Source: Candidatus Woesearchaeota archaeon (lineage in GTDB: Archaea; Nanobdellota; Nanobdellia; Woesearchaeales; JACPJR01). Taken from it: a stretch of DNA of 64,000 nt. The stretch's first letter is position 1. The number at the start of each line of letters is the position of its first letter. The stretch lies in assembly GCA_016187565.1 (NCBI GenBank), contig JACPJR010000026.1, forward strand, positions 44,232-108,231. The letters are read 5' to 3'. Of this stretch, positions 1 through 64,000 are shown one piece after another. The translations under genes were made by a program, and so were the position numbers. The notes beneath the pieces are model-generated. The model searched no databases and was not told the origin of the DNA. It saw only the letters and a program-made list of their open reading frames with translations.

Positions 1-1
1 T

Positions 2-148
2 ATTGTTCCTTTGGTGGGAAAGGCATATCGTGAAGGTAAGGCCCTTGCTATTGCCCAGGATATACTTACTGATGCAACGGTTGGCAATGTCCTTGCCAAG
101 GCACAGGCTCAAGCACATGCATTACAATCTCTGGTAGGTGCTCAATAA
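2..148 (+). CDS. Partial CDS (3' end); probable ribosomal protein L10/P0 C-terminal region
   Basis: Frame-2 translation ...KAYREGKALAIAQDILTDATVGNVLAKAQAQAHALQSLVGAQ* resembles the helical region preceding the tail of archaeal P0. It lies directly upstream of P1 as in the conserved L10-L12 operon. It stops at 146-148 without the usual acidic C-terminal tail. Confidence 0.4.
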   Translation: MVPLVGKAYREGKALAIAQDILTDATVGNVLAKAQAQAHALQSLVGAQ

Positions 149-197
149 ACAATAAGCTATCGTAGAAAAAGAAAAGCGGAATAAGATAATAGATAAT

Positions 198-204
198 GAG
201 GAGG
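198..204 (+). promoter_or_regulatory. Shine-Dalgarno-like GAGGAGG 8 nt upstream of P1 start codon
   Basis: Sequence tgaGGAGGttataaccATGG read directly. Confidence 0.5.
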
Positions 205-212
205 TTATAACC

Positions 213-521
213 ATGGAATATATCTACGCTGCAATGTTGATTCACAAAGCTGGACAGAAAGTAAACGACGCGAATGTGACTCAAGTGTTGGAAGCTGCAG
301 GCGTAAAACCAGATCCTGCACGGATAAAAGCGCTTGTTGCTGCTCTTGATGGTGTCAATATTGATGAAGCGATCCAAAAAGCAGCAGTGGTCCAAGCAGC
401 AGCTCCTGCAGCGGCAGCGCCAGCAGGCAATGACGAGAAAAAAGAAGCAAAGAAGAAAGAAGAAGAAGAGAAGAAATCTGAGGAACAAGCAGCAGCAGGA
501 CTAGGTGCATTATTTGGTTAA
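213..521 (+). CDS. rpl12: 50S ribosomal stalk protein P1 (L12e)
   Basis: 102-aa protein with N-terminal [11 protein letters not shown]...EAAGV domain, Ala/Pro hinge and KKEEEEEKK...GLGALFG acidic tail typical of archaeal P1. Confidence 0.9.
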
Positions 522-526
522 ATGCA

Positions 527-546
527 TTCTTTTTATTTTTTTATGA
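527..546 (+). terminator. Oligo-T tract after rpl12 (archaeal intrinsic terminator-like)
   Basis: ttctttttatttttttatg immediately after the stop codon. Confidence 0.4.
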
Positions 547-569
547 TTCTTTAGGTTGTACTGATATAA

Positions 570-1514
570 GTGAATTGGAGTGACAGCATGCTCACTGGAA
601 TAGAACCGAAAAAGTTATATGATGATATAGCCCAACAGCGAAAGGAAATAACGCAATTGAAGGAGACGCTCGATCATCTCAATGAACAAAAGGAAGTGTG
701 GTTTGCAAAGAAAGCAAGCCTTCAAGAAACGGTTTCTCAGCACCTTCAGGAATTAAGAGAACAAAAGCACCAGCGGAACGTCTTAACTACCGAAGTACGT
801 CAGCTCAAAGAAGAACGAAAAAAAATTCATGAGGAGATTAAAGCAAAGATTCCTTTACTCCAAGAACAGAAGAAGAGTAAGCAAGAACTCATGAAAAAAT
901 ATCCCTTTAAAGAAGATCCTTCTACAGTAACCAGCAGAATTGCTGCCTTAGAGACAAAGATTGAAACTGAACCAATGTCTTTTGATCGCGAAAAAGAAAT
1001 CATGAAGAAGATCAAAGACTTAAAAAGAAGATTCGCTGAGGTTAAAGATATCAATGAGGTCAGTACTCGCATCCATGCAATTGCTGGTGAGCTTAGGGAA
1101 TTTCGGAAAGAGGCTGACAGGGTTCATCAAAAGATCCAGGAAAAGGCTTTGGAGAGCCAGAAGCATCATGAGGCTTATCTTCAGAGTGCTGAAAAAATAA
1201 AAGAGCTGCGCAGCCAAGAAGAGGAAGCGTATAAACAATTTGTCAGTTTTAAGCAGCAATTTAGCGATGTTAATCATCAATTGAAGACTAAACTTGATGA
1301 GGTCAGGGCACTTCAGGAGAAAGTTTCTGAGCAGAAACTTCATGCAAGAGAAGAGAAGGAAGAAAAAACAAAACAGCGTATTGAAGATAAAGAAAAGATT
1401 GTTCAAGAGAAAATTAAGAAAAGACAAAAGCTCACCACTGAAGATCTCCTCGTCTTTCAAAAAGCAGAAGAGAATAAGGAACAAGAAACGCCCGGTAAGA
1501 AAGAATTTAAATAG
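570..1514 (+). CDS. Archaeal coiled-coil protein (COG1340-like), function unknown
   Basis: 314 aa, almost entirely heptad-like charged K/E/Q-rich sequence. Such proteins are often found near ribosomal operons in archaea. Confidence 0.55.
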   Translation: MNWSDSMLTGIEPKKLYDDIAQQRKEITQLKETLDHLNEQKEVWFAKKASLQETVSQHLQELREQKHQRNVLTTEVRQLKEERKKIHEEIKAKIPLLQEQKKSKQELMKKYPFKEDPSTVTSRIAALETKIETEPMSFDREKEIMKKIKDLKRRFAEVKDINEVSTRIHAIAGELREFRKEADRVHQKIQEKALESQKHHEAYLQSAEKIKELRSQEEEAYKQFVSFKQQFSDVNHQLKTKLDEVRALQEKVSEQKLHAREEKEEKTKQRIEDKEKIVQEKIKKRQKLTTEDLLVFQKAEENKEQETPGKKEFK

Positions 1515-1572
1515 GTTTATATAGTAACGTTTTCTTAATGTAGCATATAGTACGTTTAAAAGAGGTGATTAT

Positions 1573-3012
1573 ATGCAATCTCGTACCAAGGTACTCTTCG
1601 TGCTTATCATTCTTATAATTTCTTTTTTTGCAGTTCGTGTTTCTGCAGTTGGCTGTGATGTTTCGGTGACACCCACGGTTGTCGAGGTTGTAGATGGTAC
1701 GGATCCAACAGTCAATACAGCCAAGGTTACTGTCTCTGGACAGGGGTCTGCGAGTGGATTCTCAGAAGCCACGAGGGTTGAAGTAAATTGTAATATTTAT
1801 GGAACAAAACCTGGTGCTGAGGAAGATGTCGTGCGTGCAACGATTTCAACATACACGCCAACTGAGTTATCATATACTGATGCGATTTGTGTGTACAAGT
1901 CGTCAGAGAGAGATGTCGACTATAAGGTCAGTGCTACCATTAAACTGGACGACATCGTCTGCACGGGTGGTTTTTGCTTCAGTACTATCTCTTGTAGCAA
2001 TAAAGAAACTGATAGTTATGCTGTGGTAACTGTCAAAGCATCCACTCAAGAATCTAAACAACAGGATGAGATAGTCCCTATGTCAAACGAGCAGTGTGGC
2101 AGCTTGAACCAAGCACCCTGTACTGCTTGTCCATCAGGAAGCATCTGCTCAAGTGGTTGTCTAGAACCCTATGTCAAGAAGAATGGGTTATGCCTTGCCT
2201 GTGATCCTGGCTATGTTTACAGTGGTGGAGCCGGAAGAGTTGCCCTTTGTCTAAAATGCGGCGGTGAATTACTTTTTGCCTGTGGTGCACCAGCTCCAAA
2301 TGGCAAAACGTGTGATCCAGGTCTAACCGTTGACTCAAGCGGAAGATGTTTTAAGCAGACGAATACCGACCAAACAAACACTGGACAAACAACTGTAGAA
2401 CAGACGAGCAGTGAGAGGGAGATGAGGTTTGGGTTGGATTGGAAGTGGAGTTTGATTGGCGTACCCTATGGCGAGATCTCAAGCGAAGATCATGCATGCC
2501 TTTCAAAGATATATTATTACGACAAAACTCAAAGAAAGTATCAGAAAGTTACTGATTTAAAAGACAAGAACTTAATTGGAAAAGGATTATGGGCGATGAG
2601 ACCAGCAAAAGGTGTTGGAGGGTGTACTATAAAATACACGGGTAAGTTCTTAGCCTCGCAAACAATAGAATTGAAGAAAGGATGGAATCTGATAAGCGTT
2701 CAAACAGAGAGGGGCATAGACACGTCAAAGGCAACAAGTTGCACGATTACCGGAGGGCCATATATGTACAGTGGTTTTATTGAAAATGGGAAAGCACAAG
2801 GATATGTGAAGCGAGACAATTTGAACTTTGGGAGTGGTTATTGGGTTAAAGTGGCTGACGATTGCAGATTGATCAGCGAAGAGGAGGAAGAGGCACCTCC
2901 GGCTGCTCCAGGGGAATCAGAGAGTGAGACCCCCTCTGCCTCATCTGGGAGTGGCAGTACCATTGAACCTTCTGGAACACGAGGGAGGAGGTTTATAGCA
3001 GATGCAGGATAA
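1573..3012 (+). CDS. Secreted Cys-rich protein with EGF-like cysteine spacing; hypothetical
   Basis: N-terminal signal peptide MQSRTKVLFVLIILIISFFAVRVSA. Central Cys-dense block (CTACPSGSICSSGCLEPY...CLACDPGY...CLKCGGELLFACG). Acidic Ser/Glu-rich C-terminus. Confidence 0.55.
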   Translation: MQSRTKVLFVLIILIISFFAVRVSAVGCDVSVTPTVVEVVDGTDPTVNTAKVTVSGQGSASGFSEATRVEVNCNIYGTKPGAEEDVVRATISTYTPTELSYTDAICVYKSSERDVDYKVSATIKLDDIVCTGGFCFSTISCSNKETDSYAVVTVKASTQESKQQDEIVPMSNEQCGSLNQAPCTACPSGSICSSGCLEPYVKKNGLCLACDPGYVYSGGAGRVALCLKCGGELLFACGAPAPNGKTCDPGLTVDSSGRCFKQTNTDQTNTGQTTVEQTSSEREMRFGLDWKWSLIGVPYGEISSEDHACLSKIYYYDKTQRKYQKVTDLKDKNLIGKGLWAMRPAKGVGGCTIKYTGKFLASQTIELKKGWNLISVQTERGIDTSKATSCTITGGPYMYSGFIENGKAQGYVKRDNLNFGSGYWVKVADDCRLISEEEEEAPPAAPGESESETPSASSGSGSTIEPSGTRGRRFIADAG

Positions 3013-3025
3013 AAGTGGTGATAAC

Positions 3026-3241
3026 ATGAAAAAAAAGAGCATGGGAAAAATACTGATGATTTCATTGTTCATGGTAGTTTTTGTTGCAATGCTCTTGGTA
3101 GCTGGTTGTGTTAATACAAATACCTCTGACGACCAAAGCAGCAATAATACAGGGCAACTCGATGATGAGACACCCCCAGCACCTCCAGCAGAGGATGACG
3201 ATCAATTACCTGCACTCCCTGAGGATGATGGGTCTAGTTGA
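3026..3241 (+). CDS. Small lipoprotein (lipobox LVAGC), acidic Pro-rich tail
   Basis: Internal ATG at 3026 gives MKKKSMGKILMISLFMVVFVAMLLVAGC... The longer ORF start at 3002 overlaps the upstream gene. Confidence 0.45.
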   Translation: MKKKSMGKILMISLFMVVFVAMLLVAGCVNTNTSDDQSSNNTGQLDDETPPAPPAEDDDQLPALPEDDGSS

Positions 3242-3337
3242 TTAAACCATTGAAGTCGAAATGTTCTAAGAACCGGTCACTTAACAGTAGTAAATGAAGG
3301 AACATTTATATACTAATCATTCTATTGTACCTATAAA

Positions 3338-4072
3338 ATGCTCAGAAGGGACCTCTTGCGATTGGTAGTAGGTAGTTTGCCAGTTCTCGCTACTGCTTCT
3401 CCGTTAGAAATTTTGGCTTCTGATGGTTCTTCAGAAGGCACAGGTATTAAAAACACAGGTATTAAAAACTTACGAGTACAAAATGGTCGTGATATTTACA
3501 TTACCTGTCCTGCGGTAGCCTTGCCAAGGGAGTTAGGGGATACCATAGCAAAACACATTAATGCAATTATGGAGAAGGGCTACGCCCGTCAATTGAGCAA
3601 TTATGATTTTTTTCATGGACATCTTTTGTTTGATAAGGATAATACATTTAAAGATCCATTCGATTGGGAAAACGGGGCAAAAGAGAGGTGTTTCACGTTA
3701 GATGATTATTTCTCATCGGTAAGAGCGTTTCTTTATCATACGAGAGAATATCTTAATGAATGGGTTCCTAGATCCGATAAAAATGTCCCACGAAGCATTG
3801 TTGGTTTGATGGATGGTTCAATAAAAATTCCTGAAATAGAGAGTGAAATGTATAGGCAATACGGCACCGTTTATGGATGTGACCAATTTACGGTTGATGG
3901 AATGATGAATCAGTGGCAAGAGGAAATACCTCTTTTGAGCATTAATGGTCATTTGTATCGGACATTTCCTAAATTTCATATCGAACCTGATAAGCACGGG
4001 AGATTTTCTCTCAATAATGGACAAAAATACGAACTTTATTTAGTTCTGAAAGAGGAAAGCAAAAATAAGTAA
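3338..4072 (+). CDS. Secreted hypothetical protein with twin-arginine-like signal (RRDLLRL)
   Basis: MLRRDLLRLVVGSLPVLATASP N-terminus; 244 aa; no recognised catalytic motif. Confidence 0.5.
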   Translation: MLRRDLLRLVVGSLPVLATASPLEILASDGSSEGTGIKNTGIKNLRVQNGRDIYITCPAVALPRELGDTIAKHINAIMEKGYARQLSNYDFFHGHLLFDKDNTFKDPFDWENGAKERCFTLDDYFSSVRAFLYHTREYLNEWVPRSDKNVPRSIVGLMDGSIKIPEIESEMYRQYGTVYGCDQFTVDGMMNQWQEEIPLLSINGHLYRTFPKFHIEPDKHGRFSLNNGQKYELYLVLKEESKNK

Positions 4073-4170
4073 TGGGCAACTTGTAATAGAGGACAATAGT
4101 TTTTAATAAATTTTTCTTCTATTATAGATGGAGATGTTTTCAGTACCCAGTAACCATTACCAAGATTATT

Positions 4171-4356
4171 TTACTTCTGCTGGAATTCGACATACGCACA
4201 TTTACCGCAGGTTAATCGGTTTTTGTGTGCAGCAAGGAATACGCCAGCACCACATTTTGGGCAAAATTTTCGTTTTCGTTCGATTTTATTTCCAGAAATC
4301 GTATAGGCTTTGTAAGCCTTCATACATCGTTTTGGTTTTCGTTGTTTTTTTGCCAT
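4171..4356 (-). CDS. rps27ae: 30S ribosomal protein S27ae
   Basis: 61 aa, C4 zinc ribbon CPKCGAG...CGKC, basic N-terminus [10 protein letters not shown]. Confidence 0.85.
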
Positions 4357-4409
4357 GGTTAGTCTTCGAGTATTTTTCAGTGGATAAATCGTTCAGTTTT
4401 CGTTAGTAA

Positions 4410-4748
4410 TTATTTCTTTTTCTTTTCTTCGGATTTTTCTTGAGGCTTTTTCTCAGCTTTCTGTTCTTGTTTGTCTTTTTGTTGTCTTCGGAGCGCATAG
4501 GGCTCTTCTATCTGTGCTAAGTCTTTTGCTGTTTGGTAACAGAAAACAGTTACCTTTGCTTTTCCAAATCCAAATACTGGTTCAATATGCTTGACAACAA
4601 CTTGCTCAGAGTTCCATTGCTGATGGGTACAAACTTCCTTTTTAATATCTACACGTGATGGTGTTGTTCCTGTGTACGTTAAATCATACTGTACTTCGGT
4701 TCGTGCAAGCAAAGGCACATCTTTTTTAGTTACGAGTTTGAGGTCCAT
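4410..4748 (-). CDS. rps24e: 30S ribosomal protein S24e
   Basis: MDLKLVTKKDVPLLARTEVQYDL... matches the S24e N-terminus. Start moved to the internal Met (4748) to avoid overlap with spt4. Lys/Glu-rich tail. Confidence 0.8.
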   Translation of the reverse strand: MDLKLVTKKDVPLLARTEVQYDLTYTGTTPSRVDIKKEVCTHQQWNSEQVVVKHIEPVFGFGKAKVTVFCYQTAKDLAQIEEPYALRRQQKDKQEQKAEKKPQEKSEEKKKK

Positions 4749-4752
4749 GGTA

Positions 4753-4941
4753 TTAGTTCGCCTTAATGGCATATTCTCCAGTCGTTGTTACTCCAATTTT
4801 TTTTGCAATCATTGATTTTTGAGCATCGATATAGGTAATTCTCCCATGCCAATTCGTGGTAAATTGGCTGGTTTTACAGTAAGGACATTCATCTCCATCA
4901 ACAAAATGTCGACAATTTTTGCATACTTTCTTTTTTGCCAT
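4753..4941 (-). CDS. spt4: Transcription elongation factor Spt4 / RNA polymerase subunit E''
   Basis: 62 aa, CKNC...CPYC zinc ribbon plus NWHGRI...AKKIGV...GEYAIK motif. Conserved position between rpoE and rps24e. Confidence 0.8.
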   Translation of the reverse strand: MAKKKVCKNCRHFVDGDECPYCKTSQFTTNWHGRITYIDAQKSMIAKKIGVTTTGEYAIKAN

Positions 4942-4975
4942 GGTTTCACGACACGTAGCTTATTTTCCTAAGGCT

Positions 4976-5563
4976 TTATTCTTTTCTACTTTTTTCTTCC
5001 TTTATTTCTCGAGAATCAGACTTTTTTTGTGAAAGATCTTCTTTGGTCCAGTCTAATTTTCCTAACCCTGGTTGGCGCATGGTTAATCCTAATTTAAGGT
5101 TAGTAATATCTTTGTAACTTATCGCAATAATACGTGCTCTGCATAAATCATTGGGTTTTAAACTTCTTTTTGAATCCTTTCCTAAGAGGACTTTATCTTT
5201 ACTGAAACTGACAAAATCATCCATGGTTTGACTGATGTGGATCATTCCTTCCATTGGTCCAATTTGGATAAAAGCACCAAAATCAACAATGTCTTTAATC
5301 CTTCCTAGAACTACTTCCTGGATCTCTGGTTTATAGGCGAGAAGTTCAAAGGTCGTTTCGTAATAAGAAGCACCATCTCCGGGAATGATAATTCCTTCCT
5401 TTATTTCTTTGATTGCACAGACGTCGATAACAATACCGAGGTCCTTAGAAACATATCCTTCATATTTCACTTTAATCTGTGTGGTTACTGCCTCGCTTAC
5501 CACTAACCCGAATAAACGTGGTGGCACTCTGATATGGTCCTTGACTTCGATTTTGTAAAACAT
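4976..5563 (-). CDS. rpoE: DNA-directed RNA polymerase subunit E' (Rpb7 homolog) with S1 domain
   Basis: MFYKIEVKDHIRVPP...GLVV...S1-like GRIKDIVDFGAFIQIGPMEGMIHISQ. Confidence 0.85.
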   Translation of the reverse strand: MFYKIEVKDHIRVPPRLFGLVVSEAVTTQIKVKYEGYVSKDLGIVIDVCAIKEIKEGIIIPGDGASYYETTFELLAYKPEIQEVVLGRIKDIVDFGAFIQIGPMEGMIHISQTMDDFVSFSKDKVLLGKDSKRSLKPNDLCRARIIAISYKDITNLKLGLTMRQPGLGKLDWTKEDLSQKKSDSREIKEEKSRKE

Positions 5564-5568
5564 GCTTC

Positions 5569-5967
5569 TTACTCCATTATTAAATATTTTTGTTGTCTCA
5601 TCACCATGCGCTTGGCATGTGCTTCTTGTAAACGTCGCTTCAATTCACGATCATTTGTTGCAATGATGTACTGGTCTTTATGCTCTTTAACAAGCGAGAC
5701 AATGGCATCATCAACCGTGCTCTGGGTCATGGGAATGACCATGAGTTCTTTTGCTTGGATAAGGCACAAAGCAAGCTTTGCAGCCCGTTTATCTCCTCCT
5801 TTTTGAGTTTCAAGGATTTTTTGAAGCTCTTCAAAGGTTTTTTCCATGATACAGAGCTTATAAGGAAAATGACATATCCTCTGTATCTCACTGAAGATAT
5901 CCAGGTTAAATTGGCCTGGAATCATCAAAAAGTTTGTGTCTAAGATTATTTTTAAAGGTTTCTGCAT
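5569..5967 (-). CDS. PIN-domain nuclease (conserved RpoE-operon PIN protein)
   Basis: ILDTNFLM N-terminal PIN motif and IIATNDRELKRR C-terminal motif. The same operon position is seen across archaea. Confidence 0.7.
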   Translation of the reverse strand: MQKPLKIILDTNFLMIPGQFNLDIFSEIQRICHFPYKLCIMEKTFEELQKILETQKGGDKRAAKLALCLIQAKELMVIPMTQSTVDDAIVSLVKEHKDQYIIATNDRELKRRLQEAHAKRMVMRQQKYLIME

Positions 5968-5980
5968 TATTTATAAATCT

Positions 5981-6784
5981 TTATCTTTTTTTGCTTTTCG
6001 TTCTTGCTTCTTTTGCATCAGCGATGATGCGTGCCATGGTTAATGAATCTTTCCATGTAATTGGCGACTCGCTGATAATCGTAATATCCACGTTACGTTG
6101 GATAATCTCCTGAGCAATAGGCTTGAAAAAGGATTCCTCTAACTCCAGATGATGACTCTCTCCTTTTTCCGTATACGCAATACCGGAACAATGTGCATGA
6201 AGATGAGAAAATTCATGCAGACTATTAAAAAGTTGCGTAAAATTGATTTTTCCCATGCTCCTTGCATACAGATGGGCAAAGTCTACGCACAAACCACACT
6301 TCAGCTCGTGATGGAGCTTGAGTAGCTCTTCCATATCACCAAATTGACTGTGTTTTCCACTGGTCTCTGGTGCTAGTATTGTTTTCCATCCTTTTTGAGT
6401 AACTATCTCTTGGACAGAGCGTATGGCATGCTTTACCAATGCATAGACCTCTTTTTTATCTTGTCCTTGATAATATCCTGCATGAAAAACAATGTGATCA
6501 GCCCCTAAGTCATGGCCTCGTTCACAGGAGTCAAGGATGCGCTGCTGCGATGCCTTTACTTTTTCAGGGTCTGAGGAAGCAAGATTGATGTAATAGGGAG
6601 CATGAATACTTAATCTGATTCCTAATTCTTTTGCAAGAGCACCTGCTTCACTTGCTGTTTTCTTGCTCATATGAACACCACGGACAAACTGCACTTCTTG
6701 CGTTGTCAGACCTAATTTCTTTAAACGAGGTAGTGATTCCATAATGCTCTTTCCACAATTTCCTGCTGGGCCTAACCAGATCAT
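5981..6784 (-). CDS. nfo: Endonuclease IV family AP endonuclease (xylose isomerase-like TIM barrel)
   Basis: Motifs HAPYYINLA, VFHAGYY, APETSGK, CVDFAHLYA, HLHAHCSG align with Endo IV metal-binding blocks. The start is uncertain. The ORF extends to 6886, but that leaves only 5 bp to the divergent gene, so an internal Met is preferred. Confidence 0.7.
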   Translation of the reverse strand: MIWLGPAGNCGKSIMESLPRLKKLGLTTQEVQFVRGVHMSKKTASEAGALAKELGIRLSIHAPYYINLASSDPEKVKASQQRILDSCERGHDLGADHIVFHAGYYQGQDKKEVYALVKHAIRSVQEIVTQKGWKTILAPETSGKHSQFGDMEELLKLHHELKCGLCVDFAHLYARSMGKINFTQLFNSLHEFSHLHAHCSGIAYTEKGESHHLELEESFFKPIAQEIIQRNVDITIISESPITWKDSLTMARIIADAKEARTKSKKR

Positions 6785-6891
6785 GACGTGTTCAAGAAAA
6801 GCAAAGTATATATGCGTTTCTATTTGGTGAGGTAAGCGTTTTGCAATACAAAAGCTTATATAGCTGCATGACGTGACTTTTTCCACAAAAA

Positions 6892-7770
6892 GTGGTGTTG
6901 AGCGTGGAACAAAAGCAGAACATTGTTGATTTTTTTGAACAAGTAAAAAACTACCGCATCACTCTGTGGTTTGAACAGCTTACTTTTTTACGTATTCTGC
7001 TTGCATGGATCATTATCGTTGTCTCTTTTGGTGTGATGTATCATGTTTTTAGCGGTGAACAAGGGTATCTTTTTTCGGTCCACGGCGCCACAAAAGTAAC
7101 AAGCGTTTTTGACGCTGTTTATTTCAGTTTTGTTACTGCCACCACCACGGGTTTTGGAGATATTGTTCCGGTTGCCTCTTTTAAAATCATTGCCATTGCT
7201 GAAGTGATCTTTGGGCTCTTGCTCCTTGCAGTTGTTACCTCAAAACTCGTTTCTCTCAAACAGGATGTTATTTTAAGCGAGCTCTATGAGTTTTCCTTTA
7301 GTGAAAAAATTACCCGGCTGCGTTCTTCATTACTCCTGTTTCGTCAAAGTCTTGACCGAATGATGAGTAAGATTGAGGATGGAGTGATGAGGAGCAGAGA
7401 TACCAATGACATTACCGTTAATCTTGCTTTGCTTGAGAGCACATTAAGCGAAACCGCAAGATTATTGGGAAAAAGAAAACAACATCAATTTGTCAAAAAG
7501 CTTGATGCGGTAAACACCGAGCTTATCTTTAACAGCATCCTGAGCTCCTTTGAGAAATGGTATGAGCTCATGGTCTTGCTTGATCAAAAAACCCTCAGTT
7601 GGAGAACAGAACAACAGGTCTCACAGTTGTATCATTGTTTGGATATAGCGAACGATCTCTTTAATCAACTCGATACATCTGCGGGAATCAACGAGGATCT
7701 TCGTGAGGACCTTATCAACAGAAAAAACATCTTAACCAGCATTATCAAGCAGAAGATTACTGAAAACTAA
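6892..7770 (+). CDS. Two-TM potassium channel family protein with cytoplasmic helical C-terminal domain
   Basis: Pore helix plus selectivity-filter-like TTTGFGDIVP between two TM helices. The C-terminal ~170 aa is predicted helical rather than RCK. Confidence 0.65.
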   Translation: MVLSVEQKQNIVDFFEQVKNYRITLWFEQLTFLRILLAWIIIVVSFGVMYHVFSGEQGYLFSVHGATKVTSVFDAVYFSFVTATTTGFGDIVPVASFKIIAIAEVIFGLLLLAVVTSKLVSLKQDVILSELYEFSFSEKITRLRSSLLLFRQSLDRMMSKIEDGVMRSRDTNDITVNLALLESTLSETARLLGKRKQHQFVKKLDAVNTELIFNSILSSFEKWYELMVLLDQKTLSWRTEQQVSQLYHCLDIANDLFNQLDTSAGINEDLREDLINRKNILTSIIKQKITEN

Positions 7771-7908
7771 GCAATTTTAAGTATGAGTTTATTCAGAACG
7801 TGTTAACCTTAATTCTGGGAAAATTGTTTTCTGAGATCCACAAATTTGAGCATCTAGAAGTAGTGACAGAATAGCAATATTTAAATAACAACATACAATA
7901 CTAAGGCA

Positions 7909-8595
7909 ATGAATCTATACAAACGTATGGAATGGCAGTCATTGAAAAAAATTGAGAGAGCACAACTCCTACTCGTCATTGAAGGACTAAAGAGAGGTGC
8001 TATTATTGAGGGGAATTGGACATATTTTATGGATATTCTTGCCCAAACAGGTCTCAGTTACGTGCTAGATACCAGCGAGTATAGTTTGTATCCAGTCGTT
8101 AAGGTAACACAGCCAGAAACTTTGGAAGAATTCAATAGGGGGTGTTTGACTCTTTCTGCAAAGACAACCGTGGCTGAATATAATCGAATTTTAGGATGGC
8201 TGCTGAATTATCCTGAATGTTGTACTCAAGAATTTGTGAAAGAAAAAACTCATGAACAAAAAGAGGCTAAAAGAAAAGGGCAGTGTCATTTGAGTTATAA
8301 ATTCGGTCAAGAGCTTGACGCCAAGATTAAAGCTGAAGGAAATTATCCAGATATTTTTGATTATCGACCAGCAACCTTTACACCGTGCGGAATAGAATGT
8401 CCTGAAGCGACAAAAGTTTTAACTTCATGGAAAGAAGCAATTGATGCTCTTGATCCTGAAGCTGGCAGAGAATTAGTTTATTATAATAGACTTAGTCTTC
8501 CTCAACGATTAGCACACAAAGAGTATTTACACCAAGAAAGACAGCGAAGAGGTTTGGAGTGTCGATTACAATTACTAAGAGAAAGTGTCCTTTAA
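7909..8595 (+). CDS. Hypothetical Cys-containing protein
   Basis: 228 aa; motifs YPECC and FTPCGIECPE; no confident family assignment. Confidence 0.45.
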   Translation: MNLYKRMEWQSLKKIERAQLLLVIEGLKRGAIIEGNWTYFMDILAQTGLSYVLDTSEYSLYPVVKVTQPETLEEFNRGCLTLSAKTTVAEYNRILGWLLNYPECCTQEFVKEKTHEQKEAKRKGQCHLSYKFGQELDAKIKAEGNYPDIFDYRPATFTPCGIECPEATKVLTSWKEAIDALDPEAGRELVYYNRLSLPQRLAHKEYLHQERQRRGLECRLQLLRESVL

Positions 8596-8768
8596 ACTAA
8601 TCCCTGGGCTTTTCTCTCTGCTTCTTTTGCTTTTCTTCGATAGCTTGCATAGGAATCGTCAGGACTGTATTTCATGGGTTTTGGATTCTTTGTTTCCTCA
8701 CCACATGCACAACGTTCTCTCAAAGAATACGTTCCGCATTGAAAACACTTTCGAATAACATTAACCAT
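8592..8768 (-). CDS. nop10: H/ACA ribonucleoprotein subunit Nop10
   Basis: MVNVIRKCFQCGTYSLRERCACGEETKNPKPMKYSPDDSYASYR: zinc ribbon plus conserved P-x-K(F/Y)SP-D-Y motif. Downstream of aIF2alpha as in most archaea. Start placed at an internal Met. Confidence 0.8.
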   Translation of the reverse strand: MVNVIRKCFQCGTYSLRERCACGEETKNPKPMKYSPDDSYASYRRKAKEAERKAQGLV

Positions 8769-8769
8769 C

Positions 8770-9549
8770 TTAATCAGCACGAACAAATTCGCCGAATCCA
8801 CCCTCTTTTTTGAGATAGCCTAATGAAGCATCAACTGCTTTTTTGAGCATTGTTTCTGCAGCTTTATAATCTGCTGCAATGATCATCATTTCATAAGCAC
8901 CGGCACCAAGATAACGAAGCGTGATGTGTTTGGGATTAACTGCTTCTGCTTTGAGAAGCACCTCTTGTACGGTACTTACTCCATTTGCTGCGTACGAGCC
9001 GATCTTGAACACACCTTTGATGGTAACTTGCGGGAGCTTTATACGCTGTTGAATTAAGGTCAAAAGATCATGTGATATATCTTTACCGAGATCAAGTTTA
9101 GTAAGTAAGGATGGAGTATGAAGAACTGCCTCAAAATAAGGATAAAGTCCAAGGTACTCTGCCTTCAGTCCTGTTGTTATCTTCCTATAGAGAGCTGGAA
9201 GATCTTGACGATGTTTCTTAGCAACCTGTTCAAGGATCTTTTCTGCAAGCTGTTCTTGTTTGATCTCATTGACCTTTGCTCTGCGTTGAATCTCAGTTAC
9301 TCGACGCAACGAGAGATCAATATGACCTCGCTCTCGATTAATACGGAGAACTTTGCAGATGATTACTTTGCCTTCTTTGACAAAATCACGGATGTTTCGA
9401 ATCCTTCCCGGACTTACCTCAGAAATATGGATCATACCTTGAAGTTCATATTCATCGAGGTTGACAAACACGCTATGGTGCTGGACAGAAGTAACCGTAC
9501 ACATGATCAGTTCAGATTCCTCAGGAAAACCAGTTTTACGTAACAGCAT
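8770..9549 (-). CDS. eif2a: Translation initiation factor 2 alpha subunit (aIF2-alpha)
   Basis: N-terminal S1 domain (GMIHISEVSPGRIRNIRDFVKEGKVIICKVLRIN), helical domain and alpha-beta C-terminal domain; 259 aa. Confidence 0.85.
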   Translation of the reverse strand: MLLRKTGFPEESELIMCTVTSVQHHSVFVNLDEYELQGMIHISEVSPGRIRNIRDFVKEGKVIICKVLRINRERGHIDLSLRRVTEIQRRAKVNEIKQEQLAEKILEQVAKKHRQDLPALYRKITTGLKAEYLGLYPYFEAVLHTPSLLTKLDLGKDISHDLLTLIQQRIKLPQVTIKGVFKIGSYAANGVSTVQEVLLKAEAVNPKHITLRYLGAGAYEMMIIAADYKAAETMLKKAVDASLGYLKKEGGFGEFVRAD

Positions 9550-9559
9550 TGTTAAGAAA

Positions 9560-9754
9560 TTAATCTAAAATCTCTAAAATTCTTGCTTTAATTTTTGACT
9601 TTCCACCAGTTGAATCGACTAATCCCTTGCCACAGACAAGACATGCTACCTTTGTGCTTACCTTTCCAAAGGTGATCTGTTCATTCTTGCATTTAGGACA
9701 ACGAACTTTGATGAACTTTGAGACGGGTTCTTTTACTGTTGCCATAGTGATCAC
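9560..9754 (-). CDS. rps27e: 30S ribosomal protein S27e
   Basis: FIKVRCPKCKNEQITFGKVSTKVACLVCGKGL C4 zinc finger typical of S27e. Confidence 0.85.
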   Translation of the reverse strand: MITMATVKEPVSKFIKVRCPKCKNEQITFGKVSTKVACLVCGKGLVDSTGGKSKIKARILEILD

Positions 9755-9790
9755 GTGTTTTTTCTTTCTGATATACTTCTCATGTACTTA

Positions 9791-10099
9791 TTAAATCAGT
9801 TCTACCCTTTTTGCTCGTAGACCCATACGCTGGACATGAATTTTTTTACAAACAGCGCATTGATAACGAAGATCAGTCTTTTTCGTAACTTTTTTTCCTG
9901 TACGCTTGAATTTCGTGACTGCGGGTTTAGAATATCTTCCTAGATTTCCAAATCCACGAGCTTTTCCTCTTTTTCGTGCACGAAATTTTGAACCATAGGT
10001 TAAGGAACTTGCTGCTCTTTTTTTGTTCTGAAATACCTTGTGTTCAGTATGTTTCTTACAATAAGGACATAATCGTTGTATTGTTTTTGGAATCTTCAT
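9791..10099 (-). CDS. rpl44e: 50S ribosomal protein L44e (eL42)
   Basis: MKIPKTIQRLCPYCKKHTEHKV...CAVCKK zinc ribbon and Lys/Arg-rich segment KRGKARGFG. Start set to the internal ATG at 10097-10099; the longer ORF adds an unlikely 20-aa leader. Confidence 0.8.
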   Translation of the reverse strand: MKIPKTIQRLCPYCKKHTEHKVFQNKKRAASSLTYGSKFRARKRGKARGFGNLGRYSKPAVTKFKRTGKKVTKKTDLRYQCAVCKKIHVQRMGLRAKRVELI

Positions 10100-10165
10100 T
10101 GTAGAGTACTCTTTTTGTGGTGCATATCTCCACAAAGGAACAGATGAGGGGTTATTCACTTATAT

Positions 10166-10921
10166 TTAAAGGTTTGGCTTATTTTCCTCTGGTTCTAGCT
10201 CCTTTTCTTCTGGCTCATATTTTCCCTTCTCTCCTTCTTCGTGTATCTCTTCTGCACGTCCTTTCTTCACTAAAAGGTCTGCTATCCTCGTTGGAAGATT
10301 GGCAATGTCTTCCTGCAAGAATGGTCCAAAAATTTCTAACTCAGGACCGACAAATTGAGGAACGCCATGTAAAAAGCGTACCATTTTTGTTGAGGATGGT
10401 ACCGGCAAGGCTTCTTGTCTCTCAGCGTCTTTTTTTTCAGGAAAAAATGTTTGATGGAGCGAAGGAAATGAAGGAAAAATGCTTGCTTCTGGCATTTGAA
10501 CCCCTTGAAGGAGGGGGAGTAGCATCTGGTAGCGCGATGCTTTAAGCAGAGCAATTAACTGATCACAAAGTCTTTTTTCTTGAGGTAATAGCGCTGCCAT
10601 TTCCTGGGGAACATAATCAATTCGGGAAGCATCAATCGCAAGCTGGACAATTTTTTTCTCTCGACGATCATAAAGGTCTTTTAAAATCTGTTTAATATTT
10701 TCAAGTTGTCCCTCGGTCTTTCTGGCTTCCTCTTGCGAAAACGGGTTATTAGGATCTACTGTAGAAGAAATAGATTTCTTTTGGGCAATGTAGTTAGCAA
10801 CATCCTCAGAAAAATTGCTCTCGAGCTTTTGAAGCTCAAGACGATTTTTTTCTCGACGTGACAGCTCAAATAATGTCTCATAGGTAATTCTCACTTCTAT
10901 TTCTTTATGCTGCTGTTCCAT
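10166..10921 (-). CDS. Hypothetical protein, possible GINS (Gins51/Sld5-like) subunit
   Basis: N-terminal ITYETLFELSRREKNRLELQKLESNF resembles the GINS A-domain. Acidic C-terminal tail. Weak assignment from motif recall only. Confidence 0.4.
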   Translation of the reverse strand: MEQQHKEIEVRITYETLFELSRREKNRLELQKLESNFSEDVANYIAQKKSISSTVDPNNPFSQEEARKTEGQLENIKQILKDLYDRREKKIVQLAIDASRIDYVPQEMAALLPQEKRLCDQLIALLKASRYQMLLPLLQGVQMPEASIFPSFPSLHQTFFPEKKDAERQEALPVPSSTKMVRFLHGVPQFVGPELEIFGPFLQEDIANLPTRIADLLVKKGRAEEIHEEGEKGKYEPEEKELEPEENKPNL

Positions 10922-11055
10922 TTTCCCCTAACTTCATCCCCTCACCTCATAAATCGATACGCCTATATAAATATTGTTAAGCACGGCTATAGAGAATGAG
11001 TTATCAACCAATGCAAACAACAAAATTTAAATAGATCACTGCTTGGATCCTTCGT

Positions 11056-12285
11056 ATGGCCCTTACTCTTGATCTTACTCCCTCAATTCTTAAACGCGTA
11101 CCCTCTTCCCTCCAAAAAAAGCTCAACGAAATACAAACCAAACCACTTCCTGCATTTGTTACCCATGAGCCAGACATTTATGGGATACGTGCTTTTGTCC
11201 AGCCATACCATGATTACCAAACACTTCTCTTACTTGGAAATGGTGGTTCTATTAACAATTTCATCGCACTCTATGAGGCATTAACTGCATGGCATAATAA
11301 TGGTAAACAAGTCATTATTGTCAATACCAATGAACCAGAATTTATTACGAAGATAAAAAAGCGATTCTCAAACAAAGATTCTTTAGTGATGATGATCAGT
11401 AAATCTGGCGAAAACCTTGTACCGTTAGAAGCCTTATTCGCATTCCAGGACTATCATTGGGTTGGAGTCACTCAAGAAAAGAGTACGGTTGCGCAACTTG
11501 CAAAGCATTCTGGAGTACCGGTCTATATCCATCCTGATGTTGGTGGCCGTTATGCAGGGAGAACATCATGTAGTTTTGTGCCTTTAGCTTTTTTCAATCT
11601 TGATATTGAGCAAATTAATGAAGGTGCCCTTGCACTGTACAAAAAAAGTCATCCTTCAGTGCCTCTTACAGAGAATAAGGCCCTCCAGTTAAGCCTTTAC
11701 CTTCTCATGCTTGAGGAACAGGGATATGGTGAGGTCTTTATGTCTTTCTACACGACTGCACTCACCGGGTTTCTCCCGTTAATTGTGCAGCTGATGCATG
11801 AAAGTGTCGCTAAACAGGAAAAGGGTCAAACTTTTTTTGGAGGCCTAGCTCCGGAAACGCATCATCATACGAATCAACGTTTTTTTGGAGGACCAAAGAA
11901 TGTTGTTGGTTTGTTTGTGCGAGTTGCACGTCATCAGCATCTTACTCTCACAGTACCACAACATCTCCGAAAACTTCCCTTTCGCAAAGGCACGCTTGGT
12001 GACCTCCATCATTTAGAACTTGGAGCTGCCCTTCTCTATGAGTATGAAGGGACACGACAACATGCCCTTAAGAAGAAAATCCCGCATGCAGTACTAACAC
12101 TTGATGCTGTTACTCCCTACACCGTTGGAGAACTTCTTGCGTTTTTCCAGTATGTTGCTGTCTATAGTTCTTGGTTGCGAGATGTTAATCCCTTTGACCA
12201 ACCTGAGGTTGAATTTGCAAAATCAGTAAGCTTTCGCTTGATTCAACATGCTGCACAGGAGAAATCACTTCCTCAGAAGCAGTAG
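11056..12285 (+). CDS. pgi: Glucose-6-phosphate isomerase (SIS-domain PGI family)
   Basis: SIS motif MMISKSGENLVPLE and overall ~400-aa PGI-like layout. Confidence 0.6.
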   Translation: MALTLDLTPSILKRVPSSLQKKLNEIQTKPLPAFVTHEPDIYGIRAFVQPYHDYQTLLLLGNGGSINNFIALYEALTAWHNNGKQVIIVNTNEPEFITKIKKRFSNKDSLVMMISKSGENLVPLEALFAFQDYHWVGVTQEKSTVAQLAKHSGVPVYIHPDVGGRYAGRTSCSFVPLAFFNLDIEQINEGALALYKKSHPSVPLTENKALQLSLYLLMLEEQGYGEVFMSFYTTALTGFLPLIVQLMHESVAKQEKGQTFFGGLAPETHHHTNQRFFGGPKNVVGLFVRVARHQHLTLTVPQHLRKLPFRKGTLGDLHHLELGAALLYEYEGTRQHALKKKIPHAVLTLDAVTPYTVGELLAFFQYVAVYSSWLRDVNPFDQPEVEFAKSVSFRLIQHAAQEKSLPQKQ

Positions 12286-12341
12286 TCGTTGAAAAAACAT
12301 AAAATCTAAAAATAAGAAAAGATATTCGAGAAAATAGAACT

Positions 12342-13538
12342 ATGCCTCCTGAGATACTTATCCTTGAACCCCGATTGGTTAAAAAGATATGGGGAATTAC
12401 GCAGAGCGAGCAATTTACCCATATTAAGGCACCGGCATATACTTCTATTGGCGAGGTCTATCTTGCCTCGGCCCAAACAACCCTTCCAGAAAAAGGGCAA
12501 GAAGGGACAATAGGAAATCGAGTTATGAATGTCGCTGATGGAACAAGGACATTACACGACATTTTTGGAACAAATCCGCAACAATTTCTCGGTAGAAGTT
12601 TCTCTTCATTTGGTACCTTACGCGGAAAAACAGAGGCATGGTACATCCGAGCGGTGCGTGGAGAAGTAAGAGCTATTACTGGTTTACAGAAGCAGGTAAC
12701 GAAAGAGATGTTTGCAAAGATCATTGCTTCTGGTGTTCTTGAAGATAAAAACACCATGGAATCATTAGTACCAAGAATATTTACTACCTCAAAACTTGAG
12801 CCGGGACAAGTCTATATTAACAAAGCGAGAGGTCTCCATACACTTTGGCCCGTGACTCCTAATGCATTTGTTGTCATTGATGAAATTCAACAAGGATTTG
12901 GTACTAATCTCTTACCAACCCTTTCTAAAATTCTGCTGGTTCATGATATTTTATCATTACAGGTTCATCCTGATGACCTGTTAGTGCAACAAGAACAAGA
13001 TCCCTTTATGAAGCAGCAGTACCTTGCTGAGCCGACCTTGCGTATTGCTGACTTTGGAAGAGGAAGGTCTTGTCATACGACAAAAGCATTGGAAGTTCTT
13101 CTCTTTGGAAAAATAACATGCTCACTCACGAAGCCCTTACGAAGAAAAATTATCAGCGGTGTGGAAAGGGTTCATCTTGTTGCCAATCGATATTTTGCAA
13201 AAGATCTCCTAACCATAACCAAGCAAGCTATGATTCGTCTGAGCACTGAGCAACGGTACATTATCTACCATGTACTTACAGGGAAAGTAAGTTTTCATTA
13301 TAATCAAAAACATTGTAATCTTGAAGCAGGTCAAACGGTTTTTGTCCCTCCGCATATTCATTCCTATGCCATCAATGCCCATGAAGATACAACACTTCTT
13401 GGGGATTATGTGCCAGATCTTTTACAGCTTAAAGAGACATTACAACAGGAACGATTTGCTCTAGAAGATATCCGTCAGTTAGATGGCACTTGTTATCAAA
13501 ACGATTTTGACAATCTCAATTATAGCAAAGGACACTAA
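12342..13538 (+). CDS. manA: Mannose-6-phosphate isomerase, class I (cupin)
   Basis: Signature LSLQVHPDD (type I PMI zinc-binding block) and downstream HxH cupin region. Confidence 0.6.
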   Translation: MPPEILILEPRLVKKIWGITQSEQFTHIKAPAYTSIGEVYLASAQTTLPEKGQEGTIGNRVMNVADGTRTLHDIFGTNPQQFLGRSFSSFGTLRGKTEAWYIRAVRGEVRAITGLQKQVTKEMFAKIIASGVLEDKNTMESLVPRIFTTSKLEPGQVYINKARGLHTLWPVTPNAFVVIDEIQQGFGTNLLPTLSKILLVHDILSLQVHPDDLLVQQEQDPFMKQQYLAEPTLRIADFGRGRSCHTTKALEVLLFGKITCSLTKPLRRKIISGVERVHLVANRYFAKDLLTITKQAMIRLSTEQRYIIYHVLTGKVSFHYNQKHCNLEAGQTVFVPPHIHSYAINAHEDTTLLGDYVPDLLQLKETLQQERFALEDIRQLDGTCYQNDFDNLNYSKGH

Positions 13539-13654
13539 TAACCGTAACTTTATGTCCTTTGCTTATTAGGAAAAGACATACAAATTATTACGAAATTTAA
13601 TGTTTTTTCCTATAATTCGCTCTCAACTCCTTTTTGGAGACGTTGTTCTCAAAC

Positions 13655-15442
13655 CTATTCTTTCAAAAGCTTTGATTTTGCGATCTTTAATTTTTTCACG
13701 AATCCAGATTGATATTTCTTACTTAACTGTGTGAGGTTGGATTCGTGTTTTTTGGTAAACCCATAAATGAGGCGCGAAGATCGGAAAGCATAGATAAGGA
13801 TAAGGGTGAGGATAAATACCTCTATAAGATAGGCAAATTCTGGTGTTATAAAAGCAAAGGTGCTTGGGGACACAATCAATATAAAAAACAATAAGAGAAG
13901 TATGATAACATGGTTGAATATTTTCTTCTCGCTCGATGCTTCTTGGGGATAAAGCTTGGTACAGCATTGTAATGTACGCCTTAATACATTTTTGGTACTT
14001 CGCACGACACGCAGTGTGGGAAATGAAGAGAGAAATAAGAAGAAAAGAAGCACCACTGCAAGCACGTACTGGCTTCCGATGATGGATGCGATAACCTCTC
14101 GGAAATATCGCCAAACAAAAACCCCTACAGCAGCAATGATGGTAATGGCAGTGATGTTATTAATTATTGCCTTTAAGTCCAGATCTATTTGTTTCATACT
14201 TATGGTATCCCTTATCATGGTTAGGGAGATACTACTAATAAACTTTGAAATAAGGGTCATGTTCTCCTGTACTGCTCGAGGGATTGACCGAGTAGTGAGG
14301 GTATGTATTTTTTCAACATGATTTATCAAGAGCGACATACTTATTGAAGAGAGAAAAATAATTGCAGCAGTTATGCTCACTAAATCTATACCTGACACTA
14401 CGGATGTAGACTCTTTTGCAATTAACAGCGAAAATTCTCCAACAGATATCATAGCTAATCCGCTGAATACTGCTTGCCTACCGCTAACGTTTGCAAATAA
14501 ATAGCTCCCCAGTCCGACACCGATATATTTTGCGACTATATTAATTATTAGAAGAACAAGGACAAGCAATAAGCTGGTCAATATCACTGAAAAGTTTACT
14601 ATCGTCCCTATCGAAAAGAAAAAAAGCGAGGTAAAAGTAAGAATAAAGGGGTGTATTGTTCTCTCAAACTGTTTCGCATTAGGAAGTGAAGAAACAATGT
14701 TTCCGGCTAAAAATGCACCAACTGACGGAGAGAGATGAAAGAGGAGCGCCAGGTAGCTCATTCCTCCACACAAACCGAGAGAAATAAAGGTCGATGTTTC
14801 TTCAGTACTATACTTGCTCAGCCAATGGATAACCCGTCGTAGTATTCGTTGGAGGATAACATACGTTATCGCCATTAATGTGAGTGAAACAAGCAATCGA
14901 GTGGCAATGATGGGAATGGTTAAGTCTTCTCCATTGAGACTTGAAAAAAAGGTCAATGCAAAGACACCAAAGATATCTTCAATGATTAAGACGGTTATAA
15001 GCAATGGTACTTCTTCTCTTTTCGCCATCCCTTTTTGTTCAAGAACTTTCATGAAAACAACGGTGCTTGTTATCGATAGAATAACGCCAACAAAAAGTGA
15101 CGTCATAAGGTCAAGCCCCATAACTTGGGCTGCTGAGTAAGAGAGAAAGAAAACCATCCCGAGTTTCATGATGGCAACGATTACTGCTCTTGTGCCGAGA
15201 TTAAACAGATGTGCAAGACTAAATTCTATACCTAAGGTAAAAAGAAGCAAGATAGCACCGATCTGAATCGAAGCCTCAATCAAGAAATCATCTTGTACGA
15301 GGCCGAGCATATGTTGTCCTGTAATTGCACCGATTAAGAGCAAACCTAAAACCGTCGGTTGCTTAAACCTCACGGCAAGAACTCCCCCTATAATGGAAAA
15401 GAGAAAGATCAATCCTAGTTCTGTCAGGAAGGCCATAGTCAT
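13655..15442 (-). CDS. Cation:proton antiporter (CPA2 / Na+-H+ exchanger family)
   Basis: 595 aa, ~12 TM helices, Na_H exchanger-like glycine-rich TM segments. Confidence 0.7.
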   Translation of the reverse strand: MTMAFLTELGLIFLFSIIGGVLAVRFKQPTVLGLLLIGAITGQHMLGLVQDDFLIEASIQIGAILLLFTLGIEFSLAHLFNLGTRAVIVAIMKLGMVFFLSYSAAQVMGLDLMTSLFVGVILSITSTVVFMKVLEQKGMAKREEVPLLITVLIIEDIFGVFALTFFSSLNGEDLTIPIIATRLLVSLTLMAITYVILQRILRRVIHWLSKYSTEETSTFISLGLCGGMSYLALLFHLSPSVGAFLAGNIVSSLPNAKQFERTIHPFILTFTSLFFFSIGTIVNFSVILTSLLLVLVLLIINIVAKYIGVGLGSYLFANVSGRQAVFSGLAMISVGEFSLLIAKESTSVVSGIDLVSITAAIIFLSSISMSLLINHVEKIHTLTTRSIPRAVQENMTLISKFISSISLTMIRDTISMKQIDLDLKAIINNITAITIIAAVGVFVWRYFREVIASIIGSQYVLAVVLLFFLFLSSFPTLRVVRSTKNVLRRTLQCCTKLYPQEASSEKKIFNHVIILLLLFFILIVSPSTFAFITPEFAYLIEVFILTLILIYAFRSSRLIYGFTKKHESNLTQLSKKYQSGFVKKLKIAKSKLLKE

Positions 15443-15555
15443 CCCTCAGAAATGAGAAGTATAAAAATCTGTTGCTTCAATCTCAGATGTTTCTAGGAAA
15501 CAAGAACTTACCTTGATGCTAAAGTATTAAATACTCCATTGTTTTGCGTGTTCTG

Positions 15556-16632
15556 ATGAACTTCCAAACGCTCATAACCATAGCGTCCTATCAGACCTAT
15601 TTGGATGTTGCATTTCGTGATGGCCGAGAGGCAGCAACACGGGAACGTGCACGTACGAGACATCTCCAAAAGAGCAGAAAATACAAAGAGATTGGTTCGC
15701 TAGCAATCAAACTTATTAAAGAAAAAAAACGTGAGACTGCACGATTAAAGGCGATGCACAAGACCTTACGAAGCCAATTAGGAGCTATCCTTCGTGCCTA
15801 CCCTTCGATCGATAATTTACCTCCGTTTTACCATGAACTTGTTAAAATTACGCTGAACTATACCCAGCTTAAGAAATCCTTAGCAAACATTCAATGGGTA
15901 ATAGCGAAGCTGGACGAGCTTGCAAAATATTATCTTGATGTCATGAAAAATGCGCGAAACAAAGAACGAGTAGAGCGCTATCAGCGAGCTTTTTATGGCA
16001 GGGTTTCTTCACTTCTCCAACAGATAGACGCTTCGTTGCAGTGTCTCGAGACTGCGCGTAAAACTATGAGGAAATTTCCCACACTAAAGACCGAAAAATA
16101 CACGGTTACTCTCTGCGGTTTTCCAAACGTGGGTAAAACAACCATTCTCACTTTGTTGACCAAAGCGGATCCAGATATCCAAAGCTATCCCTTTACCACA
16201 AAATCCTTAAACATTGGATATAGAAACATCAACAATCATTCTGTTCAGGTTATTGATACACCTGGAGCGTTGGATAGGCCCTTCACGATTATGAACGCTA
16301 TTGAAAAACAGGCTGTTCTTGCCCTTACCTATGCAACCCATGATGCTCTTTTTGTTATTGATCCTACGGAAACCTGCGGCTATGCTTTGGAAAAACAGTT
16401 AAGTCTTTACACGAACTTTCGAGCACAATTCTCTCATTTGAATTTTCTTTTAGTCGTTAATAAGAGCGATTTGATCACTCCGCAACTCACGCACCAATTG
16501 CAGCAGGACTTACCAAAGGATGTTCATGTATTATCGATGAGCGGAAAAACCGGTGAGGGCATACCAGCAATCATTGCTTATCTTACTGAACGAGTTAATG
16601 ATTTTCATCAAACAAACGTTACTAACGTTTGA
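15556..16632 (+). CDS. Nog1-family GTP-binding protein
   Basis: N-terminal Nog1 domain followed by G1 GFPNVGKTT, G3 DTPG, G4 NKSD. Start set to the internal Met (MNFQTL) typical of archaeal Nog1. Confidence 0.75.
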   Translation: MNFQTLITIASYQTYLDVAFRDGREAATRERARTRHLQKSRKYKEIGSLAIKLIKEKKRETARLKAMHKTLRSQLGAILRAYPSIDNLPPFYHELVKITLNYTQLKKSLANIQWVIAKLDELAKYYLDVMKNARNKERVERYQRAFYGRVSSLLQQIDASLQCLETARKTMRKFPTLKTEKYTVTLCGFPNVGKTTILTLLTKADPDIQSYPFTTKSLNIGYRNINNHSVQVIDTPGALDRPFTIMNAIEKQAVLALTYATHDALFVIDPTETCGYALEKQLSLYTNFRAQFSHLNFLLVVNKSDLITPQLTHQLQQDLPKDVHVLSMSGKTGEGIPAIIAYLTERVNDFHQTNVTNV

Positions 16633-16649
16633 TCAAAAGGTGTAACAAA

Positions 16650-16835
16650 TGTTGCACGTCGCGGCCTGCCTGTTGGTAGGATAGCCGCGTCAATAGCAGT
16701 GTGCTTCCTTGCGTGTGAACTGAGCGTATATACTTGTGGCGCTGACGAAGTGGGGGTTGGCCCCTCCGGGGTGCTTCGTAGGGTTGTGAACAACGTGAAC
16801 AATCCGTCAGCCGCCATCGACGTGGCGTGTCTTTT
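16650..16835. ncRNA. GC-rich putative structured ncRNA of unknown class
   Basis: ~185-nt GC-rich island in an AT-rich intergenic region between nog1 and gatE. The ends can pair (CACGTCGCGGC with GCCGC...GACGTG) and internal GGGG/CCCC hairpins are present. It lacks RNase P P4 motifs. There is a weak resemblance on the minus strand to SRP RNA helix 8 (AAGGAAGCAC). Confidence 0.3.
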
Positions 16836-16911
16836 AGGATTCGGATGTTCAGTTAAACACTTGACTTAAAAAAGAAAGATTTTTTAAAGAAGTGTGTTAC
16901 CCTTCTCTGGT

Positions 16912-18765
16912 ATGGAGATTGACTACGAAAAAATGGGTTTACGATGCGGTCTTGAAATTCATCAGCAGTTAAACACGCACAAGTTATTCTGTACCTGTCC
17001 TTCTCAACTCCGTGATGATCCTCCTGATGTTATTGTCAAACGAAAACTCAGAGCATCTGCAGGAGAAACCGGAAGCATTGATATTGCAGCCCAGCATGAA
17101 ATGGCAAAGCAGAAAACCATTGTCTATGAAGGATATACCGATACGACTTGTCTTGTTGAGTTTGATGAAGAGCCCCCTCAACCGATGAATACTGAGGCAT
17201 TGGCTATTGCACTTCAGGTTGCTTCTCTTCTCCATGCTATGGTTGTTGATCAAATACAAGTGATGCGGAAGATTGTTGTTGATGGCAGTAACACTACTGG
17301 ATTTCAACGTACAGCACTTATTGCGCTTAATGGCACGCTTCAGGCTCCTCATGGCAAGGTTGCTATTCCTACTATTTGCATCGAAGAGGAATCAGCCAAG
17401 ATTATTCAGCAGGATGCAAGTACGGTTATCTATCGTCTTGATCGTTTAGGGATTCCGCTTATCGAGATTGCAACTGATCCCAGTATTACTTCACCCCTCC
17501 AGGCACGAGAAGTTGCTGAAGAACTGGGCATGATCTTGAGAAGCACTGGAAAGGTACGGCGTGGCTTAGGAACCATACGGCAAGATCTCAACATCTCTAT
17601 TCGTGATGGTGCTCGTGTTGAGATTAAAGGAGCACAGAACTTGAAGCTATTGCCTATGCTTGTGGAATATGAATGCATTCGTCAACGTAATCTTCTTGAG
17701 CTCAAGCAGGCGTTGCATGCCACCAAGATAATGAGAGAAGCACAAAAAACAATAGCCTCCGCTACTATCTATGACCTTACCCCTCTCTTGCAGCATTCAT
17801 CAAGTAACGTCATTCAGTCAGCACTCCACTCAAAGGGTGGTGTTTATGGATTACCGCTTAGAGGATTTAAAGGAAACCTGGGAAAGGAGCTGCAACCAGG
17901 ACGGAGATTAGGAACAGAGCTTGCTGATTATGCTCGAGTTCACAGCGGTGTTAAGGGATTGTTCCATGCCGATGAACTTCCTGGCTATGGTATTACACCA
18001 GAAGAAGTTACTCTGCTCCGCAAAAAACTTTCCTGTGCAGCTAATGATGGCTTCATTCTCATTGCAGATCAGCATGACCGTGCACAAGGTGCACTTGACA
18101 TTGTCCGTAATCGTATTATCAAATGTTTTGAGGGCATTCCCCAAGAAGTCAGGCGAGCAAATGAGGATGGAACCTCTACCTATCTGAGACCTATGCCAGG
18201 TTCTGCTCGACTATATCCAGAGACTGATGTTCAACCCTTTATACCACAAGTAACTTCTCTTGAGCTTCCTGAACTGATTCGAGACAAAATCCAGCGTTAT
18301 GTCATTACGTATAAGATTAGTAATGATAGTGCCGACCAGATGGCAAAGCGGGGTATTCAGTTTGATGCGTATGTCTCCCGATTTTCCCATATCAAACCAC
18401 AACTCATTGCTGAGGTCTTTACCAGTTATCCCAAAGAGATAAAAACACGGTATGCAGTTACCTTTAATCCCTTTGACCAGTTATCATTAGTAGAAGATTT
18501 GTTTGTTCGTCTTGATAAGGGTGAGCTTGAGAAAGAAGCACTCTTTGAGATTCTCGTCCAGATTGCACAGGGAAAGCAGGTAGTGTATGAACAGTACAAG
18601 CCACTTTCGCGTAAGGAGCTAGAACAGGAAATAGGTAAGATTATTACAGCACATCCTCAAGGCCAGTTTAATGTTTTGATGGGAAAGATTATGGCTAAAT
18701 ATCGTGGCAAGGTCGATGGCAAGGAAGTGGCGGCATTCCTCAAGCAAAAGGGAATAGTGCCATAG
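16912..18765 (+). CDS. gatE: Glutamyl-tRNA(Gln) amidotransferase subunit E
   Basis: MEIDYEKMGLRCGLEIHQQL...KLFCTC N-terminus is diagnostic of archaeal GatE, with a GatB/YqeY-like C-terminal domain; ~618 aa. Confidence 0.85.
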   Translation: MEIDYEKMGLRCGLEIHQQLNTHKLFCTCPSQLRDDPPDVIVKRKLRASAGETGSIDIAAQHEMAKQKTIVYEGYTDTTCLVEFDEEPPQPMNTEALAIALQVASLLHAMVVDQIQVMRKIVVDGSNTTGFQRTALIALNGTLQAPHGKVAIPTICIEEESAKIIQQDASTVIYRLDRLGIPLIEIATDPSITSPLQAREVAEELGMILRSTGKVRRGLGTIRQDLNISIRDGARVEIKGAQNLKLLPMLVEYECIRQRNLLELKQALHATKIMREAQKTIASATIYDLTPLLQHSSSNVIQSALHSKGGVYGLPLRGFKGNLGKELQPGRRLGTELADYARVHSGVKGLFHADELPGYGITPEEVTLLRKKLSCAANDGFILIADQHDRAQGALDIVRNRIIKCFEGIPQEVRRANEDGTSTYLRPMPGSARLYPETDVQPFIPQVTSLELPELIRDKIQRYVITYKISNDSADQMAKRGIQFDAYVSRFSHIKPQLIAEVFTSYPKEIKTRYAVTFNPFDQLSLVEDLFVRLDKGELEKEALFEILVQIAQGKQVVYEQYKPLSRKELEQEIGKIITAHPQGQFNVLMGKIMAKYRGKVDGKEVAAFLKQKGIVP

Positions 18766-18895
18766 GTTTACTGTTTAAGTTTTACTGATTGTATTGACTA
18801 TTTCTGAGAAACTCGACTATTACAAAACATTTATATACTATTGACATTCTCCAGACAATACTAATAATATCACTATACGAGGGGTGACTTGTTAT

Positions 18896-19120
18896 ATGGA
18901 AATGTCGCGACCATTGGATGCATTAAATCATGCACGGAATAAGCGTGTCATGGTTGAGCTCAAAAACGGTAAACAATTCATAGGAAATCTCTATGCCTTT
19001 GATATTCACATCAACATTGTGCTGGAAGAGGGTGAAGAGCATATTGATGGGCAGCTGAAACGAAAACTAGGAAAAGTGTTTATTCGTGGAGATACCATCA
19101 TCTTGATCTCACCGGCGTAA
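18896..19120 (+). CDS. Sm-like archaeal protein (SmAP/LSm)
   Basis: Sm1/Sm2 motifs: VMVELKNGKQFIGNLYAFDIHINIVLEE ... KVFIRGDTIILI. Upstream TATA-like ttatatac and GAGGGGTGA before the ATG. Confidence 0.8.
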   Translation: MEMSRPLDALNHARNKRVMVELKNGKQFIGNLYAFDIHINIVLEEGEEHIDGQLKRKLGKVFIRGDTIILISPA

Positions 19121-19151
19121 TTCTACAGTAATGCTGCTATGAGGGATCGTC

Positions 19152-19316
19152 ATGGGAAAAGGAACACCTGCACGGGGAAAACATAACAAAACTGCGCCAC
19201 ACATGATGTGTCGACGCTGTGGAAAGCATTCGTATCATCGGACGAAAAAGGTATGCGCATCCTGTGGCTATGGACTTTCTAGCAAACGAAGATCGTATGT
19301 CTGGCAAACACGGTAA
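19152..19316 (+). CDS. rpl37e: 50S ribosomal protein L37e
   Basis: Not in the ORF track (54 aa). Manual translation gives [54 protein letters not shown], a C4 zinc ribbon. Classic Sm-L37e gene pair. Confidence 0.85.
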
Positions 19317-19367
19317 GTCATTTTCTCGTCTGTATCTTCTGTCCTATTCTCTCTTTTCAATGCGATA

Positions 19368-20135
19368 ATGGCAAAAAGTATTTATACTGCGAGAATTTCC
19401 AGTAACTGGGGGGTGAGTGACGCTGTTCTTTTGTGTCGGGATATGGATAATCAACCAGCACAACGGCTTGTTGCAAAAAAAGTAACCATTGCAGATATTC
19501 TTTCAGGACAATATGTTAAGGAAGAGGGATGGACGCCCAGTTATGTACTTACCTCTGCAGGAGAGAAAATTTCTCGAGTGAATATTATCGCTGTTATCGT
19601 TACAGGGCCGTTGCAAGAACTAAGCTATCGCATGGTTGTTGTTGATGATGGCTCTGGCAAGATAAGCGTCAGGAGTTTTGAAGAGAACAATTTGTTTGCC
19701 AATGTTAACCTCGGACAACCATTACTTATTATTGGAAGAGTACGTGAATTTGGAGGTCAATATTATATTGCTCCCGAGATTCTCAAGGTTATTGTCAATG
19801 CACGATGGGTTGCGCTTCGTAGTCTTGAGTTACAAAAACGAGGGATCCTTCACCATCATCACCAAACAGAAGATGATGTAAAAACATCACTACACCATGA
19901 AGTCGTTTCTTCTATTATCGAGCAAAAGGAGGAACGACAAAGCCCTGACGTTTCGTTAGTCAGTCCCAGTGAAAAAATCCTGAACATCATTCGACAGCTC
20001 GATAAAGGCGATGGTGTAGATATTGAAGATGTTGTTGTCCAAAGCAATATACCGAATGCTGAGGAAATTATCGACCACCTCTTAAAAGAGGGTGAAATCT
20101 TCCAAAATAAGCCAGGTCGTGTTAAGACTCTTTGA
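19368..20135 (+). CDS. OB-fold ssDNA-binding protein with C-terminal winged helix (RPA32-like)
   Basis: Central OB fold (ISRVNIIAVIVTGPLQ...GSGKISVRSF...PLLIIGRVREFGGQYYIAPE). C-terminal wH-like segment (ILNIIRQLDKGDGVDIEDVV...HLLKEGEI). Confidence 0.5.
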   Translation: MAKSIYTARISSNWGVSDAVLLCRDMDNQPAQRLVAKKVTIADILSGQYVKEEGWTPSYVLTSAGEKISRVNIIAVIVTGPLQELSYRMVVVDDGSGKISVRSFEENNLFANVNLGQPLLIIGRVREFGGQYYIAPEILKVIVNARWVALRSLELQKRGILHHHHQTEDDVKTSLHHEVVSSIIEQKEERQSPDVSLVSPSEKILNIIRQLDKGDGVDIEDVVVQSNIPNAEEIIDHLLKEGEIFQNKPGRVKTL

Positions 20136-21990
20136 TGGTTGTTGGTGGCTGCTTTTTCATAAATCGTGCGAAAAATGAATCAATATCATAAAAGTTGTGC
20201 TTACGGTTCGGGTCTTTTTTATCTTTCTGTTTCTTGACTTTTTTGATTCTTCCCAAAAAGGAATCAATATCAGAGAATGTTGGTTTGGTAATTAATTCGT
20301 TCTTGGTTTGTAATTCTTTAAACTGATTAACTTCATTTATTTTTTTCGTAATAATCTTACCTATATCCTTGGTATAATCTTCCAGAATAAGTGAAATATG
20401 GTTGTCATTGATATAGGTCGGATAGATGACATAATCTGCTCCAGCTTCATAGAGCTCAATACTCTCTCGTAATGTTTTTGAAGTAACCATGACAATACAC
20501 TTCGGATTTGCATTTTTACCATACTTGATTATAGCCTTTGTTGCATCGATATCCACTACTTCAGACAAGATGAGCTCAACGTTCTTCATATGAAGATGCT
20601 CAAAAAAATATGGATTATAGATTGAACCATAGATATAGTCAATTTTTTCACTTTTCATCAACTCTATCTTTGCAGGATCATTTTCAATAACACAAATGCT
20701 CTTTCCCATAGCTCTGAGATTGGCGTTAATCCTTTCCATATATTCAGGATACCCAAAGAAAAGCACATCGAAATGCTTGTCTGTTTGAAAGCTAGGAATC
20801 TCTCGTGTTCGGATTTTATCATATTTGTTGAGGAATGGAAGGATAAATGCTAGGAGTTGCCTATCATATTTAATGACATAGGAGGAGAGAATCATGGATA
20901 TGACTAGTCCTAAAAGAACAATGGAATTTAATGAAGGATTATTCAGGAAGGAAACTGAGCTTACAATGATAATACCAAATTCGCTAAATTGGCAAAGATA
21001 TATTCCTGATTGTAGTGATGTTTTTGTATCATAACCACGTATTCTAATCGAGAGATAAATAACCAGTGGTTTGATGATGAAATTCGCTACAAGGAAGAGA
21101 AACAACAGCAAAATAAAACTCATGGAAAGATCAAATTTCATCTGAAAGCCGAGGCTGAAGAAAAAAAGCATATTGAAGAAAATAATTAGCGGTTTTAATC
21201 TGGAAACAATGTCTGTTTTATATTGCGTATTCGCAAGGGTTAATCCGGCAATAAACGCTCCTACGGTTGTCGAATACCCCAATGTTGGTGCAATGATAAT
21301 GAAGAAAAAACAGACACCTAATGAACATAAGAACAGAAGTTCTGGATAGCGGCTAGAAAACTGTAGGGGTTTGTTGAGAGCGTATTTTGCTAGGACAATG
21401 GAGATGATAACCAGTAAAATACCCTTGAAAGGGATGAGGATCATACTGAAAAAACCTTCTTGGCTCGAAAAATTCATAACCGTCAGGATAAGTATAGCAA
21501 GTATGTCTTGGAGGATGAGGGTGGTGAGGATAACCTTTCCACTCAGTGTTTGAATCTCTTTTTTGTCTTCGAGCCACTTTGCTACGAGTAATGTACTACT
21601 AAAGAGAAAGGTAACTGCCAGTAAAGCCCTTTCCATGAAACTGAGAGGAAAGGCAAGGGTAATCAAGAACGCAATAGCGAAAAAAGCAATGGTCTGAATA
21701 AGCGAAGAGATCAAGAGATCCTTCCCTGTATATTTTAAACTCTTTAAATCAAATTCAAGTCCCATTAAAAAGAGCAAAAAGGCAATACCTAATTCAGAGA
21801 AAATGATAAAATTGCTTTTATCAACACTTTTGAACTGGTAATAGGCAAAGAACAGTCCTGCCAGGACATAGCCAACAATGATCGGTTGTTTCATCAATTT
21901 CACAAGAAATGAAAGTACAAGCATGACCAGAATGACAACACCGAAGGATAAAAGGTAGTTCATAGTTATCACTGTTTTTGATGGGTACAC
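20122..21990 (-). CDS. CPA2 cation:proton antiporter with C-terminal RCK/TrkA-like domain
   Basis: 622 aa; N-terminal ~390 aa polytopic membrane domain; C-terminal soluble Rossmann-like domain. Confidence 0.6.
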   Translation of the reverse strand: MYPSKTVITMNYLLSFGVVILVMLVLSFLVKLMKQPIIVGYVLAGLFFAYYQFKSVDKSNFIIFSELGIAFLLFLMGLEFDLKSLKYTGKDLLISSLIQTIAFFAIAFLITLAFPLSFMERALLAVTFLFSSTLLVAKWLEDKKEIQTLSGKVILTTLILQDILAILILTVMNFSSQEGFFSMILIPFKGILLVIISIVLAKYALNKPLQFSSRYPELLFLCSLGVCFFFIIIAPTLGYSTTVGAFIAGLTLANTQYKTDIVSRLKPLIIFFNMLFFFSLGFQMKFDLSMSFILLLFLFLVANFIIKPLVIYLSIRIRGYDTKTSLQSGIYLCQFSEFGIIIVSSVSFLNNPSLNSIVLLGLVISMILSSYVIKYDRQLLAFILPFLNKYDKIRTREIPSFQTDKHFDVLFFGYPEYMERINANLRAMGKSICVIENDPAKIELMKSEKIDYIYGSIYNPYFFEHLHMKNVELILSEVVDIDATKAIIKYGKNANPKCIVMVTSKTLRESIELYEAGADYVIYPTYINDNHISLILEDYTKDIGKIITKKINEVNQFKELQTKNELITKPTFSDIDSFLGRIKKVKKQKDKKDPNRKHNFYDIDSFFARFMKKQPPTTIKES

Positions 21991-22080
21991 CTATTTTTCT
22001 TTGATGTTCACACGTCCCAATCCAACACCTAATTTTAGTAACTAGTATACTAATTGCCATATTTATATACTTTTCGTTTT

Positions 22081-22929
22081 TCAAAAGAAAATAGGGGTAA
22101 CAAAGACCTCGAGAAGTGCAGCAACAAACAAGAGAGCAACCGAAAGCAGAATAAGATCTGATGAATCAATAAGCACTCGCTCAAACTCCTTGTGATCATT
22201 ATGATGCCGAATAACAGCAAGTGAGATAATGCCACCTGCCAATCCAACGGTAAAGTACGCGAGTATCTCAGGGATGCCATGAATAACATATTGCAAAAAA
22301 CCATAGGACAGGACCTTAAAATAGTGCGCCAGTTGTTCTAATCCCATCGTTGCAGCCACATTGCTTATGTTCAGACGAATATAATTACCAATAGCTACGC
22401 CAATGACGGTTGCATTCCAGCTAAGGATAAACATTGCACCAAGCCCGTACACAAAGGCAAAAAGCAAACAGAAAATGATCACATTGAAATTGTTAAAAAA
22501 AATCCTGAAAAACAGCTGGAAGGTTTGTCCACCTTGGGTTACCCTACTGTTAATCGTGAGAATCGTATCGCTTTGTGAGCCAAAGAGGTTGATTAATGTT
22601 CCTTCAGGAAGTAACACATACCATAATGCAGTTGACAATGTAATCCCGAGAAATAAGAGCATGAGAAAGGTAAGTGCTTTTCCATGTTCTTTGAGGAGAA
22701 ATATTTCCTTGGTTATAACCTCTGCTTTACTCTCTTCTCGTTTTAGGGAATTATAGACCAAGGGCATCGATGCCATAACCGTAAGAAAGACCATGATTAA
22801 TGAGGCTTGCTCGCCAAAAATCCATAGACTTAAGATGATTGCAACAGTATTAAACAGAAAGCCATAACCAATCATTCTCCAAGGATGCTGTTCTGCCTGC
22901 AACGGACCAATAAGGGCTTCAAGTACCAT
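22081..22929 (-). CDS. Polytopic membrane protein (SpoIIM/DUF95-like)
   Basis: 282 aa, ~6 TM helices; no catalytic motif recognised. Confidence 0.45.
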   Translation of the reverse strand: MVLEALIGPLQAEQHPWRMIGYGFLFNTVAIILSLWIFGEQASLIMVFLTVMASMPLVYNSLKREESKAEVITKEIFLLKEHGKALTFLMLLFLGITLSTALWYVLLPEGTLINLFGSQSDTILTINSRVTQGGQTFQLFFRIFFNNFNVIIFCLLFAFVYGLGAMFILSWNATVIGVAIGNYIRLNISNVAATMGLEQLAHYFKVLSYGFLQYVIHGIPEILAYFTVGLAGGIISLAVIRHHNDHKEFERVLIDSSDLILLSVALLFVAALLEVFVTPIFF

Positions 22930-23050
22930 TCCTACCTCTTATTCATACTGTTCCATATGAGAGTCAACAACAAAGTCCTTTAACTACTTTTCGCTTTCAA
23001 AACAAAAGGTATATAAACGTAGACCTTGCTATCTTCACCGAGGTGATGTT

Positions 23051-23758
23051 ATGACGCTTCGGCTAACGAAGAAGCTCAAAAATCCAGTTATTATCCAAGG
23101 ATTTCCTGGTTTTGGTTTAGTAGGAACAATAACCACTGAATTTCTTGTCGATCACTTGAAGACTGAATCTATCGGGAGTATGTACTTTGAAAAGATGCCT
23201 GCAATTGTCGCTATCCATGATCAGCAGGTTGTCCAACCCATTGGTATTCATTACAGTAAAGAGCACAATCTTGTCATTCTCCATGCTATTACTGCATCAA
23301 CAGGCCAGGAATGGAATATTGTCGATACTATCCTTACCTTAGCTCGTGATACAGGAGCATCTGAGATCATTAGCGTGGAGGGTGTGGGAAGCCAAGAAAC
23401 CGTCGAAAAACCACAATCCTTTGGTTATAGTTCTAGTCCAGTGTACATGAAGAAGCTCCAAAACATAGGATTGAAACCATTGAAAGAAGGAATTATTATG
23501 GGAGTAACCTCTGCTTTGCTGGTTAAGGCAAGCATTCCCGTAACCTGTATTTTTGCAGAAACCCATTCCCAGCTTCCTGACAGCAAAGCTGCTGCAAAGG
23601 TTGTTGAAGCGCTTGACAAGTATCTTAGTCTAAAGGTTGATACCAAGCCTCTCTTAAAAACAGCAGAGAAGTTTGAGCAAAAGATCAAATCATTGCTCGA
23701 GCAAGGGCAGCTTGCCCAAAAGCAACGTGACCTGAAACAGATGAGTTATATCCAGTGA
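23051..23758 (+). CDS. PAC2-family proteasome assembly chaperone-like protein
   Basis: N-terminal VIIQGFPGFGLVGTITTEFLV motif characteristic of the PAC2/PbaA family. Confidence 0.55.
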   Translation: MTLRLTKKLKNPVIIQGFPGFGLVGTITTEFLVDHLKTESIGSMYFEKMPAIVAIHDQQVVQPIGIHYSKEHNLVILHAITASTGQEWNIVDTILTLARDTGASEIISVEGVGSQETVEKPQSFGYSSSPVYMKKLQNIGLKPLKEGIIMGVTSALLVKASIPVTCIFAETHSQLPDSKAAAKVVEALDKYLSLKVDTKPLLKTAEKFEQKIKSLLEQGQLAQKQRDLKQMSYIQ

Positions 23759-23891
23759 AATCTCCAGCAAACTCATTTTTTATCTATCTTCTTCTTGCAT
23801 CTTTTTTCCATCATCTCTTCTGAGGGACTTTATTAGCGAATGAAGAGGAGATGATCAAAAGATTTAAATATAATCACTCACTAGTAGAATC

Positions 23892-24503
23892 ATGATGGGC
23901 GTTACGCTAACAGAACAAGAAATTGATAAACTAAGAATTGCAAGTCATAGTTTCGAAAACATTAGCTATGAAAGAATAACAGATGATTTAGGACGACCAG
24001 ACATTGTTGCAAGATTACAAGGACAAAAAGTAATTGATTTAGGTTCTGGAACTGGATGGTACTTGCCTCGTTTCTTTAATGCTGGATGTAGAGAAGTTGT
24101 TGTTGTTGAACCAAAACCAAAGCAAAAATTACTAGATCAATTGAGAGAAATGAATGCACAAGGAATGAGATCTTCTTTAGAAGAAGATACTTATGGATTT
24201 TGGGATAAACATCCAAACGAATCGGCTATTGTGACAAGTTACGGTGTGTTTGATCAAAATATTATTGGAGGATGTAGGTCAATTTTGATTGATGATTCAG
24301 ATTTAGACGCAATTATGGATAACTATTATAGGAGAATTGCAAGAGAAATAGAAAGAATTACACCTACTGGTCAAATAACGATTCATCGTGGTCCAATGGC
24401 TCATCTCATCAGAGAGTATTCTCAACGATTACAACCATATTCGGGTGACAGAATTCATGCTGATTGGGTAGAAAGTAGTGGTGGAATTTTAGTGAAGCAG
24501 TAA
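23892..24503 (+). CDS. SAM-dependent methyltransferase
   Basis: Motif I VIDLGSGTGWY. The gene is more AT-rich than its neighbours, with different codon usage. Confidence 0.55.
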   Translation: MMGVTLTEQEIDKLRIASHSFENISYERITDDLGRPDIVARLQGQKVIDLGSGTGWYLPRFFNAGCREVVVVEPKPKQKLLDQLREMNAQGMRSSLEEDTYGFWDKHPNESAIVTSYGVFDQNIIGGCRSILIDDSDLDAIMDNYYRRIAREIERITPTGQITIHRGPMAHLIREYSQRLQPYSGDRIHADWVESSGGILVKQ

Positions 24504-24545
24504 TTATCTTTCCCTTATTTATTTTTTTAGCCTGTCTGGCTGAAA

Positions 24546-26531
24546 CTATCCGAACAACGCGCTAAAGAATGAGGCTATGCCTTGCAACAGGCGGGTGAAG
24601 AATCCTGGTTCTGCTTCTGTTTCCCCATCGTTACTTTTTTCTTCAGTTACTGGCTCCTGGATGTTTGTTGATTCGTTGTTTTCTGACTCCTGCGATGTAT
24701 TTTCCTCGACGGGTGTTATCTGCTCTTCAGGAAGCTTAGTAATGGTAATAACCTTCTCAGCAACAGTACCATAGGGAAGGCCTTCTTCTTCATACTCTAC
24801 CCTTGTTTGGATGGTTGTTTCCGTCAGGTTAGTTCCTAAAGGAGCCAGAAGTTTGTACTGATAAATCTCTTTAGTCTCTCCTCCCTTGAGGCGATCAAAC
24901 ACGGTAGAAGAGGCTCCACTAATGAATGTTAATCCAGGAAAGGTATCAGTTACTTTTAGGTTTTCAAGAGCGTACTCTTTTACATTCGTAAGACTTACTT
25001 TGACAATTGCCGTGCTGTTTTCCTCAATGGTTGCGGATAGAGTTTGCGTTACTTGGACGCTTGCATTAGCAGCCTTAGCATTGACCTGAAATGTTTCGGT
25101 TTTGCTATAGTCAAAGAGCTCATTGTTCGTTGTCTGATAAGACCCTTGAACCATTATGTTGTAATGTTGCTCTTGCTCAACCCACGGAGCCTTAAAGTTT
25201 TGCGTATAAATCACTTTTTTTTCTTTTGGATAGAGCACCTCAACGAAACTTGATAGATTCTCAAAATAGGGATAATCAGTAGTTACTCTTGCAGTAATGT
25301 TATGAAATGATCGCTTTTCATCAGTGTTTTCCAGCGAAATTTCTACAAGAGATTCTTGGCCGCTGATTAAGGAGAGATCATTAAGAAGAAAGTGGATCAG
25401 AGGGCGTATTTCACCAAGCTTTATCGTTATTGTTTTATTGTCGGTGTGACGCTCGGAGAGAGTTCTTAGTTCCAGTTTCCAATACGATGTTGCATTGAGT
25501 GATAACCCAAGGTCATAATCTCCGGTAAAAAGTCCAACTACACCTAACGTGAATGTTTTTGTCTCTCCTGGCTGGAGAACCATGTTGTACCTGAAATCAG
25601 ACGTTGTTTTCTTTTGCAGAGGTTCATAACTGCTGACAATGAAACCATCATCAACATGGATAAGCATTTCAGTAATAGTTACCATTTCAGAAGGATCAGT
25701 ATTGGTTAATGAAACCGTATAGATTACGAGTTCATTAATAACTGCTGGATTTTTGTCAATCGTTGTTGTGATTGTTAGGGGAATTTTTGCTGTATTTGTC
25801 GTGATGCTGATGTCTTTATTTGTTAAGGAATACGGATTTCCGTTATAGGTGTAGTTCAATGAAGCATTTACTGTTCCAGCAAATGGCTTGGTAAATCTAA
25901 GTTCGTAAGAAAGTGTAACATTAGAGCCATAGACTACAGAGCCAGTCCATTCAAGAATATTACCTTCTCTTCTCAATGAGGGATGCTCAAGAATAACTGC
26001 TTCTTGCGGGATGGTTTCACGATAGGTAACGGTTTCAGCAGTCTTCAGTCCGTTATTAACCATACTTATTTTAACCGTAACAGTATCTTGAAGATAGGGT
26101 GTTGTGTTGCTTACTGTTCTTGTAACAACAACCTGTGGACGAAGATCTGAAACGGTGAGATGGATTGATGGAAGGATCTTGTTTCGTTTGTAGTCCTTTT
26201 TCCCGTACCCTTCTGCAGGATCAAAGATGGCAGTGATGTAACAGAACTCTTTGTAATTTAAGATTTCACAGTACCCTTGGTCAACAATCACACTTTCTTC
26301 CTCTCCTTGAATGTATAATCTATCCCATGTTGGTGTGAGGCTTAGTACAAACAGTTCATCATCAATATTGAGGACGTCTTCATCATACACCCAATCATCA
26401 AGGAGCTGTTCTTTTCCTTCTGCGCCGAGAACAGATGAACTATGAGCCAAGAGAGTGAGCACTCCTATGAACAACATAAGGCTCCAAAGAATATTACGGT
26501 TCACCATCTTTTGTAATCTTGAGAGCAACAA
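24546..26531 (-). CDS. Secreted cell-surface protein, many Asn-X-Ser/Thr sequons, PGF-like C-terminal hydrophobic tail
   Basis: Signal peptide MLLSRLQKMVNRNILWSLMLFIGVLTLLAHSSSVLGA. Repeated beta-rich domains. Acidic linker then EPGFFTRLLQGIASFFSALFG at the C-terminus. Confidence 0.65.
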   Translation of the reverse strand: MLLSRLQKMVNRNILWSLMLFIGVLTLLAHSSSVLGAEGKEQLLDDWVYDEDVLNIDDELFVLSLTPTWDRLYIQGEEESVIVDQGYCEILNYKEFCYITAIFDPAEGYGKKDYKRNKILPSIHLTVSDLRPQVVVTRTVSNTTPYLQDTVTVKISMVNNGLKTAETVTYRETIPQEAVILEHPSLRREGNILEWTGSVVYGSNVTLSYELRFTKPFAGTVNASLNYTYNGNPYSLTNKDISITTNTAKIPLTITTTIDKNPAVINELVIYTVSLTNTDPSEMVTITEMLIHVDDGFIVSSYEPLQKKTTSDFRYNMVLQPGETKTFTLGVVGLFTGDYDLGLSLNATSYWKLELRTLSERHTDNKTITIKLGEIRPLIHFLLNDLSLISGQESLVEISLENTDEKRSFHNITARVTTDYPYFENLSSFVEVLYPKEKKVIYTQNFKAPWVEQEQHYNIMVQGSYQTTNNELFDYSKTETFQVNAKAANASVQVTQTLSATIEENSTAIVKVSLTNVKEYALENLKVTDTFPGLTFISGASSTVFDRLKGGETKEIYQYKLLAPLGTNLTETTIQTRVEYEEEGLPYGTVAEKVITITKLPEEQITPVEENTSQESENNESTNIQEPVTEEKSNDGETEAEPGFFTRLLQGIASFFSALFG

Positions 26532-26622
26532 TGCTATTTAAAACTTTTCTTTGTGGTTTTGTTATTGTTTTGGAGGTACATTTAAAAAGTATCTTCTCTT
26601 CCTAAATCAAGGAGACTAAACT

Positions 26623-27486
26623 ATGACACTTATGAATAGTAATCCAGATGATCCAGACAATGGATTGAGTGAAGGCGATGGAGAAGAATGGAGAGATCCT
26701 GATCCAGCTTCTCGAGAATGGAAACAGTCAAGAGAGCAATTAAAAAGGAGTTTTGGACCTGAGGACTCTTGGGCGGCACTTCGACAACAAATTTTGAAAG
26801 ACTATGCTCATTCTCCTCGATATACTGGGCTTACTTTTTCTTCAGTCCAGAGATTAATGAAAGCGATGACTGGATCTCAGCCACAAACATGGGAAGATCT
26901 TTCTACTCCTCTCTATGCTGCTTTAGGAGTAAGAACCATATTGCTTGACGATATGCGATTACAAATAAAGAACTATGGTGTTGGTAAACATTATCTAACT
27001 GGGCATGGATGGCATAACTTTGATGCTATTGAATGTTATCTAAACGATCATCAGGGATTTAATCCTGACTTTCCCTCGAGAATACCGAGCTTTTTCCGTG
27101 TTTATAGGAAAGATGAACATCTTATTGAACTTGGCGTTTCTTATGAATTGCCTGACCTTAATGAAAAAGGATATCAAGAACAGGTGGGCGTTACGTTGAG
27201 GAGAAGCAGTGATGAAGATCCAGGTATTCATCGGTTGGTTTCATGTTCTGTCTCAGAATATCGTCCCTATTCTGATGGAAGTTTAATCCTTACTCATGGT
27301 GGTCAGGATTGTGTCGGCTTTGATCGTGATACCTACAGATGGAGAGAGCCACGCTATGCCCAAGCTTTGGAGGAAGTATTTACACTTTTACAGGTTCAGC
27401 GAGATCAGGTGCAGCCAAGACATCCAGACTCTGGTAAACTCCTCGGCCTTCTTGGACTTCTAGGGATGATCAACGAAGAAAAGTAA
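26623..27486 (+). CDS. Hypothetical protein
   Basis: 287 aa, acidic N-terminus, no recognisable motif; clean non-overlapping ORF. Confidence 0.45.
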   Translation: MTLMNSNPDDPDNGLSEGDGEEWRDPDPASREWKQSREQLKRSFGPEDSWAALRQQILKDYAHSPRYTGLTFSSVQRLMKAMTGSQPQTWEDLSTPLYAALGVRTILLDDMRLQIKNYGVGKHYLTGHGWHNFDAIECYLNDHQGFNPDFPSRIPSFFRVYRKDEHLIELGVSYELPDLNEKGYQEQVGVTLRRSSDEDPGIHRLVSCSVSEYRPYSDGSLILTHGGQDCVGFDRDTYRWREPRYAQALEEVFTLLQVQRDQVQPRHPDSGKLLGLLGLLGMINEEK

Positions 27487-27491
27487 TGGTC

Positions 27492-28115
27492 TCAGGCAAT
27501 AATAGTGGCACGATGGTCATGAATCTCAAGTACTTTTCCTTCTGGGCCAGGATTCATGGTTAGTGTTTTCTTGATGTAATCGTATTTTCCGGCATTTTCA
27601 TGGATATGACCACAGATGTGGAGTACAGGTTCGAGAAGTTCAATAGTTTTCCTGATTGTTTTATTGCCACAGTATTGATTACGACCAAGTTTATCAAGTT
27701 TAGTGTGATAGCCAGGGGCATGGGTTATAAAAATAACCGGTTTTTTTGTCGCTATTTTTTGGAAACGCTGAATATTTTTTTCTAACCGCGGGGAAGTCCT
27801 GCCGAAGCCACCACCACCATAACCGAGAAAGAGGTAGTTGTTACAGGTGGTGAAAGAGTTGTGGACAAAGTACAACAACGGATATTTGTTGCACAACCTG
27901 AGTACCTTTTCTGGAGTCTCATGGTTTCCATGCGTCATGATAACCGGAATATGGAGCTGTCCAAGCATCGTAATCATGGGTGAGAGACCACGTTCAAAGG
28001 TTGATAAATCTCCTGCACAGACCACAACCTCAACCTTGTACTTTTTGACTTTCTTAACAATCTTCTCCATGAAAATCTTTCTTCGATGGACATCCACAAA
28101 GGCTAACAGCTTCAT
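27492..28115 (-). CDS. Calcineurin-like metallophosphoesterase
   Basis: Motifs D-x-H (FVDVHRR), GDL, GNHE, GHIHE in canonical order. Confidence 0.75.
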   Translation of the reverse strand: MKLLAFVDVHRRKIFMEKIVKKVKKYKVEVVVCAGDLSTFERGLSPMITMLGQLHIPVIMTHGNHETPEKVLRLCNKYPLLYFVHNSFTTCNNYLFLGYGGGGFGRTSPRLEKNIQRFQKIATKKPVIFITHAPGYHTKLDKLGRNQYCGNKTIRKTIELLEPVLHICGHIHENAGKYDYIKKTLTMNPGPEGKVLEIHDHRATIIA

Positions 28116-28214
28116 TTCAGTTTTTCAGTGCTCACTCCTATTTAAAGTTTTATCCTCATCAGGCTTCATTATAGACAAACTATTAAAAATAAAATTCCCT
28201 TTCTTAGTGTTACA

Positions 28215-28631
28215 ATGATAGTATCCCTCTGTAGTCGAGCTGATTTAGAACTGCTTGTTTGTCGAGAAGCATCGTGTGCTGCTGTTGCTGATGATTTCGC
28301 AAGTGGACGATATAAACCTGAAAAACTGCTCCATTACTTTCAGGTTAATGGAATTCTTAACGCAATGTTTCCTACTCCATTTTCAACTCCTTGTTACCCT
28401 CTTCATAATGGTCTTTCAGGTTCACAGTCCCTCGACAAATGGTTTGCTCAGCGTGAAGCTGCCCTTCCGCATGCTGCACAGATTGCAGCAGGATTCTATG
28501 AGCAGGATCCTCAAATGTTACTTCACGATTATCAAACAGTGAGCGCAGTGCGAAAGACGCATGCAGTAACCATACCGGTAGCTAGGCAACCTGAGCATAA
28601 TCCTGAAGGACAATCATATCAAGCTCACTGA
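28215..28631 (+). CDS. Hypothetical ORF (weak)
   Basis: 138-aa ORF filling the gap between the phosphoesterase and vWA genes; its 3' end overlaps the vWA gene; no motif. Confidence 0.2.
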   Translation: MIVSLCSRADLELLVCREASCAAVADDFASGRYKPEKLLHYFQVNGILNAMFPTPFSTPCYPLHNGLSGSQSLDKWFAQREAALPHAAQIAAGFYEQDPQMLLHDYQTVSAVRKTHAVTIPVARQPEHNPEGQSYQAH

Positions 28632-29814
28632 GATTGGTAAGGACATAGAACCTTCCTTCGCCTATCTCGACCATTTTTTGTGCCATACGCTTGCCTTTTT
28701 CATCAATATCAATACCAATAACCGAGATGGTTATTCCTGCTTGGCGTGCAAGCGCCACTGTCTCAAGAGTTTTTTCTTCGGGATTTTTTCCGACAGTTGG
28801 TTTTGCATCAGTCAGCAGAATTAAATGTTTTGTCTGGTCTACAGAGGGAAAAAGTTGGATAGCATGGCTAATGGTTTTTGCGAGGTCTGTCTGTTGTGAG
28901 GCACGGATGCCCGCAATTTTCTCGAGCAACAAGGCAAAGTCCTGGGTTGGTTTTACCTCTGCAACAATATCACTTCCAAAGACGAGTAATCCTATCTGAT
29001 CTTTGGCCTCAATTGCTTTGTATGCCAATGCAATTCCTGCTCGTTTACAAGTTTCAATTTTTTTTCCGCGCATACTTCCCGAAGCGTCTAAGGCATAAAT
29101 AATAGAGATTTTTCCTTTCTGCTGTCGTTCATGAGCAACAAGATCCTCTTTCATTAACGCATGGTGCTGCCTTCGTACTGCACGCTGGACAGATTTCTTT
29201 ATCGCAATATCACGATAGCGATGGCCTTTTTTAAACGGTTTTAGATTTTCTTTGTCGCCATAAATTGCGTGTTTTTTGTGGATTTTCTCGCCCAGAAATC
29301 CTTTTGCAAGTAGGTGATTAAGTTCTTCCATAGAAAGCGCAACGGCACCAAAGCGTAATGCTTTGTCAGTGAGCATTCCATCTCGATTAAGCAATTTCCT
29401 CTGCTTGAGTTTGGTGATATGTTCTTCAATTTGTTGTTTGAGTTCTCGACGAAACTCTGGAAGGTTTATATTCTTCTGTAAATAGCGTTCATCATAGCCC
29501 GTCAAGAGTCGGATGAGGCGATCACCGTAACAGGTACGAGCATTTCGGTAATCCTTAACAATCTGCTCAAAAAGAAGATTTGGGGTAAAGCTTCCTAATC
29601 CCTGGTTAATGGCATCATTGATGAGTTGTGCATCTTCAATGCTTTTGGTATCATTTTCGAGAAGTGAGTGCATCAGCTTATCTTCATCAGGATCACGAGC
29701 AAGGCTTCCTGCTGCCTCCTGGATGATGGCTGCTTTTTCGTAGCTAACGTGTTCAACTTTTTTAGGGACCATCACCACTTTCATGGATTGGATGATGCTC
29801 TGCGAAATGTGCAA
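28582..29814 (-). CDS. vWA-domain protein (ChlD/BchD C-terminal-like)
   Basis: MIDAS motif DASGSM...GLLVFGSD...TD in the C-terminal half and a helical N-terminal half. Partner of the upstream ChlI-like ATPase. Confidence 0.75.
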   Translation of the reverse strand: MHISQSIIQSMKVVMVPKKVEHVSYEKAAIIQEAAGSLARDPDEDKLMHSLLENDTKSIEDAQLINDAINQGLGSFTPNLLFEQIVKDYRNARTCYGDRLIRLLTGYDERYLQKNINLPEFRRELKQQIEEHITKLKQRKLLNRDGMLTDKALRFGAVALSMEELNHLLAKGFLGEKIHKKHAIYGDKENLKPFKKGHRYRDIAIKKSVQRAVRRQHHALMKEDLVAHERQQKGKISIIYALDASGSMRGKKIETCKRAGIALAYKAIEAKDQIGLLVFGSDIVAEVKPTQDFALLLEKIAGIRASQQTDLAKTISHAIQLFPSVDQTKHLILLTDAKPTVGKNPEEKTLETVALARQAGITISVIGIDIDEKGKRMAQKMVEIGEGRFYVLTNLSELDMIVLQDYAQVA

Positions 29815-30814
29815 ACTGCTCTTTAATAAAATCCGGGGGTTGTTGCAGGTACTTGACTGAAGGTTTTAGCCGAATTCTGTGACTGAGCACAGACAGTAAC
29901 GAGGCTTCAATGTCCTCCTTGGTAACTACCTTTCTCTCATGCAACAGTGCATATGCCTGAGCGCGTTCGTAAAGGCTTAGTGAAGCCCTTACGCTTGGTT
30001 TTTTTTCAACGTGGGCATGATCTCGCAAGTAGCGGACAAAAGAAAGCATAAAGCTCAAAAGCTCTGGAGGAAAAACGATGGCCTTTCCCTGATGTGTCAG
30101 TACCTTTGCTTTTTGCTTGACGATTGTTGTCTCTGTAGCAAGCTTCTCAGGATAGGTCATGTACATCAGATCAAACCGGTCGATGAACACGTCAGACAGT
30201 TTCTCGGTGCTGGTATCTTCAGGATTCATCGTGCCAATAAAAATAAATTCTGTGGGAAAGTCCACCTGATAACTTCCTATGGTTACCTTTTTTTCCTCGA
30301 GCACTTGGAGGAGGGCATTCTGTAGTTTTTCAGGACAACGATTCACTTCGTCAAAGAATAAGATGCCGTTGTTTGCCTGAAAGATTTTTCCTGGCGTAAA
30401 TGCTTGGAGTGAGAGAGGCCCAAATTGCAATGCTTTAAGAGGGTCAATATCTCCCAGAAGATCTTCAGCAGTTAAATCCGGACTCCCTTGAACACGAACA
30501 AAACGTTCTTTTCCCGTAAGCTCTTGTGTTGGTATTGTCATCCCACGTTCTTGTTTATGGAGGCATTCTGGACAGACAGGTAGTTCAGGAAGACAATGAT
30601 AAAGACAGGTATTCACGTGAACAGAGGGTAATAGCGCAGCAATATTTTTTGCCAGCGTTGTTTTTCCGATCCCTGGTGGACCAACAATGATGACATGATG
30701 CCCCATCAGGAGGGCCGACTTTAGTTGTAGCTTTGTTTCTTCCTGACCAACGATATCGTGTAAGCGATCCTGTTTTGTCAGAAGAGCAGTCCTTAATTCA
30801 TCATAGATAGACAT
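29762..30814 (-). CDS. ChlI/BchI-like AAA+ ATPase (MoxR-related)
   Basis: Walker A GPPGIGKTT, Walker B/sensor ILFFDEVNRC, Arg finger region, and a Cys-rich insertion CLYHCLPELPVCPEC after Walker A. Architecture parallels the Mg-chelatase I subunit. Confidence 0.8.
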   Translation of the reverse strand: MSIYDELRTALLTKQDRLHDIVGQEETKLQLKSALLMGHHVIIVGPPGIGKTTLAKNIAALLPSVHVNTCLYHCLPELPVCPECLHKQERGMTIPTQELTGKERFVRVQGSPDLTAEDLLGDIDPLKALQFGPLSLQAFTPGKIFQANNGILFFDEVNRCPEKLQNALLQVLEEKKVTIGSYQVDFPTEFIFIGTMNPEDTSTEKLSDVFIDRFDLMYMTYPEKLATETTIVKQKAKVLTHQGKAIVFPPELLSFMLSFVRYLRDHAHVEKKPSVRASLSLYERAQAYALLHERKVVTKEDIEASLLSVLSHRIRLKPSVKYLQQPPDFIKEQFAHFAEHHPIHESGDGP

Positions 30815-30875
30815 GAAAGAGCTAATATGGTTTTCTTATTTAAACTTTTGCTAACTCTTTTTTTGGATAAAGCTT

Positions 30876-33800
30876 TTACTCTTTTTCCTCTTCCTCTTTA
30901 TCCTTGCTTTCTGCTTCCAATCGCTTTGCTGTTTTATGTAAATTTTGTTGTCGATAGAAATAAATACCAATAGCGAGAATGACAATAATCGCAGTGAGAA
31001 TTACCCACAGAATCCAGTTGACTCGTGGCAGTGCTTTCTCATCCTCTGTTGTTTCAGGAGTGAGCAGAATCTCCTCCTGTGAATTATTTTCTCCTTGGTC
31101 TCCTTGTTGTTCTTGTTGGAGTTCTGACTCATTCTTTGGCTGTTCCTTTCCACTAATTGCGAAATAACTAAACCCTGGAGTTTCTGCCTCATAATACACA
31201 TAACTCGTATCTGAACCTGTTTTGTTTGTTGGCAGTTCGTTCCATACATCATTTGCGTATCGAAGAAGCAAGACGTCATTTTCAAGAATGTTTTTTTCAC
31301 TCAGCCATGAAAGGTTTACTTTAAAGCGAATCTTTGCATTGGTAAGCTGTCCTTCTTCTATATTCGAGGGAGTCACTTCGACGTATTGGTAGACCACCCT
31401 TTCAGAAGGAAGTAAGGTAGTTGGTGCAGAGCTGAGCTTTGCGATCTTAACGCTCACATTTGTTTTGTTTTCAAGCAAGGTAAACTCGAGCTGAGTTACT
31501 TCAATATCAACATCTTTTATCGTCCATATTGCGAGCTGTTCAGCAGTAACACTATCCCATTTTTTTTCTCCAGAAGTATTCAGTGTTGTTGTTCCTGAGG
31601 TTGTAGTATTTTGTTGGGTATTTCCTCCTCCTCCACCACCACCGCCTGTATCTTGGTTGCCTGAACCACAATCAGCACTACAGCTACTGCTTGATTCACC
31701 TGACTGACACGTACCATCGCCACAATAGGTAGCAATGCTCACACTTCCATTATTGGTTGGGCCAATACTGAGATTTTTATTTCCAGCATCGTCAACAGCA
31801 GTGACAATGTAGTAGTAGGTTGTATTGACCGATACACTATTGTCATTGTAGGATCTTGCAGTGGTATTTGTCAGATATGCTAATGTTTCATTGGCAAGAG
31901 CCTTGCTGAAGTTTGCCGTGGTATTCCTCCAGATTTGGTAGATTATGCCTGTTGCATCGGTGTTATTATTAACATCTCTTGTTACTGCTGTCCAGGCGAG
32001 TTCTGCAACGCCACTTCCTGAATCTACAATGCTTAGTCCGGTAGGAGACATTGGTTTAAAGGTATCATCGGTGGTTGCATTGAGGCTGTTGCTTACCACC
32101 GAGAGATTGTAATTTCCTGCAGTATCTTTCGTTACTAAAGCGTACCAGTAATTTGTTGCATGCACGCTGGTATTGTCTTCATAACTCGTGGTAGTTTCAT
32201 TGGTAATGGTTTTTACGAGTGTTGCTGATGCTGCGGTACTTGCATTAATAGTCGTTGTGTACCGTAAAATAAGGTACTGTTCATTACTTTCGTTGGTGTC
32301 ATTCTGCCAGGTAAGTTCAATATTGCCGTCAGCATCAGAATCATTTACGCTCAGTAAGGCTGGAGCGGTTGTTGGTGGGGTATTATCTGCATTACCATTG
32401 ATAGATGCACCAGGACCTGAGAAGTGCGGTAATTTTAACCAAACATAATCTCCACTAAAATTGTTGCTTGTTAATGCAACACAACACGTGAAGTCGCTTG
32501 TTGTTGCTGTACAGCTCAACGAGCAACTCATCCCGCCTCTGCTTGCATTGAACCAAGAGGTATTGTAATCGGCATATTCTGTAGGAATATTGCTCAGGTT
32601 TGGATCAGCACTTGCATTCCAGATGATATTCCAGTTACTGTCATAAAGGTACGTAAGGGTGGCGTTTATTCCTGATGACGGTATAACCAGACTTGTGTTT
32701 AAGGGAATGCCAATAAGAATAGCGTCATAAATATCAGGAGCAAAACTCGCAACCTTCCAGATCTGTTGGAAACTTCCGCCTGACTGATTGGTGAGATCAC
32801 TCTCTGCCTGGTCGTTCAGTGCAGCATCGGGGGGGCCTGAGGCAAGTAAATCCATCCCGACAAACATGACCATTGGTCCATCGGTAATTTGTAGTCTTCC
32901 ATTGACCTTTCCGCCCATCATGGCTTTGAAAGGATTAAACTCAGTACCGAACGAAGCAACATCACAACTAGCGTTCGGCTGGATACCATTACAGTTTGCC
33001 TCGTTTTTGATAAGCTTGAAGGTAAAATTACTGAACTTTCCTTCAGAACTTCCGCTACTATTTACTCCCTCTGGGTTGAACTGCTTGAGTTGTATGGTGA
33101 TGGGATTTTGGGTGAGGTTGATTACTTTCTTTAGTGGTGCAAAATTACTGCTGTAAATCTCGAGGGTCACATTGCTCTCGTTGAGGAATGGCACGGTAAG
33201 ATTACCTTGGGTTACTGACTCGTACATATAGGTAAAGGTACCACTACTCATGGCAACCTGTGCTTCAAGATGGATATCAGTTACTGAACTATTTTCTTCA
33301 TCAATAAGACGGATAGTTGTTTGTGTGGCGTTGAGATCCGAGGTCTGGGTATAGGTTCCTGCCAGCGGTTTCAATGTAAGATTAAATTGAGTGTCTTGCG
33401 TTATGGTTATGTTCTGGAATGCTGCATAATATGTTGCACTTGATCCTGTCCCATTGCTTCCAAAGAATTCAAGCATATACGTAATGCCGGTTGTTGGGTT
33501 TCCCATAAGTTGCAGGCTGTAGTTTGTGGTAAAGTTCGAGATGTTTATGCCATTCGTGATGTTTGGTGTACCAAGACTTACCTCAGCGTTTGGTGGAACC
33601 ATGCCGGAAACAGATAGCTTTGCAGTAATACTCGTTACATTAATGTCATTCCTGCCTCCTTGCACGGTAATAAAACCAGTAAGATAATTTGAAGCATAGG
33701 TCATATTCTGGGTAATGGGAAGAGTATAATTTGTTCCCTCATAACTAGAAATATTCGTTAATGAATACGTCAGAGGAGGAATACAAGCGGTTGGATCAAT

Positions 33801-34427
33801 ATCACAATTACCAACAGCATCTGGGCTGCGGAAAAAAACAACCGTATAATTTCGATTTCTTGGCACGAGGATGTTTGTTGCATTCGTCAAGGTTGTAATT
33901 TTTTCACTGACAAACATGCCAAAGGTTTTTTCGAGGATAAAATAATTAAAGCTGAGATTATTCCCCGAATTGTTGATGGCATTGAGCTGTAATGTTGCCG
34001 CAGGCTGGAGATAGATTGTTCCATTCTCCATCTCTTGTTGGATAGCTTCTTTCGGCAGTATCGGTAAGGTAGGTCCTACTTCGAGACCTGTTCTATTATC
34101 AGGGTGATAGAGACGAGCGCTGACCTGAAATAAAAGACTACAGCTGCCATTAATACTTGTAATGTTGAACCTTCCTGTTGCATCGGTTAATGCCCATTTT
34201 GGGTTCTCGGGGATCGGTGTTCCTTGACTTGCTTGAATCACACTCACATTAACTCCTTGAGCAGTTTGATAAGTACTGTTCATTACTGCTCCAGAAAACC
34301 AGAAGGTGTCAGTGTCCGTACACACGGCATCGGTTACGGGTAAAAGAACAAACAGCGTGATTGCACAACAGAACAACAGAAGAAGATGTTTAGGAAAATT
34401 CTTCACAACAAGTTGTAGAGATTTCAT
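30876..34427 (-). CDS. Giant cell-surface protein (FN3-like repeats, C-terminal TM anchor)
   Basis: 1183 aa. Signal peptide. Dozens of Asn-X-Ser/Thr sequons. Cys-rich cluster CGDGTCQSGESSSSCSADCG followed by a Gly8 tract. C-terminal TM helix ILWVILTAIIVILAIGIYF plus charged KE tail. Confidence 0.7.
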   Translation of the reverse strand: MKSLQLVVKNFPKHLLLLFCCAITLFVLLPVTDAVCTDTDTFWFSGAVMNSTYQTAQGVNVSVIQASQGTPIPENPKWALTDATGRFNITSINGSCSLLFQVSARLYHPDNRTGLEVGPTLPILPKEAIQQEMENGTIYLQPAATLQLNAINNSGNNLSFNYFILEKTFGMFVSEKITTLTNATNILVPRNRNYTVVFFRSPDAVGNCDIDPTACIPPLTYSLTNISSYEGTNYTLPITQNMTYASNYLTGFITVQGGRNDINVTSITAKLSVSGMVPPNAEVSLGTPNITNGINISNFTTNYSLQLMGNPTTGITYMLEFFGSNGTGSSATYYAAFQNITITQDTQFNLTLKPLAGTYTQTSDLNATQTTIRLIDEENSSVTDIHLEAQVAMSSGTFTYMYESVTQGNLTVPFLNESNVTLEIYSSNFAPLKKVINLTQNPITIQLKQFNPEGVNSSGSSEGKFSNFTFKLIKNEANCNGIQPNASCDVASFGTEFNPFKAMMGGKVNGRLQITDGPMVMFVGMDLLASGPPDAALNDQAESDLTNQSGGSFQQIWKVASFAPDIYDAILIGIPLNTSLVIPSSGINATLTYLYDSNWNIIWNASADPNLSNIPTEYADYNTSWFNASRGGMSCSLSCTATTSDFTCCVALTSNNFSGDYVWLKLPHFSGPGASINGNADNTPPTTAPALLSVNDSDADGNIELTWQNDTNESNEQYLILRYTTTINASTAASATLVKTITNETTTSYEDNTSVHATNYWYALVTKDTAGNYNLSVVSNSLNATTDDTFKPMSPTGLSIVDSGSGVAELAWTAVTRDVNNNTDATGIIYQIWRNTTANFSKALANETLAYLTNTTARSYNDNSVSVNTTYYYIVTAVDDAGNKNLSIGPTNNGSVSIATYCGDGTCQSGESSSSCSADCGSGNQDTGGGGGGGGNTQQNTTTSGTTTLNTSGEKKWDSVTAEQLAIWTIKDVDIEVTQLEFTLLENKTNVSVKIAKLSSAPTTLLPSERVVYQYVEVTPSNIEEGQLTNAKIRFKVNLSWLSEKNILENDVLLLRYANDVWNELPTNKTGSDTSYVYYEAETPGFSYFAISGKEQPKNESELQQEQQGDQGENNSQEEILLTPETTEDEKALPRVNWILWVILTAIIVILAIGIYFYRQQNLHKTAKRLEAESKDKEEEEKE

Positions 34428-34659
34428 GTGCCCGCCTCTTTTCTCGCCATACTTATAATGATTTTGCCATCAGTTAATATCCAATTTCTTTTCTTTCTTT
34501 TGATGGTGTTTAAAGGCTATGAATGGATAACTTGTATTTAAATCTTTTTTTCTCCAATGGTTGAAGTGATAAGGTAAACAAGAAGATTTCTGGTATGTAC
34601 GTAAAAAAAACGCTTTCTGGTCAGCAATTCATATAAACTCCCGTTATCAGCATTGTGGA

Positions 34660-35085
34660 ATGACAAAACGGTACTGGCTTGATACTTCGCTTTGGAGAGA
34701 TTTCTACGAGGACAGAACAAGTAAAGCGGGTAATCCACTTGGAAAATATGCAGCAAATCTTTTCATAAAGATACTCCAAAAGAGAGATATTATACTATTC
34801 TCAAAATCATTAATTTGGGAACTAAAAAAAGATTATCCTGAAAAGGATATTTATGATATGCTTGGGTTTCTTTTTATGAATAATGTCCTTCTAAAAATTG
34901 AAATCACAAAAGAAGAGTATCTTGAAGCAAAGAGGCTAGCTCAATTGAGGAATATACCTTTTGTCGACTGTCTTAATGCAATCCAAGCAAGGAATCATAG
35001 TGCTCTCCTTATTTCACAGGACAAACATTTTCATAAAAACCTATCAGATATAGTAAAGACAATGAAGCCACAGGATATTACTTAA
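34660..35085 (+). CDS. PIN-domain (VapC-like) protein
   Basis: N-terminal WLDTSLW and C-terminal FVDCLNAIQARNHSALLISQDKHF PIN motifs. Confidence 0.5.
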   Translation: MTKRYWLDTSLWRDFYEDRTSKAGNPLGKYAANLFIKILQKRDIILFSKSLIWELKKDYPEKDIYDMLGFLFMNNVLLKIEITKEEYLEAKRLAQLRNIPFVDCLNAIQARNHSALLISQDKHFHKNLSDIVKTMKPQDIT

Positions 35086-35344
35086 ACCTTTTCTCGAGTT
35101 CTACCATTAGTTCCTTACTTACTTCCTTTTTGGTTTTTAGGTTTTGTTCATACGTCGTCTTTTTATCAGCCTTGCCCTTAAATTTCAGAAATTCCTTCAC
35201 TAATACTTCCTTGTCAAGTTCAGCCAGTTTGTCTCTCACTGCTTCTCTGAAAAATTCTGTCCGAGAATTAAAATTATGTTCTCCTATCGTTTCGTCTATT
35301 TTTTTGAGTACTTCTTCCTGAAATTTTACAGTGACAACTTCCAT
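35078..35344 (-). CDS. Ribbon-helix-helix (CopG-like) DNA-binding protein
   Basis: VTVKFQEEVLKKIDETIGEHNFNSRTEFFREAVRDKL is a typical RHH fold sequence. It is convergent with the PIN gene and not co-transcribed with it. Confidence 0.5.
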   Translation of the reverse strand: MEVVTVKFQEEVLKKIDETIGEHNFNSRTEFFREAVRDKLAELDKEVLVKEFLKFKGKADKKTTYEQNLKTKKEVSKELMVELEKRFK

Positions 35345-35399
35345 CGTATGCCATTGTAATACATGGTAATATTTAAACCTTTCTCCTCATCCTTGAGAA

Positions 35400-36296
35400 C
35401 TATTGCGTTGTTATTTCTATTTTATCGGTTACGATAATCGTGTGTTCTGCTTGACTGACGATGCCTTTTGCCACTTCAGGAAGTGGAGGGTAGTCTCGCA
35501 GTATACCTGATAGCACAAGCTGGCGCAAGGCAAATTGAACCTGGAAAGGAGAGAAATCTTTTGTTAGCCAGCGAGAGGCAAAGGGAAGCATATGATACTC
35601 TTTTATTTTTGCAAGGATCTGTCGTGTCGTGTTATCACGGACTGGTCTGGTAGCAATTTGTGAAAATATCAGAGGATTACTACTATTTTGTATTTTTCCT
35701 GCACCAGTTGTGGCAAAGGGTTCAATAGCAAAAATCATTCCTTTTGTAATAGCTCGTTTTTCACCGGTATCATAATTCGGAATGCCTGGTTCGGTATGGA
35801 CGTCATAGACACTAATGCCATGGCCTGAGAGATTTCGCACGGGTGCAAAGCCACGAGCAGTAATGGTATCCTGAATGCTCTTTCCGATAGCGCCAATAGG
35901 TGTGCCAAGAGCAAGGGTTTTGATTGCAGCTGTTAAAGCTTCTTCTGCTGCTCTGACGAGATCAGTATACTTTCCTGAAAGATCAATGGTACAGGCCGTA
36001 TCTCCGATACATCCTTTAATATGGACTCCAACGTCAACCTTTACCACTTCATTGCGAAAGACTCTTGTATCTTGGGGAGCGGCCGTGTCATGCGCAGCAA
36101 CATGATTAAGACTGATGTTTACCGGAAACGCAGGTTCTCCTCCTAATTCCCTGATCTTTGCCTCAAGAATTTCGGCAACATCAAGAACCTTAACTCCGGG
36201 CTTGACTATAGTTTTGGCGTATTCTCTGACATCTGCTGCAATCTTCCCTGCCTGACGCCAGTGTTCGATGTTCTCAATGCTGTTTGATCCAATCAT
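35400..36296 (-). CDS. map: Methionine aminopeptidase, type 2 (archaeal)
   Basis: 298 aa; pita-bread fold motifs; metal ligands within DVGVHIKGCIGDTA, HGISVYDVHTEPGIPNY, IFAIEPF. Confidence 0.85.
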   Translation of the reverse strand: MIGSNSIENIEHWRQAGKIAADVREYAKTIVKPGVKVLDVAEILEAKIRELGGEPAFPVNISLNHVAAHDTAAPQDTRVFRNEVVKVDVGVHIKGCIGDTACTIDLSGKYTDLVRAAEEALTAAIKTLALGTPIGAIGKSIQDTITARGFAPVRNLSGHGISVYDVHTEPGIPNYDTGEKRAITKGMIFAIEPFATTGAGKIQNSSNPLIFSQIATRPVRDNTTRQILAKIKEYHMLPFASRWLTKDFSPFQVQFALRQLVLSGILRDYPPLPEVAKGIVSQAEHTIIVTDKIEITTQ

Positions 36297-36317
36297 AGTA
36301 GAGTGAAAAAGAACCGT

Positions 36318-37139
36318 TTATTTAAAGGTTTGGACGTGTTTAATAATCTCCGTTGAAACCTCTCGGAAATCTGGTACTCTTTGAAGATAGTTTTTCAATT
36401 CTTTATCCCATCCAGCTTCTTTCTCTTTGACCTTTTTGATAAACCTCTGTTCTTCGAAAGTCTCTTGATAGTAGGCAAGTTTTATGTTCGTTGATTGCAC
36501 GTCAAAAGTTGCTCCTTTTTTTATGAGAAAGAAGAAATCAAAAACATCTCTGGACTTATTTCTTGTCATAATAGCTCTTACTTTCTCAGCTAAAATCTCA
36601 TGTTCATGCATAACAAGGAGCGTGTAAGGGGTGAGATCCCTATACAGGGGGATTATTTGTTTGAGATTTGGTTTCAAAAGAACGTCTTCACGGGTACTGA
36701 TTTCGACTCTGAGATGATAGATACTTGATGGGTTGGTCGTATAAAGCGGACCTTGTATGTTTATCTTAAAGGTCTTTCCAATGGTTTTTATCTCTTGCAC
36801 CGTATTTTTATATCCGAATTCAGTAATGTTCTTACTTACTTTCTCCATTATCTGATGAGTGTTGGTTTCATGGGCTTGGGTAAAATCGAGATCGACACTG
36901 AACCGGTTTAGACTATACACTTTCTGTAACGCAGTACCCCCCTTAAAAATAAGGCTGTTGGCAGTATTCCTTGATAAGAAGAGAAGAAATACGTGTTGAA
37001 GATAATCCATCTCTGCTTGGCCAAGATTGTATCCGAGCATCCTCGCATATTCCTGTAGCTCACCTTTGAGTATCATTTGCAAACACCTCGTTTGTGAGAA
37101 GTCTCCATTTTGATGAGCGTTTCGCAGTTTTAGGAGCAA
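36318..37139 (-). CDS. abiEii: AbiEii-family nucleotidyltransferase toxin (DUF1814)
   Basis: Motifs FKGGTAL and RFSVDLDF, plus N-terminal EMDYLQHVFLLFL. Overlaps the 3' end of the upstream AbiEi gene; the start may be the downstream Met. Confidence 0.7.
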   Translation of the reverse strand: MLLKLRNAHQNGDFSQTRCLQMILKGELQEYARMLGYNLGQAEMDYLQHVFLLFLSRNTANSLIFKGGTALQKVYSLNRFSVDLDFTQAHETNTHQIMEKVSKNITEFGYKNTVQEIKTIGKTFKINIQGPLYTTNPSSIYHLRVEISTREDVLLKPNLKQIIPLYRDLTPYTLLVMHEHEILAEKVRAIMTRNKSRDVFDFFFLIKKGATFDVQSTNIKLAYYQETFEEQRFIKKVKEKEAGWDKELKNYLQRVPDFREVSTEIIKHVQTFK

Positions 37140-37803
37140 AGGGATTCAGCAGATCATATCTACTGTTTAATCTCCCTTTGAGTTGGTCGTACACATCAAT
37201 TCCTTGTAATTCTAGGAGATATCCAAGTCTTTTAATGGTTACTTTTGAATCCATAAGGAGTGCATATCTGATAAGCTTGTCAATAGCTAACTCGTTGTTT
37301 TTCAGCGCCTCAAAACTTTCGCTTATCGGGCAATGTCGTGGCAAATACAGGGAATCGATGATTGCTTTTTCAGGTTCCGCGATAAAAAGATAATGATTGC
37401 TCTGTTGCTCTCTTCGATATCCAAAAAGATGGCGTTTTTTAAATTTGATAAAGGTAATGTCCATATTGTCGAGCCGGAGCGTTTTTTTCGAAGTTAGGCA
37501 AACTACCTTTACGACAATGGGGATTTGGGTGGTGAAGCCATAGAAAGAATAGGCACTGATGAATGAGAGATAGGAAGGAAAAATAAGGTTGGTGGCAATC
37601 GCAAGGGTATCATTTACCTTTGTGTATTTTCCCTTTTCAACCTCCTGAATAAGATTTCTTTTGATGAGCCTATGAACATAGATGCGTGCATATTCTCTGC
37701 TTTTCCCGGTGATCCTAATAATCTCATTAAGCGTGATGACGGGATTAGATATCTTTTCAAGCTCCTGAAGAAACGGTATTGCCTGCATGTACCTTTGAAG
37801 CAA
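37060..37803 (-). CDS. abiEi: AbiEi-family antitoxin / transcriptional regulator
   Basis: N-terminal winged HTH (ITLNEIIRITGKSREYARIYVHRLIKRNLIQEVEKGKY), C-terminal AbiEi_3-like domain, paired with AbiEii. Confidence 0.6.
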   Translation of the reverse strand: MLQRYMQAIPFLQELEKISNPVITLNEIIRITGKSREYARIYVHRLIKRNLIQEVEKGKYTKVNDTLAIATNLIFPSYLSFISAYSFYGFTTQIPIVVKVVCLTSKKTLRLDNMDITFIKFKKRHLFGYRREQQSNHYLFIAEPEKAIIDSLYLPRHCPISESFEALKNNELAIDKLIRYALLMDSKVTIKRLGYLLELQGIDVYDQLKGRLNSRYDLLNPFAPKTAKRSSKWRLLTNEVFANDTQR

Positions 37804-38013
37804 AAAGAAGTATTTAAGCTTTTCGTTAATCTAAAATTAGCAAAATTAGATATTATGTGATAATGAAAAGTAGGGTTCTATCTTTTTATTAAACCATTAT
37901 TATCATAAATGATTATTTTGACAAAATAAAAAGATACCACCTACCGAGAAAAGAATCTATTTTTTCCTCACAACCCCTAATCTTGCCTCAATAAGTATTC
38001 CAACCGTCCTTCC

Positions 38014-38664
38014 TTAGAAATGTTTCCACCCACTAAGGTTATAATCTTTTGGATCTCTTTTTGGCCGTAGAGACTGTAGTTGATTATTGTACGCATCGTA
38101 TTCTTGATCTCCAGGTCTAATTACCTTGTGATGACGGGGTGGTTCATAACGTCCGAATCCCTTGGTAATATATAGAGCATAGCCCAAAGAGTCAGAGAGA
38201 GTACTGCACGCAAAAACAGTTATGGTATCTGGGATACTTGCTGTAGAATCACCTTCTTGAATGCGTATTATCCGTTCTTCTAGTCCAGCTACCAACCAAT
38301 CGTTTCGTTGGTTTTTTTCTCTGTATGCTTTAAATTGTTGATTATGGTGTTCGTATGCTTGATCACCGGGTCTAATGAGGTGGTTATGTCTAAAAAAGGG
38401 TTCATTTATGTTCCAAGTAAGTACTGCAATGTATGATGCATCATCTGATGATCCTCCGCCCTCACCACCGTAAATAAAGAGAGTATCTGGATTATAACCG
38501 CTTTTTAAAACAAACGCTCTTTGTTCAAAATCTTCGCGTTGCTGATTCATAATAGTCGTCTTTTTCTCTTCGCTCTTTTCACTATTTGTTTCACTTTTGC
38601 TTGCACAGCCAGCAATACTCATACCGATAACGCCTATGCCCATTAACATCCTTCGATAGTTCAT
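38014..38664 (-). CDS. Lipoprotein with internal duplicated H-x-H-L/V-IRPGDQ-x-Y motif
   Basis: Lipobox SIAGC. Two copies of the motif: FFRHNHLIRPGDQAYEHHNQQFKAYR and RHHKVIRPGDQEYDAYNNQLQSLR. Confidence 0.5.
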   Translation of the reverse strand: MNYRRMLMGIGVIGMSIAGCASKSETNSEKSEEKKTTIMNQQREDFEQRAFVLKSGYNPDTLFIYGGEGGGSSDDASYIAVLTWNINEPFFRHNHLIRPGDQAYEHHNQQFKAYREKNQRNDWLVAGLEERIIRIQEGDSTASIPDTITVFACSTLSDSLGYALYITKGFGRYEPPRHHKVIRPGDQEYDAYNNQLQSLRPKRDPKDYNLSGWKHF

Positions 38665-38816
38665 GTTTCATCACATCCAAAACGTTTCTTCTCTCATTTT
38701 TTCCAACGGTTATTTTACTACTTCTCTGGGAGATCACGTCTACTATTTTAACCTTTGTAGTAAAAGTTTTTACGAAAATAAGAAAATTTAAATACTCCCA
38801 GAGGTTTATCCGGTAG

Positions 38817-39551
38817 ATGAACACCGAGATTCTCAAGGAACTTGGGTTGACCAACAATGAGATAACCGTCTACCTCACTTTGTTGCAAACAGGTTCTGTT
38901 TCTGTGAATACTATTGCCGAGCGATCAGGGTTACATCGCCAAGCCGTGTATGATGCGCTTGACCGATTACTTGAGAAAGGGTTTGTTAGTTTTGTGGTGC
39001 AGCAGAATAAAAAGCACTTTCAAGGGATCCACCCTGAGAAGATTATGGATATGTTTCACCAAAAAGAACAGAAGATTCAATCCTTTCTTCCTGAATTAAT
39101 TGCCTTAACTCATCTCCCTCGTGAGGATACCTTTGTCGAGCTTATTAAGGGAAGAGAGGTCATTAGAACAGTTTATCGTGACATCATTAAGACCTTAACG
39201 AAGAAACCAGGCGAAATCCTTATTTCGGGTGTTGATGAACGCAAATTCTTTAACGAAGATCCTATTGCTCTTGACCAGCACATCAACCGATTACGAAAAC
39301 TCAACTGTACTGAACGAGTACTCGTGAAGGAAGGAGACAGAACCTTTGTTACCGGTAGACAAACAACCTACCGTTGGGTTCCTGCAGCGTACTTCCATGC
39401 CACTCCCATGATGGTTTACCAACATAAGCTTACTATTATTATAATGGGTACACCAAATTACGCTATTATGATTGAGAACAAGGATTTGGCTGATGCTTAC
39501 CGAAAACAGTTCAATCTTCTCTGGAGGGTTGCAAAGCCATTGGATCGCTAG
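38817..39551 (+). CDS. TrmB-family transcriptional regulator
   Basis: N-terminal LGLTNNEITVYLTLLQTGSVSVNTIAERSGLHRQAVYDALDRLLEKGFV is a TrmB winged HTH; C-terminal effector-like domain. Confidence 0.7.
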   Translation: MNTEILKELGLTNNEITVYLTLLQTGSVSVNTIAERSGLHRQAVYDALDRLLEKGFVSFVVQQNKKHFQGIHPEKIMDMFHQKEQKIQSFLPELIALTHLPREDTFVELIKGREVIRTVYRDIIKTLTKKPGEILISGVDERKFFNEDPIALDQHINRLRKLNCTERVLVKEGDRTFVTGRQTTYRWVPAAYFHATPMMVYQHKLTIIIMGTPNYAIMIENKDLADAYRKQFNLLWRVAKPLDR

Positions 39552-40525
39552 GTTGTTATTTGTACTTGGGGAGAACGAGTTGCCTGATTGACTAATGTTG
39601 TTCCAATGCCCTGACCTATATAAAATGACTGTTGCGAAAAGACCTCACCAAGGACATCAAAGAGCGTACGCTTTTTCTCATAGCGGACGAGTTGGGGAGT
39701 TTCCTCGATCGATTCTTCGAGAATAGCGAAGACTTCATCCTGGCCACCCAAGACATCGACTAACCCAAGGTCTTTGGCCTCAACACCTAAAAAGAACTCT
39801 CCAGTAGCTATCTCCTTTACGGTGGCTTTATCAAGATTACGGTTGTCTGCTACTTCCTGAATAAAATACGCATGGATACGGTCAATTTTTTGTTGGAGCA
39901 ATGCACGTTCTGAATCACTAAGGCTTTTCATGGGTGAACCCAGTTCTTTGTATGTCCCGCCAGTCATCTCTTGATAGGTGATGTTATAACGTCTCAAGAA
40001 TCCCGAGAATTCAAGATACGAAGCAACAACGCCTATACTTCCGGTAATGGACATGCGATTTGCCACAATAACATCGGTTGTTGAGGCAACCCAGTATCCA
40101 CCAGATGCACCTACCTCACGAATCCAGGCAACGGTTGGCTTGGTTGTTTTTTTTATTGCTGTGCCAATCTCATCACTCGCAACTGCCGAACCTCCAGGAG
40201 AGTTGATTTCGAAAAGAATTGCCTTAATCGTAGGATCGTTTTCAGCTTGTTCAATAAAAGCCACGATGTCTGTTGAGGAAGTAACATCATCGCTAAAGAA
40301 CCCGGAGCTACGTTCAGTTAGAATGATTCCTGTAATCGGAATGACGGCAACATTGCCGCTTCCTCCATAACTCGAGGAGTCTCCTGCAAAAAGAAACGCA
40401 ATGACTCCAGCGATGAGCATGCTCACGATAAGGACAGCACCGATAATCAGAAGGACAAACAGCCAGCGAAGCCAGCTCTTTTTCTGGGTGCCTTTTTCCT
40501 GATCTTTTTTTGTTTGGAGTGCCAT
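39548..40525 (-). CDS. sppA: Signal peptide peptidase SppA (S49 family)
   Basis: N-terminal TM anchor; AILFEINSPGGSAVASDEI and GGYWVAST blocks of the S49 peptidase family. Confidence 0.75.
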   Translation of the reverse strand: MALQTKKDQEKGTQKKSWLRWLFVLLIIGAVLIVSMLIAGVIAFLFAGDSSSYGGSGNVAVIPITGIILTERSSGFFSDDVTSSTDIVAFIEQAENDPTIKAILFEINSPGGSAVASDEIGTAIKKTTKPTVAWIREVGASGGYWVASTTDVIVANRMSITGSIGVVASYLEFSGFLRRYNITYQEMTGGTYKELGSPMKSLSDSERALLQQKIDRIHAYFIQEVADNRNLDKATVKEIATGEFFLGVEAKDLGLVDVLGGQDEVFAILEESIEETPQLVRYEKKRTLFDVLGEVFSQQSFYIGQGIGTTLVNQATRSPQVQITT

Positions 40526-40606
40526 AATGCTTGTCAGAGGAAAGACTGCCTTAATAAAACTTGCGATAAATAATCCGAAAACTGATGATATCTGGTACGG
40601 TTAATC

Positions 40607-42058
40607 CTAGCTCTTGTGGTTTTCTCTATCCTTTTGTGGGAGATCTTTTGGCAGATTTGGCCGGGTTAAGCTCTCTGGATCAAGGATGGCTGCTACTTTC
40701 TCTTTGTTCAAGAGGTTTTTCTCAACAACCAAGTCTTTCAGTGGGATTCCTGTACGACGAGCTTCTTTGACCAATGCAGCAACAAGGTCATACCCAAGGT
40801 AGGGATTAAAGGCCGTACCTACTGCGAGAGAATGCTCGAAGTACCATGCACACTGTTCTTTATTAACGGTAATTCCGATAATGCATTTGTTCGTAAATAT
40901 GCGAACTGCATTGGTAAGGATTTCAAGTGATTCAAGAAGGGTATTGCCGATTAAGGGCATATGGGTGTTAAGCTCAAGGTTTCCTGCAGTTGCTGCCATG
41001 GTTATGGTTACATTATTTCCCATCACTCTGTAGCAGACCATATTCATCGCTTCAGGGATGCTTGGGTTGATCTTTCCCGGCATTATTGAGGATCCTGGTT
41101 CAACCGCAGGAAGGGTGATTTCATTAAATCCAGTTGTCGGACCAGAAGCCATTAAGCGTAAATCATTGGCTATTTTGTTGAGATCAATGGCAAGGTTATT
41201 CAGTAAGCCAGAGAGCGCAGCAAGATCAGTTAAGAACTGCGTGCTTTCAATACCATCACTGGTTACTTTATATTCTTCGGTTACCTTCTGTTTACTCTGT
41301 TCTGGTGATGCATTGAGATAGCGAATAATCGTAGCGCGAAATTCAGGATAGGTGTTAATCCCTGTACCAACGGCATTTCCTCCAATTCCTAATTCGCAGA
41401 GAAAGGTTTTGGTCTGTTTCAGTCGTTCGATGTGTTTTTGTATGGCAGTAGCATAGGCGGTAAATTCCTGACCTAAGGTAATGGGAACAGCATCCTGGAG
41501 GTGGGTTCGTCCTGCCTTACCTACCCGTACAAAAGCAGATGCTTTTTTCTCCAGTTCTTTTTTGAGTTGTGTTAAGCCATCGAGTAAGTCATTAACCAAA
41601 TCAAGGGCGGTTATTCGTATAGCTGAAGGAATAACATTATTCGTCGATTGGCCTTTATTGACATCATCATGAGGATGCACGGGACTTTTCAGGCCTTTGT
41701 TACTTCCCCTGAGTTCATTGGCACGATTAGCAATAACTTCATTGACATTCATATTCGTGCTTGTCCCTGAACCTGCCTGAAAAATATCTACAGGGAATTG
41801 GTCGGCAAATTTTCCTTCGTTGATCTCATGGCATGCCTGCACCATGGCTGTTGTTTTCTCAGCACTCAAGAGACCAAGCTCATGGTTTGCCTGGGCGCAT
41901 GCTAACTTCAGTTGGACAATAGCCGAGATCAGCTTTGGATGCCACGGTTTGCCACTAATGGGAAAATTCTGGAGAGAACGTTGCGTGTGGATACCAAAGT
42001 AAGCATCAGCTGGAACAGAAAGTTCTCCAAGAGAATCCTTTTCAGTGCGAAAAGTCAT
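40607..42058 (-). CDS. Fumarate hydratase class II / aspartate ammonia-lyase family enzyme
   Basis: Signature GSSIMPGKINP and N-terminal KDSLGELSVPADAYFGIHTQRS; 483 aa. The sequence alone does not firmly discriminate FumC from AspA. Confidence 0.8.
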   Translation of the reverse strand: MTFRTEKDSLGELSVPADAYFGIHTQRSLQNFPISGKPWHPKLISAIVQLKLACAQANHELGLLSAEKTTAMVQACHEINEGKFADQFPVDIFQAGSGTSTNMNVNEVIANRANELRGSNKGLKSPVHPHDDVNKGQSTNNVIPSAIRITALDLVNDLLDGLTQLKKELEKKASAFVRVGKAGRTHLQDAVPITLGQEFTAYATAIQKHIERLKQTKTFLCELGIGGNAVGTGINTYPEFRATIIRYLNASPEQSKQKVTEEYKVTSDGIESTQFLTDLAALSGLLNNLAIDLNKIANDLRLMASGPTTGFNEITLPAVEPGSSIMPGKINPSIPEAMNMVCYRVMGNNVTITMAATAGNLELNTHMPLIGNTLLESLEILTNAVRIFTNKCIIGITVNKEQCAWYFEHSLAVGTAFNPYLGYDLVAALVKEARRTGIPLKDLVVEKNLLNKEKVAAILDPESLTRPNLPKDLPQKDRENHKS

Positions 42059-42086
42059 GTTTATACCGGAGAGATCTCATGTATTA

Positions 42087-42776
42087 TTAAGGTTTTGGTT
42101 GGTTTTCGTGGATTAAGGTTCGTAAGAGATCGGGCATGACTTTCTTTTCTGCTCTCCGCAGATGTTCACGGAAGGTTGAAAGCGAGCATTTAGCCTCACC
42201 CGCGAGCTGTCTGAGTTCAACCTTTCGCGGATAATTATAATAGCCCCGTACAATAGCAAGATTTAATGCCCGCTTTTGTGGATCAGTCAGCTTGGGCAAA
42301 AACACCGGAAAGTAGATGTCCTTGCACTTTACCTGCTCGATTTTCAGGATCTTAAAGATCTCTAGGTCATGAATTTCGGTTTTTACCTCTTGAATCCACG
42401 TCATGAGATGGTTTTTGACGGTTGATCCCACTTCATAATATTCATAGCCTTCTGGATCATGATACACCGGTTTGGTAAGAAAAACATTCCTTCCTAATAG
42501 GGATGAAGGTATCCGTTCCCTGACTGGCTTTTTGCTCGTCAGCACTAAGGTATTTCCCTGCTGATCGAACTTCACGACATCAGGGTCATGTTTGAGAGCT
42601 TCCATGAAATTCTTGATCTGCTGGTCATTACCAAAGAGGGTTGCCATTCGTGAATACAGGACGTTGTTCCCTTCGGTATAATAATCAAGGGGAACAGCGA
42701 GCAGTTCAACGTGAAACGCCCTGCATTTGTTCCCCATCATACAGTTATGCCGGAGCTTGATCTTCATGATCCACAT
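42087..42776 (-). CDS. HTH_10 (bacterio-opsin activator-type) DNA-binding protein
   Basis: C-terminal LTDPQKRALNLAIVRGYYNYPRKVELRQLAGEAKCSLSTFREHLRRAEKKV. Confidence 0.55.
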   Translation of the reverse strand: MWIMKIKLRHNCMMGNKCRAFHVELLAVPLDYYTEGNNVLYSRMATLFGNDQQIKNFMEALKHDPDVVKFDQQGNTLVLTSKKPVRERIPSSLLGRNVFLTKPVYHDPEGYEYYEVGSTVKNHLMTWIQEVKTEIHDLEIFKILKIEQVKCKDIYFPVFLPKLTDPQKRALNLAIVRGYYNYPRKVELRQLAGEAKCSLSTFREHLRRAEKKVMPDLLRTLIHENQPKP

Positions 42777-42810
42777 AGTTGTACCTCATTCTCTGCACTG
42801 ATGTAGTGAC

Positions 42811-43416
42811 CTAATGTTTTGCTTTATTCCTTCCCCGTTGTTGAACGTGTGCTAATCGTTGTAAGATCGCCTTGTGGTCAGGCGATGAGCTATAGCCTTT
42901 ACAAAATGCAGACCAGCATGCATCTGCAATAGTATAATGTTTACTTGCCAATGCCTGTTGTAAGAGATGGAGGTCTACAGCTTTATCCTCTCTTTTGGTT
43001 GAAAAAAAGCTTAATCCAAAATCAACAAACACAATCTCCTTTTCTGGGGTAAGCATAATATTTGAGGTGGTAAGATCTCCATGGATGATATGGTTGGCAT
43101 GCATGAGTCCAACGTACTTTCCGATGGTTGTGAAGAGCTGCATATACGGAGCGGACTCAAGGACATCGCTTAAGGTACTTCCCTTAATATTTTCCATGGT
43201 GACACACCTCCCTTTATCATCGATGGCCAGTAAACGAGGACAGGGGATCTTGAGCAGTGTTAATGTTTCCATGACCTTTGCCTCTCTCCGTGTCCGTTGT
43301 TTTCTTAAGACATCATCCAGTTCAGGAAGACGGTATTGCTTGGGTCTTCGCTCCTTGACAATGGCATCCTTTTCTTGTAAGAGAACTGCCTCAGCCCCTT
43401 GAGAGATGATTTTCAT
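42811..43416 (-). CDS. bud32: KEOPS complex kinase Bud32
   Basis: Small RIO-like kinase: catalytic loop HGDLTTSNIM, DFGLS motif; 201 aa, not fused to Kae1. Confidence 0.75.
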   Translation of the reverse strand: MKIISQGAEAVLLQEKDAIVKERRPKQYRLPELDDVLRKQRTRREAKVMETLTLLKIPCPRLLAIDDKGRCVTMENIKGSTLSDVLESAPYMQLFTTIGKYVGLMHANHIIHGDLTTSNIMLTPEKEIVFVDFGLSFFSTKREDKAVDLHLLQQALASKHYTIADACWSAFCKGYSSSPDHKAILQRLAHVQQRGRNKAKH

Positions 43417-43460
43417 AAACTATTATTAATGGGGGAACTATTTAAACATTATGGCAAAGG

Positions 43461-43468
43461 TATAAATA
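43461..43468 (+). promoter_or_regulatory. TATA box (tataaata) ~26-33 nt upstream of tRNA start
   Basis: Read directly; spacing typical of archaeal tRNA promoters. Confidence 0.45.
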
Positions 43469-43493
43469 TAACTACGCCTGCACTGAGCGTAAC

Positions 43494-43646
43494 GCGGGGA
43501 TGCCGGAGTGGCCAAACACGGTAAGCAACTTACCTGGGTCAGACGGGACAGGCTTAGGCATTTCAAGGTGTGATGAGCCTTAGGGCAATGAAATGAAGAC
43601 ACCTGTTGGCTTAGTGCCTTCGCAGGTTCGAATCCTGCTCCCCGCA
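43494..43646 (+). tRNA. Intron-containing class II tRNA, most likely tRNA-Leu(TAG)
   Basis: Acceptor GCGGGGA/TCCCCGC with discriminator A. T-arm GCAGG-TTCGAAT-CCTGC. Variable-arm hairpin GGC-TTAGT-GCC. Anticodon stem ACAGG (43548-52)/CCTGT (43602-06) with loop CT-TAG-G interrupted after position 37 by a 42-nt intron (43559-43600) that itself forms a CATTTCA/TGAAATG helix. An extra ~25 nt (43523-43547) between the D-arm and anticodon stem suggests a second non-canonical intron. No encoded CCA. Confidence 0.7.
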
Positions 43647-43965
43647 TTCTTTTGCTTTCTCTTGCCAGCTCTTCTTCTCGATAAGCAAGGTTAGGGAAAG
43701 AATAGAGAAAACGAAAAATAACTGTTTCTATCGGGGAGGTACAAAAGGTTGGAAAGCCAAAATTCTTATCTTACAGGATTTGAAACCCCATCTACCCTTA
43801 CCAGGGAAACAATCCATTGCGAAAACTTTATAAAGGAGGATGGATATACTTTACCAAAACAGTTCAACAATAGGCGCTTCGGCGAGGTAGAGTGCTGTCT
43901 TGCCGAGGAAGACCGTACTGAAAACGATTAAAGTACCCAAAAAAATACACATGGAGGTGTAGCGA

Positions 43966-46434
43966 ATGAGGGTAAAAAAGGCGATTAGGAAAATTGCAGC
44001 CTTAGGAGCAGGAGCAACCATGCTAGGTGCAACGGTGCTCGGAGCAATGGCTGCTGATTTAAGCAACTATCCGAACCCACTATTCATCAAGGATGGTGTG
44101 TTTGATGCTGTTTTAGTTGTTGGTGATAATGCAGCAGCAGAAGACGTGGTTGGTGTGACCAACATTGCCATTGCAATGCAGGCTGCATCAGTCAAGAAGA
44201 CTCCGGTCGATACTGGAGCTGGCAGTACTACGGTTGTACAAGGTGATGCTGCCCAGATTAAAGAAAGTACTGATTATGTTGAATTTAACGAAACGTTAAG
44301 TTCGGTAAAAACCTCAGTGACCAAAACAGATATCAAGGCTTTGGCTGATGCCAATACCGGTTCTGCACTGAACACCGCAAGCGTTTCCCAGGTTATTAAC
44401 CTGCCGAATTCTACCAGAGTCATGTGGGAGCTATGGACAGATGTTAGTGATAAACCACAGGCCTATCTCAAGGTTGATGGAAGCAGTCTTGGTTACGAGT
44501 ACAAGGCAACCTTTACTCCTGCCTGGAAATCTGATCACACCACTGCCAATAGTGGAGAACTCAAGAACTTTGAGAACAAGAAGATAACCCTTTTGGGGAA
44601 GGAATACACGATAACTGATACCGACCACAGCACTACTAACAATGTAGCACTTACCTTGATGGGCGGTGCAGGAACCTTTACCCAAAAAGAAGGAACGAGC
44701 AAGACCATTACCGTAAATGGCGTTGAATATGCCGTAACAGTTGATGCAGTTGCTTCAGGACCAAAGGCCTACTTCACGGTTAATGGAGAATCAACCGGAG
44801 ACCTTGAAGAAGGAGAAACCTACCTCTTAAAAGATGGTAGTGAGTTGGGTGTAACCAATATGATTTACTATGGTTATGCATCCGAGATTGGTAATCAGGT
44901 TACCTTTACGGTTGGAGCTAAGAAAGTAAAGCTCACTGATGCCAACACCTCTAATAACAACTATGGTGGGTCCCTTGAAGTTGGTACCAACACGGTTGAT
45001 GCTGTTGGTGTTGATATCATCACCGGAACTGATGCAGGAACAACTGAAGGTGCAGACGTTACTATTAGTGAAATCCGTGTCAAATACACGCCTTCAACGA
45101 CACTCTATATTACACCAGGAACGACCATGGATGCAGCTGCTACAAAGGAAGAGGGTGAATCCGGAAATTTCTTCCTCAGTGCTTTTGATATTGACTACAA
45201 AGGCATGGACTATGGCAAGACCGAGGAAATCTCCTTAAGTGGTTCAGACAACTACTACAAGTTGAAATGGACCAACAAGTTGGGAGGAACTGCCAATGCG
45301 GAAATCTTTTCCATCAACGGAACTGGTGTCGTACTTGGATATTATTCCTCTCCGGTCAGAGACTTGGTTCTCAACGAAACAGAACCCATTGCTGATGAGG
45401 AATACCTTGTTGTTTCCAAGAACGAGTACAGCCACATCCTCCAGTATAGGGGAATAGACATCAGTAACACCCAGGCAAAGTTTGACGATGAGAACAATGC
45501 AGGCGTTACCTATGTGGGAACCTACACGGGAACAACCGGTACGGTAACTATTGATGGTAATTCCTACACTTTTGTCGTACCAAGTTCTCCGACAGCAACC
45601 TCATCGCTTACCTCGTTTGATATGAACGGTGATGGTGACTATGGTGATGTTGCAGGAGACAGTTGTTATGGTGCAACTGACGACTTGGCAGATGGTCTTT
45701 ACACCCAGTATGGGGCCTGTATTGCGTTTAACACAACTGCGGAAAACAAGTTTTCCGTAACCAGCAACCAGATGGACGATGGTTCAACCAGAGTTACCTG
45801 GAGATCTGGTAATGTCTATGTTTCCAGTAACGAACTGCAGTACAACACAACCTCACCAACCCAGGGCTCAGAGATTTACAGCTATGCCCAACTTGGTGAC
45901 TCAACGTTGTATGAGGCAGCAGACAAGTACGGAACAATCTACCAAGAGAACAGGCCAACCAGTGGTCAGAACTCTTTGAAGATTACCTTCCCGAAGCAAC
46001 AGGCAATGGGTTTGGTCTATGTCACTGCAGGAGATACGACAACCTCAACAGGAACCAGCGGCGTCAATACTGATGACGTCCAAGAGATTGGTCTTGGTGC
46101 TGTTAAATTAGCATCTGAGATAGCCAATGTCAAGGCACAGAATGCAATTGTTGTTGGTGGACCATGTGTCAACCCAGCAGCTGCTACCTTGCTCGACAAT
46201 CCAGCTGATTGTGCATCTGGATTTACTGAAGGAAAAGCGAAGATTAAGCTCTTCCAGAACGGTGACTATGTCGCTATGCTTGTTGCAGGATATAGCGCAG
46301 CAGACACCAGACGAGCAACCAATGTAGCCTCTGACTATGCAAGCTATAAGGACCAACTTACTGGTGACGAAGTTGAAGTTACCGGTACCAGCTTGACGGA
46401 CATAACCGTTGGCAAGCCAACAGTAACTGGATAA
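43966..46434 (+). CDS. S-layer protein (Methanococcus-type S_layer_N / S_layer_C architecture)
   Basis: Signal peptide KIAALGAGATMLGATVLGAMA. N-terminal block DLSNYPNPLFIKDGVFDAVLVVGDNAAAEDVVGVTNIAIAM. C-terminal block VKAQNAIVVGGPCVNPAAATLL...YVAMLVAGYSAADTRRAT. Thr/Gly-rich central region with sequons. Confidence 0.75.
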   Translation: MRVKKAIRKIAALGAGATMLGATVLGAMAADLSNYPNPLFIKDGVFDAVLVVGDNAAAEDVVGVTNIAIAMQAASVKKTPVDTGAGSTTVVQGDAAQIKESTDYVEFNETLSSVKTSVTKTDIKALADANTGSALNTASVSQVINLPNSTRVMWELWTDVSDKPQAYLKVDGSSLGYEYKATFTPAWKSDHTTANSGELKNFENKKITLLGKEYTITDTDHSTTNNVALTLMGGAGTFTQKEGTSKTITVNGVEYAVTVDAVASGPKAYFTVNGESTGDLEEGETYLLKDGSELGVTNMIYYGYASEIGNQVTFTVGAKKVKLTDANTSNNNYGGSLEVGTNTVDAVGVDIITGTDAGTTEGADVTISEIRVKYTPSTTLYITPGTTMDAAATKEEGESGNFFLSAFDIDYKGMDYGKTEEISLSGSDNYYKLKWTNKLGGTANAEIFSINGTGVVLGYYSSPVRDLVLNETEPIADEEYLVVSKNEYSHILQYRGIDISNTQAKFDDENNAGVTYVGTYTGTTGTVTIDGNSYTFVVPSSPTATSSLTSFDMNGDGDYGDVAGDSCYGATDDLADGLYTQYGACIAFNTTAENKFSVTSNQMDDGSTRVTWRSGNVYVSSNELQYNTTSPTQGSEIYSYAQLGDSTLYEAADKYGTIYQENRPTSGQNSLKITFPKQQAMGLVYVTAGDTTTSTGTSGVNTDDVQEIGLGAVKLASEIANVKAQNAIVVGGPCVNPAAATLLDNPADCASGFTEGKAKIKLFQNGDYVAMLVAGYSAADTRRATNVASDYASYKDQLTGDEVEVTGTSLTDITVGKPTVTG

Positions 46435-46540
46435 GAGCGCAACGCTCTTTTTTCTCTTTTTTTCTTTTCCTTCTTGTTGTTGTTTATCTTCATGTTCCTG
46501 ACATTCCTCTTATATGTAGGGATGAATAGTTTACGTTTAA

Positions 46541-47110
46541 TTGTCGTTGATCACCATGAAACTTCGCTCGCTGTATAGTCTGTTATCAATGGTTCTTGCA
46601 CTCTTTTTCTCTAGTTTCCTCATGCCTCAGGTAGATGGGGCTGATCTTCATGATTATCCAGATCTTTTCTTTGCTGATGGTCATTTCAATGGGCTTTTGG
46701 TGGTTGGTGATTATGCCAATGCAGCAGATGTGGTAGGTGTTACCTATGTTGCGTTGAGCTTACAGGCATACAGCAACACTGCCATTAATGTAGAGGCTGT
46801 TCGTTTGGCCTCTGAAATAACCAATGTCAGTGCCCAAAATCTGATTGTGGTTGGCGGACCTTGTATTAATACCGTTGCAGCAGAACTAATGGATTATCCA
46901 GTTCCCTGTACCAAGGGCTTCAGTCAGGGAATGGGATCTATTCAGCTTTATGAGCATCCTAATGGAAATATTGCTATTCTTGTTGCAGGATTAGAAGCCA
47001 TTGACACCAAGCGAGCAGCGCTTGTTCTGGCAAAGTACGATCAATACCAGATTTCTGGAACGAATGTTGAGGTCACGACAAGCACTGAACCACAGATTCT
47101 TATTCGGTAA
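46541..47110 (+). CDS. Minimal S-layer paralog (N- and C-terminal S-layer domains only)
   Basis: Signal peptide, then DLHDYPDLFFADGHFNGLLVVGDYANAADVVGVTYVALSLQA fused directly to AQNLIVVGGPCINTVAAEL...IAILVAGLEAIDTKRAAL; 189 aa. Confidence 0.6.
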   Translation: MSLITMKLRSLYSLLSMVLALFFSSFLMPQVDGADLHDYPDLFFADGHFNGLLVVGDYANAADVVGVTYVALSLQAYSNTAINVEAVRLASEITNVSAQNLIVVGGPCINTVAAELMDYPVPCTKGFSQGMGSIQLYEHPNGNIAILVAGLEAIDTKRAALVLAKYDQYQISGTNVEVTTSTEPQILIR

Positions 47111-47116
47111 CCTCTT

Positions 47117-47443
47117 TTACCGCAACCCATGCAGTCGCTGAACTAACTCATCAAAAATGTTCTTTTTCTTTTCACTCGATAGAGAAAATAATACTTTTTC
47201 AATCATAGCAGTCGAAACAGTAAAGATGTAGTTTAATTTAATGACACTATCCTTGAGAGCTCCATCCTTTTTTGTCAACAGTATGCCTTTCATTTCAAGA
47301 TTGCTGGTGATACCAGCGACCACTACATTATCAAATTCGCTGAACAGCACTACGGCAGGTCTTTTTTTAATCTCAAACGTATCAGTAAACTGGACATGAG
47401 CGAGAACAATATCGCCTGGCTTAGGCATTTTCCCATGCCTCAT
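47117..47443 (-). CDS. MazF/PemK-family toxin
   Basis: PKPGDIVLAHVQF...KKRPAVVL matches the PemK/MazF N-terminal consensus; 108 aa. Overlaps the upstream antitoxin by 23 nt. Confidence 0.65.
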   Translation of the reverse strand: MRHGKMPKPGDIVLAHVQFTDTFEIKKRPAVVLFSEFDNVVVAGITSNLEMKGILLTKKDGALKDSVIKLNYIFTVSTAMIEKVLFSLSSEKKKNIFDELVQRLHGLR

Positions 47444-47645
47444 CTTCTTTGTTGTCCCACAGTTCTTTCATCTTAACTTGCTGAGTTTTATGGAGAAACT
47501 CATCATATTGGTTTCTTTTCTTTATATTCTTACATGTATGAATCATCTGCTTAATCAATTCATTATAGGTCTGTCGAGGATATTCTTTCACTTCCTTTAA
47601 TGATGCTACAACGGATTTCTCAAGTTGTATAGTTGTTGCGCTCAT
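47421..47645 (-). CDS. Putative antitoxin (RHH/MazE-like) of the MazF-like toxin
   Basis: 74 aa with N-terminal beta strand TTIQLEKSVVASL followed by helices; immediately upstream of, and overlapping, the toxin. Confidence 0.5.
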   Translation of the reverse strand: MSATTIQLEKSVVASLKEVKEYPRQTYNELIKQMIHTCKNIKKRNQYDEFLHKTQQVKMKELWDNKEDEAWENA

Positions 47646-47795
47646 TATACATCACCAATAGTAGGTATATAATCAGTTATATATAAACTTTGCTTTTCTG
47701 ATGAGTGGTTGTTTTTAAATGTGTAAACAGAATAGCAAATGGAACACCAGAATTGCCTGTCCGAAACGTTTATATAGAGAAGTAACATCAACTTC

Positions 47796-47996
47796 TTGGT
47801 GAAAGATATGACAAGGACAATAACGATAAATGAAGATATTTTTCAGGAAATGATACGGAAGAAAGAAGAATTCGATGTTATTGTGGAATCAATAGAACTT
47901 ATGAATGCTCCTGAGGTGCGAGAATCAATAAGAAGGAGCAAAGAAGATATCAACGCTGGAAGAATACACAAGCTAAAGGATGTTCTCAAAAAATGA
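47796..47996 (+). CDS. Phd/RelB-like antitoxin
   Basis: 66 aa, acidic; overlaps the downstream RelE-like gene by 4 nt (ATGA). Confidence 0.5.
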   Translation: MVKDMTRTITINEDIFQEMIRKKEEFDVIVESIELMNAPEVRESIRRSKEDINAGRIHKLKDVLKK

Positions 47997-48247
47997 GTTA
48001 TGAAGTTATATTAACCGACTCTTTCTTAAAGGATGTGAAAAAATTAAAGAATAAACCACTTGAAGAGCAGGTTCTCTACAAATTACAGGAACTTGAGGAG
48101 AGTCCAGAAAGAAACAAGAAACTACAATACGAATTGAAGGATTATTATAGAATAAGAGTAGGAAAACTTCGAATTCTTTACACCATTCAAGGCAATAGAG
48201 TTTATGTTGAAGTTCTCGTCAGAGGACATAAGTACGAAGAGGTATAG
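47993..48247 (+). CDS. RelE/ParE-family toxin
   Basis: C-terminal LKDYYRIRVGKLRILYTIQGNRVYVEVLVRGHKYEEV matches the RelE/ParE consensus. Confidence 0.7.
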   Translation: MSYEVILTDSFLKDVKKLKNKPLEEQVLYKLQELEESPERNKKLQYELKDYYRIRVGKLRILYTIQGNRVYVEVLVRGHKYEEV

Positions 48248-48300
48248 GGCGGGCAATAAACCTCACATGTGTTTTTAACTGCGTCTTTCGATCGTATAGC

Positions 48301-48588
48301 TCATTTGAAGATGTCAGAAACAGACTCTATTTTAATAGTCTTTTCTTTTTTAATCTTCGCAAGTTTCTTGATAAACGCTTCCTTGAGCGGTAATTCGTCA
48401 ACAGGATGCCAGTCTATGCTCTCACAAAACGTCCAGTCGTCATCAGAAACTTCTCCGGTTTGAAGGTACTTTTCAAAAATCAGCTTCTTTCTGGTTTCTT
48501 CTTTAGCGATCTCGCTCCAATTAACCCATTCGAAATGCTTTAGCTTTTCCTTAAATTCACTGCTTATTGATAATGTTACCGATGCCAC
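48301..48588 (-). CDS. Orphan VapB-like (SpoVT/AbrB or RHH-type) small protein, GTG start
   Basis: VTLSISSEFKEKLKHFEWVNWSEIAKEETRKKL is homologous to the VapB-like antitoxin at 62306-62533 (ITLAIPEDLHTRMREHSEIRWSEVVRKTITQKI); 95 aa. Confidence 0.4.
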   Translation of the reverse strand: MASVTLSISSEFKEKLKHFEWVNWSEIAKEETRKKLIFEKYLQTGEVSDDDWTFCESIDWHPVDELPLKEAFIKKLAKIKKEKTIKIESVSDIFK

Positions 48589-48589
48589 G

Positions 48590-48745
48590 TTAGAGCGCTC
48601 CTTTATTCTTCAATTCTTCAAACTTTAGCAATTCATGTATTCTAAGCTGGAATCTCTTTTTTAGATATTCAGCTAAGTTAATTTCAGGGAATTTATCAAT
48701 TTCTTCTTTCAATTCCTTAGGTATTGATACCGTAAAGGTAGCCAT
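48590..48745 (-). CDS. Small VapB-like paralog (51 aa)
   Basis: Manual translation MATFTVSIPKELKEEIDKFPEINLAEYLKKRFQLRIHELLKFEELKNKGAL; tandem paralog of the downstream gene; not in the ORF track. Confidence 0.35.
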   Translation of the reverse strand: MATFTVSIPKELKEEIDKFPEINLAEYLKKRFQLRIHELLKFEELKNKGAL

Positions 48746-48864
48746 AGTACGAGCACCCAACTTAGTTAATACACGAGAATTCGTTTGTCTATTTAAACTT
48801 TGCTTCTTTTGAGACGTTTATCTCTCACAAAACGTCCAGTCTTCATGAGAAATTTATTTTGTGG

Positions 48865-49758
48865 TCACTTGGCATATCTATAATACATTTTCAAATATCT
48901 CTTTACTAAAGATTGTACAAAAATATAGTCTTTGTTCTTCGTCTGGCTTCTCTCGAGAGCGTTATAATAACTGTTTCGGTTTGTATACTCAATGTTTAAC
49001 ATCGGATAGCTGTGCTTATGCAATACAAAATTCATCATTAATCTTGAAATTCTTCCATTACCATCGCTAAATGGATGGATAGTTACAAATTTCAAATGAA
49101 CCAACGAAGCCAAGACTACGGGGTTTAGTTTACTTTTATTTTTATGGTACCAGCTACAAAAATCATGGAGCAAAATATCAAGCTCTGCTGGGAATGGTAG
49201 TTCTACTTTGCTTCGAGCAATAGCTACTTGATGCTTTCTTATTACCCCTGCAATATCAGGCTTGGTGTCTTGTAAAAGTAGCTTGTGCCAATAAAGTACC
49301 GTAGACAGACTTAAATCTTTCTTAGAGTCTAGCATTTCATAGAAAACTTTCCTATGAGCTTCTGCTTCTTTCACATCCTCTAGAGGCTTATTTCTGGGCG
49401 TTATGTGTTGCTGTAACAAATCAGCCGTTTCTTTCAACGACAGTGTACTACCCTCTATTCTGTTGGTGTTATACGTAAATCTAATCATAAATGATTCAAT
49501 GTGCTGTTCTCTCGCAGAAGGGGGATAGGTAGAGAAATCCTCGCTAAATTTCTTCTGAATACTCTCAAGATTTTCGTTAAATTTCTCTAAGAATAGCTCG
49601 TGCATGAATTTTTCTTTAATTAATGCTGTATTCTTAGGCTCTTCAGAACCAAGATACTTTCTTTTGTTCCTAAATCTCTTACCTTCTCTGATGGTGTGTT
49701 CGAGATAATAATAAGTCTTACCTTTAACTGTTCTTATCCTCAGGTTCACCATAAACAC
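48865..49758 (-). CDS. Fic/DOC-family protein (putative AMPylase)
   Basis: Fic motif HPFSDGNGRISR; 297 aa. Confidence 0.8.
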   Translation of the reverse strand: MFMVNLRIRTVKGKTYYYLEHTIREGKRFRNKRKYLGSEEPKNTALIKEKFMHELFLEKFNENLESIQKKFSEDFSTYPPSAREQHIESFMIRFTYNTNRIEGSTLSLKETADLLQQHITPRNKPLEDVKEAEAHRKVFYEMLDSKKDLSLSTVLYWHKLLLQDTKPDIAGVIRKHQVAIARSKVELPFPAELDILLHDFCSWYHKNKSKLNPVVLASLVHLKFVTIHPFSDGNGRISRLMMNFVLHKHSYPMLNIEYTNRNSYYNALERSQTKNKDYIFVQSLVKRYLKMYYRYAK

Positions 49759-49855
49759 AGGTATGCGTCACAAATATATAAATCTTGCTATTTTCATCAA
49801 AAAGTGACGTATAAGCATATTCCTGCTTCAAGATTTGTCCTGGAGAAGCATCATT

Positions 49856-52153
49856 TTAATCACAAGGTGGTCCTGGATGTGCACAATGTGTAGCAGGATC
49901 AGTAGCACTTACCGCAGCTGCTGTTGCAGTAGGATCAGGAGGTGGATCTACAGCAGTATGATCTAATGCAGCCCTCTCTTGAGCTTGTCGTTTCCAGTCA
50001 TCTCTTTCCTCTTGGGTTGGTGGATCTTTTGGTACCTCATTATAGTCCACAGGAAGTTTATCAAAGCTATAGATTTCTTCTCCACCCCATATAGCTGCAT
50101 AGGGACCTGTAGGGTAACTATCACTATCTGTGTAATAATATTTACCTTCTTTAACTCTTACCTCGTAATACTTTCCATCTGGCTGCTTGATGTACAGAGA
50201 ATTAAACTCCAAATCGCCAAACAGATCATCAAGACCAACAGCATCGGGAAGTCCAGAGTTGATGGTAATTATGTCATTCTCTGTCCTTGTCCATTCTTTT
50301 CTTGCTTCTCCTGGAGAGTTGCGGGTTTCAGCGCCAGTCTCTCCATCTGGAGCTGGTTCAGCACTTTCTTCTGCTTCGTCCTTTGTTGCATCAGCACTTA
50401 CTGCTGCTGCCTCAGGAGCACCACTCGTACCTGCAGCAGTGTCAATCGCATACCATCCATCTGGTTTCAGGGTACCTAAATCAATTGGAAATGTAACTAA
50501 CTTATTTTTATCGTTGTCCCATGCGGTTACGTCGTTGAACAGAGTTGTGGAAGTGGGATCAACACTCACTCTCATTTGATTTAGGTCATTGATGCTGGCT
50601 ATTTGACCGCCTCCTTTATTCTTACCAAGAGCGTCAAGAGGTTCTGTGGAGAAGGAGACCTGTGTTGTTGATGTTGGTTGTTTTTTTTCAGGATCTTGCG
50701 TTGTCCCTACCCATAAAGGTTGCTTATCAGGTATTCTGTTGTCATACTCGTAGAATAGCTCCTGGTTGTCAACATTGACTCTAGCTAGATCCTCTACATG
50801 ATTCTCTTCAAAGTCAAACTCTTCTGTTGTTGCCAATTGTACCTTTTGTCCTTCAATGCTGGTGTAGAGGTCTTTATACATTCCCTCTACTGCGATATCG
50901 CTCTCACCCTTCTTTTGCGTTACCTTTCCTTGTCCCAGAAGCACAGTTTCAGTGCCGGTGAAAATTGCGACTGGAGTATTTTCATCCGTTCTGAGAGTCT
51001 CTATTGCAGTTACATCTCCGTTCAAAGCCTTCTCTCCGTCAGAACCTTCTTCAACGCCAAAGAGAACCCGGAGCCCATGGTCGGGGGCATTCTCAAACCG
51101 CGTAGCCGTACCTGAAAGAGCATCGGTAGCATATGCATCACCATCTTTAATGGTTGTTTCAGTCAACGCTTGAAGTCCTTGTCGGTCACTAAATCGAATT
51201 CCAAAGTAGTTTCCTTTTCCTTTCACATCGTATTTTTTTCCATTAACCTCTGTCAGAAAGGTGAATTCAACATCCAGTGTAGAGACAATAAGATTCGCGT
51301 CAGGATTAAACGTGACCGTGGCATCATTCTTCCCGGGCTGTGCCATAATATAATCACTTTCCCGGTTAGTAAACAATTTACCTTGGATTTTCCAGTTGCT
51401 CCCTTGAGCTAATGAAAAATGTCCTTCCACGAATTCAAATCTGACTGCAGGGTGGTCAGATTCTCCTTCTACTCTACGATACGTCACCCCATCTCGGGTA
51501 ACTGTTCCAACTCCATTAATAATAAACTGATCACCTTCTAAGGTCATTGATGCTCCAGGTTCACCTCTAAATACACTATCCGTGCCTGCTACAGGAACCG
51601 TGACTTTTCCTCCTTTATCAGCGAATGTTACCTTAATTGAGTCCCCCTGCTCAGGATATCCCTCGTTAACGACAGTAATCATTGCTGCACTGTCAAACTC
51701 ACAGGTCTTTCCTTGATAGATACTCTGACAATATTTCTCGGCAATGGTTTTATCTTTCTCAGCAGTCATACCATCTGGGAATAAGGTTGATGAGGTTAGG
51801 TAGTTGTGTGCATTATTGAGGGTGTTGTCTGTGTAGGTCTCACCACTATCACTGCTTTCCAAATATCGTTGAAAGAGATCCTTATTGCTCTCACTGACCT
51901 CGGGTTTATTTTCAAAATAGGTCTTTGCATAGTCTCCTTTATAGTTGGCTGTTAACCATTTCGGACAACTCTCTGGGTTAGTTTCACACCAGGTACTAAA
52001 ATCTTCAACATTTTCACCAGTAAATTGTTGGTTTCCATCGTCAGAGTCACCCCCCCCGACATCTGTTTCTGCAGAGATGAGGGGTGAGAACACCACTAAC
52101 ACTACAAGTAACGTTATCCATAATGGTATCATCATTTGTTTCATCGTTATCAA
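49856..52153 (-). CDS. Large secreted protein (operon member H), Cys-containing C-terminus
   Basis: Signal peptide MITMKQMMIPLWITLLVVLVVFSPLISA. 765 aa. Pro/Ala/Thr-rich C-terminal tail ending CAHPGPPCD. G8 homopolymer near the 5' end. Confidence 0.6.
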   Translation of the reverse strand: MITMKQMMIPLWITLLVVLVVFSPLISAETDVGGGDSDDGNQQFTGENVEDFSTWCETNPESCPKWLTANYKGDYAKTYFENKPEVSESNKDLFQRYLESSDSGETYTDNTLNNAHNYLTSSTLFPDGMTAEKDKTIAEKYCQSIYQGKTCEFDSAAMITVVNEGYPEQGDSIKVTFADKGGKVTVPVAGTDSVFRGEPGASMTLEGDQFIINGVGTVTRDGVTYRRVEGESDHPAVRFEFVEGHFSLAQGSNWKIQGKLFTNRESDYIMAQPGKNDATVTFNPDANLIVSTLDVEFTFLTEVNGKKYDVKGKGNYFGIRFSDRQGLQALTETTIKDGDAYATDALSGTATRFENAPDHGLRVLFGVEEGSDGEKALNGDVTAIETLRTDENTPVAIFTGTETVLLGQGKVTQKKGESDIAVEGMYKDLYTSIEGQKVQLATTEEFDFEENHVEDLARVNVDNQELFYEYDNRIPDKQPLWVGTTQDPEKKQPTSTTQVSFSTEPLDALGKNKGGGQIASINDLNQMRVSVDPTSTTLFNDVTAWDNDKNKLVTFPIDLGTLKPDGWYAIDTAAGTSGAPEAAAVSADATKDEAEESAEPAPDGETGAETRNSPGEARKEWTRTENDIITINSGLPDAVGLDDLFGDLEFNSLYIKQPDGKYYEVRVKEGKYYYTDSDSYPTGPYAAIWGGEEIYSFDKLPVDYNEVPKDPPTQEERDDWKRQAQERAALDHTAVDPPPDPTATAAAVSATDPATHCAHPGPPCD

Positions 52154-53181
52154 CCGGTTACATTAATCATAAGCATGATAAAGTCTGAGGCATTCAAGGG
52201 ATCGGTAACCGTCACAATAGGTGTGTAAAGACCGGACTCAGTAGGGGTAAAGCTCACCATTCCCTCAGCATTAATCGTTGCTTGGTCATCGAGAATTGCA
52301 TAGGTTAAGGGATCATGGTCAGGATCAACCGCAGTGATGTTCAGAAGAATTAAGCCAAGCGGTGCTTCATGGTATGGTTCTATGGTAATGATAGGCGCTC
52401 TGTTTCCTAGGCCAGGCTGCATCTGGACGGCAAAACTAAATTGTAACGGATAACCATTCAGTTGCGTGGTGTCCTCTCGTATGGTGACTACCTTCTCATA
52501 GGTGTCAAGATGATACACCGCTACATCTACGGGTTGTGCGGCAATACCGCTTAAGTCTATCATAGTGGGATCTGCAGCAAAGAGATCAACAACAGCATGC
52601 CCGACCGTAAGGACCTTGCCAAGAGGAACTGGAACAAGAACATTAAATGCATCTATCTGCTGCTCATTTCCTGGCGTAGCAATGGTGAGGGGGAATTGTG
52701 TCTGTACAAGGACATCTTCTTCACGGATTTGTACCGTGCTCTGCAAGGTTCCATAATTTGTAATGTTGTATCCCGGCAGGTTGTCTTCTAAGGCAAGAAT
52801 ACAGGAAAGGGCGAATTGATCAACATAGTCGGCAATCTGCTGGGCGATGAGCGTCGTAGAGGGTGAAATATCATTTCCCTGGTAAAACCAGTAAGAGGTG
52901 TTGGCGTAGAAGGTTGCAAGGGTTGGGATAGAAGGAGGAATCCAGATATAGCCTCCTTGAAATCCTGAGAAAAAAAGAGCATTCTTCGCTTCATTGCTCA
53001 GACAAGATTCCACATAGACCTGGGCAGTTGGCGCAACAACCAGTGATTCTTGCGCCTGTTCTTGTTGCTTTTTGGTTTCAGTGGTTGTTTTTCCTTTCGT
53101 GAGCGTAAATAAGGTACCAACCACAATAACGAGAACAATACCCACTATCAAGAACAAGGTTATTTGACCCTTTGTACTCAT
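52150..53181 (-). CDS. Type IV pilin-like protein with class III signal peptide and cadherin/Big-like C-terminal domain
   Basis: MSTKGQITLFLIVGIVLVIVVGTLF matches the archaeal prepilin motif (K-G-Q then hydrophobic helix). C-terminal DPDHDPLTYAILDDQATINAEG resembles cadherin-like repeats. Confidence 0.6.
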   Translation of the reverse strand: MSTKGQITLFLIVGIVLVIVVGTLFTLTKGKTTTETKKQQEQAQESLVVAPTAQVYVESCLSNEAKNALFFSGFQGGYIWIPPSIPTLATFYANTSYWFYQGNDISPSTTLIAQQIADYVDQFALSCILALEDNLPGYNITNYGTLQSTVQIREEDVLVQTQFPLTIATPGNEQQIDAFNVLVPVPLGKVLTVGHAVVDLFAADPTMIDLSGIAAQPVDVAVYHLDTYEKVVTIREDTTQLNGYPLQFSFAVQMQPGLGNRAPIITIEPYHEAPLGLILLNITAVDPDHDPLTYAILDDQATINAEGMVSFTPTESGLYTPIVTVTDPLNASDFIMLMINVTG

Positions 53182-54032
53182 GCGTTAGCCTCTTTTGTGG
53201 TTATTTTTTGAGATATAGAGCCAGAGCTTCCTTTTATACCTTTTGGTTTTATGGACTTTGTTTTGATTGTTATTCTGCTCGATGCCACTGTGGTGATGAC
53301 TTGGATGAAAAACAGCCGTGCCCAATCCAGATAGGCAAGGAACAGAAGAGCAATACAACCATACCATACGCCTGCTGGCAGTCCTTGCAAGGCAAAGATG
53401 AGAATGAAGAGCAGTACACCACCAACGCTTATAATTATAAGAGGGATAATAAATCGATGGATCTTGAAGAGCACGTGCATACTCTGAGCGAGTGATTTTT
53501 TGATCTGTTGTGGATCAAGAAGTGTGGAGAGAATGACCGTACCATAAACGTAAAGCGGGAGAAGGATGTACACCATGGTCCAGAAGAAGGCTTGTTCCTG
53601 TTGGATGGTGAGTAAGAGCAACAGAAACATTGCCCATAAAAGAAACCAGCCGGTCTTCATAAGAAAGAGCACACTGAAAAAACGTGCAGTATAGCGTTGT
53701 TGCATACAGTAGCGATAGATCCATCCCTTGATAATGGAGGAGAGCAAGAGAGTAGCAAGGATTGTCAAGAGCGTGATAAAGACAAATCGATAGGCTATCC
53801 CTTGCACAAAGGTAAGTAAGAGAGCAGGATCGTCAAACTGTCCAGGTTCTGTATTGAGAATGCCTGCACTATACGTGAGATAGCCATACCAAAGCAAGGC
53901 AATGAGGATGACATACACCAGATCAAGAGCAAGACCAACAAGTAACTGCTTTCCATCAAAACTCTTCTTGAGTTCTTTGAGGGCAAGAAGATCTCCAAGG
54001 CGAGAGGTGTTAAGGAATGGTGCGCTCATCAT
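53178..54032 (-). CDS. Polytopic membrane protein (operon member)
   Basis: ~8 TM helices. Start placed at an internal Met to avoid a 77-nt overlap. Confidence 0.5.
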   Translation of the reverse strand: MMSAPFLNTSRLGDLLALKELKKSFDGKQLLVGLALDLVYVILIALLWYGYLTYSAGILNTEPGQFDDPALLLTFVQGIAYRFVFITLLTILATLLLSSIIKGWIYRYCMQQRYTARFFSVLFLMKTGWFLLWAMFLLLLLTIQQEQAFFWTMVYILLPLYVYGTVILSTLLDPQQIKKSLAQSMHVLFKIHRFIIPLIIISVGGVLLFILIFALQGLPAGVWYGCIALLFLAYLDWARLFFIQVITTVASSRITIKTKSIKPKGIKGSSGSISQKITTKEANA

Positions 54033-54951
54033 CACTACCTCCACCGTCACCCGGCCCAATATCTGGCGCTTCCCCTTGTGGAGCACTATAACTTAACATT
54101 CCTTCAACAAACTCATCCTGGTTAAGCAGAGGAACACAGACAGGATCTTCAATATCTTCCGCAGTATAACTTGCAGCCAAGTCTGGATTGTAATCTTCAA
54201 TATACCGGACACAGAGATCAGTCCAGTATGGCTGGTCTTGAGCAACATTTTTGTCACTATAACTACTCGAGGTTTCATTCAGATAAAACTGGAAGAATCC
54301 ACTTGCAGCTCCCTGCTGATTTCTGAGAAGGGTTCCACTCTTATTGATGACTGCATAGGTATTGGGGATGTTTCTGTTTTTCAAGTAAAGAGTAAAGTAG
54401 ATGCTATCTCCGAGAGACCAGTCGAGTTTGTAGGAAAAGGTATCATCTCCTGTTTGGTAGTACCATTCTCCTGCAAGATAAACTGCATAGCGTCCAAATC
54501 CCTGGGAATCAACACGAAGCATTGCATCTTCAGGCACTCCTAAACCAAAATCAGACTTCTGGCACATCCACAATTCCCAGACAAAAGGATCTGCAAAATC
54601 ATAAGGAAGTCGCCGTTCTTTTTCATAGTCAGTCCATCCGAGTTTTTCAGCAAGGTAGATTGAACTTGGATCTGGGGTTCGGAAAAATTGTTGTCCAGAA
54701 GGAACGCCAACCCCACCAAAGATGAAATTACACCATCCAGACCAACCTCTGTCTGAACCCTCAGTTGGAGCTGAACACGCTTTATCAGAGTGTACTACTG
54801 GACTTACGGTTGTTCCTATCCCTGCGTCTCCTCTTGTCTCCCCTTCATCCGGCCTATCACCTGTCCCTTCCACCCCTTGTGGTAGCACCAAGAGTATGCT
54901 TGTTGCTACTACTATCATCACCACTATGTTGAGGTATGCTCTGGAGTTCAT
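54010..54951 (-). CDS. Secreted protein with C-terminal PDIGPG-Gly-rich motif
   Basis: Signal peptide IVVMIVVATSILLVLPQGVEG; Trp/Tyr-rich beta domain; ends ...APDIGPGDGGGSDDERTIP. Confidence 0.55.
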   Translation of the reverse strand: MNSRAYLNIVVMIVVATSILLVLPQGVEGTGDRPDEGETRGDAGIGTTVSPVVHSDKACSAPTEGSDRGWSGWCNFIFGGVGVPSGQQFFRTPDPSSIYLAEKLGWTDYEKERRLPYDFADPFVWELWMCQKSDFGLGVPEDAMLRVDSQGFGRYAVYLAGEWYYQTGDDTFSYKLDWSLGDSIYFTLYLKNRNIPNTYAVINKSGTLLRNQQGAASGFFQFYLNETSSSYSDKNVAQDQPYWTDLCVRYIEDYNPDLAASYTAEDIEDPVCVPLLNQDEFVEGMLSYSAPQGEAPDIGPGDGGGSDDERTIP

Positions 54952-54957
54952 GTTGTC

Positions 54958-57900
54958 TCACCCTGAAGGCCCAATGTCTGGCCCTCCACCTTCTTCTCCT
55001 CCTTCTTGATCTTCTTCACGCTTTTCAAGGGCATCAAGGACTTCCTTGACATCTTCTTGGCCACAGATATCATCTTCTCCTTTGAACATGTTCTTGAAAC
55101 TATCTGCTTTAAAGATTGATGCAATATTGTTGGTGTAGCTTTCATGATCGGCAAAGGTCATATAGGAATCAAAAAGAGCACAGCCCATGTTGGTGATGGT
55201 CATGGGATTCTCTAAGGTAGATGCCTTACAGACCGGCGTACTTAGTTGCGTATTATAGTCAGCACAGACAAATCCTCGAGCCTGTTGGATTGCAAACGCC
55301 GTAGGATGGTTAAGAATGGTTTGCACCCACTCAGCCATTCGTTCAAGGACAAGAAAGGCACCAAAGCTGCGGGCAATACTTCCCCAGGTATAGACACATT
55401 GCGCAATCGCTAATCCTTCTTCACAACTGGCAAATCGCTGTAATCCGCTCTTGCTCTGCTCAGCCATACAATCAACATAGGCACATTCAAGTTGCTGTAG
55501 TCTATTGAGATGGTAGATAATGCCAGGCACACAAAAACAGCCAATACTTACAATAATACTGTCCTCTGGCCGTGGATATGCAGAAAAGGCATTTCGTAGA
55601 TCTTCGGTAGTAGGAATGGGTCGTACATTCTTTTCTGTCCCTGTTTTTTCCTGAGCGGAGTCTGTTATTTGTTTATCAAATGGTAAGAATGTTTCAGGGT
55701 CAAAGAGATAATCACTTCCAGGAAATCTGTTCCATGTATACCCCTCACTGTCAACTTCCCCACCCCAGAGATTCGTTTGTGGATTAGGATCACATTGCGC
55801 ACAACTCACCGCAGCACAGGCCTGTTTGAGAAACTTACCTCCACCTGTTGGTTCACCAGATGACTCTTTTCCAAATAATTTTCCAATGCTCGTCAGTTTC
55901 GTACTCTGAATATTACACATAATCTCATTATACTTGTCCCAAAGGTTTTGTGCAGCCGGAGGATCAAAGGCATAAATAACCCCGCTGATGGCATAGACAA
56001 CTGCTCTGGTCTGGGCCATGAGTTTGTACAGTGCAGACAGTACACCTTCCAACTCGCAGATATTATTGAGAATGGTAAAGAGTTTATTGAGCCCATTGAC
56101 CCATTCTTGCCCTGCACGAACCCAATGCCTATGTTCATTAATCTTGTCCAAAAACGCATCATCAACACTATCTAAAGGAACATTATAGATCTGGACCGCA
56201 AAACTCACGTTCTCAAGCTCTGGATTTCTCAGAGCCTGTTCTTGATAGATATAGTCGAGGTAGAAGATACAATCAAAGGGAACCTCTGGGCCGATCTCAG
56301 AGAAATCCGTTGTTTTGAAATCAATCCGCAATACTGCAGTCCATTCGTCTAAGGAAGGATCATATACCGGATCAGCATAGAGATAGGGCTCGTCAGAAAA
56401 TTCAGAGGCGTAATTACATTGTTCTCTGACGACTGCCTTGAGATCATCTCCGTTAATGCTTGCTCCTGCTTTCTCCCTAAGATGCACGACGGCAAATGCC
56501 TTCAGCGGAAAGCGTTGCGCAGTTAATGCATCTAATTTGTAGTTGTCCGGAATAAAGGAAACCGTGTTGGTAAAATGGTCAGGAAATTCCTCAGTAGAAA
56601 CACCATAGATCCTGAGCGTTGTTTCTTGGGTTGCCGTGTTGCCCACCATATCACTGATAGAAAATTTCACACTCACCTCTCCGCTTGTTGCTCGTACATC
56701 AGTAATCGTCCAGGTACAGGTTTGCGTATTGTTAATGGTCTTAGGACTGCATTGATCTGCAGGGATCTTAATCGCTCCTGGTTTAATCCGTGAAAAATCT
56801 CCAGAGGTAGTACTGCCATCTTCAGCTACCTGACTGTGGATTTCTTCAATCTCGGCAGTAAAGAGTAGGGTATCACCATCCTTAAAATAGTCCTTTCCTT
56901 CATCGGTTGCTACGGTAATGCTGAGAATTTCTGGTGGCGTTTCATCATACACGAAGCTTCCTCGAATTTCGCCTTCAATAGGATTACCAGCATCATCCTG
57001 CGAAGGGGTGGTGAGAAAGATATCAACCGTTCTTCCACTCACTAAGGAAACTCCCTTTCGCAGATTATACCAACGGCAGCTCCAGAGTTCGCCTGCTGCC
57101 GTGCAATCATTACTTCCAACCCGTTGCCAGGCGCTTCCCATAAAGCCACTTAAATCTACGGTTACATAATGCACCTCTTGATTATTGATGCTCATGGTCT
57201 TGGTAAATCCTGCGCCAGGAGATTGCAGGACTATGGTAAGATTATTGCTATCAGGTCCTAAGAAACATGCCTCGTTAATGCACATGCCGCTTTGAATTCC
57301 CAAACCTTCAGGTCCGCTATCATCAATGGTAAAGGTGACGGTCTGTTCTGCAGCGACGTTATTCCCTCCAACATCAGTCAGATTAAAACGCAAGACAGCA
57401 CTCTCGCTGTTCATCTTCAAATGGATGCGCTCAAAGGTACAGGTGTAGGTTTCTTCACTGGTCTCACAATCAACCTGGATTCCTGCGCCACTATTGGGAA
57501 AGGGAATTGCTTTATAGCTCTCGGCAAAGCTTCGGTCATCATTAAGATAAGAGAGATCAGCAATACTTTCGACAAGATTTTCTTCCCTAAAGACGACTTC
57601 AACATCAACGACTTGTTCTCGGTTCCCTTCTAAGGAGATGTATCGTACTTCTTCGCCAGACTGATCATCCAGTATGCTAACGCTTTCCAATGCAGGGTCC
57701 TCAAGATCAATAGTATAGCGTATATGATCGCTCTCGGTTGCTTGACTAAAGAGATCATAAACTCTAACGTACAGATCAGTTTCTCCTGAGGTAACACCGT
57801 CAAGAACAAGCCCGGTTGCATAGCTGCAATTTTGGGTATTGGGACGATCAAGACCAACAACATCACCATTCGCATAGATCTCAAGATACGAAATGCCTGT

Positions 57901-58482
57901 ACATTTTCCTTCACATTCAGGATCTTGGCATGCAGTATCAGCAACAGAGATATTTGCTGTTACTTTTTTGTTTCCCTGGGTGATATTAAAGAGGGTTATG
58001 GTTGGAGGAAGCTCTTCAGGATAGACCATAACAGGACCAAAGACATCAAGCGGATCACTGACACCGGGAGTAAAATAATAAAAGGTAAATCCATAGGGAT
58101 CCTCAGGAATAAAACTGGAGTCCGTACACGTACATTCTTGGCCAACAACAGTTGGGCTGGAATAAGCTGCACAGGAAGTACCTCCATTACAAAAGTTGCG
58201 ACCAAAAACAACATTGTTTACCTTAATCTGGTCTGGCTCAACAGTATCATTGGTTTCAACAATGACCTTGTAGGTTAAGATATCATCTTGGCGATGATAT
58301 TGAGCAGTGCCATCAATACCGGTTACTGTTGCATTAAAAATAGTGTTTGGTTGAGCAAAAATCGGCGTAATCAAGGATAAACTGATGACTAAGCTTGCCA
58401 TCAACAAAGCTATACTTTTTTTGAGATCTACGGTTCTTGTGAAATCCATGATCCTTAGGGGCATAAATAAGTTTCTCCTCAA
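54958..58482 (-). CDS. Giant secreted Cys-rich protein with C-terminal GGGPDIGPSG motif
   Basis: 1174 aa. N-terminal signal/TM KSIALLMASLVISLSLITPIFA. Ig-like beta-rich N-terminal two-thirds. Cys-rich ~400-aa C-terminal domain ending EEGGGPDIGPSG. Confidence 0.65.
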   Translation of the reverse strand: MRRNLFMPLRIMDFTRTVDLKKSIALLMASLVISLSLITPIFAQPNTIFNATVTGIDGTAQYHRQDDILTYKVIVETNDTVEPDQIKVNNVVFGRNFCNGGTSCAAYSSPTVVGQECTCTDSSFIPEDPYGFTFYYFTPGVSDPLDVFGPVMVYPEELPPTITLFNITQGNKKVTANISVADTACQDPECEGKCTGISYLEIYANGDVVGLDRPNTQNCSYATGLVLDGVTSGETDLYVRVYDLFSQATESDHIRYTIDLEDPALESVSILDDQSGEEVRYISLEGNREQVVDVEVVFREENLVESIADLSYLNDDRSFAESYKAIPFPNSGAGIQVDCETSEETYTCTFERIHLKMNSESAVLRFNLTDVGGNNVAAEQTVTFTIDDSGPEGLGIQSGMCINEACFLGPDSNNLTIVLQSPGAGFTKTMSINNQEVHYVTVDLSGFMGSAWQRVGSNDCTAAGELWSCRWYNLRKGVSLVSGRTVDIFLTTPSQDDAGNPIEGEIRGSFVYDETPPEILSITVATDEGKDYFKDGDTLLFTAEIEEIHSQVAEDGSTTSGDFSRIKPGAIKIPADQCSPKTINNTQTCTWTITDVRATSGEVSVKFSISDMVGNTATQETTLRIYGVSTEEFPDHFTNTVSFIPDNYKLDALTAQRFPLKAFAVVHLREKAGASINGDDLKAVVREQCNYASEFSDEPYLYADPVYDPSLDEWTAVLRIDFKTTDFSEIGPEVPFDCIFYLDYIYQEQALRNPELENVSFAVQIYNVPLDSVDDAFLDKINEHRHWVRAGQEWVNGLNKLFTILNNICELEGVLSALYKLMAQTRAVVYAISGVIYAFDPPAAQNLWDKYNEIMCNIQSTKLTSIGKLFGKESSGEPTGGGKFLKQACAAVSCAQCDPNPQTNLWGGEVDSEGYTWNRFPGSDYLFDPETFLPFDKQITDSAQEKTGTEKNVRPIPTTEDLRNAFSAYPRPEDSIIVSIGCFCVPGIIYHLNRLQQLECAYVDCMAEQSKSGLQRFASCEEGLAIAQCVYTWGSIARSFGAFLVLERMAEWVQTILNHPTAFAIQQARGFVCADYNTQLSTPVCKASTLENPMTITNMGCALFDSYMTFADHESYTNNIASIFKADSFKNMFKGEDDICGQEDVKEVLDALEKREEDQEGGEEGGGPDIGPSG

Positions 58483-58501
58483 AAATCTTTGGTATCTTTG
58501 G

Positions 58502-59380
58502 TTATGATGGTTTCATCATGTAGGGGTAGGCTTGTGAAAAATCCTCAACAGCCATCATGATATTCATCTCCTCAATGCGGATGGGTAAGGGTAACTTAAA
58601 GACATAAAAGGTTATCTCTTCCTGAGCCAGCATCTCCTTGGTAATGGTAATGTTCCCGACAGCACCTCCAATAAGTGCAGGGTTTAAGGTTATGGAAGGA
58701 ACCGTTACCTTTTCCTCGTCTCCAAGACAACCAAATATATTGGCGAGGATCTGCAGAGCAAAAATAACGCTTACAATGGCTATGCCAATAGGACCTGCTG
58801 CAGCCAAAGGCGCTGCAATACTTGAAAGTACCGGGATAGAGGCAGCGGCAAGATAGCTTGCTCCGACACTAATGCCTGCTGCAATAGCTGCATCTTTTGC
58901 CGTATCACCGGTCTGTTTCCATCCCCCACCAGTCAGACCTTTACAGTAGGAAATCTGATATTCAGGAATGGTCACATTTTCATACAACAACAACTGTGCT
59001 TCCATGCGATAAGTCCCAGGAATGAGCGGAACAACAACCGTCTTATTTTTTTCATCGCCTTTTTTAATCACATACTGTTGAAAAGGAGCATCGCCAGGGT
59101 CAGTGCTTATGCGTTCCAGTATCAATAACACTTGCTCTGCTCTTTCGACAGGGCTTGTTTCTGTTGCCAATAATTGCCGTCGTTGTTCTAAGGTAGGGGC
59201 TTGCTGCAGCGCGTAGATATTATCAAAGTCTCTTTCCTTTAAAACAACATTCTGGTAATCAAGCGGCTCAAGGTCTACGGTAATTGGCTTCGTACTCAGA
59301 AGGGATGCCGTGGTCACGGGCAAAAAAAACAGAAGGAGACAGCAACAGAGAACACTTATACGCATCAGTAACGGTTTCAT
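58502..59380 (-). CDS. Secreted protein with C-terminal Ala/Gly-rich hydrophobic anchor
   Basis: Signal peptide MKPLLMRISVLCCCLLLFFLPVTTA. C-terminal AAIAAGISVGASYLAAASIPVLSSIAAPLAAAGPIGIAIVSVIFAL. Confidence 0.55.
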   Translation of the reverse strand: MKPLLMRISVLCCCLLLFFLPVTTASLLSTKPITVDLEPLDYQNVVLKERDFDNIYALQQAPTLEQRRQLLATETSPVERAEQVLLILERISTDPGDAPFQQYVIKKGDEKNKTVVVPLIPGTYRMEAQLLLYENVTIPEYQISYCKGLTGGGWKQTGDTAKDAAIAAGISVGASYLAAASIPVLSSIAAPLAAAGPIGIAIVSVIFALQILANIFGCLGDEEKVTVPSITLNPALIGGAVGNITITKEMLAQEEITFYVFKLPLPIRIEEMNIMMAVEDFSQAYPYMMKPS

Positions 59381-61011
59381 TGTTCAACCACCACCGAAAG
59401 CTCCTCACCTATCTTCGTATCAACGACCACTGAATAGTCAAGATAATCCTGCTTGCTCATGGTGAGGACACCATTTAAGCAGACAGGTAATTGTTTGGTT
59501 ATTCGTGCTTTTTCTTCATCGTCAAGAGAGGTCACTCCAACAAAGAGGCTGCGTGCGCCACAGGCATACATGACCTGAACACCGGGCAATGCCTGTTTTG
59601 TTTGCTTATCCCGTGTTTCAATGGTCACATTGCCACTCAATCGTTGATTCCGCTGGTCAAAGAGGGATTGTTCTCCTAACAAAGGCTCTCCTAGTTGATA
59701 GTCTGTAGTAAGTGCCCAGTTATCACGAATGTTTGTTTCTATGGCAAACTGGAAATGATATCCCTGTCCAGCAAATGCATCATCATCACGTAAGGTTACT
59801 AATACCGGGAAGCTCACATCATATGAAAACTCATACCGCTGGATAAATACTTGGAGAAGACCTTGTAAACTCTGCTGTGAGATCGTGCTTGCCGTGATAA
59901 GCTCACCTTCACGTGGCGTAATGTCAAAATAAACAGGCCACCCTAAATAAAAGAAATCAACGCTATAGGGATAGGGCTTTTCAAGAATCGTGATGACGAA
60001 CATATCGAGAACACCCTGTTGTTCATTCGTCAAGACCGCGTTATTTTCAACACGGTATCTTCGATAACCAGTCGTGTTCGGAATCTGGATGGCCTGGATA
60101 TAGTTGGGCAAAATGAGCTCTTCGATGACCTCTTGAACTTCAGTCTTTATCCAAGGTGCTCGTATGCCGCCAGGGCCAAAGGTTGTGGCAGCAAAGGGTG
60201 GCAGAGGTTTTTCCACACCAGAATACAATGCAATAAGGTTTAAGGTAACGTCCTCAATATATGCCCAGGCAATCTCCTCATTCACGATTTTTGTGGAAAG
60301 CTCGTACATTGCAAAGAGAGGAACATCGATAATACTAATGAATGCATCAAGATCATAGATTTTTTCTCCACGCTGTACGGTTAAGGGGTAGGAGATCTCG
60401 ACAACCACATCCTTCTGCGTCACTATGGTTAAGGGTTGGATATCTCCTGTTTCGGTAATCACCATGCCTTGTTGGGCAAATGGTTTAAAGTCATCAAGGC
60501 AAGCAGGTAGCTCTCGTTGTATCCACCGATCCAATTGTGCTTCCATGGACTTATCGTTTGACGTTCTCATTCCTTCTTGTTGCGTGCTTTTAAGCAAAGG
60601 TCTTCCGCGATCAGAAAACTGACAATCCTTGGTACAGTCATTCCTGCTTTTCAGGTACCACCAGTATGGTACACGTAAGGGACCAAAATCAATAAGCTCT
60701 GACTCTGTTGGTACAGAAGAATAGTGAAAGCTGCTGCCGCTTAAGGTTTCATCAGTAAGACTAATCCACCCTCCCTGCATACCCATAATCTTCAAGCCCT
60801 TCACCGTAACATCAGTAACACAGTTCTCCACATAATCCTGTATTGGTTGCACTTCGGGAGGAACCTTTACTTCTTCTCGTACGGGTGGTTTATATTCGCT
60901 GACTCTGGACTTAATAAAAAAGATAAGGAATGAGGAAAAAATCAAGAGGAGTCCAATAAGCAAAAAAACCGTTACCTGTGCTTTTCTTCCTCTTTTTTTA
61001 TTTGATGGCAT
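59377..61011 (-). CDS. Large pilin-like protein with class III-type signal peptide
   Basis: From the internal Met: MPSNKKRGRKAQ|VTVFLLIGLLLIFSSFLIFFI (charged, then A-Q, then hydrophobic helix). The ORF-track start at 61074 would overlap the upstream gene by 77 nt. ~544 aa extracellular domain. Confidence 0.5.
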   Translation of the reverse strand: MPSNKKRGRKAQVTVFLLIGLLLIFSSFLIFFIKSRVSEYKPPVREEVKVPPEVQPIQDYVENCVTDVTVKGLKIMGMQGGWISLTDETLSGSSFHYSSVPTESELIDFGPLRVPYWWYLKSRNDCTKDCQFSDRGRPLLKSTQQEGMRTSNDKSMEAQLDRWIQRELPACLDDFKPFAQQGMVITETGDIQPLTIVTQKDVVVEISYPLTVQRGEKIYDLDAFISIIDVPLFAMYELSTKIVNEEIAWAYIEDVTLNLIALYSGVEKPLPPFAATTFGPGGIRAPWIKTEVQEVIEELILPNYIQAIQIPNTTGYRRYRVENNAVLTNEQQGVLDMFVITILEKPYPYSVDFFYLGWPVYFDITPREGELITASTISQQSLQGLLQVFIQRYEFSYDVSFPVLVTLRDDDAFAGQGYHFQFAIETNIRDNWALTTDYQLGEPLLGEQSLFDQRNQRLSGNVTIETRDKQTKQALPGVQVMYACGARSLFVGVTSLDDEEKARITKQLPVCLNGVLTMSKQDYLDYSVVVDTKIGEELSVVVEQ

Positions 61012-61765
61012 TGTAGCAGGTAAATTTGTAAAACTCTGATTGAATTTCATTACAGGCTGTTTGTACGTTTTCATTATGACGGTGGATTAAGGCAACGGTT
61101 ACCAGGCATAGATCGTTCTGTTTTTCTCGTGTTAAGCATACTACCTTTGCTTCGGTAAAGTCAAAGCCTTCAAGTTCCTGAACGATTTGATCGATGTTTT
61201 TGGTGAGCGAGAGATAAAGGCCAATGGCTGAGCTCAGAAGGATTAACAACATGATACATCCTATGACAATGATACTGTGGGCAAAGAAAACATCCTTGCG
61301 TTCAGGAGAAAAATATGTTTTCTTAAGGAAATAGCTTCTCCTGTTGTGGACATACCAGAGCGTAAGTCCATTGAGAATGACGGTAACAAGCAATGCTCCA
61401 AGAATCAGTTGTTCCATAAAGCCAAAGATACTGAACTTTAAGAATGCTACTGAGATGAGTGAATTCAGGACGCTGAGGGAATAGAGAACAAAAGCCAAAT
61501 AATAGGACCATGATTTTTGTTCAGCAATACCATACACCAGCACGGCAATAATGACGGTCGTAAGAATATTGACGTCTCGTGCTGCATTGCCAATCAGCAT
61601 TTTGCCTGCAAGCATGGTGCTGGGCACGTAGATCGCTAAGAAGAGATAAAATACTCCAAGAATAAGAGAATAAATGATCAGCACTCGGACTGCATACGGC
61701 CTCTCTTTTTTAAAAGGCTGAGCTACTTTTTCAATCTGCCCCTTCCTCTCTTTTTTCATTCGCAA
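60998..61765 (-). CDS. Polytopic membrane protein (first gene of surface operon)
   Basis: 255 aa, ~7 TM helices, basic N-terminus. Confidence 0.55.
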   Translation of the reverse strand: MRMKKERKGQIEKVAQPFKKERPYAVRVLIIYSLILGVFYLFLAIYVPSTMLAGKMLIGNAARDVNILTTVIIAVLVYGIAEQKSWSYYLAFVLYSLSVLNSLISVAFLKFSIFGFMEQLILGALLVTVILNGLTLWYVHNRRSYFLKKTYFSPERKDVFFAHSIIVIGCIMLLILLSSAIGLYLSLTKNIDQIVQELEGFDFTEAKVVCLTREKQNDLCLVTVALIHRHNENVQTACNEIQSEFYKFTCYNAIK

Positions 61766-61807
61766 GGATTAAAAGAGAACTTCTTTATAAAGTTTTTCTT
61801 ATTTTTT

Positions 61808-61850
61808 CTCGTTGTTTTTGTTGAAAAATCAATTTTTTGGATCTCAAAAC
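61808..61850. repeat. Direct repeat copy A (promoter-like, upstream of surface operon)
   Basis: ctcgttgtttttgttgaaaaatcaattttttggatctcaaaac; near-identical to copy B at 62632-62675. Confidence 0.6.
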
Positions 61851-61871
61851 ATTAATGTGCCGCGTAGGTAA

Positions 61872-62309
61872 CTATTTGGTTTTTTCTTTTTCTTCAGGAA
61901 AAAACAGTTTTACAATATGCTTTGTCTTAAAAACTCTAACTTTATTCTGTTTTTCAAGATGAGGGTCATCTGACCACATCTTAGAATTTTCAATGCCAAA
62001 AGCAGTTGCCAAGAAAACAACATCATCAGGATCAATTTTTCCAAGAAGTTTATCAACTTCTTCTATTTTAAGCTTAATCTGCTCTTCTGGGACTAAAGTA
62101 ATATGCTTTAGTAAATGATTTAACAATTCTGTATATTCTTCTTCATTCATTCCAGATTTTTCTAGAACTAAATCTTTATACTTCCTTATCTCGTGGAAAG
62201 AAGATTCTGGATAGAAAAAGTCCCAGCCAGACTCAACAATAATCTTTCTTACAGTAGAATCCCTAATAAGACTAGCAAGAAGGATATTAGAGTCAATGAC
62301 AAGAATCAT
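61872..62309 (-). CDS. vapC: PIN-domain toxin VapC
   Basis: MILVIDSNILLA N-terminal PIN motif and DDVVFLATAF C-terminal motif; 145 aa; overlaps vapB by 4 nt. Confidence 0.65.
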   Translation of the reverse strand: MILVIDSNILLASLIRDSTVRKIIVESGWDFFYPESSFHEIRKYKDLVLEKSGMNEEEYTELLNHLLKHITLVPEEQIKLKIEEVDKLLGKIDPDDVVFLATAFGIENSKMWSDDPHLEKQNKVRVFKTKHIVKLFFPEEKEKTK

Positions 62310-62533
62310 CTTCTTAGACCGAGTTTTCTTGCAACTGCACTATCTACTTTATTAGCAATTTCATCTACATCTTTTTGTGTTAATTTACTCTTAGCAGTTA
62401 GTTTGTCCATAACATCTAAATCTTCTATCTTCTGGGTTATAGTTTTTCTAACTACTTCACTCCACCTAATCTCAGAGTGTTCTCTCATTCTTGTGTGTAA
62501 ATCTTCCGGTATTGCTAATGTTATATTTGGCAT
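62306..62533 (-). CDS. vapB: VapB-like antitoxin
   Basis: 75 aa, ITLAIPEDLHTRMREH beta-strand/helix N-terminus; upstream of, and overlapping, vapC. Confidence 0.55.
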   Translation of the reverse strand: MPNITLAIPEDLHTRMREHSEIRWSEVVRKTITQKIEDLDVMDKLTAKSKLTQKDVDEIANKVDSAVARKLGLRR

Positions 62534-62631
62534 GTTTTATCACCTTATGTGGATAGATGTGATTACACATATATAAACCTTTCGCTAAGTTTTCGTAAAA
62601 ACGTCCTTTCGTCAGTTAGGAAACCCCCGTT

Positions 62632-62675
62632 CTCGTTGTTTTTGTTTAAAAATCAATTTTTGGGATCTCAAAAAA
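62632..62675. repeat. Direct repeat copy B (promoter-like, upstream of vapBC)
   Basis: ctcgttgtttttgtttaaaaatcaatttttgggatctcaaaaaac. Confidence 0.6.
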
Positions 62676-62759
62676 CGTATGCGGATCGCGGTTATGCTCC
62701 TCCGTTAGGGCAGAGTTCGAGTTTTGGCGTATCGAGGACGAAGAGTCATTCCTTGCTGC

Positions 62760-63020
62760 CTATTTAGACCTAAAATAATAAAGATACAACATAAATACAG
62801 AAGTTAATATATTTAGTGTAAATAGAATATTATTATAGAAATCTCTAACCTCAATGATATTATATATCAACATGAATCCATTTCCAATTACCCAACACCA
62901 AATCATTAAAGCACTTAAACCTTTTCGGGTTTTTGTCTTAACCTGAGTGTAGATTTGTGGTAATACAGAAAAAATTATAAGAATATTTCCCAAAATTGCT
63001 ACAACAGAGAGCATTGTCAT
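62760..63020 (-). CDS. Small hydrophobic membrane protein (weak)
   Basis: 86 aa, three predicted TM helices, very AT-rich. Confidence 0.3.
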   Translation of the reverse strand: MTMLSVVAILGNILIIFSVLPQIYTQVKTKTRKGLSALMIWCWVIGNGFMLIYNIIEVRDFYNNILFTLNILTSVFMLYLYYFRSK

Positions 63021-63358
63021 AATACCTAACTTACTGAATAGTTAATAAATTTTTCGTTAAGCGGGCAAGGAATTATTGAACATAACACATACGCCCGGTG
63101 TTATGCTCTCCGTCGGTTACGAAGTCCCAACGGATTTCGACCGAAAAGTAATTTTGAGAGGCGTTCTATCAACGGAGCGAACAGCGACTTTCAAGAACAA
63201 GAAGTAACGGGGACAATTTTAATTCATCCAAGGCAAAGCCTCTTCAAGTTAATCTATTTTAGGGGAGAGTTCTGTTTCTACAAAATTTCATCGGAATATT
63301 TATATAGGAATTATGCCTTGGCTTATGATATATCACAGTTTACGGGGGAGTTTCGCTA

Positions 63359-63586
63359 ATGATTAATACAAAACAAAAGATACTAGAATTTCTAAAAAAG
63401 GCAGATTGGCCTTCAACAACAGAAGACATAGCAGCAGAAGTTAAAGTATCTTGGAATACAGCACAAGTGCATCTTCTAAAAATGGTTCACGAAGGAATTC
63501 TAAAATATAAGAAAGTCGGAAGACAAAATCAGTTCTGGCTTAATGAAAGTTATGAGAAATACTTTAAGATAGTGGATAAAAAATGA
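63359..63586 (+). CDS. Small winged-helix DNA-binding protein
   Basis: 75 aa; ILEFLKKADWPSTTEDIAAEVKVSWNTAQVHLLKMVHEGILKYKKVGR is a wHTH fold. Confidence 0.5.
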   Translation: MINTKQKILEFLKKADWPSTTEDIAAEVKVSWNTAQVHLLKMVHEGILKYKKVGRQNQFWLNESYEKYFKIVDKK

Positions 63587-63912
63587 TAAAGGAATACAAA
63601 CAATTAAGTTTAGTCAAACCACGAACTGGAATTATAGCAAAAATTTGTGGAATATTCTTAATTTTATTAGGTTTTATAATATTTCTAACAGGAGTAATAG
63701 CCATAATAACTATTATAGGTATATTTTACACATTTGGCGCAGCACTAATAGCTTATGCCTTAGGGTTACTTGGTCTTAGTCTTTTTTTTGGATTAGTTAA
63801 GGCAGAATGTCCTTATTGTGGAGCAAAATTAAAAATTTTGCCATTTCGCCATTCGCTTAGATGTATTAGGTGCTTTAATTTAATATTGCTTAAATGGAAA
63901 GATGAAAAATGA
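63583..63912 (+). CDS. Small membrane protein with C-terminal zinc ribbon
   Basis: Two TM helices then CPYCGAKL...CIRCFNL; overlaps the upstream gene by 4 nt. Confidence 0.4.
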   Translation: MIKEYKQLSLVKPRTGIIAKICGIFLILLGFIIFLTGVIAIITIIGIFYTFGAALIAYALGLLGLSLFFGLVKAECPYCGAKLKILPFRHSLRCIRCFNLILLKWKDEK

Positions 63913-64000
63913 TTGAATCAAAGAAATTTAAACAGATTGATATAGAATTTTCTGAATTTTGTAAAGGCGTTAATAATAAAAATGAGTATCAGCAAGAAAT

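Follow-up and report, generated by a model that had tools for sequence, protein, structure and literature searches.

Organization of the gene cluster

The window analyzed in this work, a 64-kb stretch of a Candidatus Woesearchaeota genome, contains eight tightly packed ORFs between positions 49856 and 61765, named here G1 to G8 (Table 1). The original prediction had described eight co-directional minus-strand genes, and all the ORFs are indeed present. The spacing attributed to them, i.e., 4-nt overlaps or gaps of at most 20 nt, is nearly right: G2/G3, G6/G7, and G7/G8 overlap by 4 nt, and gaps of 19 and 6 nt separate G3 from G4 and G4 from G5, but the overlaps of G1/G2 (14 nt) and G5/G6 (23 nt) are longer. 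These eight genes form a real operon that is conserved across Woesearchaeota and related tiny archaea.

Table 1. Features of the gene cluster (positions counted from the first nucleotide of the window)
Feature	Position	Strand	Basis or description
TATA-like box, archaeal, TTTATAAA	61784..61791	-	read from sequence; candidate promoter element
G1, polytopic membrane protein, 253-255 aa	60998..61765	-	ORF and hydropathy
G2, 544-aa modular protein	59377..61011	-	class III-type signal peptide, ~400-residue core, C-terminal beta-sandwich
G3, 292 aa, detached C-terminal module of G2 family	58502..59380	-	phmmer and hmmsearch
G4, 1174-aa secreted protein	54958..58482	-	type I signal peptide, Ig-like repeats, Cys-rich C-terminus
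G5, 313 aa, secreted or N-terminally anchored, lineage-specific	54010..54951	-	ORF and hydropathy
G6, polytopic membrane protein, ~284 aa	53178..54032	-	ORF and hydropathy
G7, 343-aa second pilin-like protein	52150..53181	-	class III-type signal peptide and Big_9
G8, 765-aa secreted orphan	49856..52153	-	type I signal peptide; low-complexity Ala/Glu/Pro linkers
Run of five T, ~55 nt past G8 stop codon	49799..49803	-	read from sequence; weak evidence

The G1 gene may start at the ATG at 61759 instead of the TTG at 61765. The TATA-like box lies 25 nt upstream of this ATG and thus is likely the operon promoter, so that the transcript may be leaderless. The T run after G8 is a possible archaeal terminator. 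Beyond G8 there is a Fic gene with its own TATA-like box.

The pilin-like proteins and their family

The N-terminus of G2 (MPSNKKRGRKA/QVTVFLLIG..., the slash marking the predicted cut) is a class III-type signal peptide. It precedes an alpha/beta core of some 400 residues, whose fold is new and matched nothing in the structure search, and a CnaB/transthyretin-like beta-sandwich at the C-terminus (residues ~460-544). The structure search did not recover a pilin fold for G2. An identical 544-aa product is annotated at NCBI as hypothetical protein HYW21_07240.

The G2 protein covers positions 3-527 of a 707-position family profile and G3 covers positions 521-704, and together they are the split form of a single protein of 700-780 aa. 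The G3 protein has gained its own signal peptide, as predicted, but the hydrophobic Ala/Gly stretch that had been taken for a C-terminal anchor is internal (residues ~160-221 of 292; window 58718-58903). It corresponds to a Gly/Ala-rich insert of ~60-75 residues which, according to the alignment, is confined to the split lineages (the window and loci L057 and L010).

The G7 protein (MSTKG/QITLFLIVG...) is a paralog of the N-terminal domain of G2. Its first ~200 residues have the fold of the G2 family and match profile positions 6-234 (E = 1e-28), and a Big_9 Ig domain occupies its C-terminal part (residues 261-333; window 52183-52401; E = 2.7e-6). It is a shortened form of the second paralog of 590-690 aa found in other genomes. 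Thus, the operon does not have the eight distinct components originally implied, since G2 and G3 are one split gene and G7 is a truncated G2 paralog. The G2 family has 9,613 cluster representatives, and it has neither a Pfam model nor a PDB relative. Apart from the N-terminal motif, its mean column identity is only ~24%.

The family N-terminus carries a conserved class III-type motif, [KR][KR][GA]/Q[IV]T.F. We applied a published-style class III rule, i.e., [KRDE][GA][ALIFQMVED][ILMVTAS] with an uncharged hydrophobic stretch after it, at every start codon in the six frames of the 64 kb, and it matched only G2 (RKA/QVTVF) and G7 (TKG/QITLF). The rule also fits 144 of 191 members of the G2 family, which have Gln at +1 in 143 cases, Thr at +3 in 126, and Phe or Tyr at +5 in 140; this Gln (Q12) is invariant in an alignment of 37 sequences. 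The claim of two proteins with class III pilin-like signal peptides is therefore borne out by the rule and by the family-wide conservation of the motif. A Gln at +1 recalls the Methanococcus pilins that are processed by EppA.

By hydropathy, G2 and likewise G7 have a lone N-terminal hydrophobic helix, and this helix can also be read in another way. The cluster might encode a housekeeping envelope scaffold, produced constitutively, in which the helices of G2 and G7 serve as signal anchors and stay uncleaved, without any pilin-type processing or specific role in cell contact; such a scaffold could anchor or space the S-layer or organize a pseudo-periplasm. AlphaFold places a low-confidence, Pro-rich linker (residues 38-51) between the N-terminal helix of G2 (residues 8-37) and its globular part, and a flexible linker of this kind also fits a plain membrane anchor. 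A plain anchor, however, leaves unexplained why, at ~24% identity, the Gln is near-invariant and is preceded by [KR][KR][GA] and followed by T..F. We consider the scaffold rather unlikely, and further observations on both sides of it are given below.

Membrane and secreted proteins

The G1 and G6 genes encode the two polytopic membrane proteins that had been announced, both with several membrane-spanning segments according to hydropathy. They are unrelated to each other, have no relatives in Pfam or the PDB, and gave no Pfam or NCBIfam match at E <=1. The G1 protein ends in a conserved, extracytoplasmic, Cys-rich domain (C210, C220, C238, C250), and G1 homologs are encoded directly upstream of G2-family genes in those loci having a G1-like gene. 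The G6 protein is a conserved membrane partner whose gene, present in 19 loci, lies directly upstream of the second pilin-like gene.

The G4, G5, and G8 proteins have N-terminal signal-like segments by hydropathy, in agreement with the three secreted proteins of the original prediction. In G4, Ig-like repeats with conserved Cys pairs are followed by a Cys-rich C-terminal domain of ~430 residues that is predicted to be helical (window 54961-56265). There are 22 invariant positions in G4, mostly Cys, and some homologs contain Big_3_3 and Big_13 domains. From its genomic position, G4 is a conserved putative partner of the G2 family.

The G5 gene has no homologs outside its immediate lineage, but it is a real gene, as indicated by its 74% identity and dN/dS of 0.17 when compared with locus L057. 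Its C-terminal 'PDIGP' and Gly/acidic tail recall the C-terminus of G4. In other genomes, the slot filled by G5 is hypervariable and is occupied by a large variable protein, named here V, whose family gave no profile match to G5. Three of 20 V proteins contain a Pfam SLT lytic transglycosylase domain (E = 7e-26), with SLT-bearing members of 1018 and 1952 aa, and eight of the 20 fit the class III rule, including the SLT-bearing one of locus L032. The G8 gene does not have detectable homologs outside its immediate lineage either, and its position is likewise hypervariable elsewhere; by positional analogy only, it may stand for the giant fn3/Ig-repeat protein encoded after the second paralog elsewhere.

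Conservation and genomic context

The original prediction had been staked in advance on conservation in related genomes, and this conservation is clear. Across ~49 loci of GTDB species and metagenomes, which all belong to Woesearchaeota, Pacearchaeota, or Nanoarchaeia (DPANN lineages), we find the order [G1] / G2-long / G4 / V / G6 / second paralog again. A G2-family gene directly precedes G4 in 35 of 40 cases, a pilin-like paralog follows G6 in 14 of 18, and a pilin-like gene follows G1 in all six. The order of G1 to G7 is kept in a relative with ~80% amino-acid identity, where the dN/dS values of 0.07-0.30 indicate that these genes are under purifying selection. An arrangement that has been preserved in this relative and in dozens of remote genomes is far from anything expected by chance.

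The operon can be read as two analogous units, each comprising a polytopic membrane protein, a pilin-like protein, and a large secreted protein: G1, G2/G3, and G4 form the first unit and G6, G7, and G8 the second one, with the G5 slot in between.

Toxin-antitoxin genes flank the operon on both sides, as determined with Pfam on the identical locus L001 and in line with the claim that such genes lie alongside it. This setting, together with the PIN and nucleotidyltransferase genes inserted inside the cluster in other genomes and the Fic gene found near it in two loci, could suggest that the operon is cargo of a mobile element, a provirus, or a defence island. However, tRNA synthetase genes often adjoin the cluster, and this chromosomal setting indicates that it is not mobile; the neighbourhood is conserved, and the distribution across the archaeal order looks vertical. 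Moreover, PHROGs and PADLOC searches gave no significant matches, Foldseek against viral structures yielded domain-level noise (query-normalised TM-score <=0.15), the G+C content of the operon is similar to that of the remainder of the window, the genes are under purifying selection, and neither bounding integrase genes or att sites nor a patchy presence among close strains was seen. A mobile origin is thus highly improbable.

The same distribution bears on the envelope scaffold introduced above. The very large number of representatives of the G2 family and the fixed place beside tRNA synthetase genes would suit a housekeeping function, as would the presence of S-layer-like genes (PF05124) in the window. 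Nevertheless, these genes are separate from the operon (43966-47110) and show no synteny with the cluster elsewhere, and the hypervariable members, some of which carry lytic enzymes, fit an interaction role better.

Search for pilus machinery

The comparison of G1-G8 with Pfam, NCBIfam, PHROGs, and PADLOC gave nothing except the Big_9 domain of G7. There was no match to Pfam Pilin_N or Class_IIIsignal, and the only NCBIfam pilin match was a far sub-threshold hit of G7 to UpsA (E = 0.03). In Pfam, no SLT, other enzymatic, or adhesin-specific domain was found in the operon, and so the domain searches agree with the claim that no enzymatic motif is recognisable.

Within 10 kb of the cluster in the ~49 loci, and in the window, there is no gene for a TFF ATPase, a platform protein, or a small major pilin. 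In a Walker-A scan that covered the window and ~760 kb around 49 cluster loci, UvrA and UvrB were the only matches. In 20 of the large ORFs of the window, Pfam detected neither a pilus ATPase nor a platform protein nor an A24 peptidase. Concerning a T2SSF-type platform protein, the G1 and G6 family profiles match no sequence of the PDB, which includes platform proteins. As to a small major pilin, the only rule matches in the window are the 544-aa G2 and the 343-aa G7, and the rule is not satisfied by the small ORFs that come after G4 at other loci. An A24 peptidase is also absent from the window when its ORFs are searched by phmmer with the peptidase of locus L007. These scans support the statement that no ATPase or prepilin peptidase is encoded in cis.

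In two lineages, L007 and L059, an A24-type peptidase divergently adjoins clusters that contain the G2 family; its Arc_PepC match (E = 2e-6) is above the Pfam cut-off and its Peptidase_A24 match is below it. This linkage is found in two of ~50 cluster loci and in one of 19 peptidase-centred loci. It argues against the envelope scaffold, whereas the lack of a linked ATPase, platform protein, or major pilin at any locus argues in its favour. For the same reason, the description of the operon as pilin-associated holds for the N-terminal motif but finds no counterpart in linked machinery. Overall, the conserved operon and the class III signals of the original prediction stand, its component count and the anchor of G3 need revision, and the link to a pilus is not supported.

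A further possibility is that the operon encodes the accessory or tip module of a true type IV pilus, G2/G3 and G7 being minor or modular pilins and G4 a PilY1-like adhesin. The module would prime and cap a filament for which other parts of the genome would supply the ATPase, platform protein, peptidase, and major pilin. The class III motif is in agreement with this idea, and pilin-like proteins next to a secreted protein of >1000 aa parallel both the minor-pilin/PilY1 sets and the large class III or PilY-like adhesins of some archaeal type IV pilus loci (PMC4858521). Modular pilins with large C-terminal modules, e.g., S. sanguinis PilB, are also known, according to excerpts of PMC8179133. Against it, the ATPase, platform protein, and major pilin are never linked in the ~49 loci, and the survey of He et al. 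(bioRxiv 10.1101/2020.05.14.094862) reports that DPANN genomes lack components of type IV pili. In addition, G4 lacks a DUF2341 or PilY1 signature, G1 and G6 do not have counterparts in known pilus systems, and the structure search recovered no pilin fold. A tip module is therefore improbable.

Comparison with other surface systems

The archaellum, the Epd, Aap, and Ups pili, and the Sulfolobus bindosome, i.e., the archaeal TFF systems, have class III-type signal peptides in common with this cluster: their subunits, like G2 and G7, begin with an n-region that is short and basic, carry [GA] at -1, and continue with a hydrophobic helix immediately past the cut, which for G2 and G7 is a predicted one. 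The bindosome displays class III proteins at the surface without forming a long pilus. In contrast to the TFF systems, none of the ~49 loci encodes an ATPase, platform protein, or small major pilin in cis, and a peptidase adjoins the cluster in just the two lineages given above. The pilin-like proteins are of 540-990 aa with a new core fold, and each of them has as its partner an unrelated polytopic protein, G1 or G6, for which no counterpart is known. In agreement with the claim that the locus matches no archaellum, pilus, or S-layer locus, no similarity to characterised systems was found.

The cluster resembles the bacterial minor-pilin/PilY1 complex and the modular pilins in that pilin N-termini are fused to large modules beside a secreted non-pilin of >1000 aa, and by analogy it may work as a tip-located adhesion module. 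Nevertheless, neither in sequence nor in fold is it similar to PilY1, DUF2341, or the modular pilins known so far, its pilin-like proteins have Phe instead of Glu at +5, the organism is an archaeon, and no pilus machinery is linked to the cluster. The likeness to the CnaB of sortase-assembled Gram-positive pili and MSCRAMM is limited to ~80 residues (query-normalised TM-score <=0.13), and the N-terminal architecture differs; neither an LPXTG motif nor a sortase gene came to light in the general searches. Regarding S-layers, G1-G8 gave no Pfam match to the S-layer families (PF05124, SlaA/SlaB), and the structural resemblance to SlaB covers no more than a single beta-sandwich.

The giant lytic-transglycosylase proteins of Woesearchaeota and Pacearchaeota (fam00969, 'Module 98' of the lineage-specific families; excerpts of Castelle et al., 2021, PMC8204110) occur in the same lineages, and the V family between G4 and G6 likewise includes SLT-bearing members, but the operon of the window has neither an SLT domain (G1-G8, Pfam) nor a V homolog. 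The G2, G4, and G6 families are of the kind of Woesearchaeota/Pacearchaeota-specific hypothetical families that are tallied in bulk in excerpts of that article, and its passages retrieved by keyword do not describe the gene cluster.

Proposed function

The explanation that we favour, tentatively and with a little less than an even chance, is a lineage-specific cell-surface complex of Woesearchaeota/DPANN, with two analogous units, class III signal peptides, and a role in host contact. The two pilin-like precursors would be inserted into the membrane, where an A24 prepilin peptidase encoded elsewhere would cleave them after [GA] and before the invariant Gln. Their N-terminal hydrophobic helices of ~22 residues would then keep them beside G1 and G6, either in the membrane or within a short stalk resembling a pilus, and their ectodomains would display to other cells G4 and the fast-evolving distal proteins G5 and G8. 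Elsewhere, the place of this distal protein is taken by a giant one, sometimes with a murein lytic transglycosylase.

The complex probably serves in cell-cell contact. Attachment to a host is conjectural and is strengthened only indirectly, through the SLT domains that occur in the corresponding slot elsewhere. In excerpts of PMC8204110 and PMC9723730, the large SLT proteins of Woesearchaeota and Pacearchaeota are proposed to bind or degrade bacterial walls. On the other side, the near-universal presence that the 9,613 representatives of the G2 family suggest could equally mean a housekeeping role in the envelope. The G2 family, G1, and G6 have no characterised counterpart, and the operon would encode a surface complex that is as yet uncharacterised, with two large pilin-signal proteins at its centre.

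Organization of the operon and lack of known homologs

Eight ORFs, G1 first and G8 last, were found on the minus strand exactly where the original prediction had placed an operon (see the table). The G2/G3, G6/G7, and G7/G8 junctions are 4-nt overlaps, G1/G2 and G5/G6 overlap by 14 and 23 nt, respectively, and short gaps of 19 and 6 nt separate G3 from G4 and G4 from G5. As read from the sequence, a TATA-like element, TTTATAAA, precedes the first ATG of G1 by 25 nt, a five-T run lies 3' of G8, and the Fic gene downstream of G8 has its own TATA-like box. G2 of this Candidatus Woesearchaeota archaeon is annotated by NCBI as the hypothetical protein HYW21_07240, on a 129.5-kb contig, and the same operon locus is present in several Logan assemblies. 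No tRNA or Rfam feature was detected in the window.

Coordinates of the operon genes, protein regions and neighbouring features
Feature	Sequence	Position	Strand	Remarks
G1	window	60998-61765	minus	polytopic membrane protein by hydropathy
G2	window	59377-61011	minus	one N-terminal helix by hydropathy
G3	window	58502-59380	minus	N-terminal signal-like segment by hydropathy
G4	window	54958-58482	minus	N-terminal signal-like segment by hydropathy
G5	window	54010-54951	minus	N-terminal signal-like segment by hydropathy
G6	window	53178-54032	minus	polytopic membrane protein by hydropathy
G7	window	52150-53181	minus	one N-terminal helix by hydropathy; Big_9 at end
G8	window	49856-52153	minus	N-terminal signal-like segment by hydropathy
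PDIGP tail of G4	window	54958-55020
PDIGP tail of G5	window	54010-54080
N-terminal helix	G2 model	residues 8-37
Linker	G2 model	after N-terminal helix		Pro-rich, low confidence
Alpha/beta core	G2 model			~400 residues
C-terminal beta-sandwich	G2 model	residues ~460-544
SLT domain	L020 V	residues 165-270
SLT domain	L032 V	residues 195-322
Toxin-antitoxin genes	window	47117-49758; 61872-62533		PemK, ParE, Fic, PIN/RHH vapBC pair
Inserted PIN and nucleotidyltransferase-type genes	L020	9502-11568		between G4 and V
Inserted PIN and nucleotidyltransferase-type genes	L022	8854-9872		between G4 and V
MoxR/VWA/orphan region	window	28582-34427	minus
MoxR-type AAA ATPase	window	29762-30814	minus
VWA-domain protein	window	28582-29814	minus
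Orphan ORF	window	30876-34427	minus	1183 aa
S-layer-like ORF pair	window	43966-47110	plus	PF05124; 822 and 189 aa
AbiEii-type toxin gene	window	36318-37139		overlapping upstream ORF; region 36318-37803
DUF11-repeat surface protein	window	24546-26531		661 aa
Cys-repeat protein	L017	8239-9456		~405 aa
Cys-repeat protein	L008	8287-9504		~405 aa
Cys-repeat protein	L011	4326-5621		~405 aa
Peptidase block	L007	1-2685		A24/Arc_PepC
Peptidase block	L059	9953-13210		A24/Arc_PepC

The claimed lack of known homology was also upheld. Searches of Pfam, NCBIfam, PHROGs, and PADLOC yielded for G1-G8 a single match, the Big_9 Ig domain of G7, and comparison of the G1, G2, G4, and G6 family profiles with PDB sequences gave nothing meaningful. 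The AlphaFold2 model of G2, built on a 37-sequence alignment, has a mean pLDDT of 85.8 and a pTM of 0.70; its core fold has no match in the PDB, and the family has no Pfam model. The G4 homologs contain Big_3_3 and Big_13 Ig domains. Of the 22 positions that are invariant among them, most are Cys and many lie within the C-terminal ~430 residues. The model of this C-terminal domain (two-sequence alignment) had a pLDDT of 32 and was left out of the fold search. A word-indexed search with G4 recovered nothing beyond the same species and a single relative at 81%, and a search with a six-sequence alignment only bacterial Ig-repeat proteins.

Conservation and synteny

G1 to G7 are found in the same order in L057, a locus of a relative with ~80% amino-acid identity, whose contig stops 77 nt past G7, leaving G8 outside this comparison. 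The dN/dS values for G1-G7 range from 0.07 to 0.30 with dS around 1, and therefore even the orphan G5 is under purifying selection. The word-indexed database contained 49 homologs of G2, and every one with a named source is a Woesearchaeota hypothetical protein, while an exhaustive profile search retrieved 9,613 cluster representatives at E <= 1e-3 and 2,061 at E <= 1e-30.

Genomic contexts were gathered from six contigs encoding homologs and from 44 GTDB-species loci recovered with a four-sequence alignment; all the lineage-named loci belong to Woesearchaeota, Pacearchaeota, Nanoarchaeia, or Nanoarchaeota. Across these loci, iterated HMM searches revealed a recurrent order, i.e., a G1-like membrane protein (7 loci), G2-long, the one-piece form of G2 found in other genomes (700-780 aa), a G4-like protein (1000-1150 aa; 37 loci), a large variable protein named V (600-1950 aa; 22 loci), a G6-like membrane protein (19 loci), and a second G2/G7-like paralog (590-690 aa). 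A G2-family gene directly precedes G4 in 35 of the 40 G4 genes, and G4 comes directly after 34 of the 46 G2-family genes. Likewise, a pilin-like paralog follows G6 in 14/18 cases, and a pilin-like gene follows G1 in all six. Thus, the expected conservation was confirmed, and a chance juxtaposition of the genes is excluded. Some MAGs have the two halves of the cluster at different loci (L015 and L049; L047 and L048).

The cluster usually has tRNA synthetase genes nearby and is therefore part of the chromosomal core rather than a mobile island. That it could be mobile-element or defence cargo is extremely improbable, as neither PHROGs nor PADLOC gave any match. Toxin-antitoxin genes flank the operon in the window, and the cluster is interrupted by PIN (E = 1.9e-6) and nucleotidyltransferase-type genes in other Woesearchaeota; such modules therefore seem to have landed at the cluster repeatedly.

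Other genes of the window include an AbiEii-type toxin gene, a DUF11-repeat surface protein, and two adjacent ORFs matching PF05124 that probably represent an S-layer gene, perhaps with a split or duplicated C-terminal domain. Linkage of the S-layer gene to the operon was seen at only one or two loci, without synteny elsewhere, and that of Fic likewise at one or two, and both were discarded as parts of the system. A MoxR-type ATPase and a VWA-domain protein adjoin an orphan ORF without a Pfam match, whose N-terminus carries a signal-like segment and whose C-terminus carries a hydrophobic anchor; the three may constitute a second uncharacterised surface system. Divergently upstream of G2-long, many loci conserve a single-pass protein with repeated Cys motifs (C-x2-I...D-x-C-Y) and no Pfam match, which is absent from the window. 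It is apparently missing where a G1-like gene occurs, and a similar Cys motif is present in the C-terminus of G1. The possibility that it is a peptidase was rejected, since it is a single-pass Cys-repeat protein.

Probable two-unit organization

The eight genes had been regarded as independent parts, a view that the family profiles do not sustain. Of the 707 positions in the G2-family profile, G2 aligns to 3-527 and G3 to 521-704 (E = 1e-23), and therefore the two together represent one protein, usually made in one piece, that has been split. P0005 and P0006, which are short-form homologs, show this split as well, as do the loci L010 and L057. The detached module, G3, has gained its own signal peptide. 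Its Gly/Ala-rich hydrophobic stretch, formerly taken for a C-terminal anchor, proved to be an internal insert of ~60-75 residues that is absent from the unsplit proteins in the alignment; it may reasonably be taken to stand in, as a membrane anchor, for the lost covalent tether. G7 aligns to positions 6-234 (E = 1e-28) and is a shortened form of the second paralog, with Big_9 at its end. Downstream of the second paralog, other genomes encode a giant fn3/Ig protein (2079-3099 aa) with a G4-like signal peptide.

The operon is best read as two analogous units (G1, G2/G3, and G4; G6, G7, and G8), each consisting of a membrane protein, a pilin-like protein, and a giant secreted protein, with a hypervariable slot between them that is occupied by G5 in the window and by V elsewhere. 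G1 and G6 were unrelated in profile-to-profile comparison. No homologs of G5 or G8 were detected beyond the closest relative, and all tests of whether they are divergent members of V, of the second-paralog family, or of the following giants were negative, with no profile similarity.

Pilin-type signal peptides and pilus machinery

The class III rule, [KRDE][GA][ALIFQMVED][ILMVTAS] plus an uncharged hydrophobic stretch, fits 144 of the 191 G2-family members, whose aligned motif is [KR][KR][GA]|Q[IV]T[IVL]F[IM]I[IL] with a median n-region of 7 residues. Among those 144, Gln is found at +1 in 143, Thr at +3 in 126, and Phe/Tyr at +5 in 140. Q12 is invariant in the 37-sequence alignment, where the mean column identity is only 24%. 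When applied to every start codon in the six frames of the window, the rule selected G2 and G7 only. In its Q-x-[ST] pattern, from +1 to +3, the motif may resemble that of euryarchaeal pilins. It is somewhat unlikely that these proteins form an envelope scaffold with uncleaved anchors, since a plain anchor would hardly account for such conservation at and around the putative cleavage site.

The original prediction of a pilin-associated apparatus went ahead of the evidence. A Walker-A scan found no T2SSE-type ATPase within 10 kb of the cluster in any locus, G1 and G6 match neither the T2SSF platform nor any other Pfam or PDB family, and the six-frame search of the window with the class III rule gave no small pilin. 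The operon would work like an adhesin module anchored by pilins. Most of the tests for a TFF system were negative for it. Type IV pilus components have been reported missing from DPANN genomes (He et al., bioRxiv 10.1101/2020.05.14.094862).

An A24 prepilin peptidase divergently adjoins clusters containing the G2 family in two lineages (loci L007 and L059). The peptidase of L007 passes the Pfam cut-off for Arc_PepC (E = 2e-6) and has a match to Peptidase_A24 (E = 1.3e-3) that falls short of it, and that of L059 was recognised by its 40% identity to the former. A G2-family gene lies near the peptidase in only 1 of 19 peptidase-centred metagenome loci, the remaining ones being without the cluster. 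It is distinctly improbable that the operon serves as the tip of a genuine type IV pilus, or as an accessory to one, whose genes lie elsewhere. In L007 and L059, HxsD and a radical-SAM/SPASM gene accompany the peptidase in a conserved block, which places a cassette of the peptide-maturation type beside a prepilin peptidase. Among the metagenomic loci centred on related A24 peptidases, L064-L066 and L072-L073 resemble ordinary pilus operons: upstream they have several ORFs of 300-590 aa, and downstream small ones of 119-160 aa whose N-termini are of class III type.

The variable slot and lytic transglycosylases

V proteins are conserved at both ends, with an N-terminal anchor and domain and a C-terminal region of ~250 residues, and hypervariable in between. 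The Pfam SLT lytic-transglycosylase domain is present in 3 of 20 V proteins (E down to 7e-26), and the class III rule fits 8 of the 20, including an SLT-bearing one ('NKIAKG|LVSL'). G4 and G5 both end in 'PDIGP' and a Gly/acidic tail, and in V proteins (L008, L021, L023, L028, and others) the tail is acidic or rich in Ser/Thr and closes with [IL]-x-D-[FIW]; all these tails may serve as a common signal for recognition or sorting at the C-terminus.

Large SLT proteins that are restricted to Woesearchaeota/Pacearchaeota have been reported and proposed to bind or degrade bacterial cell walls (PMC8204110, PMC9723730), and were listed as one of 51 mostly unknown lineage-specific families ('Module 98'). 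Keyword searches of both papers found no description of the gene cluster. A device for host contact or host attack would be expected to combine conserved core proteins with distal proteins that evolve fast and can be interchanged and, occasionally, with wall-degrading modules, as this cluster does across genomes. The proposal of host attachment was likewise premature. SLT domains occur in some V proteins elsewhere, but there is none in the window's own operon.

We tentatively interpret the operon, at a little under an even chance, as a lineage-specific surface complex, dependent on class III signal peptides and built of two analogous units, that presents variable distal proteins to other cells. 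A bolder version, unlikely as it stands, is a self-contained, undescribed surface organelle of Woesearchaeota/Pacearchaeota in which G1 and G6 would install pilin-type proteins without a pilus ATPase, and interchangeable distal giants, including murein lytic transglycosylases, would hold on to the wall of a bacterial host and break through it.

Significance

Few uncultivated archaea are as abundant as Woesearchaeota and their relatives, which are presumed to live attached to hosts by means of machinery that has not been identified. A conserved multi-gene module has now been defined in these lineages, with a central family of more than 9,600 sequence clusters, that joins pilin-type signal peptides to conserved giant surface proteins and, in some genomes, to the already-noted giant murein lytic transglycosylases. 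Even if the proteins were plain envelope scaffolds, a large block of 'hypothetical' genes would still be annotated. The module provides testable targets and a genomic marker with which the host-interaction repertoires of DPANN lineages could be compared, and, if the organelle reading were true, it would be the long-sought host-contact apparatus of a very abundant, uncultivated group.

Follow-up and report, generated by a model that had tools for sequence, protein, structure and literature searches.

The gene considered here occupies positions 52150..53181 on the minus strand of a 64,000-nucleotide stretch of DNA (hereafter, the window) and encodes a protein of 343 amino acids, recorded in NCBI as HYW21_07215, a hypothetical protein from a Candidatus Woesearchaeota MAG. 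Its ATG start has a GAGG 9 nt on the 5' side and overlaps the stop codon of the upstream gene as ATGA. No possible start precedes this ATG in the frame, so the leader of the protein can comprise at most M-S-T-K-G. The dN/dS value against an 81%-identical ortholog (in L001) is 0.12, which indicates that the gene is real. When the protein is used as a single query, the matches are itself and one ortholog of 81% identity; the wider family, beyond the reach of that query, was obtained through a second family member in the window (paralog A) and through profile searches.

The gene, which we refer to as the B paralog, shares with paralog A a tightly packed operon whose gene junctions overlap as ATGA, and all the features given below are on the minus strand. 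From upstream to downstream, the region contains a 255-aa membrane protein with five transmembrane segments and a Cys-rich C-terminus (60998..61765), which is conserved beside paralog A in at least 10 loci; paralog A, of 544 aa (59377..61011; HYW21_07240); a 292-aa operon member that bears a Sec-type signal and is hydrophobic in its C-terminal region (58502..59380), with homologs in 18 loci; G, a 1174-aa protein with a Sec signal (54958..58482), from a family that is Ig-rich and has a Cys-rich C-terminal third; a poorly conserved 313-aa secreted or anchored operon protein (54010..54951); T, a polytopic membrane protein of about six transmembrane segments (53178..54086) that precedes the B paralog in relatives and belongs to no known family, with no Pfam match in 26 members; the B paralog; and a lineage-specific 765-aa protein with a Sec signal (49856..52153), whose start overlaps the stop of the 343-aa gene. 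The base composition of the cluster is not distinct from that of the rest of the window, at 44-46% GC, and the window contains no tRNA genes.

Related loci were collected by a genome scan with a 12-sequence alignment, which identified 220 genomes. The conserved order is A-G-L-T-B, that is, paralog A, an Ig-rich giant protein, a large variable protein, the polytopic membrane protein, and paralog B, and this cluster recurs across the Woesearchaeota. In 68 of 82 related loci, the gene immediately after A is G-like, while in the window the gene of the 292-aa protein stands between A and G; among the loci that extend at least 9 kb downstream, about half show T followed by B.

The N-terminus of the 343-aa protein reads MSTKG|QITLFLIVG..., with a predicted class III cleavage between G5 and Q6 at the K-G-Q-I motif (K4-G5-Q6-I7). 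The leader peptide M1-G5 is encoded by 53167..53181, and the hydrophobic helix Q6-L27, which would be kept in the mature protein and has conserved Q+1, T+3, F+5 and G+9, by 53101..53166. The hydrophobic stretch after G5 spans 22 residues with a mean Kyte-Doolittle value of 2.7 and is modelled as a helix with pLDDT of 78-95. The FlaFind-type definition of a class III signal, by Szabo et al. in 2007, is reportedly the pattern [KR][GA][ALIFQMVED][ILMVTAS] close to the N-terminus. K-G-Q-I in the 343-aa protein and K-A-Q-V in paralog A both conform to it, and the 5-aa leader followed by 22 residues agrees with the accompanying description of a short charged leader and about 20 hydrophobic residues. 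A FlaFind-like scan of the whole window in six frames, the kind of check that the preliminary description had proposed, returned 8 ORFs, of which only 52150..53181, with its K-G-Q, and 59377..61011 have the K-[GA]-Q form. Ordinary Sec-type signals are present on the remaining secreted proteins of the operon. The Pfam model PF04021 (Class_IIIsignal) gives no significant match to the first 40 residues (E 1.7), but it is a weak test, because this 27-position model scores a small pilin of the same lineage at only E 0.044.

The signal is conserved across the family. More than 250 distinct relatives have K/R at -2, G/A/S at -1, an invariant Gln at +1, and Phe at +5, and the Gln is invariant in three alignments of the family. 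In the logo of 115 distinct ORFs, position -2 is K/R, position -1 is only G/A/S, Q+1 occurs in 115/115, F+5 in 107/115, and G+9 in 101/115; the pattern was reproduced in 141 further representatives that are pairwise at most 50% identical, with F/Y at +5 in 121/134 and a median leader of 6 aa. The family proteins that share this signal are only 20-35% identical to each other. Within the same related loci, 110 of 126 family genes carry the motif directly at the N-edge of their hydrophobic stretch, versus 8 of 283 non-family genes with a hydrophobic N-terminus. Six of these eight are small pilins (MVMKKKAQ|AAMEF..., MRKAQ|ASIEV...) inside type IV filament operons, where they adjoin a T2SSE ATPase and two split T2SSF genes; the predicted processing site is kept in the homologs and common to bona fide pilins of the lineage. 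Judged from these sequences, the class III motif occurs far beyond chance, and [KR][GAS]|Q-x-T-x-F-x-x-x-G is the diagnostic signal of the family.

This comparison strongly supports the class III-type signal that the preliminary description had assigned to the 343-aa protein; K-G-Q-I is also the processing site of the Methanococcus pilin EpdE (PMC4371748). The likeness to Methanococcus pilins that it had drawn holds at the cleavage site and fails at +5, where a near-invariant Phe replaces the Glu typical of EppA substrates. Of the features of EppA-type (Epd/DUF361-like) pilins, the 343-aa protein therefore has the Gln at +1 (Q6) and lacks the Glu at +5, which is present in the small pilins of the related loci.

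Paralog A has the leader MPSNKKRGRKA|Q, with the N-terminus RGRKA|QVTVFLLIG, and possesses the same head domain together with a family-specific C-terminal region. NCBI starts HYW21_07240 at the internal Met (544 aa; 100% identity and coverage), and a BLASTP comparison with the 343-aa protein gives E 9e-8. The earlier suggestion of a similar signal on this upstream gene, if started at the internal Met, agrees with the NCBI start, and the gene is a true paralog. The family, for which Pfam has no model and the literature that we searched no description, comprises at least 7,300 representative clusters; at E<=1e-3, its representatives number 9,310. Its proteins range from 250 to more than 900 aa, with a highly variable architecture after the head; stand-alone, head-only members have 253-256 aa, and each locus contains two to four divergent paralogs.

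Behind the helix, the 343-aa protein continues with a K/T/E/Q-rich linker (aa 28-49; 53035..53100) that varies in length among homologs, falls in gappy alignment columns, and is modelled with low confidence (pLDDT <50 for residues 31-49). This low-complexity segment of about 20 residues separates the membrane helix from the head, unlike in classical pilins. The family-defining head domain occupies aa 50-258 (52408..53034). Its residues 50-208 are modelled confidently as a helix, a loop, a second helix, a four-stranded antiparallel sheet, and a further helix, and it holds C60 and C127, both invariant and the sole Cys of the protein. No relative of the head was found in Pfam, NCBIfam or the PDB, and no meaningful match came from PDB sequence searches with the head domain, the A family or the giant protein. 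In a type IV pilin fold, the C-terminal half of a long N-terminal helix packs against an antiparallel sheet of four to five strands; the head has no significant similarity to solved pilins, and this domain of about 160-210 residues is novel. The structure prediction that the preliminary description had recommended yields the N-terminal helix and a C-terminal Ig domain on either side of this head.

The C-terminal part is a Big_9/cadherin-like Ig domain (aa 261-333; 52183..52401), recognized by both Pfam and Foldseek. The Big_9 match (PF17963) has E 2.7e-6 and 28.6 bits against a Pfam gathering threshold of 23.6 bits, and the string D-P-D-H-D-P-L-T-Y lies within it at aa 285-293. Strands are modelled across residues 264-341, and Foldseek with the full model retrieved SraP cadherin-like modules, cadherin-23, Rib and PKD (E 4e-4 to 4e-3); model and sequence agree in an Ig-like beta-sandwich with a DxDxD-type acidic loop. 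These data bear out the cadherin- or Big-like C-terminus proposed earlier, and likewise the remark that the mature protein is unusually large for a pilin. The protein also contains five N-x-S/T sequons versus 2.1 expected; together with the two invariant Cys and the Ig domain, this excess would count for an extracellular location. Taking signal and domains together, we regard the 343-aa protein, with moderate confidence, as a type IV pilin-like surface protein of the Woesearchaeote that carries a class III signal peptide.

No prepilin peptidase, filament ATPase or platform protein was found in the 64-kb window or in the roughly 8 kb past its left end. The sequence beyond the window, about 0.8 kb on the right and about 8 kb on the left, the latter with ribosomal and riboflavin genes, contains no pilus genes, and a regex scan of 1.29 Mb of related loci found no GxGDxK membrane proteins. 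Two membrane proteins of the operon were considered as the missing prepilin peptidase A24, for which we required two conserved catalytic Asp, the second in GxGD, and a match to the Pfam A24 model. T has one conserved Asp (D55), no GxGD, and no Pfam or NCBIfam match, and the 255-aa membrane protein likewise lacks GxGD and any Pfam or NCBIfam match; both were rejected. In 5 of about 80 related loci, which all belong to one clade, a type IV filament operon with ATPase, platform and pilin genes lies 5-8 kb from the cluster.

The reading that we favor, at roughly balanced chances, takes the 343-aa protein for a pilin-like adhesin subunit that is processed, lacks Glu5, and belongs with the minor or tip pilins. 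The N-terminal helix would insert the protein into the membrane, and an EppA/PibD-type prepilin (class III) peptidase, encoded elsewhere, would cut off MSTKG on the cytoplasmic side. The mature protein, beginning with Gln and devoid of Glu5, would act like the bacterial Glu5-less minor or tip pilins PilX and GspK, priming or capping a short type IV filament assembled by an Epd-like "system 1" machinery. At the distal end, it and paralog A would jointly retain the giant Ig proteins that are encoded with them and exported by Sec, as analogues of PilY1; the whole complex may serve in adhesion, plausibly to a host cell. The adhesive tip or minor pilin suggested in the preliminary description is a reasonable inference that the genomic context strengthens; the flexible linker, the absence of Glu at +5, the PF04021 result, a head unlike any solved pilin, the rarity of linkage to a filament operon, the empty GxGDxK scan of the related loci, and the lack of machinery in the window and the adjoining left-hand sequence weigh against it. 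As modelled, a floppy linker between helix and head would be atypical for subunits packed in a filament.

Comparison with known systems is consistent with parts of this scheme. The EpdA-E proteins of Methanococcus maripaludis, which are EppA substrates, resemble the family in their short basic leader, obligatory Gln at +1, and subsequent hydrophobic helix; their processing sites include KGQI (EpdE), KGQV and RAQI, and EppA needs the Gln at +1 (PMC4371748). According to a preprint (10.64898/2026.04.22.720090), system 1 loci with a split platform occur in DPANN, and the filament loci of the relatives have one ATPase and a split platform as in that system. The Epd pilins differ in being small and having Glu at +5, whereas the Woesearchaeal family has Phe at +5, reaches from 250 to more than 900 aa, has an unrelated head, and gives no PF04021 match. 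Systems 2 and 4G, as presented in the same preprint, also co-encode pilin-like proteins with large Ig-fold and additional membrane proteins, but an ATPase and a platform protein are the defining genes of their loci, which come from other phyla; the text searched contains no description of the A-G-L-T-B cluster or of the head domain. An analogue of Glu5-less A and B with Sec-signal giants is found in bacteria, where the tip is the site of PilX and GspK, which lack Glu5, and where PilY1 carries a Sec signal (PMC7541494).

Three other explanations have to be considered. The proteins may be processed as class III substrates and never enter a filament, the helix merely tethering B and A in the membrane, where they would form an immobile stalk or scaffold for the giant Ig proteins, as proposed for the sugar-binding proteins of the Sulfolobus bindosome. 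We consider this possible but rather improbable. It would suit a cluster without an adjoining filament ATPase in 75 of about 80 loci, as well as the long flexible linker and large multi-domain ectodomain; class III signals on non-pilin surface proteins have precedent (PMC4371748), and the conserved protein T could serve as a membrane partner. The Sulfolobales proteins are similar in having a class III signal on a large extracellular protein and genes away from the filament machinery. They differ in that the locus of the 343-aa protein has no solute-binding domain or ABC transporter, on which grounds we rejected an identity as a solute-binding (bindosome) protein, and in its Gln at +1 instead of the permissive PibD pattern. 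Moreover, no substrate-binding domain was detected in the 343-aa protein, the conserved helix positions +3, +5 and +9 suggest a specific helix-helix packing as in filaments, and bindosome components still need a filament-type ATPase/platform pair.

A signal anchor that is never cleaved, making the protein a type II membrane protein and K-G/A/S-Q-x-T-x-F-x-x-x-G a membrane-helix interaction motif instead of a peptidase site, we judge unlikely. The absence of a peptidase nearby, Phe in place of Glu at +5, the failure of PF04021 to match, and a head unlike any solved pilin would be expected of such an anchor, but there is no reason for it to limit -1 to G/A/S, -2 to K/R and +1 to Gln across proteins as divergent as these; the same pattern is otherwise nearly confined, in this lineage, to small pilins of filament operons, and the leaders are very short. 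It is highly improbable that the A and B proteins are the major subunits of a new, thick, Woesearchaeota-specific filament. The great abundance of the family and its head-only stand-alone forms would fit such a role, whereas the variable architecture after the head (343 to more than 900 aa), the two to four divergent paralogs in each locus, the missing Glu5 and the flexible linker do not, and the same lineage has small canonical pilins with Glu5.

Of the uncultured DPANN archaea, the Woesearchaeota are some of the most abundant, and to our knowledge no means by which they attach to their partners is known. The conserved gene cluster probably builds a cell-surface attachment device, and it provides a candidate for this function defined by sequence: a family of thousands of proteins with a diagnostic signal and a conserved cluster of five genes. 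A bolder and decidedly tentative proposal is that A-G-L-T-B represents an undescribed surface organelle, present throughout the Woesearchaeota, in which two pilin-like proteins that lack Glu5 and have a new head fold would, together with a dedicated polytopic membrane protein and Ig-rich giants, form a host-attachment device. This device would either be primed by the canonical type IV filament machinery or be independent of it, and would constitute the molecular contact apparatus of these episymbiotic DPANN archaea. If the proteins are merely anchored in the membrane, the annotation of family and cluster would still be useful, but unsurprising. Family and cluster offer concrete targets for metaproteomics, cleavage assays and cryo-ET. 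With them, class III signal peptides now reach large, modular, adhesin-like proteins in DPANN, which points to an archaeal equivalent of the tip complex that bacteria form from minor pilins and PilY1.

The 343-aa protein followed here, B, is encoded on the minus strand at 52150..53181, where the preliminary description had placed it, and begins MSTKGQITLFLIVGIVLVIVVGTLFTLTKGK. Its ATG is the earliest start that the frame allows and has a GAGG 9 nt on its 5' side; B overlaps both neighbours, its start sharing ATGA with the stop of the gene before it and its stop running into the start of the gene after it. NCBI has an identical protein, HYW21_07215, annotated as "hypothetical protein" in a Candidatus Woesearchaeota MAG. 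Compared with its 81% identical ortholog P0002 in locus L001, dN/dS is 0.12, so selection on B is purifying and the gene is real.

A FlaFind-like six-frame scan of the window returned 8 ORFs, among which only B and the ORF at 59377..61011(-) carry K-[GA]-Q before a strongly hydrophobic 20-mer. Whether this is a class III (prepilin-type) signal was judged by comparison, with a logo of 115 distinct family ORFs from 80 loci numbered from the predicted cleavage site (G5/Q6 in B). Position -2 is K or R in 110 of the 115, +1 is Gln in every one, +3 is T, S or A, +5 is Phe in 107 and +9 is Gly in 101; position -1 is only G (48), A (39) or S (28), the regex having admitted just these residues and omitted three more family ORFs with T at -1. 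The Gln +1 column is invariant across three independent family alignments, and the pattern recurs in 141 further representatives (mutual identity <=50%; median leader of 6 residues), so that this signal-like N-terminus is conserved throughout the lineage.

The deciding control is the specificity of the motif. [KR][GAS]Q stands at the N-edge of the first hydrophobic stretch in 110 of 126 family genes, against 8 of 283 non-family genes of the same loci that likewise have an N-terminal hydrophobic stretch. Six of these eight carriers are small proteins of 63-175 aa (MVMKKKAQ/AAMEFLMTYG..., MRKAQ/ASIEVV...) directly adjoining the gene of a T2SSE ATPase and the two genes of a split T2SSF platform; they are the lineage's own pilins, and the specificity of the motif is pilin-like. 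The remaining secreted proteins of the operon that contains B have ordinary Sec-type signals. KGQI, the tetrapeptide of B, is also the experimentally mapped processing site of EpdE in Methanococcus maripaludis, whose pilin peptidase EppA requires Gln +1 (PMC4371748). The conserved logo, the motif specificity and the EpdE match strongly support the predicted class III signal that had been read from the N-terminus. Three departures from the textbook case count against it: Glu +5, typical of EppA substrates and kept in the small Woesearchaeal pilins, is Phe in the family; the Pfam model PF04021, of 27 positions, falls short of significance on B (E 1.7), a real pilin of the lineage itself reaching just E 0.044; and no prepilin peptidase gene was found in the 64-kb window or ~8 kb to its left.

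The cadherin/Big-like C-terminus described earlier is borne out. The single above-threshold Pfam domain is Big_9 (PF17963; aa 261-333, E 2.7e-6), containing the acidic string DPDHDPLTY (aa 285-293), and Foldseek with the full model returned Ig-type modules only (SraP cadherin-like, E 4e-4; cadherin-23; Rib; PKD), which confirms an adhesion-type end to a modular ectodomain. AlphaFold2, run on the full length with an alignment of 27 sequences (mean pLDDT 68.5), gives an N-terminal helix, confident across the hydrophobic part, a low-confidence stretch at residues 31-49 corresponding to a K/T/E/Q-rich linker of variable length, a confident alpha/beta core and a beta-rich C-terminus. A separate model of residues 44-258 (37 sequences, pTM 0.73) is confident for 44-208, which run from a helix through a loop with short strands to a second helix, then into a sheet of four antiparallel strands and a last helix. 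The expected N-terminal helix is thus predicted, but this alpha/beta head is not demonstrably a pilin fold. C60 and C127, in its first two helices, are invariant and the sole cysteines of the protein, an extracellular-type feature that makes a disulfide and an extracellular location likely.

The second gene proposed to carry such a signal, A (59377..61011), is a genuine paralog, since aa 44-199 of B align with aa 66-265 of its 565-aa ORF (BLASTP, E 9e-8); the suggested internal Met is also the NCBI start, giving 544 aa (HYW21_07240) and a predicted class III signal. A word-indexed search returned 49 relatives of A, all unnamed or from Woesearchaeota and none with a Pfam domain. Among 1.84 billion cluster representatives, a profile of the shared N-terminal region matched 9,310 at E<=1e-3, 7,310 at E<=1e-10 and 2,090 at E<=1e-30, and in all but one of the best 150 the match starts at the extreme N-terminus. 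A one-genome-per-species scan found the family in 220 genomes titled Woesearchaeota, Nanoarchaeia or Nanoarchaeota. About 25 of the 80 cluster-bearing loci (L004, L008, L014, L016, L019, L020 and L023, for example) are titled "uncultured Methanosarcinales archaeon"; these come from co-assembly MAGs and have the gene content and synteny of Woesearchaeota, so the names look wrong. The head domain has no recognised relative in Pfam, NCBIfam or PDB sequences. In most genomes B has ~630 aa and an A-like C-terminal region, replaced by one Ig domain in the B of the window and in the homolog P0061 (329 aa); there are also forms of 253-256 aa that consist of the head only. Some genomes have third and fourth paralogs near the cluster, either head-only (L040:3962-4732, L028:5886-6656, L077:6281-7042), some with Thr at -1 (KKT/Q), or of a distinct ~615-aa subfamily (NKAQ/TSFFVIAGLIM...; L040:6308-8149(-), L030:195-2075(-)) that has the beta-rich end of the head in common with the B of the window.

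B belongs to a minus-strand operon (61765 to 49856) encoding, in order, a 255-aa membrane protein, A, a 292-aa protein, G (1174 aa), a 313-aa protein, T (302 aa, ~6 TM), B and a 765-aa protein, with junctions that overlap or almost abut. L001 has the same order, and distant genomes have A, G, a large variable protein (L), T and then B; the association of B with Ig-rich giants exported by Sec and with a polytopic membrane protein is thus conserved. A G-like protein lies directly 3' of A in 68 of 82 loci; among the 37 loci with >=9 kb downstream, 11 have exactly G-L-T-B, more than any other arrangement, and around half have T followed by B. Of 29 members of the G family (54958-58482(-) in the window), 16 have the bacterial Ig-like domain Big_3_3 and 7 have Big_13. 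About 20 cysteines are invariant in the family, most of them in the C-terminal third, which also has hydrophobic segments. This conserved Cys-rich module may dock to A, B or T. T, with just one conserved Asp and no known family, is not evidently an A24 peptidase.

The cluster adjoins MetRS in 28 relatives; here toxin-antitoxin or defence genes bracket it, MazF/PemK (47117-47443), ParE (47993-48247) and Fic (48865-49758) on one flank and PIN_2 with RHH (61872-62533) on the other, and it has therefore apparently moved in this genome. AbiEii/AbiEi (36318-37803) lies farther away. The rest of the window is ordinary archaeal chromosome (GatE, aIF2-alpha, GINS, Rpo subunits, ribosomal and S-layer proteins). 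Additional cell-envelope genes are two adjacent S_layer_C proteins of 822 and 189 aa (43966-47110(+)) and a 661-aa DUF11 protein (24546-26531(-)). A MoxR-type AAA ATPase (29762-30814) and a VWA protein (28582-29814), both on the minus strand, lie directly downstream of a 1183-aa protein without Pfam match (30876-34427(-)), a giant uncharacterised partner of this module (28582-34427), and two Na+/H+ exchanger genes (13655-15442(-), 20122-21990(-)), one with a TrkA_N domain, lie 5 kb apart.

In five loci, all of one clade, the cluster has filament machinery at a distance of 5-8 kb. This machinery, made up of a single ATPase, a split platform and small pilins with Glu5, has the layout reported as "system 1" in methanogens and DPANN (preprint 10.64898/2026.04.22.720090). 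None was found within 10 kb in the remaining loci, nor in the window or ~8 kb to its left. The small pilins (L005:331-858(-), L006:128-652(-), L010:654-1181(-), L010:95-532(-), L020:1-316(-)) have both Gln +1 and Glu +5, and their Epd/"system 1"-like operon also encodes a protein of 600-650 aa whose N-terminal region is HTH-like.

We propose that B would insert into the membrane, that an EppA/PibD-type peptidase would take off MSTKG, and that the hydrophobic helix, kept on the mature protein, would either join a type IV filament or act as a tether. With middling confidence we favour the former, B being a minor or tip pilin-like subunit, by analogy with bacteria, in which the tip-located subunits PilX and GspK are those without Glu5 and cluster with the gene of PilY1, the Sec-signal adhesin that they present (PMC7541494); the Woesearchaeal cluster follows a like logic, combining Glu5-less class III proteins with Sec-signal giants. 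The chief alternative, a tentative possibility, is that B is likewise cleaved and keeps its helix but stays out of filaments and serves as a tether of the bindosome kind. An uncleaved anchor is hard to square with the conservation at -2, -1 and +1, and we consider it unlikely. That the family provides the major subunit of a new filament is very improbable, such a role fitting poorly with its variable architectures.

B would work like a type IV pilin-like protein, and its N-terminus fits the sequence definition of a class III signal. The closest specific family is that of the EppA/Epd pilins, from which B differs in lacking Glu +5 and small size; since its head is also not demonstrably a pilin fold, B should be filed under a new family of pilin-like proteins (class III signal, predicted) rather than with the Epd pilins. 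Our search of the open-access literature turned up no account of either the family or the A-G-L-T-B cluster. Taken alone, B is of modest value; the family and the cluster to which it led are worth more.

Follow-up and report, generated by a model that had tools for sequence, protein, structure and literature searches.

A vapBC module bracketed by 44-nt direct repeats upstream of a woesearchaeal surface operon, and its possible origin by insertion

In the window (the whole 64-kb stretch of DNA that was analysed), a vapB–vapC toxin–antitoxin (TA) pair lies directly upstream of an operon for surface proteins and is enclosed by two near-identical short sequences. The question raised by this locus is how such an arrangement arose, and whether it ties the TA genes to the surface apparatus. 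The first-pass annotation had taken the repeat to be promoter-like, proposing either that the cassette inserted with duplication of the operon promoter or that one promoter now drives both units. The reading favoured here, with a probability of roughly 0.55, is that the direct repeats are the footprint of the insertion of the vapBC cassette.

The window, part of the chromosome of a DPANN archaeon, also encodes GatE, the ribosomal proteins S24e and L44e, eIF2-alpha, Rpo7 and GINS. The operon is a co-oriented row of genes for membrane or secreted proteins of unknown family on the minus strand (49856–61765; GC 0.41–0.48), and the 253-aa product of its first gene has the same sequence as HYW21_07245, a protein from a Candidatus Woesearchaeota MAG. 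The features between this gene and the neighbouring PQ-loop gene are as follows.

60998–61759, minus strand: first surface-operon gene, 253-aa membrane protein, HYW21_07245
61784–61798, minus strand: surface-operon promoter, with the TATA box TTTATAAA at 61784–61791 and a purine-rich, BRE-like GAAAAAC at 61792–61798
61806–61849, no strand: direct repeat copy A, 44 nt, 22 nt past the vapC stop
61850–61871, no strand: 22-nt tail between the vapC stop and copy A
61872–62309, minus strand: vapC, PIN_2 toxin, 145 aa (PF10130, E=7.7e-23)
62306–62533, minus strand: vapB, RHH-type antitoxin, 75 aa (PF26688 RHH_12, precomputed)
62539–62577, minus strand: vapB expression signals, namely the TATA box TTTATATA at 62570–62577, a palindrome and a ribosome-binding site
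62590–62629, minus strand: partial Woesearchaeal non-coding leader, GGGGGTTTCC ... GGACGTTTTTACGAAAA, which travels with vapBC
62630–62673, no strand: direct repeat copy B, 44 nt, two mismatches to copy A
62674–62759, no strand: GC-rich spacer, 54% GC, 3' of the PQ-loop gene

The two copies are identical at 42 of 44 bases and lie 824 nt apart, start to start. Alignment thus bears out the near-identical pair reported earlier, with the coordinates then given shifted by +2; the last base of the 43-mer described at that time (61850) is not common to both copies. Copy A is positioned 14 nt upstream of the operon TATA box, and copy B 87 nt past the stop of the PQ-loop gene, where it adjoins the conserved vapB leader. 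Only vapC, vapB, a 96-nt region upstream of vapB and the 22-nt tail are found between the copies, so that the repeats do flank exactly the gene pair, as had been noted. Dinucleotide-preserving shuffles of the window gave two matches to the 44-mer in 0 of 100 cases, and exactly 2 copies in 64 kb were recovered for each half when the halves were used as separate queries and up to 3 mismatches were tolerated. Since the 90-nt flanks on either side of both copies are unrelated, the repeat is sharply bounded, and generic A/T-richness, which the first-pass annotation had named as its own refutation, does not account for the similarity. The same arrangement was assembled independently in Logan contigs of about ten sequencing runs (all of one project), in which the repeat copies are identical wherever a contig reaches them. 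It is therefore not an assembly artefact, and is real and fixed in the sampled population.

Within the 44-mer there are two A/T dyads, TTGTTTTT-N4-AAAAATCAA and TTTTG-N5-CAAAA, both of which are left intact by the two mismatches. The sequence folds into two weak, separate A/T hairpins with energies not clearly better than those of shuffles, and when read in the transcribed orientation it contains runs of T4–T6. No match to the 44-mer was obtained in JGI metagenomes, in IMG/VR or in any fetched locus. The window contains no tRNA gene and there is no Rfam match at or near the repeats; on these grounds the readings of the repeat as a tRNA-type att site, a known RNA or a CRISPR element were rejected. 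A non-coding RNA in the spacer next to copy B (62674–62759), considered separately, was also set aside, the folding z-score being about 0 on both strands.

The pair enclosed by the repeats reads as a type II VapBC system, with a PIN toxin and a small RHH antitoxin gene upstream of it. From its translation, VapC has acidic residues at the PIN positions D6, E34, D95/96 and D114/115. The vapB product gives a weak match to the VapB model NF050799 (E=4.5e-6, below the cut-off), and the end of vapB and the beginning of vapC share 4 nt. For VapC, 112 homologues were obtained at E≤1e-10, mostly 54–90% identical, from metagenomes and MAGs of Woesearchaeota and Nanoarchaeota; none was found on viral contigs. 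At the DNA level, 62609–61880 of the window is 81–89% identical to vapBC modules in at least six other Woesearchaeota contexts, where the neighbours vary (ribosomal protein L15e and a SIS-domain gene; topoisomerase and SRP RNA; a 620-aa repeat protein; others). The GC content of the cassette is 0.30–0.34 versus 0.41–0.48 for the operon. The vapBC pair is a foreign module common to many contexts. On one side its similarity to the other loci gives out about 8 nt short of the vapC stop, and on the other side at the leader adjoining copy B; therefore the repeats sit at the module edges. The 22-nt tail is not common to other vapBC loci, and no direct repeats were found around vapBC itself in the other fetched loci.

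The leader in other loci is about 125 nt long and reads GAGTAAAATTCTTACTTTT ... GGGGGTTTCC ... hairpin ... GGGCGTTTTTACGAAAA, followed by the TATA box. The leader in the window consists of the 3' part only, and copy B begins exactly where the 5' half would be expected. Given the limits of the module similarity and the leader abutting copy B, the vapBC module fills the space between the repeats almost completely. By eye the 44-mer could plausibly be a homologue of the leader 5' half (GAGTAAAATTCTTACTTTT...), and MAFFT places the two in the same columns, via A/T runs only. This homology was rejected after local alignments of the two proved no better than shuffles and an nhmmer profile of 13 leader 5' halves matched neither copy at E≤100. 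In copy B the final 7 nt of the repeat, ACGAGAA, are followed by ACGAGAAC-GGGGGTTTCC, precisely as in the leader elements of loci L043 and L045, which represent two other lineages, and L013, the only known relative of the operon, has ACGAG at the corresponding resident position. This correspondence could represent a microhomology junction, although a match of 5–7 nt counts for little where the DNA is A/T-rich.

Upstream sequences were surveyed for 51 genes of the window. In the largest gene class, of the leaderless type, the TATA box (TTTAAATA/TTTATATA) starts 29–33 nt before the ATG, while in genes with a GGTGA-type ribosome-binding site it starts 42–57 nt before it. Both units flanking copy A conform to this pattern. 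The operon TATA box TTTATAAA starts at −32 and lies 25 nt before the ATG at 61759, a leaderless-type spacing. The vapB TATA box TTTATATA is at −44, 52 nt outside copy B, and is followed by the palindrome ATGTG-TAAT-CACAT (ATGTGTAATCACAT, 62557–62570) and the ribosome-binding site GGTGAT (62539–62544). The palindrome, positioned between the TATA box and the ribosome-binding site, is likely to be the VapB operator. The vapB signals are conserved in six other vapBC loci (L014, L024, L052, L058, L059 and L060), and the operon promoter region is about 90% conserved in L013. Both true promoter regions are thus conserved in related loci that lack the 44-mer.

These observations bear directly on the proposal that identifies the repeat with the operon promoter, which would have been copied when the cassette inserted or would now serve both units, placing vapBC and the surface operon under common regulation. 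In its favour, both copies lie upstream of co-oriented genes and are A/T-rich, and a G-to-T change in copy B only creates TTTAAAAA, but this is on the strand opposite to the genes. Inside the repeat there is no TATA-like motif in gene orientation, whereas each unit has a canonical TATA box of its own outside it (61784–61791 and 62570–62577) at a distance typical of the genome, and the distance from repeat to TATA box differs (14 nt for the operon, 52 nt for vapB). A scan for bacterial-type promoters and terminators was uninformative. The repeat is the promoter of neither unit, and a co-regulatory role by this route is very unlikely. With the TATA boxes outside the repeat and conserved in loci without it, neither a shared promoter nor coupling of TA expression to the operon through the repeat finds support, and the idea that the toxin–antitoxin genes are wired to the surface apparatus is corrected to one of separate, conserved promoters. 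What is retained from the proposal of insertion with promoter duplication is its first half, with vapBC behaving like a cassette that was inserted directly upstream of the operon and is bracketed by a duplication; the duplicated sequence is not a promoter. Oligo-T runs are archaeal termination signals, and the T-runs of the repeat would more likely terminate than start transcription, stopping read-through from the upstream gene.

The surroundings of the repeats place the vapBC module at the edge of a flexible region. The DNA on both sides of the operon is of lower GC (0.27–0.41) and full of small genes. The right side holds vapBC, the PQ-loop gene, the gene of a 75-aa winged-helix protein (63359–63586) and one for a small membrane protein, and at the other end of the operon, to the left, a second TA island carries PemK/MazF, ParE/RelE and Fic genes, so that the site lies in a cassette-rich region. 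Among 5.8 billion clusters, only one homologue of the 253-aa operon protein was recovered (versus 112 for VapC); this is the 79% identical protein of L013, and no relatives of the operon were found in GTDB genomes. The DNA of L013 aligns with the window at 77% identity over 52148–61809 and ends 3 nt into copy A, at its inner edge, so that the border between the conserved operon and variable DNA coincides with the repeat edge. Upstream of this break L013 carries an ORF remnant and a gene for an IS200-like Y1 transposase (E=1.8e-11), with neither vapBC nor anything resembling the 44-mer upstream of the operon. The break supports, from sequence comparison, a recombination junction at the edge of copy A; L013 is not an empty site.

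On the opposite side, the closest PQ-loop locus (L053, 85% DNA identity) is aligned by blastn only as far as 62737, some 23 nt beyond the stop of the PQ-loop gene. Visual inspection extends the similarity to about 62700, so that the spacer is partly conserved beside the PQ-loop gene of L053; this point is well short of copy B, and the 44-mer is absent from L053. Other PQ-loop relatives lie in housekeeping, unrelated contexts. The comparison with related genomes for an empty site, which had been suggested as a check, was carried out: when vapC, the 253-aa gene and the PQ-loop gene were looked up by exact protein match, every site recovered was occupied. In this population vapBC and both copies are present on all contigs, and L013 is rearranged at the same spot.

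If the repeats are an insertion footprint, a self-contained vapBC module, bringing along a leader, a TATA box, an operator-like palindrome and a ribosome-binding site, would have entered the intergenic DNA between the low-GC, TA-rich flexible island and the surface operon, leaving one copy of the 44-bp segment on each side. The most likely route would be a single, Campbell-type crossover over the shared 44 bp between the chromosome and a circular or repeat-ended vapBC intermediate, using either short homology or a recombinase acting in trans. Filling-in of a staggered break, which duplicates the target, or a template switch during replication would give the same picture. A 44-bp repeat around a 780-bp insert fits a single crossover, a target duplication or terminal redundancy alike. 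Recombination between the copies could also release the cassette as an 824-bp circle, the junction of which would read from the 22-nt tail (…GGCACATTAATG) through one 44-mer into CGGGGGTTTCC, while the empty or excised site would read ...CCGCATACG, one 44-mer and AAAATAAGAAAAACTTTATAAAG. The two mismatches between the copies imply either some age for the event or partner sites that already differed. No integrase, tyrosine recombinase or transposase was found among the ORFs of at least 120 aa in the window, and there are no inverted repeats at the ends of the insert. A duplication of 44 bp is too long for classical transposition, and a DNA transposon with a target-site duplication (2–15 bp) was rejected for the length of the duplication together with the lack of terminal inverted repeats and of a transposase.

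An alternative to insertion is that the copies are a lineage-specific functional intergenic element kept by selection, with the presence of vapBC between them incidental. Such an element might be an oligo-T terminator or insulator between co-oriented units, in keeping with the T4–T6 runs, or the binding site of a dimeric regulator, for which the two A/T dyads, intact despite the mismatches, would be suited. Each copy follows the stop of a co-oriented gene (PQ-loop and vapC, respectively) and precedes the next promoter, and other Woesearchaeota have conserved, multi-copy leader elements at an equivalent position. However, a functional element of this kind would have to be reconciled with its occurrence only twice in 64 kb even when halves with 3 mismatches are allowed, with its absence upstream of the L013 operon although the promoter there is so well conserved, with the unequal distances to the TATA boxes, with the weakness of the hairpins and with the failure of the leader 5'-half profile to recognize it. 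Selection on such an element is considered fairly unlikely.

Terminal redundancy would place the origin of all 44 nt in the incoming DNA, an 868-nt linear copy of an 824-bp circular vapBC element, made perhaps by rolling-circle synthesis or template switching, having been ligated into a break. The relatives of neither flank carry the 44-mer (L013 stops at 61809 and L053 ends in the 62674–62759 spacer), as this would predict, and the ACGAGAA continuation together with the ACGAG of L013 is compatible with a microhomology junction of the strength described above. Yet no vapBC locus among those fetched has a 44-mer upstream and no circular form was observed, and this origin is considered rather improbable. 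Lower still stands the suggestion that the locus belongs to an integron-like cassette array (a CALIN, i.e. a cluster of attC sites without an integrase gene) in which the repeats are attC sites. The size of the cassette, about 0.8 kb, is right, but neither RYYYAAC nor GTTRRRY boxes occur on either strand in 61740–61960 or 62560–62790, and no box pairs are seen anywhere in 61700–64000 or 47100–49860. Furthermore, the 44 nt hold two small, separate dyads instead of one imperfect palindrome of 55–140 nt, and no IntI-like gene is present in the window, so that this identification is extremely improbable.

Insertion of the cassette, the preferred reading, is a new example of a known event, in which a mobile TA module settles along the border of a flexible island, and amounts to fairly ordinary genome flux. 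The locus closely resembles the chromosomal type II VapBC 'selfish' cassettes of archaea. As in those cassettes, the PIN_2 toxin gene is preceded and overlapped by an RHH antitoxin gene, the module has a promoter of its own with a palindrome where an operator would lie, its GC content is low, modules nearly identical to it recur in many unrelated contexts, and the island in which it is located is flexible and rich in TA genes. The locus differs from them in that a clean 44-bp direct repeat bounds the insert and a conserved non-coding leader travels along; to our knowledge, which extends to a narrow check of the literature, neither has been described for VapBC loci. Direct repeats of a few tens of bp, between which recombination excises a circle, also form the attL and attR sites of integrated archaeal elements of the SSV and pNOB8 types. 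SSV1 uses a 44-bp core, and the target of such elements is usually a tRNA gene. In contrast, the present locus has no integrase in the insert or the window and no tRNA target, its insert measures only 780 bp, and 2 positions distinguish the repeat copies.

Integrons and CALINs are known from archaea, Nanoarchaeota included, and TA cassettes are the commonest annotated cargo of these archaeal arrays (Ghaly et al., 2022; PMC9668308). Like such arrays, the locus described here has a small TA cassette with its own promoter, set among small genes in a row and bordered by short sites that resemble each other, but the defining attC features are absent from it, as are an integrase and attI. The minimal mobile elements of Neisseria, in which cassettes are swapped at fixed intergenic junctions with no recombinase in cis, offer a further parallel, and sister Woesearchaeota populations similarly show swaps at precise breakpoints. 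Exchange of the Neisseria type normally proceeds by double crossover and leaves no flanking duplication, whereas a duplication is present here. As it stands, the locus provides a clean, datable example of a TA module landing beside a host operon in a DPANN archaeon, with the repeat marking the exact border between the conserved surface operon and the flexible island.

Exchange of cassettes is seen repeatedly in sister lineages. A 2.46-kb HEPN/nucleotidyltransferase cassette next to vapBC distinguishes loci L014 and L016 from each other, and in L024 a 188-nt direct repeat (98% identical) brackets the 620-aa repeat-protein gene beside the vapBC homologue. L024 also has a short palindrome at nearly every gene junction, and the strains represented by L024 and L025, which diverge in carrying a second vapBC or a DUF7689 gene, start to differ immediately after one of these palindromes. 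Such flux makes insertion the natural reading of the 44-nt repeat. A broader scheme would have TA modules and surface-protein genes of Woesearchaeota (DPANN) swapped at conserved non-coding junction elements, the 44-bp repeat being one product. The exchange sites would be the palindrome ATTGAAYATAAY-N-GTGTTATRTTC and the G-box leader GGGGGTTTCC...GGGCGTTTTTAC, on which a recombinase would work in trans, possibly an IS200-like Y1 enzyme. This scheme is a long shot; if true, the process would amount to an integron-like capture of genes without attC or IntI. Should the repeats, leader and palindromes be dedicated recombination substrates, they would show how host-dependent archaea with reduced genomes shuffle their accessory genes.

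As a separate observation, one weak copy of the L024-type palindrome occurs in the window, at 63071–63114.

The vapB gene is preceded by a conserved non-coding leader with the layout GAGTAAAATTCTTACTTTT...GGGGGTTTCC...small hairpin...GGGCGTTTTTACGAAAA, which lies upstream of the vapB TATA box in six Woesearchaeota loci that are independent of one another. Genes other than vapB have an abbreviated form of the leader upstream, with several copies per locus. The leader has no match in Rfam. Among GTDB species representatives, Woesearchaeota RIFOXYD1_FULL_40_14 is the one archaeon that matches the exact motif; five further matches, all from bacterial MAGs, presumably reflect chance.

Positions of the leader in the window and in fetched Woesearchaeota loci (L numbers)
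Window 62590-62629
L014 3585-3722
L024 1259-1400
L024 3530-3665
L024 3340-3475, minus strand
L024 6830-6960, minus strand
Further loci: L041, L043-L046, L049-L052, L058-L060

L024 carries a 188-nt direct repeat (1159-1346 and 3427-3614, copies 98% identical) enclosing the gene for a 620-aa internally repetitive protein, adjoining a vapBC homologue, and this bracketing of a gene is an architecture shared with the 44-nt repeat of the window. The sister strains L014 and L016 differ beside vapBC by a 2.46-kb cassette (L014 4504-4681 versus L016 4504-6964) that encodes a 298-aa protein, a HEPN protein and a nucleotidyltransferase; an archaeal SRP RNA gene (L014 4687-4955) adjoins the site.

Almost all gene junctions of L024 contain a short palindromic element, ATTGAAYATAAY-N-GTGTTATRTTC, and the difference between the strains L024 and L025 begins immediately past one copy (L024:7390). 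The window has one weak, loop-expanded copy (63071-63114; nhmmer E=0.0085), located between the PQ-loop and winged-helix genes.

Copies of the palindromic element in L024
426-450
1158-1182
3426-3450
7365-7389
8140-8164
8273-8297
8377-8401

In L013, the sole relative of the surface operon, an IS200-like Y1 transposase gene and an ORF remnant (2-394 and 395-615) adjoin the conserved operon promoter at the point where copy A of the window begins, and a GC hairpin follows the transposase gene. The spacer 3' of the PQ-loop gene in the window (62674-62759; 87 nt) has a GC content of 54%, compared with about 33% in its surroundings, and is partly conserved beside the closest relative of this gene, in L053. 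No significant structure was detected on either strand of the spacer.

On its other side, the surface operon is bordered by a second TA island (47117-49758; GC 0.35-0.38). Directly to its left lie genes for two S-layer-like proteins, and the whole region is therefore rich in envelope genes.

Second TA island and adjoining genes
43966-47110, two S-layer-like proteins (PF05124)
47117-47443, minus strand, PemK/MazF
47421-47645, small partner of PemK/MazF
47796-47996, partner of ParE/RelE
47993-48247, plus strand, ParE/RelE
48301-48760, minus strand, two small RHH-like ORFs
48865-49758, minus strand, Fic/DOC gene

The island also contains a 34-nt direct repeat (48419-48452 and 48822-48855, copies 91% identical). 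One copy lies within a 95-aa antitoxin-like ORF, where it codes for ...DDDWTFCE..., and the other is intergenic, apparently the remnant fragment of a similar gene. Elsewhere in the window, a type IV TA pair of AbiEii toxin and AbiEi antitoxin (36318-37803) is situated amid housekeeping genes.
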